A DNA stretch of 64,000 bases, taken from Scyliorhinus canicula (lineage: Eukaryota). The translations under genes were made by a program, and so were the position numbers. The stretch lies in NCBI RefSeq assembly GCF_902713615.1, contig NC_052172.1, positions 11,698,185-11,762,184 on the forward strand, in the 5' to 3' direction. Positions 1 through 64,000 of this stretch are shown one piece after another (position 1 is the stretch's first letter; each line of letters starts with the position of its first letter). The notes below the pieces were generated by a model. It was not told where the DNA came from. It ran no database searches and saw only the letters and a list, made by a program, of their open reading frames with translations.

Positions 1-310
1 GGAGCTGACCAATCAGGGTGAGGAGGGAAGGCGGGATTTCCGGTCAGGCTCGGGGCCAGCGGCGCTGTCCGGCGGTTGGAATCCGGGACAATCCGCCTCC
101 ATCGGTAATTTCCCGGCGCCATCGGCGGTCCCGAGCCCGCTGGGCGGCCTCCAAACTGCGCACACCGTGGGTGCCGGAATATATCGCGGCCCAAACCCTT
201 GGCCCGCGGCCTTACCCGGAGAGCAGCGCTCTTACCGTCTAGCCGGAGCGGCCACTGGGGGCGGAGGACGGAGAAGGTTCCGCCGCCGGCTGCCAACTTC
301 CGGTTGGTGC
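1..310. promoter_or_regulatory. CpG-island promoter / non-coding first exon region of SNRPA (possibly bidirectional)
   Basis: Very CpG-rich. CCAAT at 9-13, ETS-like TTCCGG/CCGGAA motifs (~38, ~175, ~298), GC box GGGGCGG near 258. Lies 1.7 kb upstream of the SNRPA ATG exon. Exact TSS and exon-1 donor not determinable. Confidence 0.7.
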
Positions 311-317
311 AGGGAAT

Positions 318-1322
318 GGGGTTAGGGGGGCCTGCCCTGTGTCTGGGGTTAGGGGGGCCTGCCCTGTGTCTGGGGTTAGGGGGGCCTGCCCTGTGTCTGG
401 GGTTAGGGGGGCCTGCCCTGTGTCTGGGGTTAGGGGGGCCTGCCCTGTGTCTGGGGTTAGGGGGGCCTGCCCTGTGTCTGGGGTTAGGGGGGCCTGCCCT
501 GTGTCTGGGGTTAGGGGGGCCTGCCCTGTGTCTGGGGTTAGGGGGGCCTGCCCTGTGTCTGGGGTTAGGGGGGCCTGCCCTGTGTCTGGGGTTAGGGGGG
601 CCTGCCCTGTGTCTGGGGTTAGGGGGGCCTGCCCTGTGTCTGGGGTTAGGGGGGCCTGTCCTGTGTCTGGGGGGAATGGGGTTAGAGGCAATGCCCTGTG
701 TCTGGGGGGAATGGGGTTAGGGGGGCCTGCCCTGTGTCTGGGGGGAATGGGGTTAGGGGGGCCTGCCCTGTGTCTGGGGGGAATGGGGTTAGGGGGGCCT
801 GTGTCTGGGGGGAATGGGGTTAGGGGGGCCTGCCCTGTGTCTGGGGGGAATGGGGTTAGGGGGGCCTGCCCTGTGTCTGGGGGGAATGGGGTTAGGGGGG
901 CCTGTGTCTGGGGGGAATGGGGTTAGGGGGGCCTGCCCTGTGTCTGGGGGGAATGGGGTTAGGGGGTCTGCCCTGTGTCTGGGGGGGAATGGGGTTAGAG
1001 GGAATGCCCTGTGTCTGGGGGGAATGGGGTTAGGAGGCCTTGCCCTGTGTCTGGGGGGAGGGGAATGGGTTTAGGAGGCCTTGCCCTGTGTCTGGAGGAG
1101 GGGTAGGGGACCTGCCCTGTGTCCGGGGGGGGGGGGGGGGGGGGGAATGGGGTTAGATGGCCTTGCCCTGTGTCTGGGGTTAGGAGACCTGCCCTGTGTC
1201 TGGGGTTAGGAGACCTGCCCTGTGTCTGGGGTTAGGAGACCTGCCCTGTGTCTGGGGTTAGGAGACCTGCCCTGTGTCTGGGGAGGGGAATGAGGTTAGG
1301 GGGTCTTGCCCTGTGTCTGGGG
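318..1322 (+). repeat. 27-bp G-rich minisatellite (GGGGTTAGGGGGGCCTGCCCTGTGTCT)n, degenerating toward the 3' end
   Basis: Direct tandem periodicity of 27 nt, reflected in the LGLGGPALC 9-aa ORF repeats. Core units contain TTAGGG. Confidence 0.95.
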
Positions 1323-1494
1323 GGGGGGGGAATCCTGCCTTGTCTCCATGGGTCATATCCGCCCTGGCTCCCATCTTTCCCCTATCCCTGAATCGACCCT
1401 ATGCTGTAACCCGTTGCAGCCTGCAAGCGGTATTAGTTGGCTGGGTTTGGTAGTGGCAGGCAGCCTGGCTCTCTTTGAAAGCAAATTATTGCGG

Positions 1495-1630
1495 ATGCTG
1501 GAAAATCCCTGCAGTCTGGCAGCATCTGCAAGGAGAAGAAAAAGCTAAACCAAGGGTCATCTGGACTTGAAACGTTAGCTCTTTTTTCTCTCTACAGATG
1601 CTGCCAGACCTGCTGAGATTTTCCAGCATT
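1495..1630. mobile_element. Palindromic Penelope-like terminal fragment / MITE
   Basis: Inverted arms ATGCTGGAAAATC...GTCTGGCAGCATCTG and CAGATGCTGCCAGAC...GATTTTCCAGCAT. The same arm recurs at ~39230-39310. Confidence 0.55.
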
Positions 1631-1983
1631 TTCCCTTTTGGAGCCTGGCTCTCTGTTGTCTTTTTACAGTGCAGAAAGAGGCCAGGGTGGGCTTGCTTCA
1701 GTCTGCTTGTACAGAATTTACAGTGCAGAAAGAGGCCAGGGCTTGCTTCAATGTTCTGGTTGTGTTTTGCTGATTAACTTTAGGCCTCCTGTTTCTTGGT
1801 CTGGGCCAAAAACGATTTCAGATTTATCGAATTTCATGATTTACCACAGTTGGATTTGATTTCATGACTTTTAAGTAGCGTTTAAAACCGTGAGGTTTAC
1901 CTACTGCAGTTGAAGAGCTTATTTTGCAGAGTGACTGCTGAGACTTGCTTTGATTTCTACTTTTTTCTCTTATTTTCAGTTAA

Positions 1984-9380
<7,397 letters not shown>

Positions 9381-9740
9381 GGGGGTCGGGACGATCGAAC
9401 TGGTTAACTCAGGCTTTGTTTTCAGAAGCTGTTGTGTGTTTTTTTAAGTTGTGTGGTAACTAGTCTGTATTTAAGTTCTGATGCTTCAGGTAAGTGTTGA
9501 GTGAGGAGACTCCTTGGCTTTGCCCTGCCCATCGGATCACACCCGGGGAAGCCCGTCACAGGAGCTGCAGCATCATGCTGGCCAGGCCAGCCTCCTGCAG
9601 TCCCAGGACTGTTCACATTGTGCTGTGGGTGTTGTACCAACCCCTTGCACTATTCCACCCTGGGTCCGTCAAATTAACTAATTCACACGTCCTTTGCAAT
9701 TATGTCCAGGAGCAGATTATGGCCATATCCTGACTGAAGA

Positions 9741-9750
9741 AATAAATAAA
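9741..9750 (+). terminator. Candidate proximal poly(A) signal of SNRPA (overlapping AATAAATAAA)
   Basis: Two overlapping AATAAA hexamers followed by U-rich sequence (tattattttgaattt). Confidence 0.45.
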
Positions 9751-9864
9751 TCGCCACTTAGGGTATTATTTTGAATTTGACCGCCCATATTTGGCTATAT
9801 ATATTTTTTGAGTGAGTATCTGACTGGCTACGGCAAGCAAACAGTTTGGCTTAACTGCATGTGA

Positions 9865-9911
9865 GAAAGCTGTTCACCCAGAGTCTCAGTGACATTGCAC
9901 CTGGAGCTTTC
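9865..9911 (+). promoter_or_regulatory. U1A polyadenylation inhibition element (PIE) in the SNRPA 3'UTR
   Basis: GAAAGC-UGUUCAC-CCAG-A-GUC-UCAGU-GAC-AUUGCAC-CUGG-A-GCUUUC: three stems and two 7x1 asymmetric loops, ending 22 nt before AATAAA. Same architecture as the human PIE. Confidence 0.88.
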
Positions 9912-9933
9912 AAGCTTATTGAACTAACAGATG

Positions 9934-9939
9934 AATAAA
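9934..9939 (+). terminator. Distal poly(A) signal of SNRPA
   Basis: AATAAA just after the PIE, with a GU-rich downstream element ttgttgaatgtgttt at ~9959-9973. Confidence 0.8.
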
Positions 9940-10264
9940 GACTTTTTTTATAACCACCTTGTTGAATGTGTTTATTTACCACTCAGCTCTCTTGCTTTAC
10001 AGGCTGAAGGTGCTTGGCCATCGCAACACAGGATATGTGAGCGAGATACATAGAAACAGGCCATGCAAGCCCAACTGGTCAATGCTAGCGTTTATGCTGC
10101 CGACCAGCCTCCTGATCTATCCCTGTTATTTGTCCCCGCTCCCCTCTCTAGAGTTCCACATTCTAACTGCTCTCCTCGGAAAAGATTCTCCTAAATTCCC
10201 TATTTGGTTTATTGCTGACTGATTTCCCAGAAGTGGAAACCTTTCCTGTCTACCCTTTCTGTTT

Positions 10265-10615
10265 TATGGATGTGGGTGTCGCCAGTAAGCTCCAGCATGT
10301 GTTGACCATCCTTTATAGCCCTTGATCTGAGTGGCTTGTTTGGCCATTTCAGGGGGCAGTGAAGAGTCAGCCCCATTGCTGTGGGTCTGGAGTCACATGT
10401 AGGCCAGACCGGGTAGGGACGGCAGATTTCCTTCCCTAAAGGACATTAGTGAACCAGATGGGGTTTTTACAACAATCGATGATAGTTGTCACGGTTGCCA
10501 TCACTGAGACTAACTTTCAATTCCAGATTTTCTTCATTGAGTTTAAATTCATACTTGGGTTCCCCAGAGCCTCTGGATTGCTAGTCCAGTGACATTACCT
10601 CTACGTTACCGTCTC
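10265..10615 (-). mobile_element. DeuSINE-type (SacSINE1-like) SINE; other copies at ~8790-9078 -, 41240-41600 +, 57010-57190 +, 61200-61410 -
   Basis: Conserved core GGAAGGAAATCTGCCGTCC...GTCTGGCCTACATGTGACTCCAGAC, recalled as the Deu domain. Confidence 0.65.
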
Positions 10616-10782
10616 TCGAGAGTTATACAGTCTAGCGCGAGGAAAATAGCCTCACTAACTGACACGGAGTAAATCGGTTGCTGTTACCTGTTGTGGGCTA
10701 TACAGATACAGGAGCTAACAGAGCTGACCAACTTTGTAAAATATCGGGACTGGTTTAGTTGAGGATTAATCTACTGGGAAAA

Positions 10783-11012
10783 GGGCAGCACGGTGGCGCA
10801 GTGGGTTCGCCCTGCAGCATCACTGCGCCGAGGTCCCAGGTTCAATCCCGGCTCTGGGTCACTGTCCGTGTGGAGTTTGCACATTCTCCCCGTTTTTGCG
10901 TGGGTTTTCGCCCCCACAACCCAAAGATGTGAGGGTTAGGTGGATTGGCCACAATAAATTGCCCCTTAATTACAAAAAATGAATTGTGTAGTCTAAATTT
11001 TTTTTTTTTTAA
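10783..11012 (+). mobile_element. Elasmobranch V-SINE/HE1-like tRNA-derived SINE, representative copy. About 20 copies in the window, e.g. 2697-2836, 19753-19971, 20276-20853, 39618-40168, 40857-41073, 42345-42657, 47025-47312, 53078-53352, 56115-56316, 58604-58795, 58957-59250, 61420-61725, 62717-62895
   Basis: GGCAGCACGGTGGCGCAGTGG...GGTTCAATCCC head and GTGTGGAGTTTGCACATTCTCCCC V-domain-like core. Several copies have 12-16 bp TSDs (e.g. TCAAGCACCTAT at 19741 and 19972). Confidence 0.85.
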
Positions 11013-12813
11013 ATCTCACGAGGGAAAGCATTACCGGAAGTTCACGTCTGCTGGGTTTGGGCTGGACAGGTGATATCTTTGGACCCGGAGAGAGACTGGA
11101 ATGATGCAATGAGTGCGTTGGCTGTACATCTTGTCAAAGCAGCTGGAATTTTGAAGTGTGACACCAACACCCCCCCCCCCCCCCCCACCCCCACTAACAA
11201 CAGCCTTATCCTTTATTAAGCATAGTTTGCAGCTGGTTTCGTCAACTTGTTTTTTGGGTGAAAGGTGCTTACTGCTGGAGCCTCGGTCAAACTTCCAACA
11301 GAATGCCTAACCTTAATAGCAAACTTTCAGATTATGAAATTAAGTTAGGGAAAGGAACTGAGGAACATGTGTTTGTAACTATCTGTGAGAGTTGACTCCA
11401 GCATGCTGTTGCTACATTTCTCAATGCAGGTTTAATAAATTGTGGAACTCTGAAGGTGTGGGTGCACGGTGGGATCCAAACACTAGGCAGTACGGATATC
11501 CCAACGCAGCCTCTCCACACCATTGTGCCTCCTACACTCCTGCTGAATATTTCTACTTATACTGAGGAAAATATTGGCATATTTGGTGTCTCCCTCCCTC
11601 TGCTCTTCTCCTTTGTGACACTGGCTTTGCAGAGTTAATGTTGCTAGTTTGGTGCTGGATGGAGGTGGGATCTCCCTGACAGGGTGAGTGGTGGACGCAT
11701 GAGGGGAGATGCTGCTTTCGGATGAGTGGGACAGTCCCCATCTGTGTTATAACTTCAAGCAACAGCTGAGAACTGGCACTTGAAGCACTGATGGGGCAGA
11801 AACAGTGATCAACATGAAGAGTGGGACAGAGCTTTCTTCTGTGTCTAACCCAATTATCGGCTAGAGAGTGGCATAGGCTGCATGAGTGACCGAAATTGGA
11901 CTTGACTCCATCAATAAGATTAAATAGATGTATTACATGCAAAATATCAACTTTAAATGGTAAAAACAAAATAAATATTTACACTCTGGATGCCGAAGGA
12001 GGTCAGGGCTCGCAGTCAATGTTGTGAGCAATCGGCACACACCTCGCTTCACTCACCCTTGCTTTACATATGAATCAGTTGAGTCCTACCAGCAGGAAAC
12101 AAAAACTACACGGAGGGAAATCAGCAGAATGTAGCGTCCCTGCGCATGGGTAATCGTCAACAAAATGTCTTATGGGGGCCGCACTCAACCCAGATGGGCT
12201 GCATATGCACCCTACCCCCAGACCACAGGTTCCCCACCACTGATCCAACCCCGTGCTATACCTGTCCTGGGAGTGTTTGATGGGGACAGTGTAGAGGGAG
12301 CTTTACTCTGTATCTAATCCCGTGCTGTACCTGTCCTGGGAGTGTTTGATGGGGACAGTGAAGAGGGAGCTTTACTCTGTATCTAACCCCGTGCTGTACC
12401 TTTCCTGGGAGTGTTTGATGGGGACAGTGTAGAGGGAGCTTTACTCTGTATCTAACCCTATGCTGTACCTGTCCTGGGAGTGTTTGATGGGGACAGTGTA
12501 GAGGGAGCTTTACTCTGTATCTAACCCCGTGCTGTACCTTTCCTGGGAGTGTTTGATGGGGACAGTGTAGAGGGAGCTTTACTCTGTATCTAACCCTGTG
12601 CTGTACCTGTCCTGGGAGTGTTTGATGGGGACAGTGTAGAGGGAGCTTTACTCTGTATCTAACCCCGTGCTGTACATGTCCTGGGAGTGTTTGATGGGGA
12701 CAGTGTAGAAGGAGCTTTACCCTGTATCTAACCCTGTGTTGTACCTGTCCTGGGGGTGTTTGATGGGGACAGTGTAGAGGGAGCTTTACTCTGTAACCCC
12801 ATGCTGTACCTGT

Positions 12814-13210
12814 TGTCATAATATCCACTCATGTAAATCATGAGATGCAGACAGGCAGTGATTGACATACAGGATAACCAATGAACACACACGACACAGA
12901 ATAACCAATCACCAGACAGGACACCACCACTATGAAACCCACAGAGCATGAAGGCTCTCTCTCACAGGACACGGAGATAGTCGCAGTGCACAGGCCAATG
13001 AACATCATCACCATGTGATAGAGAGCTCATCTGGTCAAGCCAGTAGGAGATTATCTGTTAGGTTAATAGAGTGTCAACCCACAGCAGATTATGTACAGCA
13101 ATCAACAGGTTCAATAAATAAGTGTTGGACCATCTCCTGTGTCGGAAGGCTGATTCTCATTTTACTGCATCCAGTTGCAGTCGATGTTAGATAACACAGA
13201 TAACACATCA
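12814..13210 (+). mobile_element. Solo LTR copy 1 (TG...CA, 5-bp TSD CCTGT)
   Basis: cctgt|TGTCATAAT...AACACATCA|cctgt; internal AATAAA near 13113. Confidence 0.8.
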
Positions 13211-13269
13211 CCTGTCGTGGGAGTGTTTGATGGGGACAGTGTAGAGGGAGCTTTATTCTGTATCTAACC

Positions 13270-13789
13270 CAGTGGTTCTCAACCGGGGTCCACATGGACC
13301 CTGGGGGTCCATGTAACATTACTGGGGGTCCACACAAAAAAAATACCGAATTGAGGGTCCACGATGATATTTTAGTGGTCCATAGAGCAATTCTACTTCA
13401 GAATAATTGTTATTACTGAGAATCAAGTAGAAGAAAAAAATGCTTGTTTTCATGATGAATATTCACCTTTCTCTCTCTCTCTCTCTCTCTTTAACACAGT
13501 AATCACTAGAAACTGTGTATATTTGATATGAATTGGTTATTTTTAGAGTAATTTAATTCAATTTAGTCAGTAAAAAGTTTTTTCATCACTTTTCATATTA
13601 GAATAAGTTTGGCAACGTACGAAAATACCGCTAATCCGTTTCCAGCCCTCACGGTAAGGTAGATGGACTTTAGGATTAGTTTACCACGCATATAAGAAGC
13701 TTTTTTTTCTGTGGAATGGCTATGGGGGTCCACAAAAAAAAATTAAGAGGAAAAGGGGTCCATGGGTTAAAAAAGGTTGAGAACTCCTG
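13270..13789. mobile_element. hAT (Charlie-like) non-autonomous DNA transposon
   Basis: TIRs CAGTGGTTCTCAACC / GGTTGAGAACTCCTG. 8-bp TSD ATCTAACC (13262-13269, 13790-13797). Repeated subterminal GGGGTCCA motifs at both ends. Confidence 0.9.
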
Positions 13790-14226
13790 ATCTAACCCCA
13801 TGCTGTACCTGTCCTGGGAGTGTTTGATGTGGATAGTGTAGAGGGAGCTTTACTCTGTCTCTAACCCAGTGCTGTACCTGTCCTGGGAGTGATTGATGGG
13901 GACAGTGTAGAAGGAGCTTTACTTTGTATCTAACCCCGTGCTGTACCTGTCCTGGGAGTATTTGATGGGTACAGTGTAGAGGGAGCTTTACTCTGTATCT
14001 ATCCCCGTGCTGTACCTGTCCTGGGAGTGTTTGATGGGGGTAGTGTGGAGGGAGCTTTACTCTGTATCTAACCCCATCCTGTACCTGTCCTGGGAGTGTT
14101 TGATGGGGGCAGTGTGGAGGGAGCTTTACTCTGTGTCTAACCACGTGTTGTACCTGTCCTGGGAGTGTTTGATGGGTACAGTGTAGAGGGAGCTTTACTC
14201 TGTATCTAACCCCATGCTGTACCTGT

Positions 14227-14628
14227 TGTCATAATATCCACTCATGTATATCATGAGATGCAGACAGGCAGTGATTGACATACAGTATAACCAATGAACA
14301 CACACGACACAGAATAACCAATCACCAGACAGGACACCACCACTATAAAACCCACAGGGCATGAAGGCTCTCTCTCTCTCACAGGACACGGAGATAGTCG
14401 CAGTGCACAGGCCAATGAACATCATCACCATGTAATAGAGAGCTATCCTGGTCAAGCCAGTAGGAGGTTATCAGTTAGGTTAATAGAGTGTCAACCCACA
14501 GCAGATTATGTACAGCAATCAACAGGTTCAATATAACAGTGTTGGACCATCTCCTGTGTCGGAAGCCTGTTTCTCATTTTACTGCATCCAGTTGCAGTCG
14601 ATGTTAGAGCAACACAGATAACATATCA
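14227..14628 (+). mobile_element. Solo LTR copy 2 (same family and same satellite position as copy 1)
   Basis: cctgt|TGTCATAAT...AACATATCA|cctgt; internal TATAAAA near 14344. Confidence 0.8.
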
Positions 14629-14850
14629 CCTGTCCTGGGAGTGTTTGATGGGGACAGTGTAGAGGGAGCTTTACTCTGTATCTAAACCCGTGCTGTACCT
14701 GTCCTGGGAGTATTTGATGGGGACAGTGTAGAGGGAGCTTTACTCTGTGTCTAACCCGTGCTGTACCTGTCCTGGGAGTGTTTGATGGGGACAGTGTAGA
14801 GGGAGCTTATTCTGTATCTAACCCTGTGCTGTACCTGTCCTGGGAGTGTT

Positions 14851-17477
14851 TAGAACATAGAACATTACAGCGCAGTACGGCGGCCCTCGATGTTGCGCCG
14901 ACCTGTGAAACCATCTGAAGCCTACTTGACCTACACTATTCCATTTTCATCCATATGTCTATCCAGCGACCACTTAAATGCCCTTAAAGTTGGCGAGTCT
15001 ACTACTGTTGCAGGCAGGGCGTTCCACACCCCTACTACTCTCTGAGTAAAGAAACTGCCTCTGACATCTGTCCTATATCTACTTCCCCTCAATTTAAAGC
15101 TATGTCCCCTCGTGTTGGTCATCACCATCCGAGGAAAGAGACTCTCAGTGTCCACCCTATCTAACCCTCTGACTATCTTATATGTCTCTATTAAGTCACC
15201 TCTCAGCTTTCTCCTCTCTAACGAAAACAACCTCAAGTCCCTGAGCCTTTCCTCGTAAGACCTTCCCTCCATATCAGGCAACATCCTAGTAAATCTCCTC
15301 TGAACCCTTTCCAAAGCTTCCACATCCTTCCTATAATGTGGTGACCAGAACTGCACGCAGTACTCCAGGTGCGGCCGCACCAGAGTTATGTACAGCTGCA
15401 GCATGACCTTGTGGCTCCGAAACTCAATCCCCCTACTGATAAAGGCTAGCACACCATATGCCTTCTTAACAGCCCTATTAACCTGGGTGGCAACTTTCAG
15501 GGATTTGTGTACCTGGATGCCGAGATCTCTCTGTTCATCTACACTACCAAGAAACTTGCCATTAGCCCAGTACTCTGCATTCCTGTTACTCCTTCCAAAG
15601 TGAACCACCTCACACTTTTCCGCATTAAACTCTATCTGCCACCTCTCAGCCCAGCTCTGCAGCTTATCTATGTCCCTCTGTATTCTATAACATCCTTCAG
15701 CACTATCCACAACTCTACCGACCTTCGTGTCATCTGCAAATTTACTAACACATCCTTCTACACCCTCTTCCAGGTCATTTATAAAAATGACAAACAGCAG
15801 TGGCCCCAAAACAGATCCTTGCGGTACACCACTAGTAACTGAACTCCAGGATGAACATTTGCCATCAACCACCACCCTCTGTCTTCTTTCAGCTAGCCAA
15901 TTACTGATCCAAACCGCTAAATCACCTTCAATCCCATACTTCCTTATTTTCTGCAATAGCCTACCATGTGGAACCTTATCAAACGCCTTACTGAAATCCA
16001 TATACACCACACCAACCGCTTTACCCTCATCCACCTGTTTGGTCACCTTCTCAAAAAACTCAATAAGGTTTGTGAGGCATGACCTACCCTTCACAAAACC
16101 GTGTTGACTATTGCTAATCAACTTGTTCTTTTCAAGATGATTATAAACCCTATCTCTTATAACCTTTTCCAACATTTTACCCACAACCGAAGTAAGGCTC
16201 ACAGGTCTATAATTACCAGGGTTGTCTCTACTCCCCTTCTTGAACAAGGGGACAACATTTGCTATCCTCCAGTCTTCCGGCACTATTCCTGTCGACAAAG
16301 ATGACATAAAGATCAAGGACAAAGGCTCTGCAATCTCCTCCCTGTCTTCCCAGAGAATCCTAGGGTAAATTCCATCTGGCCCAGGGGACTTATCTATTTT
16401 TACACTTTCCAAAATTGCTAACACCTCCTCCTTGTGAACCTCAATTCCATCTAGCCTGGTTGACTGAACCTGAGTATTCTTCTCGACAACATTGTCTTTC
16501 TCCAGTGTAAACACTGACAAAAAATATCCGTTTAACGCTTCCCCTATCTCCTCTGATTCCACACACAACTTTCCACTACTATCCTTGATTGGCCCTAATC
16601 TTACTCTAGTCATTCTTTTGTTCCTGATATACCTATAGAAAGCCTTAGGGTTTTCCTTGATCCTATCAGCCAATGACTTTTCGTGTCCTCTCCTCGCTCT
16701 TCTTAACTCTCCCTTTAGGTCCTTCCTGGCTAACTTATAACTCTCAAGTGCCCTAACTGAGCCTTCATGTCTCATCCTGACATAAGCCTTCTTCTTCCTC
16801 TTGACAAGTGCTTCAACTTCCTTAGTAAACCACGGTTCCCTTGCTCGACAACTTCCTCCCTGCCTGACAGGTACATACTTATCAAGGTCACGCAGTAGCT
16901 GTTCCTTGAAAAAGCTCCACATTTCGATTGTACCCATCCCCTGCAGTTTCCTTCCCCATCCTATACATCCTAAATCTTGCCGAATAGCATCATAATTGCC
17001 TTTCCCCCAGCTATAATTCTTGCCTTGCGGTATACACCTATCCCTGCCTATTGCTAAAGTAAACATAACCGAATTGTGATCACTATCACCAAACCTGGCC
17101 GGGTTCATTACCCAGTACCAAATCCAATGTGGCCTCGCCCCTTGTTGGCCTGTCTACATACTGTGTCAGAAAACCCTCCTGCACACACTGCACAAAAACT
17201 GACCCATCTATAGTACTCGAACTATAGTATTTCCAGTCAATATTTGGAAAGTTAAAGTCCCCCATAACAACTACCCTGTTACTCTCGCTCCTGTCGAGAA
17301 TCATCTTTGCAATCCTTTCCTCTACATCTCTGGAACTATTCGGAGGCCTATAGACAACTCCCAACAGGGTGACCTCTCCTCTCCTGTTCCTAACCTCGGC
17401 CCATACTACCTCAGTAGACGAGTCCTCAAACGTCCTTTCTACCGCCGTAATACTTTCCTTGATTAACAATGTCACCC

Positions 17478-17519
<42 letters not shown>

Positions 17520-18650
17520 ACCATCTTCTCTGTTCTTACAGAAACATCTAAATCCTGGAACCTGCAACAACCATTCCTGTCCCTGCTCTACCCATGTCTC
17601 CGAAATCGCCACAACATCGAGATCCCAGGTACCAACCCATGCTGCAAGCTCACCCACCTTATTCCGGATGCTCCTGGCGTTGAAGTAGACACACTTCAAA
17701 CCAGCATCTTACTTGCCGGTGCCCTCTTTCGAACTTTTAACCCTATCCCGGACCTCACTACTCTCAACATCCTGTACACTGGGACTACAATTTAGGTTCC
17801 CATCCCCCGGCTGAATTAGTTTAAACCCCCCCCGAAGAGCACTAGCAAATCTCCCCCCCAGGATATTGGTACCCCTCTGGTTCAGGTGAAGACCATCCTA
17901 TTTGTAGAGGTCCCACCTACCCCAGAATGAGCCCCAATTATCCAGGAAACCAAAACCCTCCCTCCTGCACCATCCCTGTAGCCACGTGTTCAACTCCTCT
18001 CTCTCCTTATTTCTCACTTCGCTAGCACGTGGCACGGGTAACAACCCAGAGATAACAACTCTGTTTGTTCTAGCTCTCAGCTTCCACCCTAGCTCCCTGA
18101 ATTTCTGTCTCAAATCCCCATCTCTCTTCCTACCTATGTACCTATGTGGACCACGACTTGGGGCTGCTCCCCCTCCCCCTTAAGGATCCCACAAACACGA
18201 TCAGAGACATCACGAACCCTGGCACCTGGGAGGCAACACACCAACCGTGAGTCTCTTTCGTTCCCACAGAACCTCCTGTCTGTTCCTCTAACTATGGAGT
18301 CCCCAATGACAAGTGCTCTGTTCCTCTTCTCCCTTCCCTCCTGAGCAACAGGGACAGACTCTGTGCCAGAGACCTGTGCCCCATTGCTTACCCCTGGTAA
18401 GTCGTCCCCTGCAACAGTATCCAAAACGGTATAGTTGTTATAGAGGGGAACGACCACAGGGGATCCCTGCACTGCCTGCCGGTTCCCTCTCCCTCCCCTG
18501 ACGGTAACCCATCTACCTTATTCTTTTACCTGAGGTGTGACTACCTCCCTATAACTCCTCTCAATAACCCCCTCCGCCTCCCGAATTATCCGAAGTTCAT
18601 CCAGCTCCAGGTCCCTAACGCGGTTCACGAGGAGCTGGAGTTGGGTGCAC
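14851..18650 (-). mobile_element. Young CR1-type LINE, 5'-truncated: ORF1 remnant (SGNH esterase-like) plus ORF2 (APE endonuclease-RT) with frameshifts
   Basis: 725-aa ORF 14931-17108 with NYRPVSLTS, DFSKAFD, GVPQGSVLGP and FADD motifs. EN segments 17086-17699 (YFNARS, GDFN). ORF1 pieces ALVIGDSIVRG / CLPGA. (ATGTTCT)n-type 3' tail. Confidence 0.93.
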
Positions 18651-19297
18651 TGATGGGGACAGTGTAGAGGGAGCTTTACTCTGTATCCAACCCCGTGCTG
18701 TTCCTGTCCTGGAGTGTTTGATGGGGACAGTGTAGAGGGAGCTTTACTCTGTATCTAACCCCGTGCTGTACCTGTCCTGGGAGTGTTTGATGGGGACAAT
18801 GTAGAGGGAGCTTTACTCTGTACCTAACCCCGTGCTGTACCTGTCCTGGGAGTGTTTGATGGGGACAATGTAGAGGGAGCTACACTGTATCTAACCCCCA
18901 GTTGTACCTGTCCCGGGAAAGTGCCATGAAAAGGAACAGCCATTTGTGAGGGTACAGTGGTGCATTGTAAAGAAAGTTTTGAAACCAGACCCCTCACCAT
19001 TCCAATCAAAAGCTAAGTCCAAATCAAACATCAGAATTAGAAAAATATGTTTATCCCGGGGGGCGGATGGTAGCCACAAACAGTCCTGTGCTTAAAGAGT
19101 TAGTTCATTTATTTTCGCTTCCAGCCAGTTTTTGCCGGGAAGGACATTCCACTTGGATTTTCTTTGGCTTGCAAAGGCAATTGGTGAAAAGCTGGGGGCT
19201 CCCTGCTGGGGAGGTGGCCACAGACTGGGAGTTTTAATCCAGACCTGTTCTTCTGGAGCCCCTGTGGGTCGAGAGTAGGCGCTGGGGTTGCAACAAG

Positions 19298-19433
19298 ATG
19301 CAGCTGGAGGTTTCCCTGACCGTCCGGGCCCTCTGCCTGCTTGTTTTCTGCGCCACAGGCGTCCTCTGCACCAGGGGGGAGGAGGTCCATCGACTGGCCC
19401 AAAGGAAGCTGTGCGCAGACGAGGAATGCAGCC
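19298..19433 (+). CDS. MIA: MIA exon 1 (signal peptide, KLCADEECS)
   Basis: ATG at 19298, donor AGC C|gtgagt. Confidence 0.88.
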
Positions 19434-22400
19434 GTGAGTTCAAAGAAAACCTTTAAAAAACAATGCAGCCGAGGAGGGGGACACTGCAGGGGGGTTGGCT
19501 TTAAATAGCACTCGGGGATGTGAGCAGCCTTGTCGACTATATGTCTTGGTTTAACTGTAGAATCTGAAGTGTTGCTTTCAAGTATTTGTCCTGTTCCTTG
19601 GAGAAAATTATTATTAAATCTGCCACCACCACTTTTAGGCGCTGCTTTCCAGGTTGTCAGACTTGTCAGGTTTTAACTCTCCTTATAACGTTTTACAGCA
19701 GAAAATGAGGCCCTTCGACCCATCGATTCCATGCTGGCCGTCAAGCACCTATATTTTTTTATAAATTTAGAGTACCCAATTCATTTTTTCCGATTAAGGG
19801 GCAATTTAGCGTGGCCAATCTACCCACCCTGCACATCTTTGGGTTGTGGGGGCGAAACCCACACAGACACGGGGAGAATGTGCAAACTCCACACGGACAG
19901 TGACCTAGAGCCGGGATCGAACCTGGGACATCGGCGCCGTGAGGCAGCAGTGCTAACCACTGCGCCGCCCTTCAAGCACCTATTCTCACCCCATTTTCCA
20001 GCACTTGGTCCGTGGCCTTGTCTGCTGTGGAATTTCAGAATGTTCATCTAAATGTTTCTTAAATGTCGTGAGGGCTCCCATCTCTACCACCCTTTCAGGC
20101 AGCGAGTACCAGATTCCCACCACCTTCTGGGTTAAAAGGTTTTTCCTCGAATCCCCTCATAATCTCCTGCTCCTTACCTTACTTAAATCTACGTCCCCTG
20201 GGGATCCAATGGCGATCGAACCTACCTATCCACCCTATGTACGAGCGTTATAATTTTGTACACATCGCCTTCTCTTTTTTTTAATATAAATTTAGAGGAC
20301 ACAATGATTTTTTTCCAATTAAGGGGCAATTTAGCGTGGCCAATCCACCTAACCTGCACATATTTGGGTTAGAATTTTACAGTGCAGAAGGAGGCCATTC
20401 AGCCCATCAAGTCTGCACCGGCCCTTGGAAAGAGCACCCGACCAAAGCCCATACTGCCACCCTATCCTCACACCACCACTCTATCCCCTTAACCCCACCT
20501 AACTTTTTTTGGACACGAAGGGCAATTTAGCACGGCCATTCCACCTAACCTGCACATCTTTGGACTGTGGGAGGAAATCGGAGCACCCGGACGAAACCCA
20601 CGCGCACACGGGGAGGATGTGCAGACTCCGCGCAGACAGTGACCCAAGCCGGGAATCGAACCTGGGACCCTGGAGCTGTGGAGCAACTGTGCTAACCACT
20701 GTGCTAACGTGCTGCACGGCTGCGGGGGTGAAACCCACGCAGGCACGGGAGACTGTGCAAACTCCACACGGACAGTGTCCCGGGGCTAGGATCGGACCCG
20801 GGTCCTCAGCTCCGTAGGCAGCAGTGCTGACCACTGCGCCACCGTGCCGCCCCCTTCTCAACCTTGCCCCTCGCCTGAGGTGTGGTGTCCCTCAGGTTAA
20901 ATCACCACCAGTCAGCTCTACCCCCTCAAAGGGGAAACAAGCCTAGCGCCTGGGACGAGGGTGACTTTACTGTACAATCAGATGCTTCCTGTGGTGTGGT
21001 GACCAGAACTACACACAGTGCTCTAACTGTTACCTAACAGGCGTTTTATACAGTCCTCCCACCTGTATTTGTTTCTCTTAGCGGCGTCCTCTATTTTACC
21101 AACCCCTCCACCAATGGAGACAGATTTCTCCTTATTTAGAATAAATAAAACCCTTTGCAAATGTGATGATTATTGGACCTTGTTGGGGAGTTTTATTTTC
21201 CCTGGGATGTTCCTGTCGGGGCTGGTTTAGCTCAGTGGGCTAGACAGCTAGTTTGTGATGCAGAACAAGGCCAGCAGCCCGGGTTCAATTCCCGTACCAG
21301 CTGACCCGAACAGGCGCCGGAATGTTGCGGCTAGGGGCTTTTCACAGTAACTTCATACTTGTGACAATAAAAGGTTATTATAATTAGGGAGTGAGGCAGC
21401 CTTTGCTCAGGGGATTTGCTGGGTATGCCAGTCCATCACCGTCTCTGTTTAATGTGTGAGCCTAGACGGGGAATGTCGGCAGGCTTATACTCTTGTTAAA
21501 GATATTTCACAACCAAGACACATCCTATCCCAATCCTGGAATTTGGATAGGGATCAAGCGCAGGCATGTTGTCTGACTTCATTCCCCCCACCAAAGTATT
21601 GACCAATAATGCCTGGGTTATACTGAACACCGTTCAGAACTAAAGGTGCCTACTCTAGACACTGCACGCTGTGATAAAACACTGTTTTCCATTTAGATCC
21701 AATTTCTATGGCTCGGGCTCTGGCAGATTACACGGCTCCTGACTGCAGGTTCATCAACATCCGCCAAGGACAGATCGTTTATATTTACGGAAAACTCAAA
21801 GGAAAGGGACGCGACTACTGGCAAGGGACCGTGAGTCTGAGGCACCGAGCTCTCTCTCCACAATGTTTGCTTTAGGTGTTCTGTGCTGATATTGATTGCT
21901 GCTCCCTCACTAACGTTTGGCTCTGGGGTTGAGCACCACACCTTGGATGGCAATCTTCAGTGTTTGGACTGTTCGTCTGTCTGGTTTTAGTGCCAGACTG
22001 ACCAGTGCCTGTGCCAGACCTGACCAGTGTCTGCGTCACACTGAACAGCATATGTGTCAGACTGACCAGTGTGTGTCAGACTGACCAGTGTGTGTCCGAC
22101 TGACCAGTGTGTGTGTCAGACTGACCAGTGGGTGTGTCAGACTGACCAGTGTGTGTCAGACTGACCAGTGTCTGTGTGACTGACCAGTGTGTGTGTGTCA
22201 GACTGACCAGTGTGTGTGACTGACCAGTGTGTGTGTGTCAGACTGACCAGTGTGTGTGACTGACCAGTGTGTGTGTGTCAGACTGACCAGTGTGTGTGTG
22301 TCAGACTGACCAGTCTGTGTCAGACTGACCAGTGTGTGTGTATCAGACTGACCAGTGTGTGTGACTGACCAGTGTGTGTGTGTCAGACTGACCAGTGTGT

Positions 22401-25400
22401 GTGTCAGACTGACCAGTGTGTGTGTGTCAGACTGACCAGTGTGTGTGTATCAGACTGACCAGTGTGTGTGACTGACCAGTGTGTGTGTCAGACTGACCAG
22501 TGTGTGTCAGACTGACCAGTGTGTGTGTGTGTCAGACTGACCAGTGTGTGTGTATCAGACTGACCAGTGTGTGTGACTGACCAGTGTGTGTGTGTCAGAC
22601 TGACCAGTGTGTGGCAGACTGACCAGTGTGTGTGTCAGACTGACCAGTGTCTGTGTCAGACTGACCAGTGTGTGTGTGTCAGACTGACCAGTGTGTGTGT
22701 GTCAGACTGACCAGTGTCTGTGTCAGACTGACCAGTGTGTGTCAGACTGACCAGTGTGTGTGTGACTGACCAGTGTGTGTGTGTCAGACTGACCAGTGTG
22801 TGTCAGACTGACCAGTGTGTGTGTGTCAGACTGACCAGTGTGTGTGTCAGACTGACCAGTGTGTGTGTGTCAGACTGACCAGTGTGTGTGTGTCAGACTG
22901 ACCAGTGTGTGTCAGACTGACCAGTGTGTGTGCGTCACACTGACCAGTGTGTGTCAGACTGACCAGTGTGTGTCAGACTGACCAGTGTGTGTCAGACTGA
23001 CCAGTGTGTGTCAGACTGACCAGTGTGTGTGTCAGACTGACCAGTGTGTGTCAGACTGACCAGTGTGTGTCAGACTGACCAGTGTGTGTGTCAGACTGAC
23101 CAGTGTCTGTGTCAGACTGACCAGTGTGTGTGTCAGACTGACCAGTGTGTGTGTGTCAGACTGACCAGTGTGTGTCAGACTGACCAGTGTGTGTGTCAGA
23201 CTGACCAGTGTCTGTGTCAGACTGACCAGTGTGTGTGTGTCAGACTGACCAGTGTGTGTGTGTCAGACTGACCAGTGTGTGTGTGTCAGACTGACCAGTG
23301 TGTGTCAGACTGACCAGTGTGTGTCAGACTGACCAGTGTGTGTGTGTCAGACTGACCAGTGTGTGTCAGACTGACCAGTGTGTGTGTGTCAGACTGACCA
23401 GTGTGTGTCAGACTGACCAGTGTGTGTGTCAGACTGACCAGTGTGTGTGTGTCAGACTGACCAGTGTGTGTCAGACTGACCAGTGTGTGTGTGTCAGACT
23501 GACCAGTGTGTGTGTGTCAGACTGACCAGTGTGTGTCAGACTGACCAGCGTGTGTCAGACTGACCAGTGTGTGTGTGTCAGACTGACCAGTGTGTCAGAC
23601 TGACCAGTGTGTGTGTCAGACTGACCAGTGTGTGTGTCAGACTGACCAGTGTGTGTCAGACTGACCAGTGTGTGTCAGACTGACCAGTGTGTGTGTCAGA
23701 CTGACCAGTGTGTGTGTGTCAGACTGACCAGTGTGTGTCAGACTGACCAGTGTGTCTGTGTCAGACTGACCAGTGTGTCTGTGTCAGACTGACCAGTGTC
23801 TGTGTCAGACTGACCAGTGTGTGTGTCAGACTGACCAGTGTGCGTGTCAGACTGACCAGTGTCTGTGTCAGACTGACCAGTGTGTGTGTGTCAGACTGAC
23901 CAGTGTGTGTGTGTCAGACTGACCAGTGTGTGTGTCAGACTGACCAGTGTGTGTGTCAGACTGACCAGTGTCTGTGTGTCAGACTGACCAGTGTGTGTGT
24001 GTCAGACTGACCAGTGTCTGTGTGTCAGACTGACCAGTGTGTGTCAGACTGACCAGTGTGTGTCAGACTGACCAGTGTGTGTCAGACTGACCAGTGTGTG
24101 TGTCAGACTGACCAGTGTGTGTGTGTCAGACTGACCAGTGTGTGTGTCAGACTGACCAGTGTGTGTGTCAGACTGACCAGTGTCTGTGTGTCAGACTGAC
24201 CAGTGTGTGTGTGTCAGACTGACCAGTGTCTGTGTGTCAGACTGACCAGTGTGTGTGTGTCAGACTGACCAGTGTGTGTCAGACTGACCAGTGTGTGTCA
24301 GACTGACCAGTGTGTGTGTCAGACTGACCAGTGTGTGTATGTCAGACTGACCAGTGTGTGTGTCAGACTGACCAGTGTGTGTCAGACTGACCAGTATGTG
24401 TCAGACTGACCAGTGTGTGTGTGTCAGACTGACCAGTGTGTGTCAGACTGACCAGTGTGTGTGTGTCAGACTGACCAGTGTGTGTCAGACTGACCAGTGT
24501 GTGTCAGACTGACCAGTGTCTGTGTCAGACTGACCAGTGTGTGTGTCAGACTGACCAGTGTGTGTCAGACTGACCAGTGTCTGTGTCAGACTGACCAGTG
24601 TGTGTGTGTCAGACTGACCAGTGTGTGTGTGTCAGACTGACCAGTGTGTGTGTGTCAGACTGACCAGTGTGTGTGTGTCAGACTGACCAGTGTCTGTGTC
24701 AGACTGACCAGTGTGTGTGTCAGACTGACCAGTGTCTGTGCCAGACTGACCAGTGTGTGTCAGACTGACCAGTGTGTGTGTCAGACTGACCAGTGTGTGT
24801 CAGACTGACCAGTGTCTGTGTCAGACTGACCAGTGTGTGCCAGACTGACCAGTGTGTGTGTCAGACTGACCAGTGTGTGCCAGACTGACCAGTGTGTGTC
24901 AGACTGACCAGTGTGTGTGTCAGACTGACCAGTGTGTGTGTGTCAGACTGACCAGTGTCTGTGTCAGACTGACCAGTGTGTGTGTCAGACTGACCAGTGT
25001 CTGTGTCAGACTGACCAGTGTGTGCCAGACTGACCAGTGTCTGTGTCAGACTGACCAGTGTGTGCCAGACTGACCAGTGTGTGCCAGACTGACCAGTGTG
25101 TCAGACTGACCAGTGTCTGTGTGAGACTGACCGGTGTGTGCCAGACTGACCAGTGTGTGCCAGACTGACCAGTGTGTGTGTTAGACTGACCAGTGTGTTA
25201 GACTGACCAGTGTGTGTGTGTCAGACTGACCAGTGTGGGTCAGACTGACCAGTGTGTGTCAGACTGACCAGTGTCTGTGTCAGACTGACCAGTGTGTGTG
25301 TCAGACTGACCAGTGTGTGTCAGACTGACCAGTGCGTCTCAGACTGACCAGTGTGTCTCAGACTGACCAGTGTCTGTGTCAGACTGACCAGTGTGTGTGT

Positions 25401-28400
25401 GTCAGACTGACCAGTGTGTGTGTGTCAGACTGACCAGTGTGTGTGTGTCAGACTGACCAGTGTCTGTGTCAGACTGACCAGTGTGTGTGTCAGACTGACC
25501 AGTGTCTGTGCCAGACTGACCAGTGTGTGTCAGACTGACCAGTGTGTGTGTCAGACTGACCAGTGTGTGTGTCAGACTGACCAGTGTCTGTGTCAGACTG
25601 ACCAGTGTGTGCCAGACTGACCAGTGTGTGTGTCAGACTGACCAGTGTGTGCCAGACTGACCAGTGTGTGTCAGACTGACCAGTGTGTGTGTCAGACTGA
25701 CCAGTGTGTGTGTGTCAGACTGACCAGTGTCTGTGTCAGACTGACCAGTGTCTGTGTCAGACTGACCAGTGTGTGCCAGACTGACCAGTGTGTGCCAGAC
25801 TGACCAGTGTGTCAGACTGACCAGTGTCTGTGTGAGACTGACCGGTGTGTGCCAGACTGACCAGTGTGTGCCAGACTGACCAGTGTGTGTGTTAGACTGA
25901 CCAGTGTGTTAGACTGACCAGTGTGTGTGTGTCAGACTGACCAGTGTGGGTCAGACTGACCAGTGTGTGTCAGACTGACCAGTGTCTGTGTCAGACTGAC
26001 CAGTGTGTGTGTCAGACTGACCAGTGTGTGTCAGACTGACCAGTGCGTCTCAGACTGACCAGTGTGTCTCAGACTGACCAGTGTCTGTGTCAGACTGACC
26101 AGTGTGTGTGTGAGCGACTGACCAGTGTCTGTGTCAGACTGACCAGTGTGTGTCAGACTGACCAGTGTGTGTCAGACTGACCAGTGACTGTGTCAGACTG
26201 ACCAGTGACTGTGTCAGACTGACCAGTGTGTGTGTCAGACTGACCAGTGTGTGTCAGACTGACCAGTGTGTGTGTCAGACTGACCAGTGTGTGTGTGTCA
26301 GACTGACCAGTGTGTGTCAGACTGACCAGTGTGTGTCAGACTGACCAGTGTGTGTCAGACTGACCAGTCTGTGTCAGACTGACCAGTGTGTGTGTCAGAC
26401 TGACCAGTGTGTGTGTGTCAGACTGACCAGTGTGTGTCAGACTGACCAGTGTGTGTGTGTCAGACTGACCAGTGTGTGTGTCAGACTGACCAGTGTGTGT
26501 GTGTCAGACTGACCAGTGTGTGTGTCAGACTGACCAGTGTGTGTCAGACTGACCAGTGTGTGTGTGTCAGACTGACCAGTGTGTGTGTGTCAGACTGACC
26601 AGTGTGTGTGTCAGACTGACCAGTGTGTGTCAGACTGACCAGTGTGTGTCAGACTGACCAGTGTGTGTCAGACTGACCAGTGTGTGCCAGACTGACCAGT
26701 GTGTGTCAGACTAACCAGTGTGTGTGTGTCAGACTGACCAGTGTCTGTGTCAGACTGACCAGTGTGTGTCAGACTGACCAGTGTCTGTGTCAGACTGACC
26801 AGTGTGTGTGTCAGACTGACCAGTGTGTGTGTGTCAGACTGACCAGCGTGAGTGTGTCAGACTGACCAGTGTGTGTCAGACTGACCAGTGTGTGTGTGTC
26901 AGACTGACCAGTGTGTGTGTGTCAGACTGACCAGTGTGTGTCAGACTGACCAGTGTGTGTGTGTCAGACTGACCAGTGTGTGTGTGTCAGACTGACCAGT
27001 GTGTGTGTCAGACTGACCAGTGTGTGTCAGACTGACCAGTGTGTGTCAGACTGACCAGTGTGTGCCAGACTGACCAGTGTGTGTCAGACTGACCAGTGTG
27101 TGTGTGTCAGACTGACCAGTGTGTGTCAGACTGACCAGTGTGTGTCAGACTGACCAGTGTGTGTCAGACTGACCAGTGTCTGTGTCAGACTGACCAGTGT
27201 GTGTGTGTCAGACTGACCAGTGTGTGTGTCAGACTGACCAGTGTGTGTGTCAGACTGACCAGTGTGTGTCAGACTGACCAGTGTGTGTGTCAGACTGACC
27301 AGTGTGTGTCAGACTGACCAGTGTCTGTGTCAGACTGACCAGTGTGTGTCAGACTGACCAGTGTCTGTGTCAGACTGACCAGTGTGTGTGTGTCAGACTG
27401 ACCAGTGTGTGTGTCAGACTGACCAGTGTGTGTGTCAGACTGACCAGTGTGTGTGTCAGACTGACCAGTGTGTGTGTCAGACTGACCAGTGTGTGTGACT
27501 GACCAGTGTGTGTGTGTCAGACTGACCAGTGTGTGTGTCAGACTGACCAGTGTGTGTGACTGACCAGTGTGTGTGTGTCAGACTGACCAGTGTGTGTGTG
27601 TCAGACTGACCAGTGTGTGTGTGTCAGACTGACCAGTGTCTGTGTCAGACTGACCAGTGTGTGTGTGACTGACCAGTGTGTGTGTGACTGACCAGTGTGT
27701 GTGTGTCAGACTGACCAGTGTGTGTGTGTCAGACTGACCAGTGTCTGTGTCAGACTGACCAGTGTGTGTCAGACTGACCAGTGTGTGTGTGACTGACCAG
27801 TGTGTGTGTGTCAGACTGACCAGTGTCTGTGTCAGACTGACCAGTGTGTGTCAGACTGACCAGTGTGCGTGTGTCAGACTGACCGGTGTGTGAGACTGAC
27901 CAGTGTGTGTGTCAGACTGACCAGTGTGTATCAGACTGACCGTTGCTTCTCTGAGACTGACCAGTGTATGTGTGTTTAGGTCCAAGGTGATTATTTCGGG
28001 GAGCAGTCAACATCTCTTGGATTTTTCCCAAAGTCGATTGTGAGAGAGATCCAACATCTGGGGACTGAGCTCGTGGAGATGCCAACAGTCGTAAGAGCAT
28101 TTGACTTTATTGCACTTATTTATTTTATCGTCATAGCCTATCCATGTGTCCCGGCAGAGAGGAGGGAACTAGATGGCATCTCAGGGAATCAGCGCTCACT
28201 GCAGAGCACACTCAAAAGCCTCGTACAATGCACTTTACTCAGCAGTAAACTGCTTCGTCTCTGGGCTCTCCCTCCTGCCTCGAGGAAGCTGATGTTGGGA
28301 AACCTGAAACAGGAACAGAAAATGCTGGAAACACCCAGCAAGTCATTCAGAGCCAGAAACTGGATCCTGTCCTTAAGGGCCCTGCTCCTGCTGTGTGCTT

Positions 28401-28993
28401 ACAGCACGTTCTGTTTGTGCTTCACAAATGCCACACTGATTGTGGGACCGGGCTGCAGGAACGAGGTGGGATCAGTAGGAATGGCCGGGGGGGACAGCAG
28501 TAAGTGGCAAAACAACCAGGCCTCGCACCTTTAGACGGGCAGAAAGCGAATGCTGGAGGGATGATGCGACTAATACAATACATAATACAATACAATATGA
28601 TGTAATACAGTGGTGAATGGTAGCAGCAATACATTCACCACAAGGAAATCAGCCAGGGTTCCTGCTCCACTGTCCAGCGAGGACCCAGCGGTTAGGTATA
28701 CGTGCGTTGGCTTTGACTGAGATGGTGCATTTCAATAGACTGATGCCACACCAGGTCCGGGACCGCACATGCAGGACGATCTCTTGGGTGAGGGAGCAGT
28801 GGGTGACGCGTGACCTTGTGGGGAGCCTCTGTCTTCAGTGTGGGATTTGGGGAGTGGTGGGGGGGGGCGGGGGGGAAGGGGGTTGACAGGGGGAGGGGGG
28901 CTAGTATGGGAAATTTAGTGGTCAAAACGAGTGTATTACAGAGTGTTTGACAATGAACGTCTGTGTTTGTAGGACTGGGATTTCTACTGTTAG
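19298..28993 (+). CDS. MIA: Melanoma inhibitory activity / CD-RAP (secreted SH3-like protein), join(19298..19433,21697..21830,27980..28090,28973..28993), 133 aa
   Basis: MQLEVSLTVRALCLLVFCATGVLCTRGEEVHRLAQRKLCADEECSHPISMARALADYTAPDCRFINIRQGQIVYIYGKLKGKGRDYWQGTVQGDYFGEQSTSLGFFPKSIVREIQHLGTELVEMPTVDWDFYC. Signal peptide, four conserved Cys, MIA-type SHPISMA/VQGDY/WDFYC motifs. Adjacent to SNRPA as in mammals. Confidence 0.92.
21697..21830 (+). CDS. MIA: MIA exon 2
   Basis: atttag|AT CCA ATT TCT ATG ... GGG ACC|gtgagt; PISMARALADYTAPDCRF. Confidence 0.93.
21990..27977 (+). repeat. ~6-kb satellite of CAGACTGACCAG plus a variable (TG)n tract (mostly ~17-23 bp units, roughly 300 copies) filling MIA intron 2
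   Basis: Directly visible. Variable TG length, and higher-order duplication with period 711 around 25.1-26.1 kb. Confidence 0.97.
27980..28090 (+). CDS. MIA: MIA exon 3
   Basis: gtttag|GTC CAA GGT GAT TAT ... ACA GTC|gtaaga. Confidence 0.92.
28973..28993 (+). CDS. MIA: MIA exon 4 (DWDFYC*)
   Basis: ttgtag|GAC TGG GAT TTC TAC TGT TAG; AATAAA at 29126-29131. Confidence 0.88.
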   Translation, partial: DWDFYC

Positions 28994-29125
28994 TAAAAGA
29001 AGAGGACGAGAGAGGAACCATTCTCCCAACAACAGAAAAGCAGCTGGTGCCATGGAGTCACTGTCCTGAGTTATGACTAGAATCCGCTGTAAACTGCATT
29101 GCCAGTGACTGGTGACAACTGTTGA

Positions 29126-29131
29126 AATAAA
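29126..29131 (+). terminator. MIA poly(A) signal
   Basis: AATAAA ~130 nt after the stop codon. Confidence 0.6.
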
Positions 29132-31061
29132 TAGGATTAGAACCGTTTGGCTGCTCGCGTCTGTATTTGATATTTTACCAGTTTATACATTTAGTGACTG
29201 TCAGGTCGGAGGTTTCTCTGGAAACATCGTCCAGTGTCCCAAATATCTGGAAGCACTTCCTAGTTCAGGGAATGCAGTGACAACTGTGTCTGGTGCCCCG
29301 TGAGCCTGAGATTTCCTGGAGGGGGGAGAAGTAGGAGGTACTGTCCGCCTCGCACTTGCTCTTTCACCAAGCAGGATTGTCCCCAGGAGGGCAATCGCTC
29401 CATAATCCCAGTGGGAATCCCTTTGAGGGTGTTGCTGGTTTAGCTCACTGAGCTAAATCACTGGCTATTAAAGCAGACCAAGCAGGCCAGCAGCACGGTT
29501 CGATCCCGTACCAGCCTCCCCGAACAGGCGCCGGAATGTGGCGACTAGGGGCTTTTCACAGTAACTTCATTGAAGCCTACTCGTGACAATAAGCGATTTT
29601 CATTTTCATTTCTTCTGTAATCCCAGTGGGAATTCTCTGGGAGATTATTGCCCCATAATCCCAGTGGGAATCCTTTGAGCACCATAATCCCAGCTGGTGT
29701 ACTCTGTGCTGTTTTGCCCTGTCGACAGGCTTCACTGATATTGGGTGCTGATTGAGCAGAGGAAGAAACAGGCAGCTTCCATACCTCATTGTTGTGGCTT
29801 CTCAAACTCTGCACTTCGGTAAATTACAGCAGCTGTCCCCCCCCCCCCCCCCCCGGAGATATTTTATTGTAGATTATTAATGCAATGGTGGTCTCTCCTC
29901 TCCAATTGGGAGTTGACTGTTGTGGGATTAGGGCTATTTTGGGAGGCTGGAGGTGATATCTTTTCATTGTAGTAATTGCGCTCTTCCACAGGGTGGCACT
30001 TGCGAGCTGTTAGCCATACCTTGGGGGTTTTGTTCCAGCTCTTTTCAACAGCGTTAAAGAGACAGAAGTAAGAACTAGCTGCCTGTTGGCTTTTTGCAGG
30101 GACCCACCCGGATGTACCCAAGTCCAGGGAACTTGGGACATAGGCTGGAAGAGAAAAGAGTCAAGTCTGCCATTTGTCTGCCAAGGTACTAATGGAGTGT
30201 AACCAGCTCAATCCTGTGTGCAGGAACCTGTTGTATCCTGAACGAGTAACCCCACAGCTTGCCTCTTATTCTGAGTCTGTCATCCATGGATCCAGACTCC
30301 CTCTCCCCCAGACCCCCACTCTCCCCCCCCTCCTACGATCCCCCAGCTCACCCCCCCTGATTCCCCCATCTCTTCCCAACACCTTCCTCCCTCTAACCAA
30401 CTCGCCCATCTCCCTGACCCCCCCCCCCCCATTCCATAAGAACTAGGAGCAGAATTAGGCCATTCGGCCTATCGGCTCTGCTCCGCCATTGGTTCATCCC
30501 CATTCTTCTGCCTTCTCCCCATAACCCCTGATCCCCTTATTAATCAAGAACCTATCTATCTGTCTTAAAGACATTCAGTGATTTAGCCACCGCCTTCCGC
30601 GGCAGAGTTCCACAGATTCACACCCTCTGCCTGAAGAAATTCCTCCTCATCTCTGTTTTAAAGGATCGTCCCTTTAAATGAAATGAAATGAAAATCGCTT
30701 ATTGTCACGAGTAGGCTTCAATGAAGTTACTGTGAAAAAACCCTAGTCGCCACATTCCGGCGCCTGTCCGGGGAGGCTGGTATGGGAATTTAGTCTGAGA
30801 TTGTGCCCTCTGCTTCTAGCTTTTCCAACAAATGGGAACATCCTCTCCACGTCCACTCTATCCGGGCCTCGCAGTATCTTGTACGTTTCAATAAAAACCC
30901 CCCTCATCCTTCTAAACTCCCCCTTCCCGATTACCCTCACCAGCTCACCCACCCACCTCCCTCCCTTCCCCGACTCCTCCCTGCCATCAACACCACCCTC
31001 CCCCGACTCCTCTCCCTTTCCTGCCCCCTCGACCCAACACCCCTCTCTCCCCATCCAGTCC

Positions 31062-31978
31062 TGTAGCCACCTGGGGTGGCCACTGCCCAACACAAAATGG
31101 AAGATTACAAAGAATGCAGGGAAAATGGACATGTTGCAAAAGCAAGCAGCTTGCAAAAGCACTTGTGTATTCTGACTGCTGCAGAAACCAGGCAGCACTG
31201 TGAAAGAAAACAAGTTAGCATACTAATGAGGCGATACAGGGCGATTCCCAGGTACAATGGAAACAAGTTAACTCAAATCGCTACAGTGAATAGAAGGCCA
31301 GACTTCTCGGCGCCAAGAAAGTCCAAAACAATAAGCCCCAAGAGCCGCCCAGTGATCGAGGGACTGCCCTGTTATTGGGGAAATTCAAATCAATCGATTG
31401 GGAAGAGACCCAATCGATTGCGAGTGTATTGAGGGTTCGCCCAGGTGGGCACGAGACCCTGGGAGACGCATAAGACAGAGACCCAGACCCCAGCTCTCTC
31501 TCTCAGCCAGCCTCTCCTTGACCAGCTCTCTCAGCCGGCCCCCCCAACAAGAACACCTTTGTAGCAGCTCTCGAACTTGACCACGGAGAGGAGAGGCTTG
31601 GTCAGCAGCCACCACCAAGTAAGTGTCGCACAACGCACGCTACGAGAGTAGACACTCCTGACCCCTTTAGTCCACACCGACTGGAAGCCTGCGGATCCAG
31701 GACAAAGCTAGAGGCCGTTGTTCCCTGATCCGGCAGTTCCCTTATTCCAGATAAGTATTGGCCTGTTAGTGGTAGGATTAGCCTAGTCTTGTAGTTTTAT
31801 ATGCATAATTAGTAGATAACTGTATTATAATAACCGTGTCTTGTTTGAACTTATTAACTGGTGTATGGAGTTATTGGTCTGAACTTGAACTTGAAACTTG
31901 TGGTGGTATCTTAACGATACCTGGCGACTCTAGAGCTAAGGAACGAAACAGAGCCAAATTGACCCAGAACCAGCAACA
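31062..31978 (+). mobile_element. LTR (solo-like), TGTAGCCACCTGGGGTGGCC...CAGCAACA
   Basis: TG...CA termini and homology to the 32800-39207 element at both ends (e.g. GTGGTGGTATC...GATACCTGG.GACTCTAGAG). No matching TSD found. Confidence 0.7.
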
Positions 31979-32799
31979 TTTAATTAAGAATTTTCTAAGT
32001 TTCAATGATTTTTCAAAACTCTAGAGAGTTTTCTCCTCAATGCCACCATACCAGGAATTAGTCTGGTGAACCTCTTTTGCAATTCTTCTCTGGCAAGTAT
32101 ATCCTTCCTCAGGTGACGGTACCAAAACTGTGGAGAGAGGGAAAATGTCAGGAGCTGGAGGGCGGCACAATTCACGTTAGCCCCTTACAGGCAGAAACGG
32201 GGGAATTCATAACAGGGAACAAAGAAATGGCTGAGGAACTAAATCTGCTTCTCTCTTCACAAAGGAATAATGTACCACAAGTTCTGAGTAACTCAAGTTT
32301 TAGTGAGAAGCTGAAGGAAATTAGTATTTGTAGGAAAATGGTTTGGGGGTAATTAATGGGATTGAAGGTGGATAAATCTCTTGGGCCGGATAATCTTCAT
32401 TCCAGAGTTTTTAGGTGAGCGGCCCTCGAAATAGAGACCCATTGGTGGCTATTTTCCTAAATTCTTTGGACTCAGGGTAGCTAATATAACCTCGCTGTTC
32501 AAAAAGGGAGGTAGAAAAAACAGGGATCTATTGAGCAGTGAGCCTAACGTCGGTAATAAGGAAGTTGCTGGAGTCCATTATCAAGGATTTCATAGCACAA
32601 AATTTGGAAAGCAGTGGTGTGATCAAACAAAGTCAGCATAGATTTACAAAAGGGAAATCACGCCTGACAAATTACTAGAACTCTTTGAAGATGGAACTAG
32701 TAGAGTTGATCCGGGAGAACTGGTGGATGTGGTTTATTTAGACAGAAGTTTTCCAACCAGGTCTCACATAACAGATTACTGTGTAAAGCTGAAGCCCGA

Positions 32800-35700
32800 T
32801 GTTGCTAAGTGTTACTTTTACTTAATTGCTGTTTTATTAACCTTTGCTCTAGAGTCACCAGGTATCTTTCTGATACCACCACGAGGTTCAAAGCCAAGTG
32901 ATCAATAACTCAATACACCAGTTAGTAGGCTTCAAATCAATACACATTTATTATACACACAGTCAATCACTATTCATGCATAAAACTCTTACTAAACTAT
33001 CACGACTACTAAAGGCCTATACTTAGCTTTCGAATGGCCCACCAGGTCAGAGGAACAATGGCCTTTGTCCGGTTCTGAATCTGCTGGCTTCAAGCTGGTA
33101 TGGAATAGTAGCTAGGAGCATCTATCTCGTAGCGTGCGTTGACTGGAGACATACTTGGTTGGTGCAGCTGGTGGGCAGGTCTCTCCTTGCTGGGAGTCAC
33201 GGTCAAAAGTTCTTTGAGAGCTGCCGAGAGCGAATTGAACTTGGGGACTCTACTTTATAGTCCCCAGGGGTTTCGCGCCCTTATGGGCGGACCCGGACTT
33301 GGTCCCAATTAATTGGACCATGTCCCAATCGTTCTAATCGATTTCTCCAATACCGAAGGTGGTCCCTGATCGTTGGGCGGGCCCTATGTATCCGTTGGCC
33401 TGCCTTTGTCCTGGCTCCCGCTGGCACCGGGGAGTCTGGTTTGGTCCAGATTGATTCAATGTTTCTAATTGTTCCTGGGGATCGCTCATTAGTATGTAGA
33501 TGGCTATTGGTTTCGGTTCTGTCTGGGTTCTGCAAATCTTTTTTAAAAAATAATTTTATTCAAATTTTTCAACAACAAATTTTCTTCCAAGGTGTAGAAA
33601 TAAACAGAAAGAGAAATCCCCCCCAATACAAAACAATGGATTAATAACTTAACAATACAATAAAGAAGAAAATAGCAAACACACCGTCGCAAAAACAAAC
33701 CCTCCTTAACGGACCCCGAACCCCCCCCCCCCCAGGGTTGCTGCTGAGATTGACCACCCTCTAACCCTCCACCAGAAGATTGAGAAAAGGCTGCCACCGC
33801 CGGAAGAACCCTTGTACCGACCCCCTCAGGGCAAACTTAACCTTCTCCAGCCTGATGAACCCAGCCATGTCATTAATCCAGGCCTCCAGGCTCAGGGGCT
33901 TCGTGTCCCTCCACTGTAAGAGAATCCTACCCCGGGCTACTAGAGACGCAAAGGTCTCTCTCGCCTCCTGCACTCCCGGCTCCGATGCTACCCCAAAGAT
34001 CGCGAGCCCCCAGCCTGGCTCCACCTTGGAACCGACCACCTTGGACAAAGTCCCCACCACCCCCATCCAAAACCCCTCCAACGCCGGGCACGCCCAGAAA
34101 ATGTGGGTGTGGTTCGCCAGGCCTCCCGAACACCTCCCACACCTGTCCTCTCCCCCAAAGAACCGGCTCATCCTGGCCCCAGTCATGTGCGCCCTATGCA
34201 GCACCTTCAGCTGAATTAAGCTGAGCCGTGCGCAAGAAGAGGACGGGTTCACCCTCCCCAGGGCGTCCGCCCACGTCCCAGTGCCGATCCCTTCCCCTAG
34301 CTCCTCCTCCCACTTCGCTTTCAGCTTGTCCACCGAGGCGTCCTCTTCCTGCATCACCTGATAAATTGCCGAGATCCTACCCTCACCGACCCACGACCCC
34401 AAGAGCACCCTATCCTGCACCCACCTTCCGCAATAGCGGAAACTCCGCCACCTGCCGCTTAACAAACGCCCTAATCTGCATGTACCTGAAAGCATTCCCA
34501 GGGGAGAGACCCCACCTCCCCTCCAACTCCTCTAAAGTCGCAAACTTCCCATCGAGGAAAAGGTCCCCCATCCGCCTGATGCCTGCCCTATGCCAACTCA
34601 AAAAACCACCATCTATTTTCCCTGGTGCAAACCGGTGATTGCCCCTTATCAGGGCCCGCACTGAGGCCTTCACTTCCCCCCTATGCCGCCTCCACTACGC
34701 CCCCAAATTTGGAGGGACGCCACCACTAACGGACTCGTAGAGTACCTTGCCGGTGGGAGCGGGGCCGTCACCAATGCCTCCAAACTCGTACCCACACAGG
34801 ACGCCACCTCCAACCTCTTCCATGCGGCACCCTCCCCCTCCATCACCCACCTACGAATCATTGCCACGTTCACAGCCCAGTAATACCCACACAAGTTGGG
34901 CAACGCCAAGCCACCTACCTCCCTTCCTCGCTCCAGGAATACCCTCCTCACTCTCGGGGTCTTCCGCACCCACACGAACCCCAGAATGCTCTTATTCACC
35001 CTCTTTAAAAAAGCCTTCGGAATCAATATGGGGAGGCACTGGAAAAGAAACAAAAACCTCGGGAGCACAGTCTTCTTAACTGACTGGACCCTACCCGCCA
35101 AAGAAAGTGGCAGCGCGTCCCACCTCCTGAACTCCTCCTCCATCTGTTCCACCAGCCTCGAAAAGTTTAGCCTATGCAAGGCCCCCCCAGCTATCTGGAC
35201 CCCAAGATATCTAAAGCTCCTCTCCGCCCTTTTCAACAGGAGTTCTCCTATCTCCCTCTCCTGGTCCCCCAGGTGCAGCACAAACAGCTCACTCTTCCCC
35301 ACTGAGCTTGTAGCCCGAAAAATCCCCAAACTCCCCAAGTATCTTCAACACCTCTGGCATCCCCCCCCCCCCCCCCCGGATCCGCGATGTACAACAGTAA
35401 ATCATCTGCGTACAACGACAACCGGTACTCCCCCCCCCCCCCCCCCCCGCACAATCCCCCTCCTCGAATCCCTCAGCGCCATGGCCAAGGGCTCAATTGC
35501 TAACGCGAAGAGCAGGGGAGACAAGGGTCACCCCTGCCTCGTCCCCCGGGAAAGCCGAAAGTCCTCCTTCTTCCTACCATTTGTCACCACACTCGCTACC
35601 GGGGAGCTATACAGCAACCTCACCCAGCTAATGAATCCCTCACCAAACCCAAACCTCCTCAGCACTTCCCACAGGTAGCTCCATTCCACCCTGTCAAAGG

Positions 35701-38700
35701 CCTTCTCCGCATCCATCGATACTACTATTTCCACCTCCCCATCCGCCGATGCCATCATCATAACATTAAGAAGCCGGCGTACATTGACATTCAGCTGCCA
35801 AACCCCGTTTGGTCCTCATGGATAACCATCGGGACCACATCTTCCACCCTCCTGGACAGTATCTTAGCCAACAACTTTGCGTCCACGTTGAGGAGCGAAA
35901 TCGGCCTGTAGGACCCACACTGGAGGGGGTCCTTATCCCGCTTCAGGATCAGTGAGATTATTGCTCGAGACATCGCCGGGGGCAGAGCCCCCCCCCCCTC
36001 CCTCGCCTCATTCAGGGTCCTCACTAGCAGCGGGCCCAGCAGATCTGAAAACTTCTTATAGAACTCCACCGGGAACCCGTCAGGTCCCGGTGCTTTCCCC
36101 GTCTGCATGCTCCCCAGCGCCTCCATCAGCTCCTCCAACTCGATTGGGGCCCCCAGACCCTCCACCCGCTCATCCTCTACTCTTGGGAACTCCAGCTTAT
36201 CCAAAAAGCGGTCCATCCCGCCCACCTCCCTAGGGGACACCGCCCGGTACAGCCCCTCGTAAAAGGATCTGAACACCCCATTAATGTCCCTGCCACTCCG
36301 CACCAAGTTCTCTCCTGCGTCTGTGACTCCCCCCATCTCTCTCGCTGCCTCCCGCCTCCGGAGCTGGTGGGCCAGCATCCGACTTGCCTTCTCCCCGTAC
36401 TCATATACCGCCCCCTGCGCCCTCCTCCACTGCGCCGCCACCTTCCGGGTGGTCAGTATATCGAACTCCGCTTGGAGGCTGCAACGCTTCCTCAGAAGCC
36501 CCTCCATTTCTTCCACCAACCTCTCCCTCTCAACCCTCTCCGTGCGCCCGAATAGATATCAGCTCCCCTCTAACCACCGCCTTCAGCGCTTCCCAAACCA
36601 CCCCAACTTGCACCTCCCCGTTATCGTTGGCTTCCAAATACCCCTCTATGCCCCTGCGGACCCGCCCGCATACTTCCTCCTCTGCCAGAAGCCCCACATC
36701 TAACCTCCACAGCGGGCGCTGACCCTTCCCCTCCCCCAGCTCCAGCGAATGCGGAGCATGGTCAGATATGACTATCGCTGAATACTCCGCCCCCACCACT
36801 CTCGGGATTAGCGCCCTGCTGAGAACAAAAAAGTCAATCCGGGAATAAGCCTTGTGGACATGGGAGAAAAAGGAGAACTCCCTGCCTCCCGGCCTCAAAA
36901 ACCTCCAAGGGTCTACCCCTCCCATCTGATCCATGAACCCACTCAACACCGAGGCCGTCGCCGGCCTCTTGCCCGTCCTAGACTTCGAACGATCCAGCGC
37001 TGGACCCAACACAGTATTAAAGTCCCCTCCCAAGATCAAGCCCCCCCCCCCCGTCTTCAGGTCCAGGATCCGGCTCAACATTCGCCGCATGAAGCCCGCA
37101 TCATCCCAGTTGGGGACGTACACGTTAACCAGAACCACCCGCTCCCCTTGAAGTCTACTACTCACCATTACGTACCTACTTGCACTGTCCGCACCACACT
37201 CGACGCAACAAACGACAAGCTCTTGCAAACTAAGATCGCCACCCCTCGATTCTTCGCATCTAGTCCCGAGTGAAACACCTGCCCCACCCAGCCTCACCTG
37301 ATCTGCCACCTTAAGGTGCGTCTCCTGGAGCATAGCCACGTCCGCTCCCAGCCCCTTCAGGTGCGCCAAGACCCGGGACCACTTCACCGGTCCATTCAGC
37401 CCCCTCACATTCCATGTGACCAGCCGAATCTGGGGGGTCTTTTCCATGTGACCAGCCGAATCTGGGGGAGGGGTCTTCCCCCTCCCTCTGCGCAGATCAG
37501 CCATAGCTCTCCCTCGGCTCACCATGTGGCCGCAGAACCCCCCAGGCCCGTTCCCCACGGTGGCAGATCCCCACCTCAACCCCTCCTTTCATCAGCAGTT
37601 CCCCTGCAGCAGCAACCCAGTACTCCCTGCCTACTCCCCCCCCCCCCCCCCCCCCAACCTAGGGCCCCCCCTAGCTGCGTAACCCCTTCCATTGCACTTC
37701 CGTAAGTCAGCCGACTCCTGCTGACCCCGGCTGCTCCCGCCATCCCAACGACCCCCCGATGCGACATAACCACCATTCCCCCCTCCCTGTGCTGGCCCCG
37801 CCCACTACTCCTCCAGCGCAGGAAGAAAACCCGCGCTTCCATCCCAAACCCCCCCCCCCTCCCCCCGACCCAACACGCGGGCACATGACCCAGCTGGACC
37901 GCGAGCAGCTCCCCAGCCCTCCACCAGTGAAAATACGAAAAAGCACCCCAATAAATAAATAACAGCCCCAAAAAGCGAAAAGGCAGAACAGCAAAAAGGC
38001 AACATCAAACACAGCCAATAAAATGAAAGGATACCAAGGAGGACAGAGCCTCCGGACTATATACATCATTCTCCTCCCCCCCCCCCCCCCCCCCCCAAAG
38101 TCCTCAGTTCGAGTCCAACTTCTCTGCCTGGACAAAGGCCCAGGCCTCCTCCGGAGAATCAAAGTAGAGCTAGCGGTCCTTGTAAGTGACCCAGAGGCGA
38201 GCCGGCTGTATCAGGCCAAATTTGACCCCTTCCTGTGAAGCACTCCCTTCGCCCGACTGAAACCAGCCCTTCTCTTCACCACCTCCGCGCTCCAGTCCTC
38301 GTAGGTCCTGATCTCTGCGTTCTCCCACTTGCTGCTCCTTTCCTTCTTCGCCCATCTCAGCACGCACTCACGGTCAACGAAGCGGTGAAACCGGACCAGC
38401 AGCGCCCTAGGTGGCTCCTTTGGCCAGGGCTTCCTCAACAGCACCCGATGGGCACCCTCCAGCTCCAAGGGTCCTTGGAACGACCCCGCGCCCATTAACG
38501 AGTTCAGCATCACAACCACGTAGGCCCCCAAATCCGAACCTTCCAGCCCCTCCGGGAGGCCCAGAATCCGCAGGTTCTTCCGATGGGATCGGTTCTCCAT
38601 CTCCTCCATCCTTGCCAGCCATTTCTTGTGAAGCGCCTAGTGCGATTCCACCTTCACTGCCAGGCCCAGGAGTTCGTCCTCGCTCTCCGAGGCCTTTTGC

Positions 38701-39207
38701 CATAGCTCTCGGATCTCCGCACCCAGAGCCGTCGGAGTCACCATAAGCTTGTCCAATGAGGCCTTACAACGGTTCCAGGATCTGTCTTCAGCTCTCTGAA
38801 GCAGCAATGGAGCAGCTCCTGCGCCCATTGCTGCCGGTTCCCCGCCCACTGCCATCTTGCTTTTCCTGCCTCGCACCTTTCTCTGCTCCAAAGCCGATTT
38901 TTTGACCGCTCCGCTCCTGGTCCAGTCCATCCACCGGCAGATAAGCACAGTGGATGTGTTCCCACCCGGGGAAAAGTCCAACCAGCACCGCTGCGGGCCC
39001 TTAAAAGAGCCCAAAAGACCAAAAATAGCGGGAGCTACCGAACGTGCGGCTTAGCTCCGCATCACCGCAATCGGAAGTCGGGTTCTGCAAATCTTAATAC
39101 ACAGGAAACCTTGCACCTGCTTGTTTTCCTGTGGCTGGCCAATTTTCCCTGTATTCTTTGCGGGCATCCATTTAGGGATCGGGAAGTGGCCACCCCAGGT
39201 GGCTACA
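32800..39207 (-). mobile_element. Solo LTR (TG...CA, 4-bp TSD CCGA) split by an L1 insertion
   Basis: ccga|TGTTGC... (32800) and ...GGCTACA|ccga (39207). LTR halves are 32800-33540 and 39080-39207. Confidence 0.82.
33541..39079 (-). mobile_element. Full-length L1-clade LINE (ORF1 plus EN-RT ORF2, frameshifted)
   Basis: 16-bp TSD GGGTTCTGCAAATCTT (33525-33540, 39080-39095) at a TT/AAGA target. ORF1 ENRSHRKNLRILGLPEG. ORF2 VTWNVRGLN, GGDFN, SDH, YRPISLLNVD, DAEKAFD, RQG, LYADD. AATAAA and A-rich tail at ~33541-33560. Confidence 0.93.
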
Positions 39208-40693
39208 CCGAGATGGATAGAAACCAAAAATAAAATGCTGGAAAATCTCAGCAGGTCTGGCAGCATCTGTAGGAAGAGAAAAGAGCAAACATCGAGTCCA
39301 GCTGACCCTTTGAGATGGATAGAAAGCTGGTTTGCAGACAGGAAGCAAAAGTCGAAATGGGTCTTTTTCCGACTGGCAGTGACCCGTGGGGTACCACAGG
39401 GATCTGTGTTTGGACCTCAACTGTTCACATTGCGTATTACTACAGGTGCAGGGATGTCTTGGTGAGGCCACGCCTGGAATATTGTGTGCGGTTTTGGTCT
39501 CCTTATCTGAGGATCCTTATCAGAAGATACAAAGTTGAGTGGGAGGATGAGCTGTGAGTGGGATGCAGAGATGCTTCAGCAGGATTTGGACAGGCTGAGT
39601 GAGTGGGCATATACAGTTTTAAAAAAAAATAATTTAGAGTACCCAATTCATTTTTACCAATTAAGGGGCCAATTATTGCCAATCCACCTACCCTGCACAT
39701 CTTTGGATGCAAAGACACGGAGACTCCGCAAACACACGGAGAACGTGCAAACTCCACATGGACAGTGACCCAGAGCGGGGATCGAACCTGGGACCTCAGC
39801 AGCGTGAGGCAGCAATGCTAACCACTGCGCTGCCCTGAGTGGGCATATACATGGCGGATGCAGTAATAATAATCTTTTATTAGTGTCACAAGTAGGTTTA
39901 CATCAACACTGCAACGAAGTTACTGTGAAAAGCCCCTAGTCACCACACTCCAGCGCCTGTTCAGGTACACGGAGAGAGAATTCAGACTGTCCAATTCACG
40001 TAACAGCACGTCTTTGGGGACTTGTGGGAGGAAACCAGAGTGCCCAGATGAAACCCATGCAGAGACCTGGGAGAATGCGCAGACTCCGCTCAACGACCCA
40101 AGCCAGGAATCGAACCTAGGACCCTGGCACTGTGAAGCAACTGTGCTAACCACTGTGCTACCGTGTCGTGAGATAATATGGATAAATGGGAGGTTATCCA
40201 CTTCGGTAGCAAAAATAGGAAGGTAGATTATTTATATGGGTGCAAATTGAGAGGGAAAAATACTCAATAAGACCTTGGTGTCCTCGTGCATCAGTCACAA
40301 AGTAAGTGCACGGATATAGCAGGTAGTAAAGAAGTATGTTGGCCTTCATAGCGAGAAATTTGAGTTCAAGGATAGGCATCAACATTTCAGGTCACTGCTT
40401 CCTCTGGCTACTTCCAATGCATTTATCAAGTGGAATGGGAGGGAGGGACAAAACTGAACTAGTCTACCTCTGAGCACAGAGTTTGAGGATAGAAACTGCA
40501 TTGCAGAGATGCTGTAGAAAGCTCCCTATAGTTGTCTCAGGTGTAGAGCACTTGAACAGCCAGTGTGTCAGATCACCCTAATCCAGAATATGTTAAAATC
40601 TTAAATCAGCAAGCAAATCCCATCAACCTTTTCCAGTATAAATTCCATTGCAGCTCAAGAAATGAATTCATCTCCAAAATGTCCAGTTCAAAC

Positions 40694-40699
40694 TTTATT
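40694..40699 (-). terminator. Candidate poly(A) signal of the CIPC-like gene
   Basis: AATAAA on - in unique, non-TE AT-rich sequence ~3.3 kb after the stop codon. Confidence 0.45.
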
Positions 40700-41811
40700 T
40701 GTATTAACACAGTACAAAAGTTGATGACTGTTAATCATTCTCAGGTGTTTTTCGTCCAATGCCCCCTCCCCCCCAAAATAAAACAGTCCCACCTTTCCCA
40801 GTAAACTGAAAAATTAGCTTCTATGGAACAGGAACAAAGCTACCCCAAACATTTGTTTAAAAAAAATAAAAAAATTTAAGAGAACCCAATTATTTTTTTT
40901 CCAATTAAGGGGCAATTTAGTGTGGCCAATCCACCTACCCTGCACATCTTTGGGTTGTGGGGGCGAAACCCACGTAGACACGGGGAGAATGTGCAAACTC
41001 GACACGGACAGTGACCCACAGCCACATTCGAACCTGGGATCTCGGTGCCGTGAGGCAGCAGTGCTAACCACTGTCAAAATATTTGTTTGGTGTAAAAGGA
41101 GAAAGCAGAAGCAAAGGGTCCCCCTGCACAGGATCAAGCCGAGAATCTAAGGGATAGGAACGTATTAATTAGGAGAAGTTGGCAATTCAGCCCTTTGAAC
41201 CTGTGCTGCCATTCAATCAGATCATGGCTGATTGTTGTACTGGTAATATCACTGGACTAGAAATCCAAAATACCAGGGGCACGGGTTCAAATCCCACCAT
41301 AACAACTAGTGGAATTTAAATTCAATGAATAAAATCAGGAATTGAAAGCGAGTTTTGGTGATGGCGACCGTGACAACTATCGACTGTTGTAAAACCCCAT
41401 CAGGTTCACTAATGTCCTCCTTTAGGGAAGGAAATCTGCCATCCTTACCCGGTCTGGCCGACACGTGACCCCAGAGCTATGTGGGTGACTCTTAACTGCC
41501 CTCTGAAATGACCAAGCGAGACACTCCGTTCAAGGGCAATTAGGGATGGACAACAAATGCTGGGCCTTGCCAGCAAAGCCCACATCCAGAAAAGATTAAG
41601 TAAAAAAAAACATGAATATCTATTGAGATGGAATGCGCTCCCAATCCAAGTCCTCCTCATTCAGCCTCACTCCTACACTTGCTATAGGCCACCCTATATT
41701 GATTACATTTAAAATTTCCATCCTTGTGTTGAATCCACGGCCTGGCTCTTCCTTATCTCAAAATCCCTACAGTGCAGGAGGCAGCCATTTGGCCCATCAA
41801 TTCTGCCAAAG

Positions 41812-42270
41812 ACAGCACTGTGATGCAGTGGTTAGCACTGCTGCCTCACGGCGCCACGGTTCCAGGTTCGATCCCTGCTCCGGGTCACTGTCCGTGTGGA
41901 GTTTGCGCATTCTCCCAGTGTCTGCGTGGGTTTCGCCCCCACAACCCAAAAGATGTGCAGGGTAGGTGGGCTGGCCACGCTAAATTTTTTTATTTTTTTT
42001 ATTTTATAAATTTAGATTACCCAATAATTTTTTCCAATTAAGCGGCAATTTAGCGTGGCCAATCCACCTACTCTGCACATTTTAGGGTTGTGGGGGCGAA
42101 ACCCACGCAGACACGGGGAGAATGTGCAAACTCCACACGGACAGAATGTGCAAACTCCACACGGACAGTGACGGGATCGAACCTGGGACCTCAGCGCCGT
42201 GAGGCAGTTGTGCTAACCACTAGGCCACCGTGTTGCCCTCTGGCCACGCTAAATTGAGCCTTCATTGGAA
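41812..42270. mobile_element. SINE (+) containing an antisense SINE insertion (41987-42239) with a 16-bp TSD
   Basis: TSD CTGGCCACGCTAAATT at 41971-41986 and 42240-42255. Confidence 0.85.
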
Positions 42271-43958
42271 AGATGTGTTTTTTTTAAATTACTTCTGGTC
42301 GGTCTGATTACAAGAACGGGCGGGAAGCAACAAAATACTGCAGATAAAACGGCGAGGTAACACCAGTGGCTAGCACTGTGGCTTCACAGATTCAGGGTAC
42401 CAGGTTCGATTCCCCAATGGGTCATGGTCTGTGCGGAGTCTGCACATTGTCCCCGTGTCTGCGTGGGTTTCCTCTGGGTGCTCCGGTTTCCTCCCACAGT
42501 CCAAAGGCTTGCAGGTTTAGCGAATGCTAAATTGCCCTTAGTGTCCAAAAGGTTAGATGGGGTTATTGGGTTACGGGGATAGGGTGGACGCAAGGGCTTA
42601 AGTGGGTCGGTGGGGACTCGATGGGCCGAATGGCCTCCTTCTGCACTGTATGTTCTGTGTAGGTGCTGCAGGTCAGGCAGTGGCCAGAGCGGTGGCACAC
42701 TTTGCATTTCGGGTTGATGACCTGCTCTTTCACCCTATGCAGAGGGATGCTGTGTGACCAGCTACCTGGGCAGCTAGCCCTGCACAAAACCACAGCGACT
42801 CCACAGACTGCAGCAAAACCGATCACTGGCAGTCCCAGACACCGCGAGGGTTGCAGAGTCCATCCAAACCAAACCCCGGGCCTCCAGTTAGTCGGAACCC
42901 AGAAGCGGAGACATCAGAGTAATATGGAGTTCCAGTTGGGCGGGGGATCGACGGGGAGGGTCAGGTGTTGTCACCTTAGTCAGAAAATGTCTCACATCCA
43001 TTTACACACTTTGAAATTCAGTAACTTATTCCGACAAGCGTCATAATCATATTGTGCACATCAAAAACTTTTACAAATTGCAGCAAGACTAACCATCAAT
43101 CAGCAGCAAGACTAATCATCAGTCAGTCAGTGGTACCTGGGAGAACTCCCCAGCTCTTCGTGTACCGTCCAGGGATCTCCCCCACCCACAATGCAGGTGG
43201 GCTCTCAGTTTAATTTTCCACGGAAAGGACAGAATTTCCAACATTGTGGATCTCCCGCAGAACTCCACCAGGACTGCGAGCAGGGACAACACCTGCAAAC
43301 CTCTGAAGTTGGATCTTCTAACTGCTGAGCCACTTCCAGGGGAAATCAAGCCAGTGTTACAGACCAAGTGCTGGAAAATGGGATCAGAATAGATAGGTGC
43401 TTGATGGCCAGCATGGAATCGATGGACCTAAGGGCCTCTTTTTCTGCTGCAAAATTCTATGACCAAGTCCTGTAAGCATGTGCCAGTCAGTACCAGGTCT
43501 GCTGCTCTAATCTAGAAGGGCAAAAGTGGGATTGAGAGTCATTGAAATCTCTCGCCTCCAGTGAATTGCACAGAGCCACCAAGGCAATGGGTGAAACAAA
43601 GCAACGGCAGTTCCTCAGCCAACACGCAAGTGCGCAGCAAATAAATACATTTCTGTGGCTCTGCTAATGTAGCATGGGGAGTAAAACCTGTGAAAAGGAG
43701 GGTTTTCACTTCAAAAAGCTGGAGCCTGAGGCAATTATTCAAAGCCACATATCCCTGGCCCTCTCTCGTCGGAGGCAGTTACAGGTGCAAGTACTGGGGC
43801 CCCTCAGACATTTGGCCCCTCGAGCCTGCTCTGCCATTCAATAAGGTCATGACTGAACTACTTCAAAGCCACTTCCCTGCTCACTCCCCAGAGAGTTCCC
43901 CCTCTGCTAACATACAGCCTCTGGTGCACCAGAGATTCCTGGTCATGGTGGCGCCCGC

Positions 43959-44906
43959 TCAGAGGTGGCTAGAGGAGGAGGATACACCACTGCTCATCGA
44001 TCCGTAACTCCCGGAGCCTTTCATCGCCTCTTGGAGACTTAGCAGAGCCTGCGGCTCCTTGCTCTGCATGGCGCTGCAGAAGAGTCGAACGTGCTCCTTC
44101 AGTTCATCGATCTGCCGCTGGGCACTGTTGTTCTGCCGGATTAGGTCTTTTGTTTTCAATGTGATCTCCAGCAACCCTGACCGGCTCAGGATCTCCACCG
44201 TGTTGCGGAAGCGCCGTTCCTTGGCGGGACAGGGAATCGGTCTGGAGGCTCGAGCAGCCGGTCTCGTGGCGTCGCCAGTGGGTGACTGGGCGCTGGGAGC
44301 ACAGGAAAACACAGAGGGGGTGAAGGAGTTGGAGGAGGAGGAGGAGGGTGGGGGCGAGGAGGAGGAAGAGCAGGAGGTGTATGACGGCCACGAGTGCAGC
44401 GATTCAGAGGATTCAGACGGAGATGCAGGATTCGGAGAGAGCACTGGCGATGGGGAGACAGAGTCAAACTGACCGAAGAGGTTCGCTGCTCCAAAGCTGG
44501 GCGGCCGCTGAGTGTCAGGTGACTCGCTGTTGGCCACTGGCCCCACATGCGAGGTTTGCTCATTTCTGGCAGGTTCCACCTCGCCCAGGCACAACCGTTT
44601 GCTCTTGCTGTGGTCGGTAGTCCTGACATCCTGAGCCAGGCAGTGCCCCGCCTGCGTCGGCCTGCTGCCGGCGTCCTGGCTTTTGTGCGGGTGAGGGGCT
44701 ATCCTTGGGTAGGAATTTAATATCGGGAGATAGGTGTCTATCCCAACCCCACCTTTCGCCTCGGCCTTCTGCGATTTGAAAGAAGCTGCCAACGGCTGTC
44801 GAATGAAGACGACTCGGGCCTGGCCTGGTGTACCGAGTGTGCGCTGGCTTCCCCAGGCCTGCAGCTGGGCCTGAACAAATTGGCTTCTTGATGGAACGGG
44901 CAAAGG
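43959..44906 (-). CDS. CIPC: CIPC-like terminal coding exon
   Basis: ttgaacag|CCT TTG CCC; ends GVSSSSSHL*. Confidence 0.9.
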   Translation of the reverse strand, partial: PLPVPSRSQFVQAQLQAWGSQRTLGTPGQARVVFIRQPLAASFKSQKAEAKGGVGIDTYLPILNSYPRIAPHPHKSQDAGSRPTQAGHCLAQDVRTTDHSKSKRLCLGEVEPARNEQTSHVGPVANSESPDTQRPPSFGAANLFGQFDSVSPSPVLSPNPASPSESSESLHSWPSYTSCSSSSSPPPSSSSSNSFTPSVFSCAPSAQSPTGDATRPAARASRPIPCPAKERRFRNTVEILSRSGLLEITLKTKDLIRQNNSAQRQIDELKEHVRLFCSAMQSKEPQALLSLQEAMKGSGSYGSMSSGVSSSSSHL

Positions 44907-47900
44907 CTGTTCAAAACATGGCAATGGGAAAAACAGAATTAGAATCCAATTGTTTAACGGCCACCCCCGCGCACACCCACTCAATGCCAGCATGCATGCA
45001 CCCAGCCCCCACAATTATTCAATGCGAGTGCATGACAAGATGGCGCCCATCAGCTGTACAAGAATAATACATCATAAACATTCACACAGTCACTGCCATC
45101 TAAGTGGCCGTCCTATTTGCCAGTCAAACAGTGAACACATGCAGACTGACAATAGCGAGGTCAGGTGCCCCGCAGTGTGGGCAGACGGGCCGGGGGGCGG
45201 GGTTACTCCAATGCAAACAGCAATGCTGGAAACAGGCAGAGTAACAGCTCCTGGCATTTGAGTATTCACACTGCAAATGGCTTTCTTTTGACCAAATTAA
45301 CTATCCCCTTTGAAATTAAGAAACTTCAATGTCTTGTTTTAAGAACATGCTGGGCAGGAAGTCACAACCTAACAAAGGCATTAAAACCATCAAAAACTGT
45401 ATTTGCTACAGTAACACCCAGTGCTTTTGAACACAAATTGAAGCAGCCCTTTAAAGCGAATGAAGATTATTGCCCAGAATCTCCATTCGTACATCGTGCA
45501 AGCCGAGGATCCACACCACCTACTGACTCCAACGGCAGTTCACTCTGGCAGGATGTTTCCTGCTCTCGCCGAGTTACAGTTCCACAGGGTTACATTGTGT
45601 ATGTGTGAATCTGAGCACTGAGCTTAGGAAGACTATTCGCTATGGGGTGGCGTCACATCCTCCTCCTGAGAGCTCCGCAGCAGTGATCAGGAGCGTTGGT
45701 CGAGCCTTCCCTTTCACAATTAGCCATGGACAGAGGCCGATTTCAGCCTCTCCCGGGTAAAAAGAACGAGATGTCACCCATTCACACCATTTAATCTCAC
45801 AGCCACCCTCTGCGCTGACCTCAGAGCGCATGCGCCAGATGGACAAAGTTGCAGCGGCTGCCTTTGCACGTGCCACACAAGAGCATGACTTTACGACAAG
45901 TCACCACAGTATTCTTGGTCTTAAAAAGAGGGTTCACTACAGAGGACTGCGGATTAGGGAGGGTCAGTACCTCTTTCAGAAAGACATTCTTCACAATGTA
46001 GACAGGAGTCAGGCTGGGGAGCGAGCTTTGCGCAGCGGTGATCCTCTCGGTATGGCTCAACGCAGCTGGCCTCTTGTGCGAGGAACGATCCTCCAAGTCG
46101 GTCTGTTCCAGAGTACTCAGATACTCTGAGCTAGTGTCTGAGAACAAAGCAAAGAGGGAGTGACGCAGCCAACAGGTGATGCAGAGACAATACAAACCGG
46201 CCATAAGTAAGGGACCTCAAACCTCCTCAACCCAGTGGAAAGGAGCGTGGAAACTAATCGCTGCCTGCTGATCCTGCCATTCATGTCTTTCCGTTCAAAT
46301 ATCCATCCAATTCCCTTTTGAAAGTGTGAATCTGCCCCACTGCCCTTGCAGACATTGCTTTCCAGATCAAAACTTGCGATATAAAGAAATTCCTCCTTCT
46401 CTCACACTGGTGTTTTTTGTGCCAATTATTTTAAATCTGCGTACTCTACTTATGACTCTGCCAGTGGAACGTTTCTATCAAAAACTTTCACAATTTGGAA
46501 TACACGTCAAATATCCCCTTGTGATCTCTATTTTGAGAACAATCCCAATTTCTCTCGTCTCCCCGCATGGCTGAAGTTGCTCTGTCCAGGTACCATTCTG
46601 GCAAATCTCCTCGATGTCCTCTCCCAGAATTCAGGCAAAAAACAAAAATAAATCACTGGCCAATCACCCAATTGTTGCCGGTGGGATCTTACTATGCACA
46701 AAATGGCTGCCAGGCTTTTCTATAGGGCAGTGATTGTATTCAAAAGTAATGTTTCTACTCAAAGTGCCTTGGGACGAAAAGTGCTTTACAAATGTAGGTT
46801 CATTAGGAGGTCAGAGACTCAGGAGAAGGGGTCAGACACTGTAGAGCGAGGAGGAAGAAGCATTTCTTAACCCAAAGGGCTGTGAATCTTGGGGATCCTC
46901 TACCCCAGAGTGCTACGGATGCTCAATTACTGAGTAGGTCAAGAATGCTAAAATTGTTAGACTCAAAAGGGAACAATGGCGTCATCTTAATGTAATGGTG
47001 GAGCAGACTCGAGGGGCCTCATGACATAGAACCATAGAATCCTTACAGCGCAGAAGGAGTCCATTCGGCCTATCGAGTCTGCATCAACCCTCTGAAAGAG
47101 CACCCTACCCATGCCCACTCCCCCACTATCTAACCTGCAGATCACTGGACAATAAGGGGCAATTTTATCATGGCCACTCCACCTAACCTGCACATCTTTG
47201 GACTGTGGGAGGAAACCGGAGCACCCGGAGGAAACCCACGCAGACACAGGGAGAGCGTGCAACGTCCACAAAGTTGAACCCGGGTCCCAGGCGCTGTGAG
47301 GCAGCAGCGCTGACCCCCTACTCTCATTTCCTGTGCCTTAATTTTTTTTTTTTAATATAATTTTTATTGGAATTTTTTACAGAAAATATAAAACATAACG
47401 ACAAACAATGAAATGCAACAAAATAACCCATAATAACTAACACCCCTAGACCGTATCGAATTTCCTGTGCCTTAATGGACACAATATTCTATAATGTCCT
47501 TGCTTCTGTAATCTATACATCTAAAAATTCTGAAGGAGAAAATCAATCGCCACTTGGAGAGGCAAGGTTTGATCAGGAATAGTCAGCGTAGCTTAGTCAG
47601 AGGTCATGCCGAACAAATTTGATTGAATTTTTGAGCATGTGACCAGGCCTAGTGCAGTTGACGTAGTTTACATGGATTTCAGCAAAGCCTTTGACAAGAT
47701 CCCACATGGGAAAGTTATAAAGAAGGCAAATGCACATGGGATACAGGGTGATTTGATACAGTGGATTCATAAATTCATAATAGGCATAGTGGTAGGATGA
47801 TGATGAGACGGGTGCTTTAGTGTCTGGAAGCCAGTGTCCAGTGGCGTACCACAGTGGGGCAGGATCAGTTTGCTTGCGGATGACACAAAGTTTGGCTGGT

Positions 47901-50224
47901 GGTTAACAGTGAGGTCAAGTGTCTTACGTTAGAGGAAGGTATAGACAGGATGGTCACATGGCCAGAAAAGTGGCAGATAATACACTTTAGCAGTAATATG
48001 ACAAGGAAGTATTCAATGACTGGCATGACACTGGGAAGTTCTGAGGAACAAAGGGACCGTGGCATGTTTGTCCATAGATCTCTGAAAGCAGAAGGGCAGG
48101 TTAATAGGGTGGTGAAAAAGACAAATGGGACACTTGCTTTTATCCATCGAGGTATAGATTACAAAAGCAGGGAGGTCATGTTGGAGTTGTATAGAACTTT
48201 GGTGAGGCCACAGCTGGAGAACTGTGTGCAGTTCTGGTCGCCACATTATAGGAAGGATGTGATTGCACTCGAGCGGGTGCAGAGGCGATTCACCAGGATG
48301 TTGCCTGGGATGGAATATTTAAGTTACGAAGAGAGGTTGGATAGGCTTGGGTTGTTTTCACCGAGACAGAGAAGACTGAGGGGTGACCTGATCAAGGTGT
48401 ACACGATTATGAGGGGCATGGACGGGGTGGATAGGGAGCAGCTGTTCCCCTTGGTTGAAGGGTCAGTTATGAGGGGATACAAGTTCAAGGTGTGGGGCAG
48501 GAGGTTAAGGGGGAATTTGAGGCAAAATATTTTTACCCAGAGGGTGCTGACGGTCTGGAATGCCCCGCCCGAGGGGGTGGTAGAGGCGGGTTGCCTCACA
48601 TCCTTTTAAAAGTACCTGGATGAGCTTTTGGCACGTCATAACATTCAAGGCTATGGACTAAGTGCTGCAAATGGGATTAGGTCAGGTGTTTTTCACGCGG
48701 CGGTGCAGATTTGATGGGCCGGAAGGCCCCTTCTGCGCTGTATTATTCTGTGATCCGAGTAATAAAACTAAGGATCCCATCTGCTTTCTTAAAAACGTTA
48801 TCAATTTGACCAGCCACCTTCAAAGAGTTGTGGATATGAATCCCCCAGGTCTCTATTCCTGAACCCTCTTTAAAAGTTCTACCCATTTAGTGCGTAACAC
48901 ACCATACATAGTCTGTAAAATGTTAACCATTGCTCCATGCCTCAAGTGTTGCATCCATGCCCGTGCTATGGCTGCCTCGTTAAGCACAACTCACAATATC
49001 GAACAACAGAAGATAGAAACAGCTCTGTGAGCCTGCACCCCACCATCCCTTTGCAGGACCAAAGACAAGAACAGTCCTGTTCCTAACATAACCCTGGTCT
49101 CTGCATACAAAACCACAGGGGAATGGGAAGAATAAAAACTCATGGAATCTGCATTTCTCTGCAATAGGTTACATGGCTGTAAAAATTCTACACCAGCCAT
49201 CACGGCCGCAACCTGGAGTGGAAAGATATCTGAGGGAGGCCCAAGGACTGTAGTTAATTCTGGGTCAAAGTGGAGCCTCGGGCTTAGAGTGTGCTGAGTA
49301 AAGGGGAAGTAGCAAAATCCTGTGGTTGTTGGAAAACAGAAAGTAATGGAAATCCTCAATGCGATGGCCAGAACCTGCGGAAAGAGCAGACACGTTTGTT
49401 GAAGGGTGTGGGGAACCTTCAAATAGAGCAATTTGGAAGAGGCCACATCTCAAACATTAAAATGTCTGTACTCCCCACAATATCTGGCCGTGCCGCAGTG
49501 TCCACTTCCAGAGTGTTTATTTTGCCATGGGTAATCTCACTGAAATATATAACATACTGAGGATTTGACCAGGGTAAACGCTGAGGGCACTATTTCCCTT
49601 TGGCTGGAGAGTGTAGAACAAGAGGCCATAGTCTCAGGATATGGTTTTAGCTATTGAGGACTGAGACAAGGAGAAGTTCCGTCATTCAAGGGTTGGAAAC
49701 CATTGGAATTCTTGACATTGGAGAGTTAAGGATGTTTAGTCAGTGCACCTAATCAAGGTCAATTGATTTTAGGGCAGTTAAAGTAGTCAAAGGATACGGC
49801 AAGGAATTGGATCACATATGGTTGATCAGCCATGATTTTATTGAATGGCAGATCAGGCTCCAAGGGGCCTACTCTTATTTCCAATGGTAAAGGTTTGCGG
49901 TCCCCACTCTAGTGAGCGTAGAGACCACATTTCCATTTGTTAGATCAGAATTCTATACAAAGAGACAGGGTGAAATGTGCATTTCAAATCATCACCAAGT
50001 GCCCAGTGTTCTGCATTACCTGAAAACCCCGAATCCTTTTCAGACTCTCCCAGTGACATCCGCTTGCTCTTCCCCATGCTTGCCATGGAATTCCTTTTCT
50101 CCGTCTGTCCGTACTGATTGTCCAGCATATTTTCCAATTTAACCGAAACTCCGGTCATCCGGTCCTTCAGACTTTTGCGGGAGGTTCTGGAACTGATGGC
50201 CATGGGCAATTTATCCAGCGACAT
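43959..50224 (-). CDS. CIPC: CLOCK-interacting pacemaker-like protein, complement(join(43959..44906,45971..46137,50020..50224)), 439 aa
   Basis: CIPC-family motifs ESEKDSGFS|DTSSEYLS, LTPVYIVKNVFLKE, YLPILNSYPRIAPHP and KERRFRNTVEILSRSGLLEITLKTKDLIRQN...ELKEHVRLF. GT-AG introns of phase 1 and 0; 1320 nt in frame. May be a paralog rather than the ortholog. Confidence 0.88.
45971..46137 (-). CDS. CIPC: CIPC-like middle coding exon
   Basis: ttctcag|AC ACT AGC ... AAA GAG|gtactg. Confidence 0.9.
47505..48752 (+). mobile_element. CR1 LINE 3' portion (RT C-terminus)
   Basis: ORF 47899-48609 with LYRTLVRPQLENCVQFWSPH and RRLRGDLI; upstream DFSKAFD codons. Confidence 0.88.
50020..50224 (-). CDS. 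CIPC: CIPC-like first coding exon (exon begins at 50230)
   Basis: cctccag|AGAACC ATG TCG ... GACTCGGATCAG-equivalent DSGFS codons then G|gtaatg. A downstream ATG could be the start actually used. Confidence 0.82.
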
Positions 50225-50340
50225 GGTTCTCTGGAGGCATAAAACATTCATAAGGAGAAATATTAATTACCACATCCGGAATTGGAATGCTTCCCATTGA
50301 AAGACCTGGCAAAAGGATAGAGTCATAACAACAGAAGAAG

Positions 50341-50961
50341 TGTCATGTGAGAGTACCTTTAAGAAATGGGTGTTTATTAAATAGCTGCAGTGGATGTACC
50401 TTTAAGAGATGGGTATTTAGCAAATAGCTGCAGTGATGTCAGAGTGTGGGTGGAGCTGGGCTGGCTGTCTTTCACTTTGAACAAAAGCTGGTATGTGTCT
50501 GTGGGTTTTTATTTTCGTTTTGAGAGCTGGATAGCTGCAGGAAAAGCAAGCAGCTGTACAAGGATCTCTCTGCAATCTAAAGACTGTCTCCAGATCATTT
50601 GGGTGATTTCAAAATGATCACTGCTCTCAGTAGAGAATTTAAACCTGATCTCTTGCGTTAAAAAGGGTTATTTGTCTTATGGATGTCGCAAGGAAAGATT
50701 AAGGGTTACTTATAGAATATTGTATCTGTGGGTATTGTTGATGTTGATAGTTGTTAAGATGTTTACTGTGTGTGTGTTTAAAGATGTTAACTGGATTTCA
50801 TAGAATAAACATTGTTTTTGTTTAAAAATACTTTTAGTTCTCTGTTGCATCACAGCTGTAAAGTGGGCCCTTTGCTCCCCATAACCACAATATATTCAAA
50901 GCTATGGGTCAGGTGAACTCCATGATACACTTTGGGGTTCTCTAAACCCTGGCCCGTAATA
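50341..50961 (+). mobile_element. Solo LTR in CIPC-like intron 1 (TSD GAAG)
   Basis: gaag|TGTCATG...CCCGTAATA|gaag; internal AATAAA at ~50804. Confidence 0.65.
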
Positions 50962-53367
50962 GAAGCCACTCAGTTCATCCAAATCCATTCTGGCTCTGCA
51001 GTGAACAATTCAATTAGTCCTATTCCCCGAGTGCTGTCCCCCAGGCTCTGGAAGTTTCTTTTGCCTCAGGTTTCCCTCAGTCCAATTTAACTTTGAAATC
51101 ATTGATGGTTTCCTCTCCCACCTCCCTCAAAAAGCCATAAAGATAGTGCAGAACCTGCCAAAACAGGTTTTACAGGACACCAGCAGAATTATGACCTCTA
51201 GAACGAGAGGGCATAGCCCTAGGATAGGAGGTAGCAAATTTAAAACAGAGTCAAGGAGAAACAATCTCTCTCAAAAGGTTGTGAATCTGTGGAATTCACT
51301 ACCCCAGAGAGCGGTGGATGCCGGTACAGTGAGTAAATGTGAGTTAAGACATATTTTTAATTGATAATGGGTTGAAGGGTTATGGTAAATGGGCTGGACG
51401 GTGCAGTCAAGGCCAGGATGAGGTCAGCCATGATCGAATGGCAGAGCAGACTCAATGGGCCAAATTCTGCTCCTATATCCTATGAACATATGAATTGGAG
51501 GATAGTTATCAGAAAAGGCTGAACAGGCCTCTAGAAAAGGTGGAGAGGTGACTCGACGGCGATCTCCAAAATGACAAAGCAGTTTGATGTGGCAGACTTT
51601 TCTCTTGTGCATTAGTTGTAAACAAAGTGCAATAAATGCAAGATAAATCCAATCGGGAATTCAGGAGGAATTTCTAAACCTAGAAATTGGAGCTTGTTAC
51701 CACATTGAGTGGTAGAATAAATCAAGGGGGAAGCTGGATGAACACGTGGGTGGTTGGGATTAAACTATTATGCTGATGCGATCAGTAGGAATGTGGGAGG
51801 AGGCAGGTGAGATGCATAAACATTGGCAAACACCAGTCAGGCTGCCGATTATCCCCCTTCTGCGCTGTAAAATTTCTTGCAACTGATCGGCCTCCTTGAG
51901 CGAGAGAGCGTGTTGACAATCTGTTCATCAATCGTGGGCCATTGGAGGACAAAAGCTCTCTCGCATGACTGGACAAAGGCCAGCTTTATGCAAATAGACC
52001 ACTGGAGAGATGGAGAGAGTAAATTTGATGAGTTAGACAGATTTGATCATGGCTGATCTCATCACAGCCTCAACTCCACCGTCCTGCCCGTTCTCCATAA
52101 CCTTCCAAACCATTACCAATTAAAAATCTGTCTAACTCCTCAAATTCACTGCCTAGTGCCCGCACAAGAAAACCTATCGCGATTTAAGGACACCAAAATG
52201 GGAACAGGTGTAATTTACCAACAACCTAAATTTTTACTGGTCACTCTCTGGCACTTCAGGAAATTATAAAAAGCTAGTCAAAGATGCGGGAAGAGGACTT
52301 CAGACACACAAAACCTTCCCACATTAACAACCATTGAGGTTTAATCTGCAATTGATTAATGACACAGGGTGCAGCACAGCAAGACCAGAAATGGAATGAA
52401 GTGTGAAATAGGAATTTCATTAAACGGGAATTAGCAGTGATTTTTAAAAATCGCTAATCTTTAGACAATTTAAATAGCAAATCCTGAGCAGCTTTTGATG
52501 GAGGTCCGGCAGGTATACGGCTGGTATTTTTAACCCTTAGTTCCTGCCTCACAACATGGTGGCTCAAGGGACACGTACAGTGCTTCTTCATATTGTAGGT
52601 CACATGGAAAACCAATCCCATATTGAGCACAGACACCGACAACCCTTCCCTCCCAGGACACGTGGCAATTCAGTCCTGTGTTTACACAGGTTTGCAGGGA
52701 ACTGCCCCGCTTATTTAATTAAACTCCTTCCATCGGACAGGAGATACAAAAGTCTGAGAACACGTACAAACAGATTCAAAGACAGCTTGTTCCCCGCTGT
52801 TATCAGACTTCGAAACAACCCTGTTATGGACCGATCTGACTAACACTACACTCCTGTATGCTTCACCCAATGCCAGTGTCTATGCAATTACATTGTGTAC
52901 CTTGTGTTGCCCCATTTGTGTACTAAATCATCTGTTTGAGCTGCATGCAGGTACATGTAACAATAAACAAATCCAATCCAAACTGCACATCTCCCCATTT
53001 ACAGCACCCCCACTGGACTCTTCCTCTCCCCAGGCCCCACATTTACCCCCGCAAGACATATACCCTCCCCCATTGGGGTGGCACGGTAGCACAGTGGTTA
53101 CCACTGTCACTTCACAGCACCAGGGACCCGGGTTCGATTCCCAGTTTGGGTCACTGTGCGGAGTCTGCACATTCTCCCCTTGTCTGCGTGGGTTTCCTCC
53201 CACAAGTCCCGATAGACTTGCTGTTAGGTGAATTGGACATTCTGAAGTCTCCCTCTGTGTAACCGAACAGGCTACGGAGTGTGGCGACGAGGGGATTTTC
53301 ACAGTAACTTCATTACAGTGTTGTCAACCCACTTGTGACAATAAAGATTATTTCCCTCCTCAGACAC

Positions 53368-53828
53368 CCCTCTCCCTCATTCCCTCCATTTGAACTCCCC
53401 TCATTCCCTCCATTTGAACTCCCCTCATTCCCTCCATTTGAACTCCCCTCATTCCCTCCATTTGAACTCCCCTCATTCCCTCCATTTGAACCCCCCTCAT
53501 TCCCTCCATTTGAAACCCCCTCATTCCCTCCATTTGAAACCACCTCATTCCCTCCATGTGAACCCCCCTCATTCCCTCCATGTGAACCCCCCTCATTCCC
53601 TCCATGTGAACCCCCCTCATTCCCTCCATGTGAACCTCCCTCATTCCCTCCATGTGAACCCGTGAACCCCCCTCATTCCCTCCATGTGAACCTCCCTCAT
53701 TCCCTCCATGTGAACCCGTGAACCCCCCTCATTCCCTCCATGTGAACCCCCCTCATTCCCTCCATGTGAACCCCCCTCATTCCCTCCATGTGAACCCCCC
53801 TCATTCCCTCCATGTGAATCTCCCTCAT
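53368..53828 (+). repeat. 24-bp C-rich minisatellite (TCCCTCCATKTGAACYCCCCTCAT)n in CIPC-like intron 1
   Basis: Period 24 (8-aa ORF repeats FPPFELPS). Confidence 0.93.
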
Positions 53829-53849
53829 TAAGCCGCAGTCTCTGTCGCT

Positions 53850-54335
53850 CTCCGCCATTTACCGGCCTACACCCGGGGTCGGGGGTCCGGCCTACACCCG
53901 GGGTTGGGCCTCCAGCCCCGGTCTCTGAGTCTCCCTCCCGCCGGCCGCTCTCCCTGGGGCTGCCCAGACCTCGCGCTCACCTCCGCCTCCGCCTCCGTCG
54001 CCGCCTCGCTCCCGGTCTCTCCGCCGCCGCCGACTCGCTCCCGCTGATTGTTCGCCAGGCACCGCCTCTCACACGAACCTGCTGCCCAGTCCCGGGCCAA
54101 ACCGCCTCCCTCCTCAGGTTGACCAATAATCGGGATAAGCCCCGGCCGGCTTCGCCAATCAGCGCCCTGGCAGTAGGGTAGGTTGCGCCGCCTCCCCTCC
54201 GTCTCCCGTGCGCGGCCGCGTGAGGGCGGCATGATTGACATGCGGTCTCCATGGCGACCCGGCACACGCGCCGCTCCCCGAGTTCTGCAACGTGACCAGG
54301 CTGCAGGCTGTAAACACCTGGGAGCAGCAACACAT
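53850..54335 (-). promoter_or_regulatory. CpG-island promoter and non-coding exon 1 of the CIPC-like gene (donor GAG|gtgagc at 53981/53980)
   Basis: CpG-dense. CCAAT at 54123 and 54155. E-box-like CGCGTG (54217), CACGCG (54265) and AACGTG (54289). RFX X-box-like GTCTCCATGGCGAC at 54245-54258. Strong minus-strand donor. Confidence 0.72.
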
Positions 54336-54336
54336 T

Positions 54337-55910
54337 GGGGGGGACATCCCCAAGATCGGGGGGGGGGGACATCCCCAAGATCGGGGGGGGGGGGACATCC
54401 CCAAGATCGGGGGGGGGGGGGACATCCCCAAGATCGGGGGGGGGGACACATCCCCAAGATCGGGGGGGGGGGGGGACATCCCCAAGATCGGGGGGGGGAC
54501 ACATCCCCAAGATCGGGGGGGGGGGGACATCCCCAAGATCGGGGGGGGGGGACATCCCCAAGATCGGGGGGGGGGACATCCCCAAGATCGGGGGGGGGGG
54601 GACATCCCCAAGATCGGGGGGGGGGCATCCCCAAGATCGGGGGGGGGGGGGACATCCCCAAGATCGGAGGGGGGGGGACATCCCCAAGATCGGGGGGGGG
54701 GACATCCCCAAGATGGGGGGGGGGACATCCCCAAGATCGGGGGGGGGGGGGGGGACATCCCCAAGATCGGGGGGGGGACATCCCCAAGATCGGGGGGGGG
54801 GACCATCCCCAAGATCGGGGGGGGGACCATCCCCAAGATCGGGGGGGGGACCATCCCCAAGATGGAGGGGGGGGGACATCCCCAAGATCGGGGGGGGGGG
54901 GGACATCCCCAAGATCGGGGGGGGGGGACCATCCCCAAGATGGAGGGGGGGGGAACCATCCCCAAGATGGAGGGGGGGGACCATCCCCAAGATGGGGGGG
55001 GGGGGCATCCCCAAGAGGGGGGGGGGGACCATCCCCAAGATGGGGGGGGGGGACCATACCCAAGATCGGGGGGGGGGGGGGGGGGGGAAACCATCCCTAA
55101 GATCGGAGGGGGGAACCATCCCCAATATCGGGGGTGGGGGGGAGAAACCATCCCCAAGATCGGTGGTGGGGGGTAAACCATCCCCAAGATGGGGGGGGGG
55201 GTGAAGCCATCCCCAAGACAGGGGGGGGGGGCGCATCCATCCCCAAGACAGGGGGGGGCATCCATCTCCAAGAGGGGGGGGGGGGGCATCCATCTCCAAG
55301 ACAGGGTGTCATCCATCGCTGAGAGGAGGTGCATCCATCCCCAAGACAGGGGGGGGGGGGGGGGGGGGGGGGCAAGTGGGCATCCATCCCTAAGATGGGG
55401 GGCATCCATCCCTAAGACGGGGGGGGGGGCAGGACATCCATCCCCAAGACAGGGGGGGGGGACATCCATCCCCAAGACAGGGGGGGACATCCATCCCCAA
55501 GACGGGGGGGGGGGGGACATCCATCCCCGAGACAGCGCGGGGGGGGGGGGGGGACATCCATCCCCAAGATGAGGGGGGTGCATTCATCCCCACGACGGGA
55601 GGGGGGGGGCATCCATCCCCTAGGGGGGTGGGGAGCATCCATCCCTAAGGCGGGGGAGGGGGGTATCCATCCGCAATACAGGAGGGGGGGTTGGGCATCC
55701 ATCTCCAAGACAAGGAGGGGGCATCCATCCCCAAGGCATGGGGAGCATCCATCCCCAAAGGGGGGTGGGGGCAGGCATCCATCACCAAGACAAGGGGGTC
55801 AGGCATCCATCACCAAGACAAGGGGGTCAGGCATCCATCACCAAGACAAGGGGGTCAGGCATCCATCACCAAGACAAGGGGGTCATCCATCCTCAAGACA
55901 AGGGGGCAGG
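54337..55910 (+). repeat. G-rich minisatellite (Gn ACATCCCCAAGATC)n evolving into (Gn CATCCATCCCCAAGACA)n
   Basis: Directly visible; ~22-30 bp units with variable poly-G. Confidence 0.95.
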
Positions 55911-57189
55911 TATCCTTTGCCATGGTTAGTGGGGGGTGGGGTCTGGTTGCTGGAAAGGCAAAAATAGGAAGAATTGCCACCAGGGGCAGTGTAATAATAC
56001 AAAGGGTGCAGAGCAGGGGGCCTCAGAAGAGCGCAGTCAGGAAAAGGTAAATGCAAGAACGAGGAAAATTGCACATCACAGAATCAAATAATGGCCTTAA
56101 AATACTGCAATAGAGGGCAGCACGGTGGCGCAGTGGTTAGCACTGCTGCATCACGGCACCGAGGTCCCGGGTCACTCCGTGTGAAGTTTGCACATTCTCC
56201 CCATGTTTGCGTGGGTTTCACCCCCACAATCCAAAGATATGCAGGCTAGCTGGATTGGCCACGCTAAATCTTTAATTGGAAAAAATGAATTGGGTACTCA
56301 AAATGTATTTATTTTTTAAAATACTGCAATTGCAACAAAAACAAACAGTGCACACTACTCCGACGGTTACTGGAAGTCATGCAAATAGCAAAGAATTAAT
56401 TATAACTTGAGCACTAATGATACAGTGGGTAAGGAACTGGGCACCAAGATGGAAACATGATGCTGTTTACAGGATTGTGTTGTGATGGTTCTGTTTACTG
56501 CTACAAGCCAAGGTGCCATAGCTCGTAACGTTTATGGACCTGCTTTAATATTTGCCAGAATGTAGCATGTCAACACAGGAGGGGACCATTCAGCCCATCA
56601 AGTCCGCAGAGCTATCCAATCAATCTAATTTCTCCGTTCTATCACCGTGGCCGTGCGATTTTATTCCCCTCAAATTTCAAACGTATATCACACTTGCATA
56701 TAGCTTGTTTACTAAAATGTAATTAAGCGACTTAAGGGGGTGGGAGGGAGAGGAAAGTGATCGCCTGGCCCCTTTAAGGGACGATCCCATGCGGTTAGTG
56801 TGAACCATGGCCAACAGCAAGACAGGGCAGGGCCCTGGAGCATGGGCTCTGGAAGTGTGGATCCTGGAGCAAGAGAATTAAGGCCTATTCATCATTGCTC
56901 TCTGCCTGTGCATAGTTATCTCTGCCTATTGTTAATAAACCCCTTTTGCTGTTACTGGAATACTCCAGTGTATTTTCTCGAGCCACCAAACCCACCATGA
57001 CAGATGGTTAAATCTGGAATTAAAAGTCTAATGCAAAAGCCCATTTGGTTCACTATCACCCCTTTGGGAAAGGAAATCTTACCCCCTCATCTGGGTCTGG
57101 CCTACATGCGACTCCAGACTCTGAAATGTCCAGTAAGCCACTCAGTTCGGGATGGGCCCAGCTCCCGGCACCCACATCCCATGAGTTAA

Positions 57190-60100
57190 TGTAAAAACAA
57201 TCCTTCCTTAAATGAGTAAACCAATACTGTACATAATATTTGAATGCCCTGTATAACTGAAGCAAAGACAGTACAGGAACAGCCCCTTCGGCCCTCCAAG
57301 CCTGCGCCAATCATGCTGTCTTTCAACTAAAACCTCCCTTCTTTTGTATTCAATTCCCCTCGCAGTAAATCATAACATTCTACTTCCTTTCCTAATTACT
57401 TCCTGTACCTGCATTCTAACCTTTGCAATTCAAGCACTAGAGCCCCATAGTCCCTTTGCAATCTCTCACCATTTAGATAACGCACTTTTTTTATCCTTCT
57501 CGCCCAAATGTCATATTTATGTCTAGTCTCTGTTAGAGAGCCATGTTAATATGTTATCCGCTACACCATAAGCTTTTATATTCTGCAATATCCTTTGATG
57601 TGGCACCTTATCAAAATCTAAGTACAGTACATGCACCGGTTCCCCTTTATCCACAGCACGTTACTTCTTCAAAGAACTCCAATTTTATGGCCATATGATT
57701 TCCCTTTCACAAAACCAGGTTGACTCTGCCCGATTTATCTTGACTTTATCTAAATACCCTGCTATAACGTCCTTAATAATAACTTCTAACATTTGCCCCA
57801 AGACAGATGCTATGCCAACTGGCCTGTTGTATACTGTTTTCGTCTTCCTCCCTGTTTTAAACAAAGGAGTTACTAGCTATTTTTCAATCTAATGGAATCT
57901 TCCCCGAATCTAGGGAATTTTGTAATATTTGAGCCAATGCATCAACTACCTCATTAGCCACTTTTTTTAAGACCCTAGGCTAGTGCGAATCCATTGGGAT
58001 CTGGGGACTCATCAGCTCCTATCTCTAACAATTTGTTCAGTACTAATTCCCTGGTGATTGTGATTTTCTTGAGTTCCTCTTCTATAATGAAGACCAATGC
58101 AAAATGCCTGTTCAATTCACCTGCCACCTGCTTGTTTTCCATTTTTAATCCCCCAAACTCAGTTTCTGGAAAGCCACCACTCACATTGTTAATTATTTTC
58201 TTTTTAAAATCTCTAGAGAACTTCTACCATCTATTTTTATATTTCTAACTAGCTTTTCTCTGATTCTCAAATTTCTTCCTCCTCATCAATAATTTAGTCA
58301 TTCTTTGTTGATTCTTGCAATTATATGCTTTTTCTTTAAGTTTGATACTATGTTCAACTTTTTTTAGTTAATCACGGATGGTGGGTCCTCCCCTTGGTAT
58401 TTTTCTATCTCGTTGAAATGGATCCATTGAAATATTCCCTTAAATGTCTGCCACTGCATCTCTAGTGTCCTATCCCTTTAAGCTATTTGGCCAGTTCACT
58501 TTAAGTGGCCCTCATAATTGCTCTTATTTAAGTTCAAAACACTAGTCTTAGGCCCACATTTCTCTCTCTCAATTTAACGTTCAGTCAATTGTTGCTCACT
58601 TGGGTGGTACGGTGGTGCAGTGGTTAGCACTGCTGCCTCACGGTGCCAAGGACCTGGGTTCGATCCCAACTCTGGGAGTTTGCACATTCTCCCCATGTCT
58701 ACGTGGGTCTCACCCCCCCCCCCCCCCCAACAACCCAAAAATATGCAAGGTAGGTGGACTGGCCACACAAAATTGCCCCTTAATTGGAATTTAAAACAAA
58801 ATTATTGCCCACTTAAAGGCTGCATCCTGCCTTAAAGACCCAGCATCAGGTAATGGGATACCTGTTGAGAGCAACCCCTCTTCCCTTGCTGCCCATCTCC
58901 CACCCCTACACCTCCCACCGCCCACCACACTAAACCCCTTCCACCATCACACACAATCATAGAATTTACAGTGCAGAAGGAGTCCATTCAACCCTTCGAG
59001 TCTGCACCCTACACAAGCCCACACCACCAACCTATCCCCATAACCCAGGAACCCCACCTAACCCAAGGGCAATTGATCACGGCCAACCCTCTTAACCTGC
59101 ACATCTTTGGATTGTGGGAGAAAACCGGAGCACCCAGAGGAAACCCACACAGACACGGGGAGAACATGCAGACTTCACACAGTCACCCAAGCCGGGATTC
59201 AAACCTGGGACCCTGGATCTGTGAAGCAACTGTGCTATCGTGCCACCCCCTATAGCCTGGGTTGCCTCCTACTATCCTGAGCCTCCTGTGGGAGTAGTTC
59301 TGGCAGCAGCCACCATCCCTCCAATAGTGCTGCTGAGCAAAAAGTTTGCCCACCTCCAATTGGCCTTTTGTCCGAGCCCCGTTATCCTTGAACTCCTGGA
59401 ACTCCCTCCCTAGCAGCACAGTGGGTGTACCTACACCTCAAGGACTGCAGCGGTTCAAGAAGGCAACTCACCACCACCTTCTGAATGGCAACTAGTGATG
59501 GGCAACAAATGCTGGCCTAACCACTGATGACCACATCCCGTAAATTAATAAAACATTATGTTTTATGATTCTGCTTTTTAATTTGGTCCCACGGGCGCTC
59601 ATACTCCTTCAGCAGAATTGCTTTCTTAGTCCTCACCATGTCATTGGTGCTCATGTGGACCACGACAACTGGGTTCTTTCCCATTCTATTCCAGCTTTTC
59701 TTCTCCAGCCCTGAGGAGATGTCCTTAACCCTTGCAGGCAATACAGCCTTCAGGACTCACGCTCACAGCTGCAGAGGAGAGTTTCCAGCCCCCCCTTAAC
59801 TAGACCGTCCAGCAGAATATTATACTCCACCCACTGGAACAGCTCCCTGTACCATGGTGCAGTGGTCAGTTCGTTCATCATCCTGCAGTTCCTGCTCTCG
59901 TCCACCATCCTGCAGTTCCTGCTCTCGTCCACACAAGTTGCAAGAACCTCAAATCCATTGGACAATTGCACAAGCTGAGTCCTCTCTCCATTGTCACTCT
60001 TTGAACCACTCCCCCCCAAACCTACTTCACTCACCGTCACATTCCACTGTCGATGACCACTGAGCCTACGGAGTGTAAATGCCTACTGGAACAAAGTGCC

Positions 60101-60260
60101 CAGATTCCCCCCTCCATGACGCTCAACTGTGCTCGAAACTTGGACTCCAGCTTGTCAACTTGGGGCCAAAGTTCCTCGAGCTGTAGATGTGGTTTCCGTG
60201 GGTCACATTTGTATCCACAAGCTCCCTCCCACATGCTACAGTTGCAATACATCACCTGCC
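57190..60260 (-). mobile_element. Degraded CR1 LINE pieces (RT/EN at 57190-58560, ORF1 at 59560-60260) with inserted SINEs
   Basis: Minus-strand remnants: ORF1 VVVVHMSTNDM, CR1-like 3' end near 57270-57310, ESPDPNG (KSPGPDG-like). Confidence 0.6.
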
Positions 60261-62179
60261 TGGTCATCTTTGTGTTTATCGAATTAGCTTCCAAGTTTAG
60301 AAATATCACTCAACTGTATCAAGTAGTTAACTAGTTAAGCTCCTAATTTACTTCAATACTTATATTTCCACAGTTTAACCTTGTTTTAGATGGATAAAAT
60401 CTTAAAAACTCACCAATCATCTATCTGCTCACCTAATTAAAACCTTAAATTAATTAAAATTTGAACCAGCTACTAGAAGTTGTATCAAAATAAGCAGCAC
60501 TTCCTTCCCCCTTCCCAAATTAGCACTTGTACCTCATCGCAATGTGTTCTCCCATGCTGTGTGTGAGCAAACGCTGTCTACTTTTATAGAGAGCTGATGC
60601 CTCACACCCTAGTTGCAACCGTTAAGTGAGCTTCCCACTAAAAGTGGATTGGATTTGTTTTATTGTCACATGTCCCGAGGTACAGTGAAAAGTATTGTCC
60701 TGCATACAGCTCAGACAGCTTTTTCCAAACATGGAAAGAAAACATAGGACATACATAAATACACAATGTGAATACATAGGCACAGGCAATGGGTGAGCAT
60801 GCGGAGTGTAGTACTGCTCAGCAGAGAAGATGTGTGTTTAACGCCTATTCACTTTCAGTTGCTTGGCAGATAACCGCCACTACCAGGCAGTTTTTATTAA
60901 CTAGACTCCTTAACAAGTTCGCAGTTTCAATGTTCTAAGCCAGCGTTTGAGTGTTAATCTAAATTGTAGCTTGAGAAAAATTGAAGAAGGAAAAAAAAAG
61001 AGATTCCCACTTGCATCTAATTCCCAAGTTAGTCCTTATGCCTCAGGCCTTGTCACACTCTAAGCTCTCTCAGCCTGGGCCCAGCTTTCTGTTCAGAGAA
61101 GGTTCCAAAGAGATAGCGTTTATATAGCAGAATTAATGCAGGAAAATGATGGAGATATTTTTCCCTGAGATTTTAAGTCGGGCCATGCAAGATGATAACA
61201 GGATCAGAGGCAAAAGTCTGGGTCAAACCACACTGCTGTGGGGCTGGAGCCACACGTGTGCCAGACCAGGCAAGGATGGCAGACGTCCCCAATGTAGACC
61301 AGATGTACTTTTACAACAATCAGTTGGTCACCAGGACGGAGACTAGCTTTGGAATTCCAGATTTATTAATTGCATTCAAATCCCACCAATCGAGGTGAGA
61401 TTTGAACCCCTCCCCATTTTTAGAACATACAGTGCAGAAGGAGGCCATTCGGCCCATCGAGTCTGCACCAACCCACTTACACAAGCCCTCACTTCCACCC
61501 TATCCCCGTAACCCAATGACCCCTCCTAACCTTTTTTGTGGACACGAAGGGCAATTTAGCATGGCCAAACCACCGAACCTGCACGTCTTTGGACTGTGGG
61601 AGGAAACCGGAGCACCCGGAGGAAACCCACGCAGACACGGGGAGAACGTGCAGACTCTGCACAGACACTGACCCAGCAGGGAATTGAATCTGGGACCCTG
61701 GCGCTGTGAAGCCACAGTGCTACCCTGTACGGGCACCCACCACCCGCCCCTTTTCAATAATTCTTTTAATGGGCAAAACACACCCATTTCTAATGGGTGC
61801 CGAGGCCATTCAGCATCTTGTTGCTGCCTCCTCAACATTTCCCGCCACCTCCTCGTCAGTTAACCTAGTTTTCCTCAAGCAGTCCCCTAATTTCCCAGAA
61901 AACTAACCCTCACTTGTGACATTTAAGCTGTTAAAAATGCTTCCAAGAGCGAGAGAGGCGTGCAAGTTTCCTGTGATCCAAAAAAAGCTGCACTGCCTGC
62001 ATTACATTATCACCTTCCCCGCGGAGCCTTTCAAAGGCCCCAATTGTTTTAAGCCGTGAGTATTTATAGACGGCTGGTAGATTGTTGGAATCCCATTGAC
62101 TGTGCTAACCATTTTATTTTTAAAAAGACAGTAATAGCACATTTTACTCCGAGCCGCCGCTCACACTAGCCCAGTGGCC

Positions 62180-63030
62180 TCACCAGAGGAAGGACGTGAT
62201 TGCCTTGGAGTGGGTGCAGAGGAGATTCACCAGGATGTTGCCTGGATGGATCATTTGAGCAATGAAGGGAGACAGGATACACTGGGAATATTTCCTTTAG
62301 GGCAGAAAAGGCTGAGGGGGTGCATATGGGGGTATTGAGGGGTATGGACACGGTGGATGGGAAGTAATAATAATAACTTGTCACAAGTAGGCTTCAATGA
62401 AGTTACTGTGAAAAGCCCCTAGTCGCCACATTCCGACGCCTGTTCGGGGAGGCCAGTACGGGAATTGAACCCGCGCTGCTGGCATTGTTCTGCATTACAT
62501 GCCAGCTGTTTAGCCCACTGTGCTAAAGTAGCTGTTTCCCTTGGTTGAAAGGTCAATAACGAGGGGGCGTAATCTTAAAGGTGAGGGGTCGGCGGTTCAG
62601 AGGGGATTTGAGGAAAAACATTTTCACCCAGCGGGTGGTGGGAGATTGCATTGCACTTGCCTGGGAGGGTACGAGAGACACAAAAACTCAGAAGAGTTTA
62701 AAATGTACATGGATGGGGCAGCACGGTGGCACAGCGGTTAGCACTGCTGCATCACAGCACCGAGGGCCATCCCTGTCTGTATGGAGTTTACCCATTCTCC
62801 TCGCGTCTGCATGGGTTTCACCCTCACCAGCCAAAGATGTGCTGGTTAGGTGGATTGGCCACGCTAAATTGCCCCTTAATTGGAAAAAAAAAAGTACATG
62901 GGTGAGCACTTGAAGCATCAAAACATTCAAGCCCTTGGGCCAAGTGCTGGAAAGTGGGGTGAATGTAGATTTAGTAAAGTTCTAACAGTGTAGATTCAGC
63001 GGGCTGAAGGGCCTTTTCTGTACTGCACGA
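62180..63030 (+). mobile_element. CR1 3' fragment with two SINE insertions
   Basis: GTGCAGAGGAGATTCACCAGGATGTTGCC and RGDLRKNIFTQRVV. Confidence 0.75.
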
Positions 63031-63174
63031 CTATCGACAATTGAGGAACTGTTCTGTCTTGAATCTCTCGTGGCTCCCAGCTGTTTTTATTCTTTAACCA
63101 TAAAATTGTTAACACAGCAGGTCTATACCATTCCCCAGCCTTTTCCCCAAACCCCTGAAAATCTTTCCTCTTCC

Positions 63175-64000
63175 GATATTATCCAGTTAATAATGGATAC
63201 CTTCCCCTTATCTCAGACAGTAGTGCCTCTCATTTGTTATTGAATCCCCCTTCGTCATTGCTTTTCTCATCTTAAAAGTTCCAGAGTGGAGCGCCAGTTT
63301 GGGGGGCGTTGATAACAGCGCATCTGCCGTTCCTGCCGGCACGGTACTCCACCAGCCCCGTGGTGGTGACAGACCCGAGAGTCTGGGGGCAATGGAGGAA
63401 GCATGTGGGAGCATCGGTCTGGTCTCCAATCTGCAATAATCACCAGTTTGCCCTGGGAAGGATGGACCCGGGGGGGGGGGGGTCTGGAGATGGCAGAGGG
63501 CAGGAATTGAGAGGATGGGGGATATGTTTATAGAAGGGAGCTTTCCCAGCTAGAGGGAACTGGAGGAGAAATTTGGATTGGCGAAGGGAAACAAATACAG
63601 GTACCTGCAGGTACAGGACTTTCTACGTAGGCAGGTCTCAACCTTCCCGCTCCTACCACCAAGGGGACTACAGGATAGGGTAGTTTCCAGAGTGTGGGTG
63701 GGAGGGAGATGGGAAGGTCTCTGACATCTATAAGGAAGTCATGGGGTCAGAGGACACGCAGACTGAGGAGCTGAAGTGCAAGTGGGAAGAGGGGTTAGGA
63801 GGAGCGATAAAGGATGGTCTCTGGGCGGATGCATTGAGTAGAGTCAACGCGTCCACAACATGCGCCAGGCTCAGCCTGATACAGTTCAAGCTCGTTCACC
63901 GGGCTCACATGACAGTGGTCCGGATGAGCAGATTCTTCGGTGTGGAAAATAGATGTGCAAAGTGTCAAAGTGTGCGGGGGGGGGGGGGGGGGGGGGGGGG
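63175..64000 (+). mobile_element. L1-clade LINE fragment (ORF2 3' region), running off the window end
   Basis: Homologous to the 33.8-34.8 kb part of the L1: PARYSTSPVVV, NHQFALGRMD, CARLSLIQFK, HRAHMT. Confidence 0.85.

Follow-up and report, generated by a model that had tools for sequence, protein, structure and literature searches.

The SNRPA locus and its transcript

The window analysed, a stretch of shark DNA of 64,000 nucleotides, contains the SNRPA gene, whose product is the U1A protein and whose 3' UTR carries a U1A PIE with one altered box. The features of the locus are collected in Table 1. The shark U1A protein is 93.9% identical to that of Pristiophorus japonicus (Japanese sawshark, P0209) and about 85% identical to catarrhine U1A. 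Its RRM1 differs from the human one only at residues 2 and 5 and by S48N, which is the single substitution in RNA-binding loop 3. An asparagine at position 48 is also present in frog U1A proteins, and the frog that was checked in this respect (L129) has canonical PIE boxes. The basic segment involved in dimerisation and poly(A) polymerase inhibition, which the initial annotation had described as kept, is indeed present in the translated shark protein. Repeated peptide units in the open reading frames point to GC-rich tandem repeats at about 200-1400, upstream of the first coding exon, and to a second tandem array at about 7600-8400, in the intron that precedes exon 8426-8514.

Short RNA contigs stop at positions 9953 and 9956 and then continue as A-runs. 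The position of the poly(A) signal in the other species corresponds in the shark to 9918-9923, which reads AUUGAA. Further upstream, AAUAAAUAAA is found at 9741-9750, on the 5' side of the PIE, and is followed by a U/GU-rich stretch. The 19 raw reads from oligo-dT material that could be placed reach a depth of about 5-9 at 9605-9772 and of about 1 over the PIE, and none of the 19 is A-tailed at 9741-9750; a short 3' UTR isoform skipping the PIE by way of 9741-9750 is possible. A one-T insertion polymorphism was also observed after position 9438; one RNA contig shows it at a depth of 917 of 2063, and a low-depth DNA contig from another sample shows it as well.

Table 1. Features of the SNRPA locus, in positions of the window
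Feature	Position	Strand	Basis or remark
SNRPA (U1A) coding region	1999..9380	+	Exons assembled with AG/GT boundaries and translated; product of 278 aa
SNRPA coding exons (n=6)	1999-2071, 3040-3212, 6427-6594, 7082-7255, 8426-8514, 9221-9380	+	
SNRPA stop codon	9378-9380	+	
SNRPA mRNA 3' UTR	9381..9956	+	Ends at poly(A) addition sites 9953 and 9956 in RNA contigs
Candidate U1 snRNP site CAGGUAAGUGU, 5' splice-site-like	9487..9497	+	CAGGUAAGU type also in alligator and salamander 3' UTRs
Candidate U1 snRNP site UGAGUGAGUAUC (core GAGUGAGUAU, 9810-9819)	9809..9820	+	GUGAGU at 9812, 59 nt upstream of box 1
PIE outer stem, 5' strand GAAAGC	9865..9870	+	Pairs with 9906-9911; sequence and Rfam alignment
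Box 1 loop UGUUCAC, opposite single A9905	9871..9877	+	AUUGYAC in other species; same in independent RNA contig
Middle stem, 5' strand CCAG	9878-9881	+	Pairs with CUGG 9901-9904
Unpaired A	9882	+	Sequence
Apical hairpin GUC-UCAGU-GAC	9883-9893	+	GUC 9883-9885 pairs with GAC 9891-9893; loop UCAGU
Box 2 loop AUUGCAC, canonical	9894..9900	+	Sole exact AUUGYAC within the 3' UTR
Middle stem, 3' strand CUGG	9901-9904	+	Sequence
Unpaired A, opposite box 1	9905	+	Sequence
Outer stem, 3' strand GCUUUC	9906-9911	+	Sequence
Poly(A) signal AAUAAA, signal in use	9934-9939	+	Poly(A) tails start 14-17 nt downstream, at 9953/9956

Identification of the element as a U1A PIE

The initial annotation had placed at this locus a PIE whose box 2 is canonical and whose box 1 is not, a proposal borne out by the Rfam match and by the position of the element in the SNRPA 3' UTR. 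The PIE occupies 9865-9911, 485 nt 3' of the SNRPA stop codon, and is separated from the AAUAAA signal by 22 nt (9912-9933). As had been suggested, the Rfam covariance model RF00460 (U1A_PIE) was applied, and was found to align over its full length to 9862-9930 with a score of 38.6 bits and an E-value of 4.1e-7 in a 351-nt search. Because this score lies under the curated gathering score of 50 bits, routine Rfam annotation misses the shark PIE; a scan of the window at the RF00460 gathering threshold gave no match. In other vertebrates, complete elements score between 57 and 75 bits. Lower values were obtained for a frog contig ending inside the element (49.3 bits) and for the crane, where the match is local and without the outer stem (38.7 bits).

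No block of the shark 3' UTR other than the PIE can be aligned with the UTRs of alligator, of Xenopus and of two teleosts, which identifies the shark element as an orthologue. A core alignment of eight species shows no variation in stem 2 (CCAG/CUGG), in the first three apical pairs, in either unpaired A or in the AGC of the outer stem. At core positions the shark follows the majority consensus throughout, apart from the apical hairpin and three positions within box 1. The shark element is an orthologue of the U1A PIE and is present in the mature mRNA; it is a known element in a new sequence state, that of a PIE with one box altered.

The three stems, the two 7x1 loops, both box sequences and the 22 nt to AATAAA given by the initial annotation were confirmed in every detail by direct reading. 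The outer stem, the 4-bp stem, the apical hairpin and one unpaired A per box are all present in the shark, and the register of the stems is well defined, 88% of the alignment cells being paired versus 43% or less when the register is slid. The apical stem has 3 bp in the shark, versus 5 bp in six of the seven other aligned species and 4 bp in the crane, and the apical hairpin is 5 nt shorter than in the other species of the core alignment. The energy of the canonical fold is -9.1 kcal/mol, equal to the teleost value, and we count the fold as intact on this ground, with the caveat that U9871 can pair with A9905 in the minimum-energy fold, a pairing by which the 7x1 loop would become a 6-nt bulge. 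The minimum-energy fold of the element is not distinctive (z -0.91). As unconstrained folds depart from the canonical fold in every species compared, minimum free energy is a poor criterion for a PIE.

It had also been proposed that compensatory changes in the outer stem reveal selection on the structure. The change itself is found: AAAGC/GCUUU in the shark corresponds to acAGC/GCUgu in Rfam and amounts to a C-G to A-U double change. Its reading as a sign of selection in the shark is only partly supported, since the eight-species alignment yields no covariation signal beyond shuffles and AAAGC/GCUUU also occurs in Channa. The absence of covariation signal is explained by stems that are nearly invariant across the eight species. 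In alligator the 5' strand likewise reads AAAGC, with GCUUC opposite; this form of the outer stem is thus not specific to the shark.

Presence of the box 1 variant in mature mRNA

Among four runs examined in detail, X8, which belongs to an independent study, yielded an RNA contig assembled at high depth that spans 9412-9948 without any base difference from the genome, its sole deviation being the one-T insertion after 9438. The region 9381-10100 is represented in 20 runs from 9 studies, all of one organism. In the 13 RNA-like runs, which come from several studies, 0.75-0.79 of the sampled words of this region were recovered, a share that fits transcripts ending near 9955; almost every word as far as the poly(A) site is contained in these runs. 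The X8 contig and the poly(A) ends together establish that the box 1 variant is real and belongs to the mature mRNA, and that AAUAAA at 9934 is the signal used. In the single DNA run examined (X10), no contig covers 9682-9913, so that this run adds nothing on box 1. Searches of sequencing runs returned only the shark's own species and one run of a second organism (X42), in which nothing matched the stretch at 80% likeness.

We note that the 8-mer CUGUUCAC (9870-9877), which covers the odd box 1, recurs at 9609-9616, 261 nt upstream. The chance that a given 8-mer recurs in the UTR is about 1%. The repeat could be a coincidence, or it could have served as template for a multi-base replacement of box 1.

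Predicted effect of the box 1 changes on U1A binding

Compared with AUUGCAC, box 1 of the shark has U in place of A1, G in place of U2 and U in place of G4. According to Benitex and Baranger (PMC2203988), U1A binding is weakened by about 5 kcal/mol when A1 is replaced by G or C, by 6.4 kcal/mol (a 50,000-100,000-fold change in KD) when G4 is replaced by A and by 1.6-4 kcal/mol upon pyrimidine substitution, these energies having been obtained for the U1 hairpin rather than the PIE internal loop and for other substitutions than those of the shark, to which we transfer them by assuming additivity. Given the high cost of changes at A1 and G4 and an RRM1 that is essentially unchanged, specific binding of U1A to the box 1 loop is improbable. 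Some occupancy of the second site could be restored by cooperative contacts between the proteins.

According to reviews, poly(A) polymerase is inhibited only when two U1A molecules are cooperatively bound (PMC2874999; PMC6884704), and in another study expression went up, not down, when one U1A hairpin was inserted into a heterologous 3' UTR (PMC9136276). On both grounds, an element with one site is unlikely to act in the same way as the human PIE. A published study of U1A/U2B'' evolution mentions neither the PIE nor sharks.

PIE sequences in other vertebrates

The U1A loci of other vertebrates were reached through protein databases and scanned with RF00460. In the set of UTRs compared, the shark is the sole cartilaginous fish: the protein searches, using a frog protein (P0002) and the sawshark protein (P0209) as queries, identified one chondrichthyan U1A, that of Pristiophorus (P0209). 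A shark-like, mis-spliced U1A product (P0010) was also present among the protein matches. No relatives sharing the intron were found by searching with the last-exon open reading frame. A metagenome scan with a pattern agnostic to box 1 gave 120 loci, none of which has the box-2 half, and all 120 are on this account considered as chance matches.

In Channa, Carassius, a further fish (L130), Xenopus laevis and the frog L129, box 1 reads AUUGCAC and box 2 AUUGUAC. The order is reversed in alligator and crane, with AUUGUAC in box 1 and AUUGCAC in box 2. The shark, with UGUUCAC in box 1 and AUUGCAC in box 2 (9865-9911), is the only one of these eight species whose box 1 departs from AUUGYAC. The initial annotation had considered that the variant might turn out to be standard in fish; all three ray-finned fishes, like the two frogs, the alligator and the crane, have AUUGYAC in both boxes.

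Departures of other kinds were found beside that of the shark. A U1A mRNA contig that we attribute to a salamander (L133, a single assembled transcript whose species is deduced only from 96% protein identity to Pleurodeles U1A) contains at 1625-1696 a PIE with intact stems, a canonical box 1 (AUUGCAC) and an altered box 2 (ACUACAC). It scores 57.1 bits with RF00460, above threshold. AAAUAAA and a poly(A) tail are found on its 3' side, and 263 nt upstream there is CAGGUAAGU. In the crane SNRPA gene (L132, 3590-3700), both canonical boxes are present without a complementary outer stem, and AAUAAA is preceded by a spacer of about 55 nt, C-rich and then A-rich. The halosaur Aldrovandia affinis has a U1A copy (L007, 8796-11295) with no PIE and no AUUGYAC within 2.5 kb past the stop codon, and could represent a teleost paralogue from which the PIE was lost. 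Finally, a U1A transcript (L006) encoding a protein about 80% identical to those of both sharks and tetrapods shows no PIE in its 363 nt of UTR (920-1282). Two GGUAAGU sites occur in this UTR, together with a single AUUGUAC flanked by GUUGUC...GACAAC, and these flanks could present the heptamer in a hairpin loop. The salamander, crane, Aldrovandia and L006 cases indicate that the PIE is less uniform than the mammal-centred picture of it. One-box states of the PIE appear to have arisen at least twice, in the shark and in the salamander, with one species in each case.

Sites upstream of the PIE

The GU(A/G)AGU motif is found upstream of box 1 in all nine PIE-bearing UTRs, with 12 sites in 2640 nt versus about 1.3 expected. 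In five of the nine species, including the shark, one such site lies 42-66 nt upstream of box 1. The two shark sites complementary to the 5' end of U1 snRNA, CAGGUAAGUGU and GAGUGAGUAU, are both located upstream of the poly(A) signal. In human, the PIE and a 5' splice-site-like U1 site act together, as stated in a passage of PMC3157836 that cites Guan 2007. The U1-70K protein has a polymerase-inhibitory motif like that of U1A (PMC2874999).

A second group of sequences was noticed at 9617-9658, where four heptamers with one mismatch to the U1A consensus (AUUGUGC, GUUGUAC, CUUGCAC and AUUCCAC) are gathered within 42 nt. Clusters of four or more occur in 0.05% of dinucleotide shuffles of the UTR, this being a post-hoc test. 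The cluster falls inside roughly 190 nt that have no counterpart in the UTRs of other vertebrates. A second PIE at 9617-9658 was considered and rejected: the region gives no U1A_PIE signal even at an E-value of 10, and its fold is not unusual (z -1.15).

Interpretation of the altered PIE

The reading that we favour, with moderate confidence, is that of a working but altered PIE with a single U1A site. In the stoichiometry and mechanism that we infer, box 2 would hold one U1A molecule with high affinity, and the clamp of two U1A molecules on poly(A) polymerase would be weakened or absent. The repression remaining at the poly(A) site would then be exerted by the U1A bound to box 2 together with U1 snRNP, which the presence of the motif would place on the 5' splice-site-like sequence located 59 nt upstream of box 1, and whose U1-70K subunit would contribute a polymerase-inhibiting motif of the same kind. 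We prefer this combination of one U1A with U1 snRNP on account of the conserved upstream site, of the cooperation between the U1 site and the PIE in human and of the inhibitory motif of U1-70K.

An odd box 1 might instead be due to faulty assembly, or be an allele private to the animal sequenced. The gap of X10 over 9682-9913 leaves the variant without confirmation from a second DNA sample, but the RNA contig comes from a different study and a different sample and is identical over 9412-9948, almost every word as far as the poly(A) site is carried by the 13 RNA-like runs from several studies, and three base changes are not explicable as a single miscall; we regard an artefact as very improbable. 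Just as improbable is a changed specificity, which the initial annotation had offered as an alternative and by which shark U1A would have co-evolved to recognise UGUUCAC as well as AUUGCAC. S48N does lie in the loop that contacts RNA. Nevertheless every other RRM1 residue from position 6 on is identical to human, N48 coexists with canonical boxes in the frog L129, and box 2 of the shark remains AUUGCAC, three observations that together speak against the proposal. The initial annotation had also proposed a switch, whose second site is filled only at high U1A levels by cooperativity. In such a switch box 2 would be filled first and the degenerate loop afterwards, and the set point would be raised. 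The shark box retains the geometry of a 7x1 loop, its closing C-G pairs and, in its 3' half, the CAC, shark U1A has the dimerisation and polymerase-inhibitory segment, and cooperative binding belongs to the known mechanism (PMC2874999). However, single substitutions at A1 or G4 already cost 5-6.4 kcal/mol each (PMC2203988), and three changes would be expected to bring binding near non-specific affinity, beyond what cooperativity is likely to recover; moreover, the pairing of U9871 with A9905 can close the loop. We consider such a switch as unlikely.

A decaying relic, that is a PIE whose autoregulatory role was relaxed or lost in the lineage and which drifts in a genome evolving too slowly for the remaining core to have changed yet, is in our view rather unlikely, but deserves more weight than artefact, changed specificity or the switch. 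Three separate derived changes can be counted in the shark: box 1, the apical hairpin shortened by 5 nt, and AUUGAA in place of a poly(A) signal with a new AAUAAA 14 nt further on. The short apical stem and the relocated signal could reflect a general relaxation of constraint. Damage is also tolerated elsewhere, as in the salamander contig with its ACUACAC box 2, in the crane, which lacks the outer stem and has its poly(A) signal about 55 nt away, and in Aldrovandia, with no PIE in 2.5 kb. Drift does not easily account for the state of the rest of the element, in which the bony-vertebrate consensus is matched exactly by stem 2, by the five inner pairs of the outer stem and the first three of the apical stem, by each unpaired A and by box 2, in contrast to the flanking UTR, which is unalignable. 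The three base changes of the core all fall within the 7-nt box, which random drift is unlikely to produce (roughly 35/9880 when simply counted over some 40 core positions). The canonical fold is energetically undiminished and the U1 site is retained at a conserved distance. If the change of box 1 is recent, conservation elsewhere in the element says nothing on its present function.

Comparison with known systems

The PIE is a textbook case of autoregulation by an RNA-binding protein, in which U1A blocks poly(A) polymerase on its own mRNA according to a two-U1A model. The shark provides a natural and expressed element in which one box is altered at the energetically most important bases and the remaining core is kept. 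Together, the shark and the salamander are natural mutants in which the need for two sites can be tested, and they bear in the same way on whether the conserved upstream U1 site can replace one box. As a tentative and rather improbable generalisation, one-box PIEs might represent a recurrent working state with feedback through one U1A site and U1 snRNP (by U1-70K); if this were true, the need for two U1A molecules, as established in human, would not hold universally.

The closest known system is the vertebrate PIE described by RF00460, which is associated with the work of Boelens in 1993, of Gunderson in 1994 and 1997 and of Varani in 2000. The shark element resembles it by its location in the SNRPA 3' UTR shortly upstream of the poly(A) signal, by its outer stem, 4-bp CCAG/CUGG stem, unpaired A's and canonical box 2, and by a protein with conserved RRM1 and basic inhibitory segment. 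It differs by a box 1 that reads UGUUCAC instead of AUUGYAC, with 3 of 7 positions changed, by an apical stem of 3 bp rather than 5 bp, by a stem-to-signal distance of 22 nt where most sampled species have 5-15 nt, and by its score of 38.6 bits for a threshold of 50. The salamander PIE shares with that of the shark the intact stems, the single canonical box and a 5' splice-site-like site upstream. The damaged box is box 2 in the salamander and box 1 in the shark, and the salamander element scores above the Rfam threshold.

In the late 3' UTR of bovine papillomavirus, U1 snRNP represses a poly(A) site through U1-70K from an upstream 5' splice-site-like sequence. The shark UTR is similar to this system and to that of human U1A in that, within a single UTR, GU(A/G)AGU lies upstream of the poly(A) signal; one of the shark sites is moreover at a conserved distance from the PIE. 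In human, however, the bipartite U1 site adds to a two-box PIE and does not substitute for a box, and the shark sites are candidates recognised by their motif. A last comparison is with IgM's secretory poly(A) site, where U1A acts on a number of AUGC motifs that depart from the consensus. It offers an earlier example of an action of U1A through weaker sites, to which the cluster at 9617-9658 of the shark UTR may be compared; the cluster differs in lying about 250 nt from the PIE, within a lineage-specific insertion, and in being composed of candidate sites defined by sequence.

What the first reader, a model, noticed from the sequence alone, without database searches (positions are those of the whole stretch)
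21990..27979. MIA intron 2 is a 6-kb array of branch-point/AG decoys, and its last units form the real 3' splice region
Seen in sequence: nearly every one of ~300 units contains ACTGAC (matching the yUnAy branch consensus), immediately followed by CAG and a UG tract. The array runs up to the exon-3 acceptor. The only candidate branch points are repeat units (A27960 at -20, or A27939, whose unit has lost its CAG and gained a pyrimidine run). The acceptor has tgtatgtgtgtttag instead of a polypyrimidine tract. Established knowledge: UG tracts bind TDP-43/CELF and repress nearby 3' splice sites, as in CFTR exon 9. Inference: the satellite looks like a tandem amplification of this intron's own branch/acceptor segment. 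It could act as an SF1/U2/TDP-43 sponge or a length-dependent splicing rheostat for a cartilage gene.
Basis: partly seen in the sequence, partly recalled or inferred. Interest (0 to 1): 0.7.

Follow-up and report, generated by a model that had tools for sequence, protein, structure and literature searches.

The report
Splice-acceptor minisatellite filling shark MIA intron
Intron 2 of a shark cartilage gene (MIA) is almost wholly a 6-kb tandem repeat whose last copy supplies the working branch point and acceptor; RNA from four studies shows it is spliced cleanly, so it is most likely a very large but tolerated repeat at an exon edge, not a regulator.

Summary
At 21990-27979 there are about 289 head-to-tail units of 19, 21 or 23 nt, of the form CTGACCAG(TG)nTCAGA, all on the + strand. 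They fill 97% of intron 2 of a four-exon MIA orthologue. There are 286 ACTGAC and 561 AG inside the array. No copy of the unit lies elsewhere in the window.

The last unit (27957-27979) is a near-intact unit whose final AG is the exon-3 acceptor. Exon 3 itself shows no homology to the unit.

RNA from four runs of four studies joins the end of exon 2 (21830) directly to 27980. The two nearest cryptic AGs were not seen in use, nor was intron-tail retention or exon-3 skipping.

By the AG-exclusion-zone rule, A27960 is the only good branch candidate. A27939 is disfavoured.

The best reading is a splice-signal minisatellite at an exon edge, on the acceptor side. It was probably seeded from the intron's own last ~21 nt, and it is tolerated because the exon-adjacent unit is chosen.

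The sponge and rheostat ideas have no support here, but array length variation was not tested.

This scan has already noted similar exon-edge arrays on other DNA of this genome (ERGIC3, LBH, ASPDH, LAMTOR1, FPGT, MHC-I). Those notes are unchecked and name the small-spotted catshark.

The parts
19298..19433 (+). MIA exon 1, coding part (start codon, signal peptide, through ...CADEECS; ends in phase 1 before GTGAGT)
   Evidence: Translation and donor read directly
21697..21830 (+). MIA exon 2
   Evidence: Codons 21699-21830 match human MIA structure 1hjd residues 14-56, E 7e-16. Donor is GGGACC|GTGAGT. Its last 30 nt are the loose end found before 27980 in RNA.
21831..27979 (+). Intron 2 (6149 nt, GT..AG)
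   Evidence: The joint is inferred from loose ends in four runs.
21831..21957 (+). Unique 5' part of intron 2 (127 nt), all that is left of a once-short intron
   Evidence: No unit homology. Holds a CACTAAC at 21909-21915.
21958..21989 (+). Degenerate edge unit(s) in front of the array as called by TRF
   Evidence: Local alignment to the consensus scores 24, p about 0.009 against random window pieces
21990..27979 (+). Minisatellite of about 289 units, CTGACCAG(TG)nTCAGA, G-rich on the sense strand (GC skew +0.23)
24605..26113 (+). A block of about 0.75 kb (about 36 units) present twice in tandem (offsets 770/772 and 711), a sign of growth by multi-unit unequal exchange
   Evidence: Exact 100-mers shared at those offsets. 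Matching rare variants lie 711 nt apart.
27936..27956 (+). Penultimate unit, the most diverged of all (14/21 by my hand alignment to the consensus). It has no CAG after CTGACC, a pyrimidine run at 27942-27952, and ends in a poor GAG (27953-27955).
27957..27979 (+). Last unit, a near-intact 23-nt unit (one substitution, and TCAG changed to TTTAG). It carries the working branch candidate and the acceptor.
   Evidence: Register shown. TRF period-21 row runs to 27973.
27960..27960 (+). Most likely branch-point A (CUGAC, 19 nt before the G of the acceptor AG)
   Evidence: It is the only A in yUnAy context within the AG exclusion zone plus 15 nt (27950-27977). Rule from PMC1431707, letters. Inferred, not mapped.
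27963..27964 (+). AG 3-4 nt after the branch A, expected to be bypassed as too close. If used it would add 15 nt ending in an in-frame stop.
   Evidence: No loose ends or reads were seen there.
27978..27979 (+). Authentic acceptor AG (UAG|G)
   Evidence: Loose ends at 27980 equal to 21801-21830 in X1, X5, X9 and X22, including 7 raw reads
27980..28090 (+). MIA exon 3 (37 codons, phase 0 at both ends)
   Evidence: Matches human MIA 1hjd residues 58-91, E 1e-5. RNA depth and joints.
28091..28972 (+). Intron 3 (882 nt, GT..AG), with a G/T-rich acceptor much like that of intron 2
   Evidence: Joint 28090->28973 in all four runs. Letters.
28973..29143 (+). MIA exon 4: DWDFYC plus stop (28973-28993), then 3' UTR with AATAAA at 29126. 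RNA depth ends at about 29143.

Best explanation
This is a minisatellite at an exon edge, on the acceptor side of intron 2 of the shark MIA gene. A segment of about 21 nt, running from the branch-point motif (CUGAC) through a short UG tract to the AG, has been copied head to tail about 289 times. It most likely began as the last ~21 nt of a once-short intron of about 150 nt. It then grew by slippage in the TG tract and by unequal exchange of multi-unit blocks. The exon-adjacent unit is still the working 3' splice region. U2 most likely pairs at CUGAC with A27960 bulged. The CAG 4 nt downstream is too close to be used, and the next AG (27978-27979, UAG|G) is taken. The roughly 560 upstream AG and 286 branch-like motifs stay silent for three likely reasons. 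No exon with a donor and enhancers follows them (exon definition). Their context (CAG|A, CAG|U, no U run) is poorer. Any product that kept array sequence would carry stop codons and be degraded. Shown: the anatomy, the register with the acceptor, and clean use of the acceptor in RNA. Inferred: the branch point, the origin, the reason the decoys are silent, and that the array is a tolerated passenger.
For: Array anatomy and its uniqueness in the window. The last unit is in register, with its AG as the acceptor. MIA identity of the flanking exons. In one search, four runs of four studies all carry the exon-2 end (21801-21830) directly before 27980. X5 and X9 each give a single contig that holds exon 3 and exon 4 and runs on upstream of 27980. 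The X1 exon2-exon3 contig (depth 215) runs unbroken to 28091. X22 raw reads give 7 exon2|exon3 reads, and no reads or loose ends at 27955 or 27964 or over 27940-27979. No loose ends were listed at exon 4 (28973), which is where a transcript lacking exon 3 would show; the listing threshold is 3 reads. In X1, intron 3 is covered at depth about 4.5-4.8 while nothing lies on the intron-2 tail. Block duplications show ordinary array dynamics. Both array edges are degenerate, as in ordinary minisatellites. Tandem arrays make up 17.5% of this window, and a second array ends 27 nt before an SNRPA acceptor. Precedents where only the exon-adjacent copy of a reiterated splice site is used: PMC1557585. 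AG bypass and the exclusion-zone rule: PMC1431707.
Against: Exon 3 shares nothing with the unit, unlike the classic cases where the terminal unit spans the junction, so the seeding event is not proven. The real acceptor is no richer in pyrimidines than the decoys (0.50 against a mean of 0.46), so sequence alone does not explain the choice. Cryptic use deep in the array, products removed by nonsense-mediated decay, lariat branch sites and array length variation could not be examined. Contigs show presence, not absence. The CTGACCAGTG core is more uniform (278/289 intact) than the TGTCAGA part (235/289), which could hint at constraint, although block duplication inflates such counts.
Confidence: 0.68

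Rival explanations
1. Length-dependent rheostat. The number of units tunes MIA output, because a longer array slows or weakens recognition of the exon-3 acceptor or lowers expression, as reported for the ABCA7 intron-18 VNTR.
For: Precedent: the ABCA7 25-bp array at an exon edge has 12-427 units, and its length correlates with skipping of the next exon and with lower expression (PMC5954066). The MIA acceptor lacks a normal pyrimidine tract and sits in UG-rich sequence. Block duplications show that the array changes length.
Against: No exon-3 skipping, no cryptic AG use and no intron-tail retention were seen in four runs, one of them with exon depth above 200. No second allele or individual of a different length was examined, so nothing links length to output.
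Confidence: 0.12
2. Protein or snRNP sponge. In chondrocytes the abundant MIA pre-mRNA or its lariat soaks up TDP-43/CELF (on UG tracts) or SF1/U2 (on CUGAC) and so alters splicing of other genes.
For: There are 135 TG tracts of 4 or more repeats and 286 strong branch-like motifs per transcript. UG repeats at a 3' splice site bind TDP-43 in CFTR exon 9 (PMC1524908, PMC2709582).
Against: There is no direct evidence of any kind. Only one tract reaches (TG)6, and most are (TG)2-5. Excised introns are normally short-lived. Many other large intronic arrays exist in this genome, which argues for a neutral process. The array RNA folds no better than shuffles.
Confidence: 0.04
3. Independent origin. 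The array arose from an internal (TG)n-based or transposon-derived repeat elsewhere in the intron, or is a genome-wide satellite. It spread until it overwrote the old branch and pyrimidine tract, and the last unit was only then recruited as the 3' splice region.
For: The exon-3 start has no unit homology. A yUnAy match plus an AG is expected by chance in a sizeable share of random 21-mers (own estimate). The penultimate unit's pyrimidine run (27942-27952) could be a relic of the old tract. In another intron of this genome an array motif was traced to a transposon end (unchecked note).
Against: The unit's terminal AG is in exact register with the acceptor AG, and the last 23 nt differ from a unit by one substitution and one small change. 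The unit is absent from the other 58 kb on both strands.
Confidence: 0.2

Closest known systems
Minisatellites at exon edges that reiterate a splice donor: human F7 IVS7 (37 bp), IFI6 (6-16) intron 2, CBS IVS13, LMNB2, PDGF (PMC1557585)
   Same: A tandem array lies inside an intron, its terminal unit carries the authentic splice signal, identical or near-identical pseudo-sites follow, and normally only the exon-adjacent site is used.
   Different: Those are on the donor side, their first unit includes the last exon bases, and they have 5-25 copies. Here the array is on the acceptor side, reiterates branch motif plus AG, includes no exon bases, and has about 289 copies filling 97% of the intron.
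ABCA7 intron-18 VNTR (25 bp, 12-427 units, up to 10.7 kb; PMC5954066)
   Same: Similar unit size and total length, it abuts an exon and includes a splice signal, and it is the precedent for a length effect on splicing of the next exon.
   Different: It is on the donor side, and the effect was shown by comparing alleles in people. No allele comparison exists here, and no skipping was seen.
UG-tract 3' splice sites: CFTR intron 8 (TG)m(T)n with TDP-43 (PMC1524908, PMC2709582). Also human apoA-II exon 3, whose GU tract stands in for the pyrimidine tract (paper cited in those reference lists but not held; the detail is from my own knowledge).
   Same: The acceptor is preceded by UG-rich sequence in place of a normal pyrimidine tract.
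   Different: The alternating G/U stretch next to the MIA acceptor is interrupted by an A, and its longest uninterrupted part (9 nt) is much shorter than (TG)11-13. Binding of TDP-43 was not tested, and no skipping was seen.
Acceptor-side arrays noted earlier by this scan in the same genome (ERGIC3 35 nt x 9, LBH 42 nt x 24, ASPDH about 32 acceptor look-alikes); unchecked AI notes
   Same: Same genome, tandem copies of a 3' splice signal, read as tolerated. For ASPDH, transcripts from three studies splice past the array.
   Different: The ERGIC3 and LBH units include exon bases, and ASPDH lies inside the intron away from the exon. The MIA array is 10-30 times larger and stops exactly at the AG.

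Membership tests
Splice-signal minisatellite at an exon edge (F7/IFI6/CBS/ABCA7 type) | Tandem array of units of 10-100 nt inside an intron | tested here: met
   About 289 units of 19-23 nt at 21990-27979
Splice-signal minisatellite at an exon edge (F7/IFI6/CBS/ABCA7 type) | The terminal unit carries the authentic splice signal, so the array is in register with the junction | tested here: met
   The last unit 27957-27979 ends in the acceptor AG and carries the branch candidate. Caveat: no exon bases are part of the unit.
Splice-signal minisatellite at an exon edge (F7/IFI6/CBS/ABCA7 type) | The splice signal is reiterated in the other units | tested here: met
   286 ACTGAC and 561 AG in the array (548 of all 568 intron-2 AG are CAG)
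Splice-signal minisatellite at an exon edge (F7/IFI6/CBS/ABCA7 type) | Only, or mainly, the exon-adjacent site is used | tested here: met
   All four runs join 21830 to 27980. Nothing was seen at 27955 or 27964.
Splice-signal minisatellite at an exon edge (F7/IFI6/CBS/ABCA7 type) | Copy number varies between alleles (VNTR) | not tested
Short contigs cannot size a 6-kb array.
TDP-43-regulated UG-tract acceptor (CFTR exon 9 type) | A long uninterrupted (UG)n directly upstream of the acceptor | tested here: not met
   The last unit reads ...GTGTATGTGTGTTTAG. The alternating run is broken by an A and is no more than 9 nt long.
TDP-43-regulated UG-tract acceptor (CFTR exon 9 type) | Skipping of the downstream exon | tested here: not met
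   No loose ends were listed at 28973 that would mark a transcript lacking exon 3, in any of four runs. Sensitivity is limited: 15 junction reads in the raw run and a listing threshold of 3 reads.
TDP-43-regulated UG-tract acceptor (CFTR exon 9 type) | TDP-43 binds the tract | not testable with these tools
   Needs CLIP or a band-shift
Genome-wide satellite | The same unit occurs at many unrelated loci | tested here: inconclusive
   None in the other 58 kb of the window on either strand. No tool here searches the whole genome, and a blank in the findings index means nothing.
MIA (melanoma inhibitory activity / CD-RAP) gene | SH3-like MIA domain sequence and a four-exon layout next to SNRPA | tested here: met
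   Exon 2 against 1hjd gives E 7e-16, and exon 3 gives E 1e-5. Exon 1 ends ...CADEECS and exon 4 codes DWDFYC plus stop. An SNRPA exon lies upstream. Exons were searched one by one, and the joined model was not built.

The most novel reading that the evidence does not exclude
The array is a variable-length tuner. In shark chondrocytes the number of branch/UG units sets how fast or how well the weak exon-3 acceptor is found, or how much UG-binding protein and U2 is held on the very abundant MIA pre-mRNA. Array length would then modulate output of a cartilage gene, an acceptor-side counterpart of the ABCA7 VNTR.
Probability: 0.08. Interest if true: 0.7.

Novelty: new member of a known kind. Interest (0 to 1): 0.33.

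Why it matters
It is a natural competition experiment. About 289 near-identical branch-plus-AG modules lie in a row in an expressed gene, and the spliceosome uses the last one. That fits choice of the 3' splice site from the exon side, not first-come scanning from the donor. It offers an acceptor-side counterpart to the F7 intron used to study donor choice. Together with the other arrays noted in this genome, it suggests that short shark introns often balloon by amplifying their own ends. This matters for gene annotation, for intron-size evolution and for splice-site predictors. As a regulator it has no support so far.

Tried and rejected
1. Homology between the exon-3 start and the unit, which would make this a junction-spanning repeat: none found (local alignment p about 0.9 against shuffles and window pieces).
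2. Sequestration of the decoys in hairpins formed by the near-palindromic GTCAGACTGAC: the array RNA folds no better than dinucleotide shuffles (z -0.38 for interior units, +1.08 for the last units plus the exon start).
3. A shared ancestral '...TTTAG' state at both array edges: the 5' flank against the last two units is not significant (p 0.09-0.2).
4. Pfam on single exons: no hits, as the pieces are too short. My first PDB search of exon 2 was out of frame, which was my slip, corrected.
5. Rfam over 19000-29500: nothing.
6. Findings index by sequence: blank, which means nothing. By five words: blank.
7. Paper search on catshark tandem repeats: nothing useful. The apoA-II paper is not held.
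8. A27939 as branch point: disfavoured, because GAG (27954-27955) and CAG (27963-27964) lie 15 and 24 nt downstream of it and would intercept a scan.
9. Laying reads across the whole intron was not possible, because of the 6,000-letter limit and the long repeat. The exon2-exon3 joint therefore rests on loose ends.
10. The joined spliced protein model was not built or searched. Exons were searched by reference one at a time.
Full report
**What is there**

The window has no N. Tandem Repeats Finder reports a single array at 21990-27973 with period 19/21, about 289 copies and 86-87% matches.

Splitting at CTGACC gives 287-289 units of the form CTGACCAG(TG)nTCAGA. Their lengths are 19 (99 units), 21 (92), 23 (78) and 17 (13), and they differ by the number of TG.

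ACTGAC occurs 286 times inside the array and 9 times in the other 58 kb. ACTGACCAG occurs 282 times inside and never outside. A 20-mer consensus with up to three mismatches hits 285 times, always on + and always inside; shuffles give 0.01.

The array is G-rich on the sense strand, with GC skew +0.23. It contains a block of about 0.75 kb that is present twice in tandem (24605-25402 and 25375-26113), plus smaller block repeats. It has therefore grown by multi-unit unequal exchange as well as by TG slippage.

Both edges are degenerate. One or two decayed units lie in front of the TRF start, from about 21958 (p about 0.009). The last three units each carry changes.

**The gene**

Each exon was searched by reference on its own. 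The joined spliced model was not built or searched.

- Exon 2 (21697-21830; codons 21699-21830) matches human MIA structure 1hjd residues 14-56 with E 7e-16.
- Exon 3 (27980-28090) matches residues 58-91 with E 1e-5.
- Exon 1 (start codon 19298 to 19433) codes a signal peptide and ends ...CADEECS.
- Exon 4 (28973-28993) codes DWDFYC and a stop, with AATAAA at 29126.

An SNRPA exon lies upstream. Earlier notes of this scan place the U1A 3' UTR element at 9865-9939.

Intron 2 is 21831-27979 (6149 nt). Only 127 nt at its 5' end are unique. The intron was therefore probably about 150 nt long before the array grew.

**Register with the splice site**

The last 23 nt of the intron (27957-27979) are a near-intact 23-nt unit. 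There is one G-to-A change in the TG tract, and the unit's terminal TCAG has become TTTAG. The acceptor AG is therefore the AG of a repeat unit.

The periodicity stops there. The first 12-30 nt of exon 3 align to the unit no better than shuffles or random window pieces (p 0.5-0.97). This differs from the classic cases and from the ERGIC3 and LBH arrays noted in this genome, where the unit includes exon bases.

**RNA evidence**

I laid four runs from four studies on 27940-29200. Three were kept as contigs and one as raw oligo-dT reads.

- In all four runs, the sequence that hangs off before 27980 is identical to 21801-21830, the end of exon 2.
- All four runs show the GT..AG joint 28090->28973.
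- In the raw run, 7 reads cross exon2|exon3 at 27980 and 15 cross exon3|exon4.
- Nothing lies on 27940-27979, and no loose ends appear at the two nearest cryptic AGs (27955, 27964). If used, these would add 24 or 15 nt ending in an in-frame stop.
- No loose ends were listed at exon 4, so no transcript lacking exon 3 was seen above the threshold of 3 reads.
- In X1 the exon depth is 215-316, and intron 3 is present at about 4.5-4.8. The contig carrying the exon2-exon3 joint runs unbroken to 28091, and nothing covers the intron-2 tail.

The acceptor therefore does not look slow or repressed. Two limits apply: contigs show presence, not absence, and products removed by nonsense-mediated decay would be missed.

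**Branch point**

By the AG-exclusion-zone rule, the first upstream AG beyond -12 is 27963-27964. AGs within about 12-15 nt after a branch are bypassed, so the search covers the zone plus 15 nt, which is 27950-27977 (PMC1431707).

The only A there in a yUnAy context is A27960 (CUGAC), 19 nt before the G of the acceptor. A27939 is disfavoured, because GAG at 27954-27955 and CAG at 27963-27964 lie 15 and 24 nt downstream of it and would intercept a scan. This is inference, since no lariat data were available.

**Why the last unit is chosen**

The real site is not richer in pyrimidines than the decoys. The fraction over -20..-5 is 0.50, against a decoy mean of 0.46. The longest pyrimidine run is 3, against 2 for most decoys.

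It differs from the decoys in three ways:
- Its context is UAG|G with a U3 run, against CAG|A and CAG|U.
- Its branch-to-AG spacing is 19 nt, against 14-18.
- A real exon follows it, with a GTAAGA donor 111 nt downstream.

Exon definition is therefore the most likely reason for the choice (established knowledge; not tested here).

Hairpin masking of the decoys was tested and dropped. Folding energies equal those of shuffles.

**Comparison with what is known**

Minisatellites whose terminal unit carries the authentic splice site, followed by silent pseudo-sites, are known on the donor side. Examples are F7 IVS7, IFI6, CBS, LMNB2 and PDGF (PMC1557585).

The ABCA7 intron-18 VNTR has 25-bp units, 12-427 copies, and a length that correlates with skipping of the next exon (PMC5954066).

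UG tracts at acceptors that bind TDP-43 are known from CFTR exon 9 (PMC1524908, PMC2709582).

The MIA array is an acceptor-side member of the first kind. It is unusually large and stops exactly at the AG. It fails the CFTR-type tests that could be run, because the UG run next to the acceptor is short and interrupted and no skipping was seen.

This scan has already noted arrays at exon edges in the same genome: ERGIC3, LBH, ASPDH, LAMTOR1, FPGT and MHC-I. Those notes are unchecked, and the species name, small-spotted catshark, comes from them and was not verified here.

In this window, tandem arrays make up 17.5% of the DNA, and a 41-nt array ends 27 nt before an SNRPA acceptor. The background rate of such arrays is therefore high.

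**Verdict**

The reading that the last units form the real 3' splice region is supported. A local origin from the intron's own end is plausible, at roughly two to one over an independent origin. The sponge and rheostat readings have no support but are not excluded, because length variation, lariats and deep cryptic use were not testable here.

Noticed in passing
window 7687-8397 and about 8425: A 41-nt x 17.7 array in an SNRPA intron ends only about 27 nt before the acceptor of the exon coding [18 protein letters not shown]... This is a second array close to a 3' splice site in the neighbouring gene.
   Followed up: partly
window 12243-12924, 13790-14337, 14628-14851, 18651-18918: The same 69-nt tandem unit recurs at four places between SNRPA and MIA. 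At two of them it is followed by the same 27-nt x 2 repeat. This looks like a duplicated block, or a mobile element with internal repeats.
   Followed up: no
window 317-1288 and 54337-55915: Large G-rich minisatellites (26-36 nt and 25-28 nt units). Together with the others, tandem arrays cover about 17.5% of the window.
   Followed up: no
window 28960-28972: The MIA intron 3 acceptor (tctgtgtttgtag|G) is G/T-rich much like the intron 2 acceptor, although no array lies there. A weak, UG-flavoured pyrimidine tract may be the ancestral style of this gene.
   Followed up: partly
window 21850-21876 and 21909-21915: The unique 5' part of intron 2 holds a strong pyrimidine tract plus TAG only 46 nt after the donor, and a CACTAAC that matches the yeast branch consensus TACTAAC at 6 of 7 positions. 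These may be relics of the old short intron, and they now lie 6 kb from the acceptor.
   Followed up: no
window 28072, 29092, 29135: Exonic and UTR differences between runs: C>T at 28072 in 13 of 17 raw reads, A>G at 29092 in one contig set, and G>A at 29135. They would be usable as markers for allele-specific expression tests.
   Followed up: no
window 17475-17513 and 63976-64000: A 39-nt poly-C run and a terminal poly-G run.
   Followed up: no
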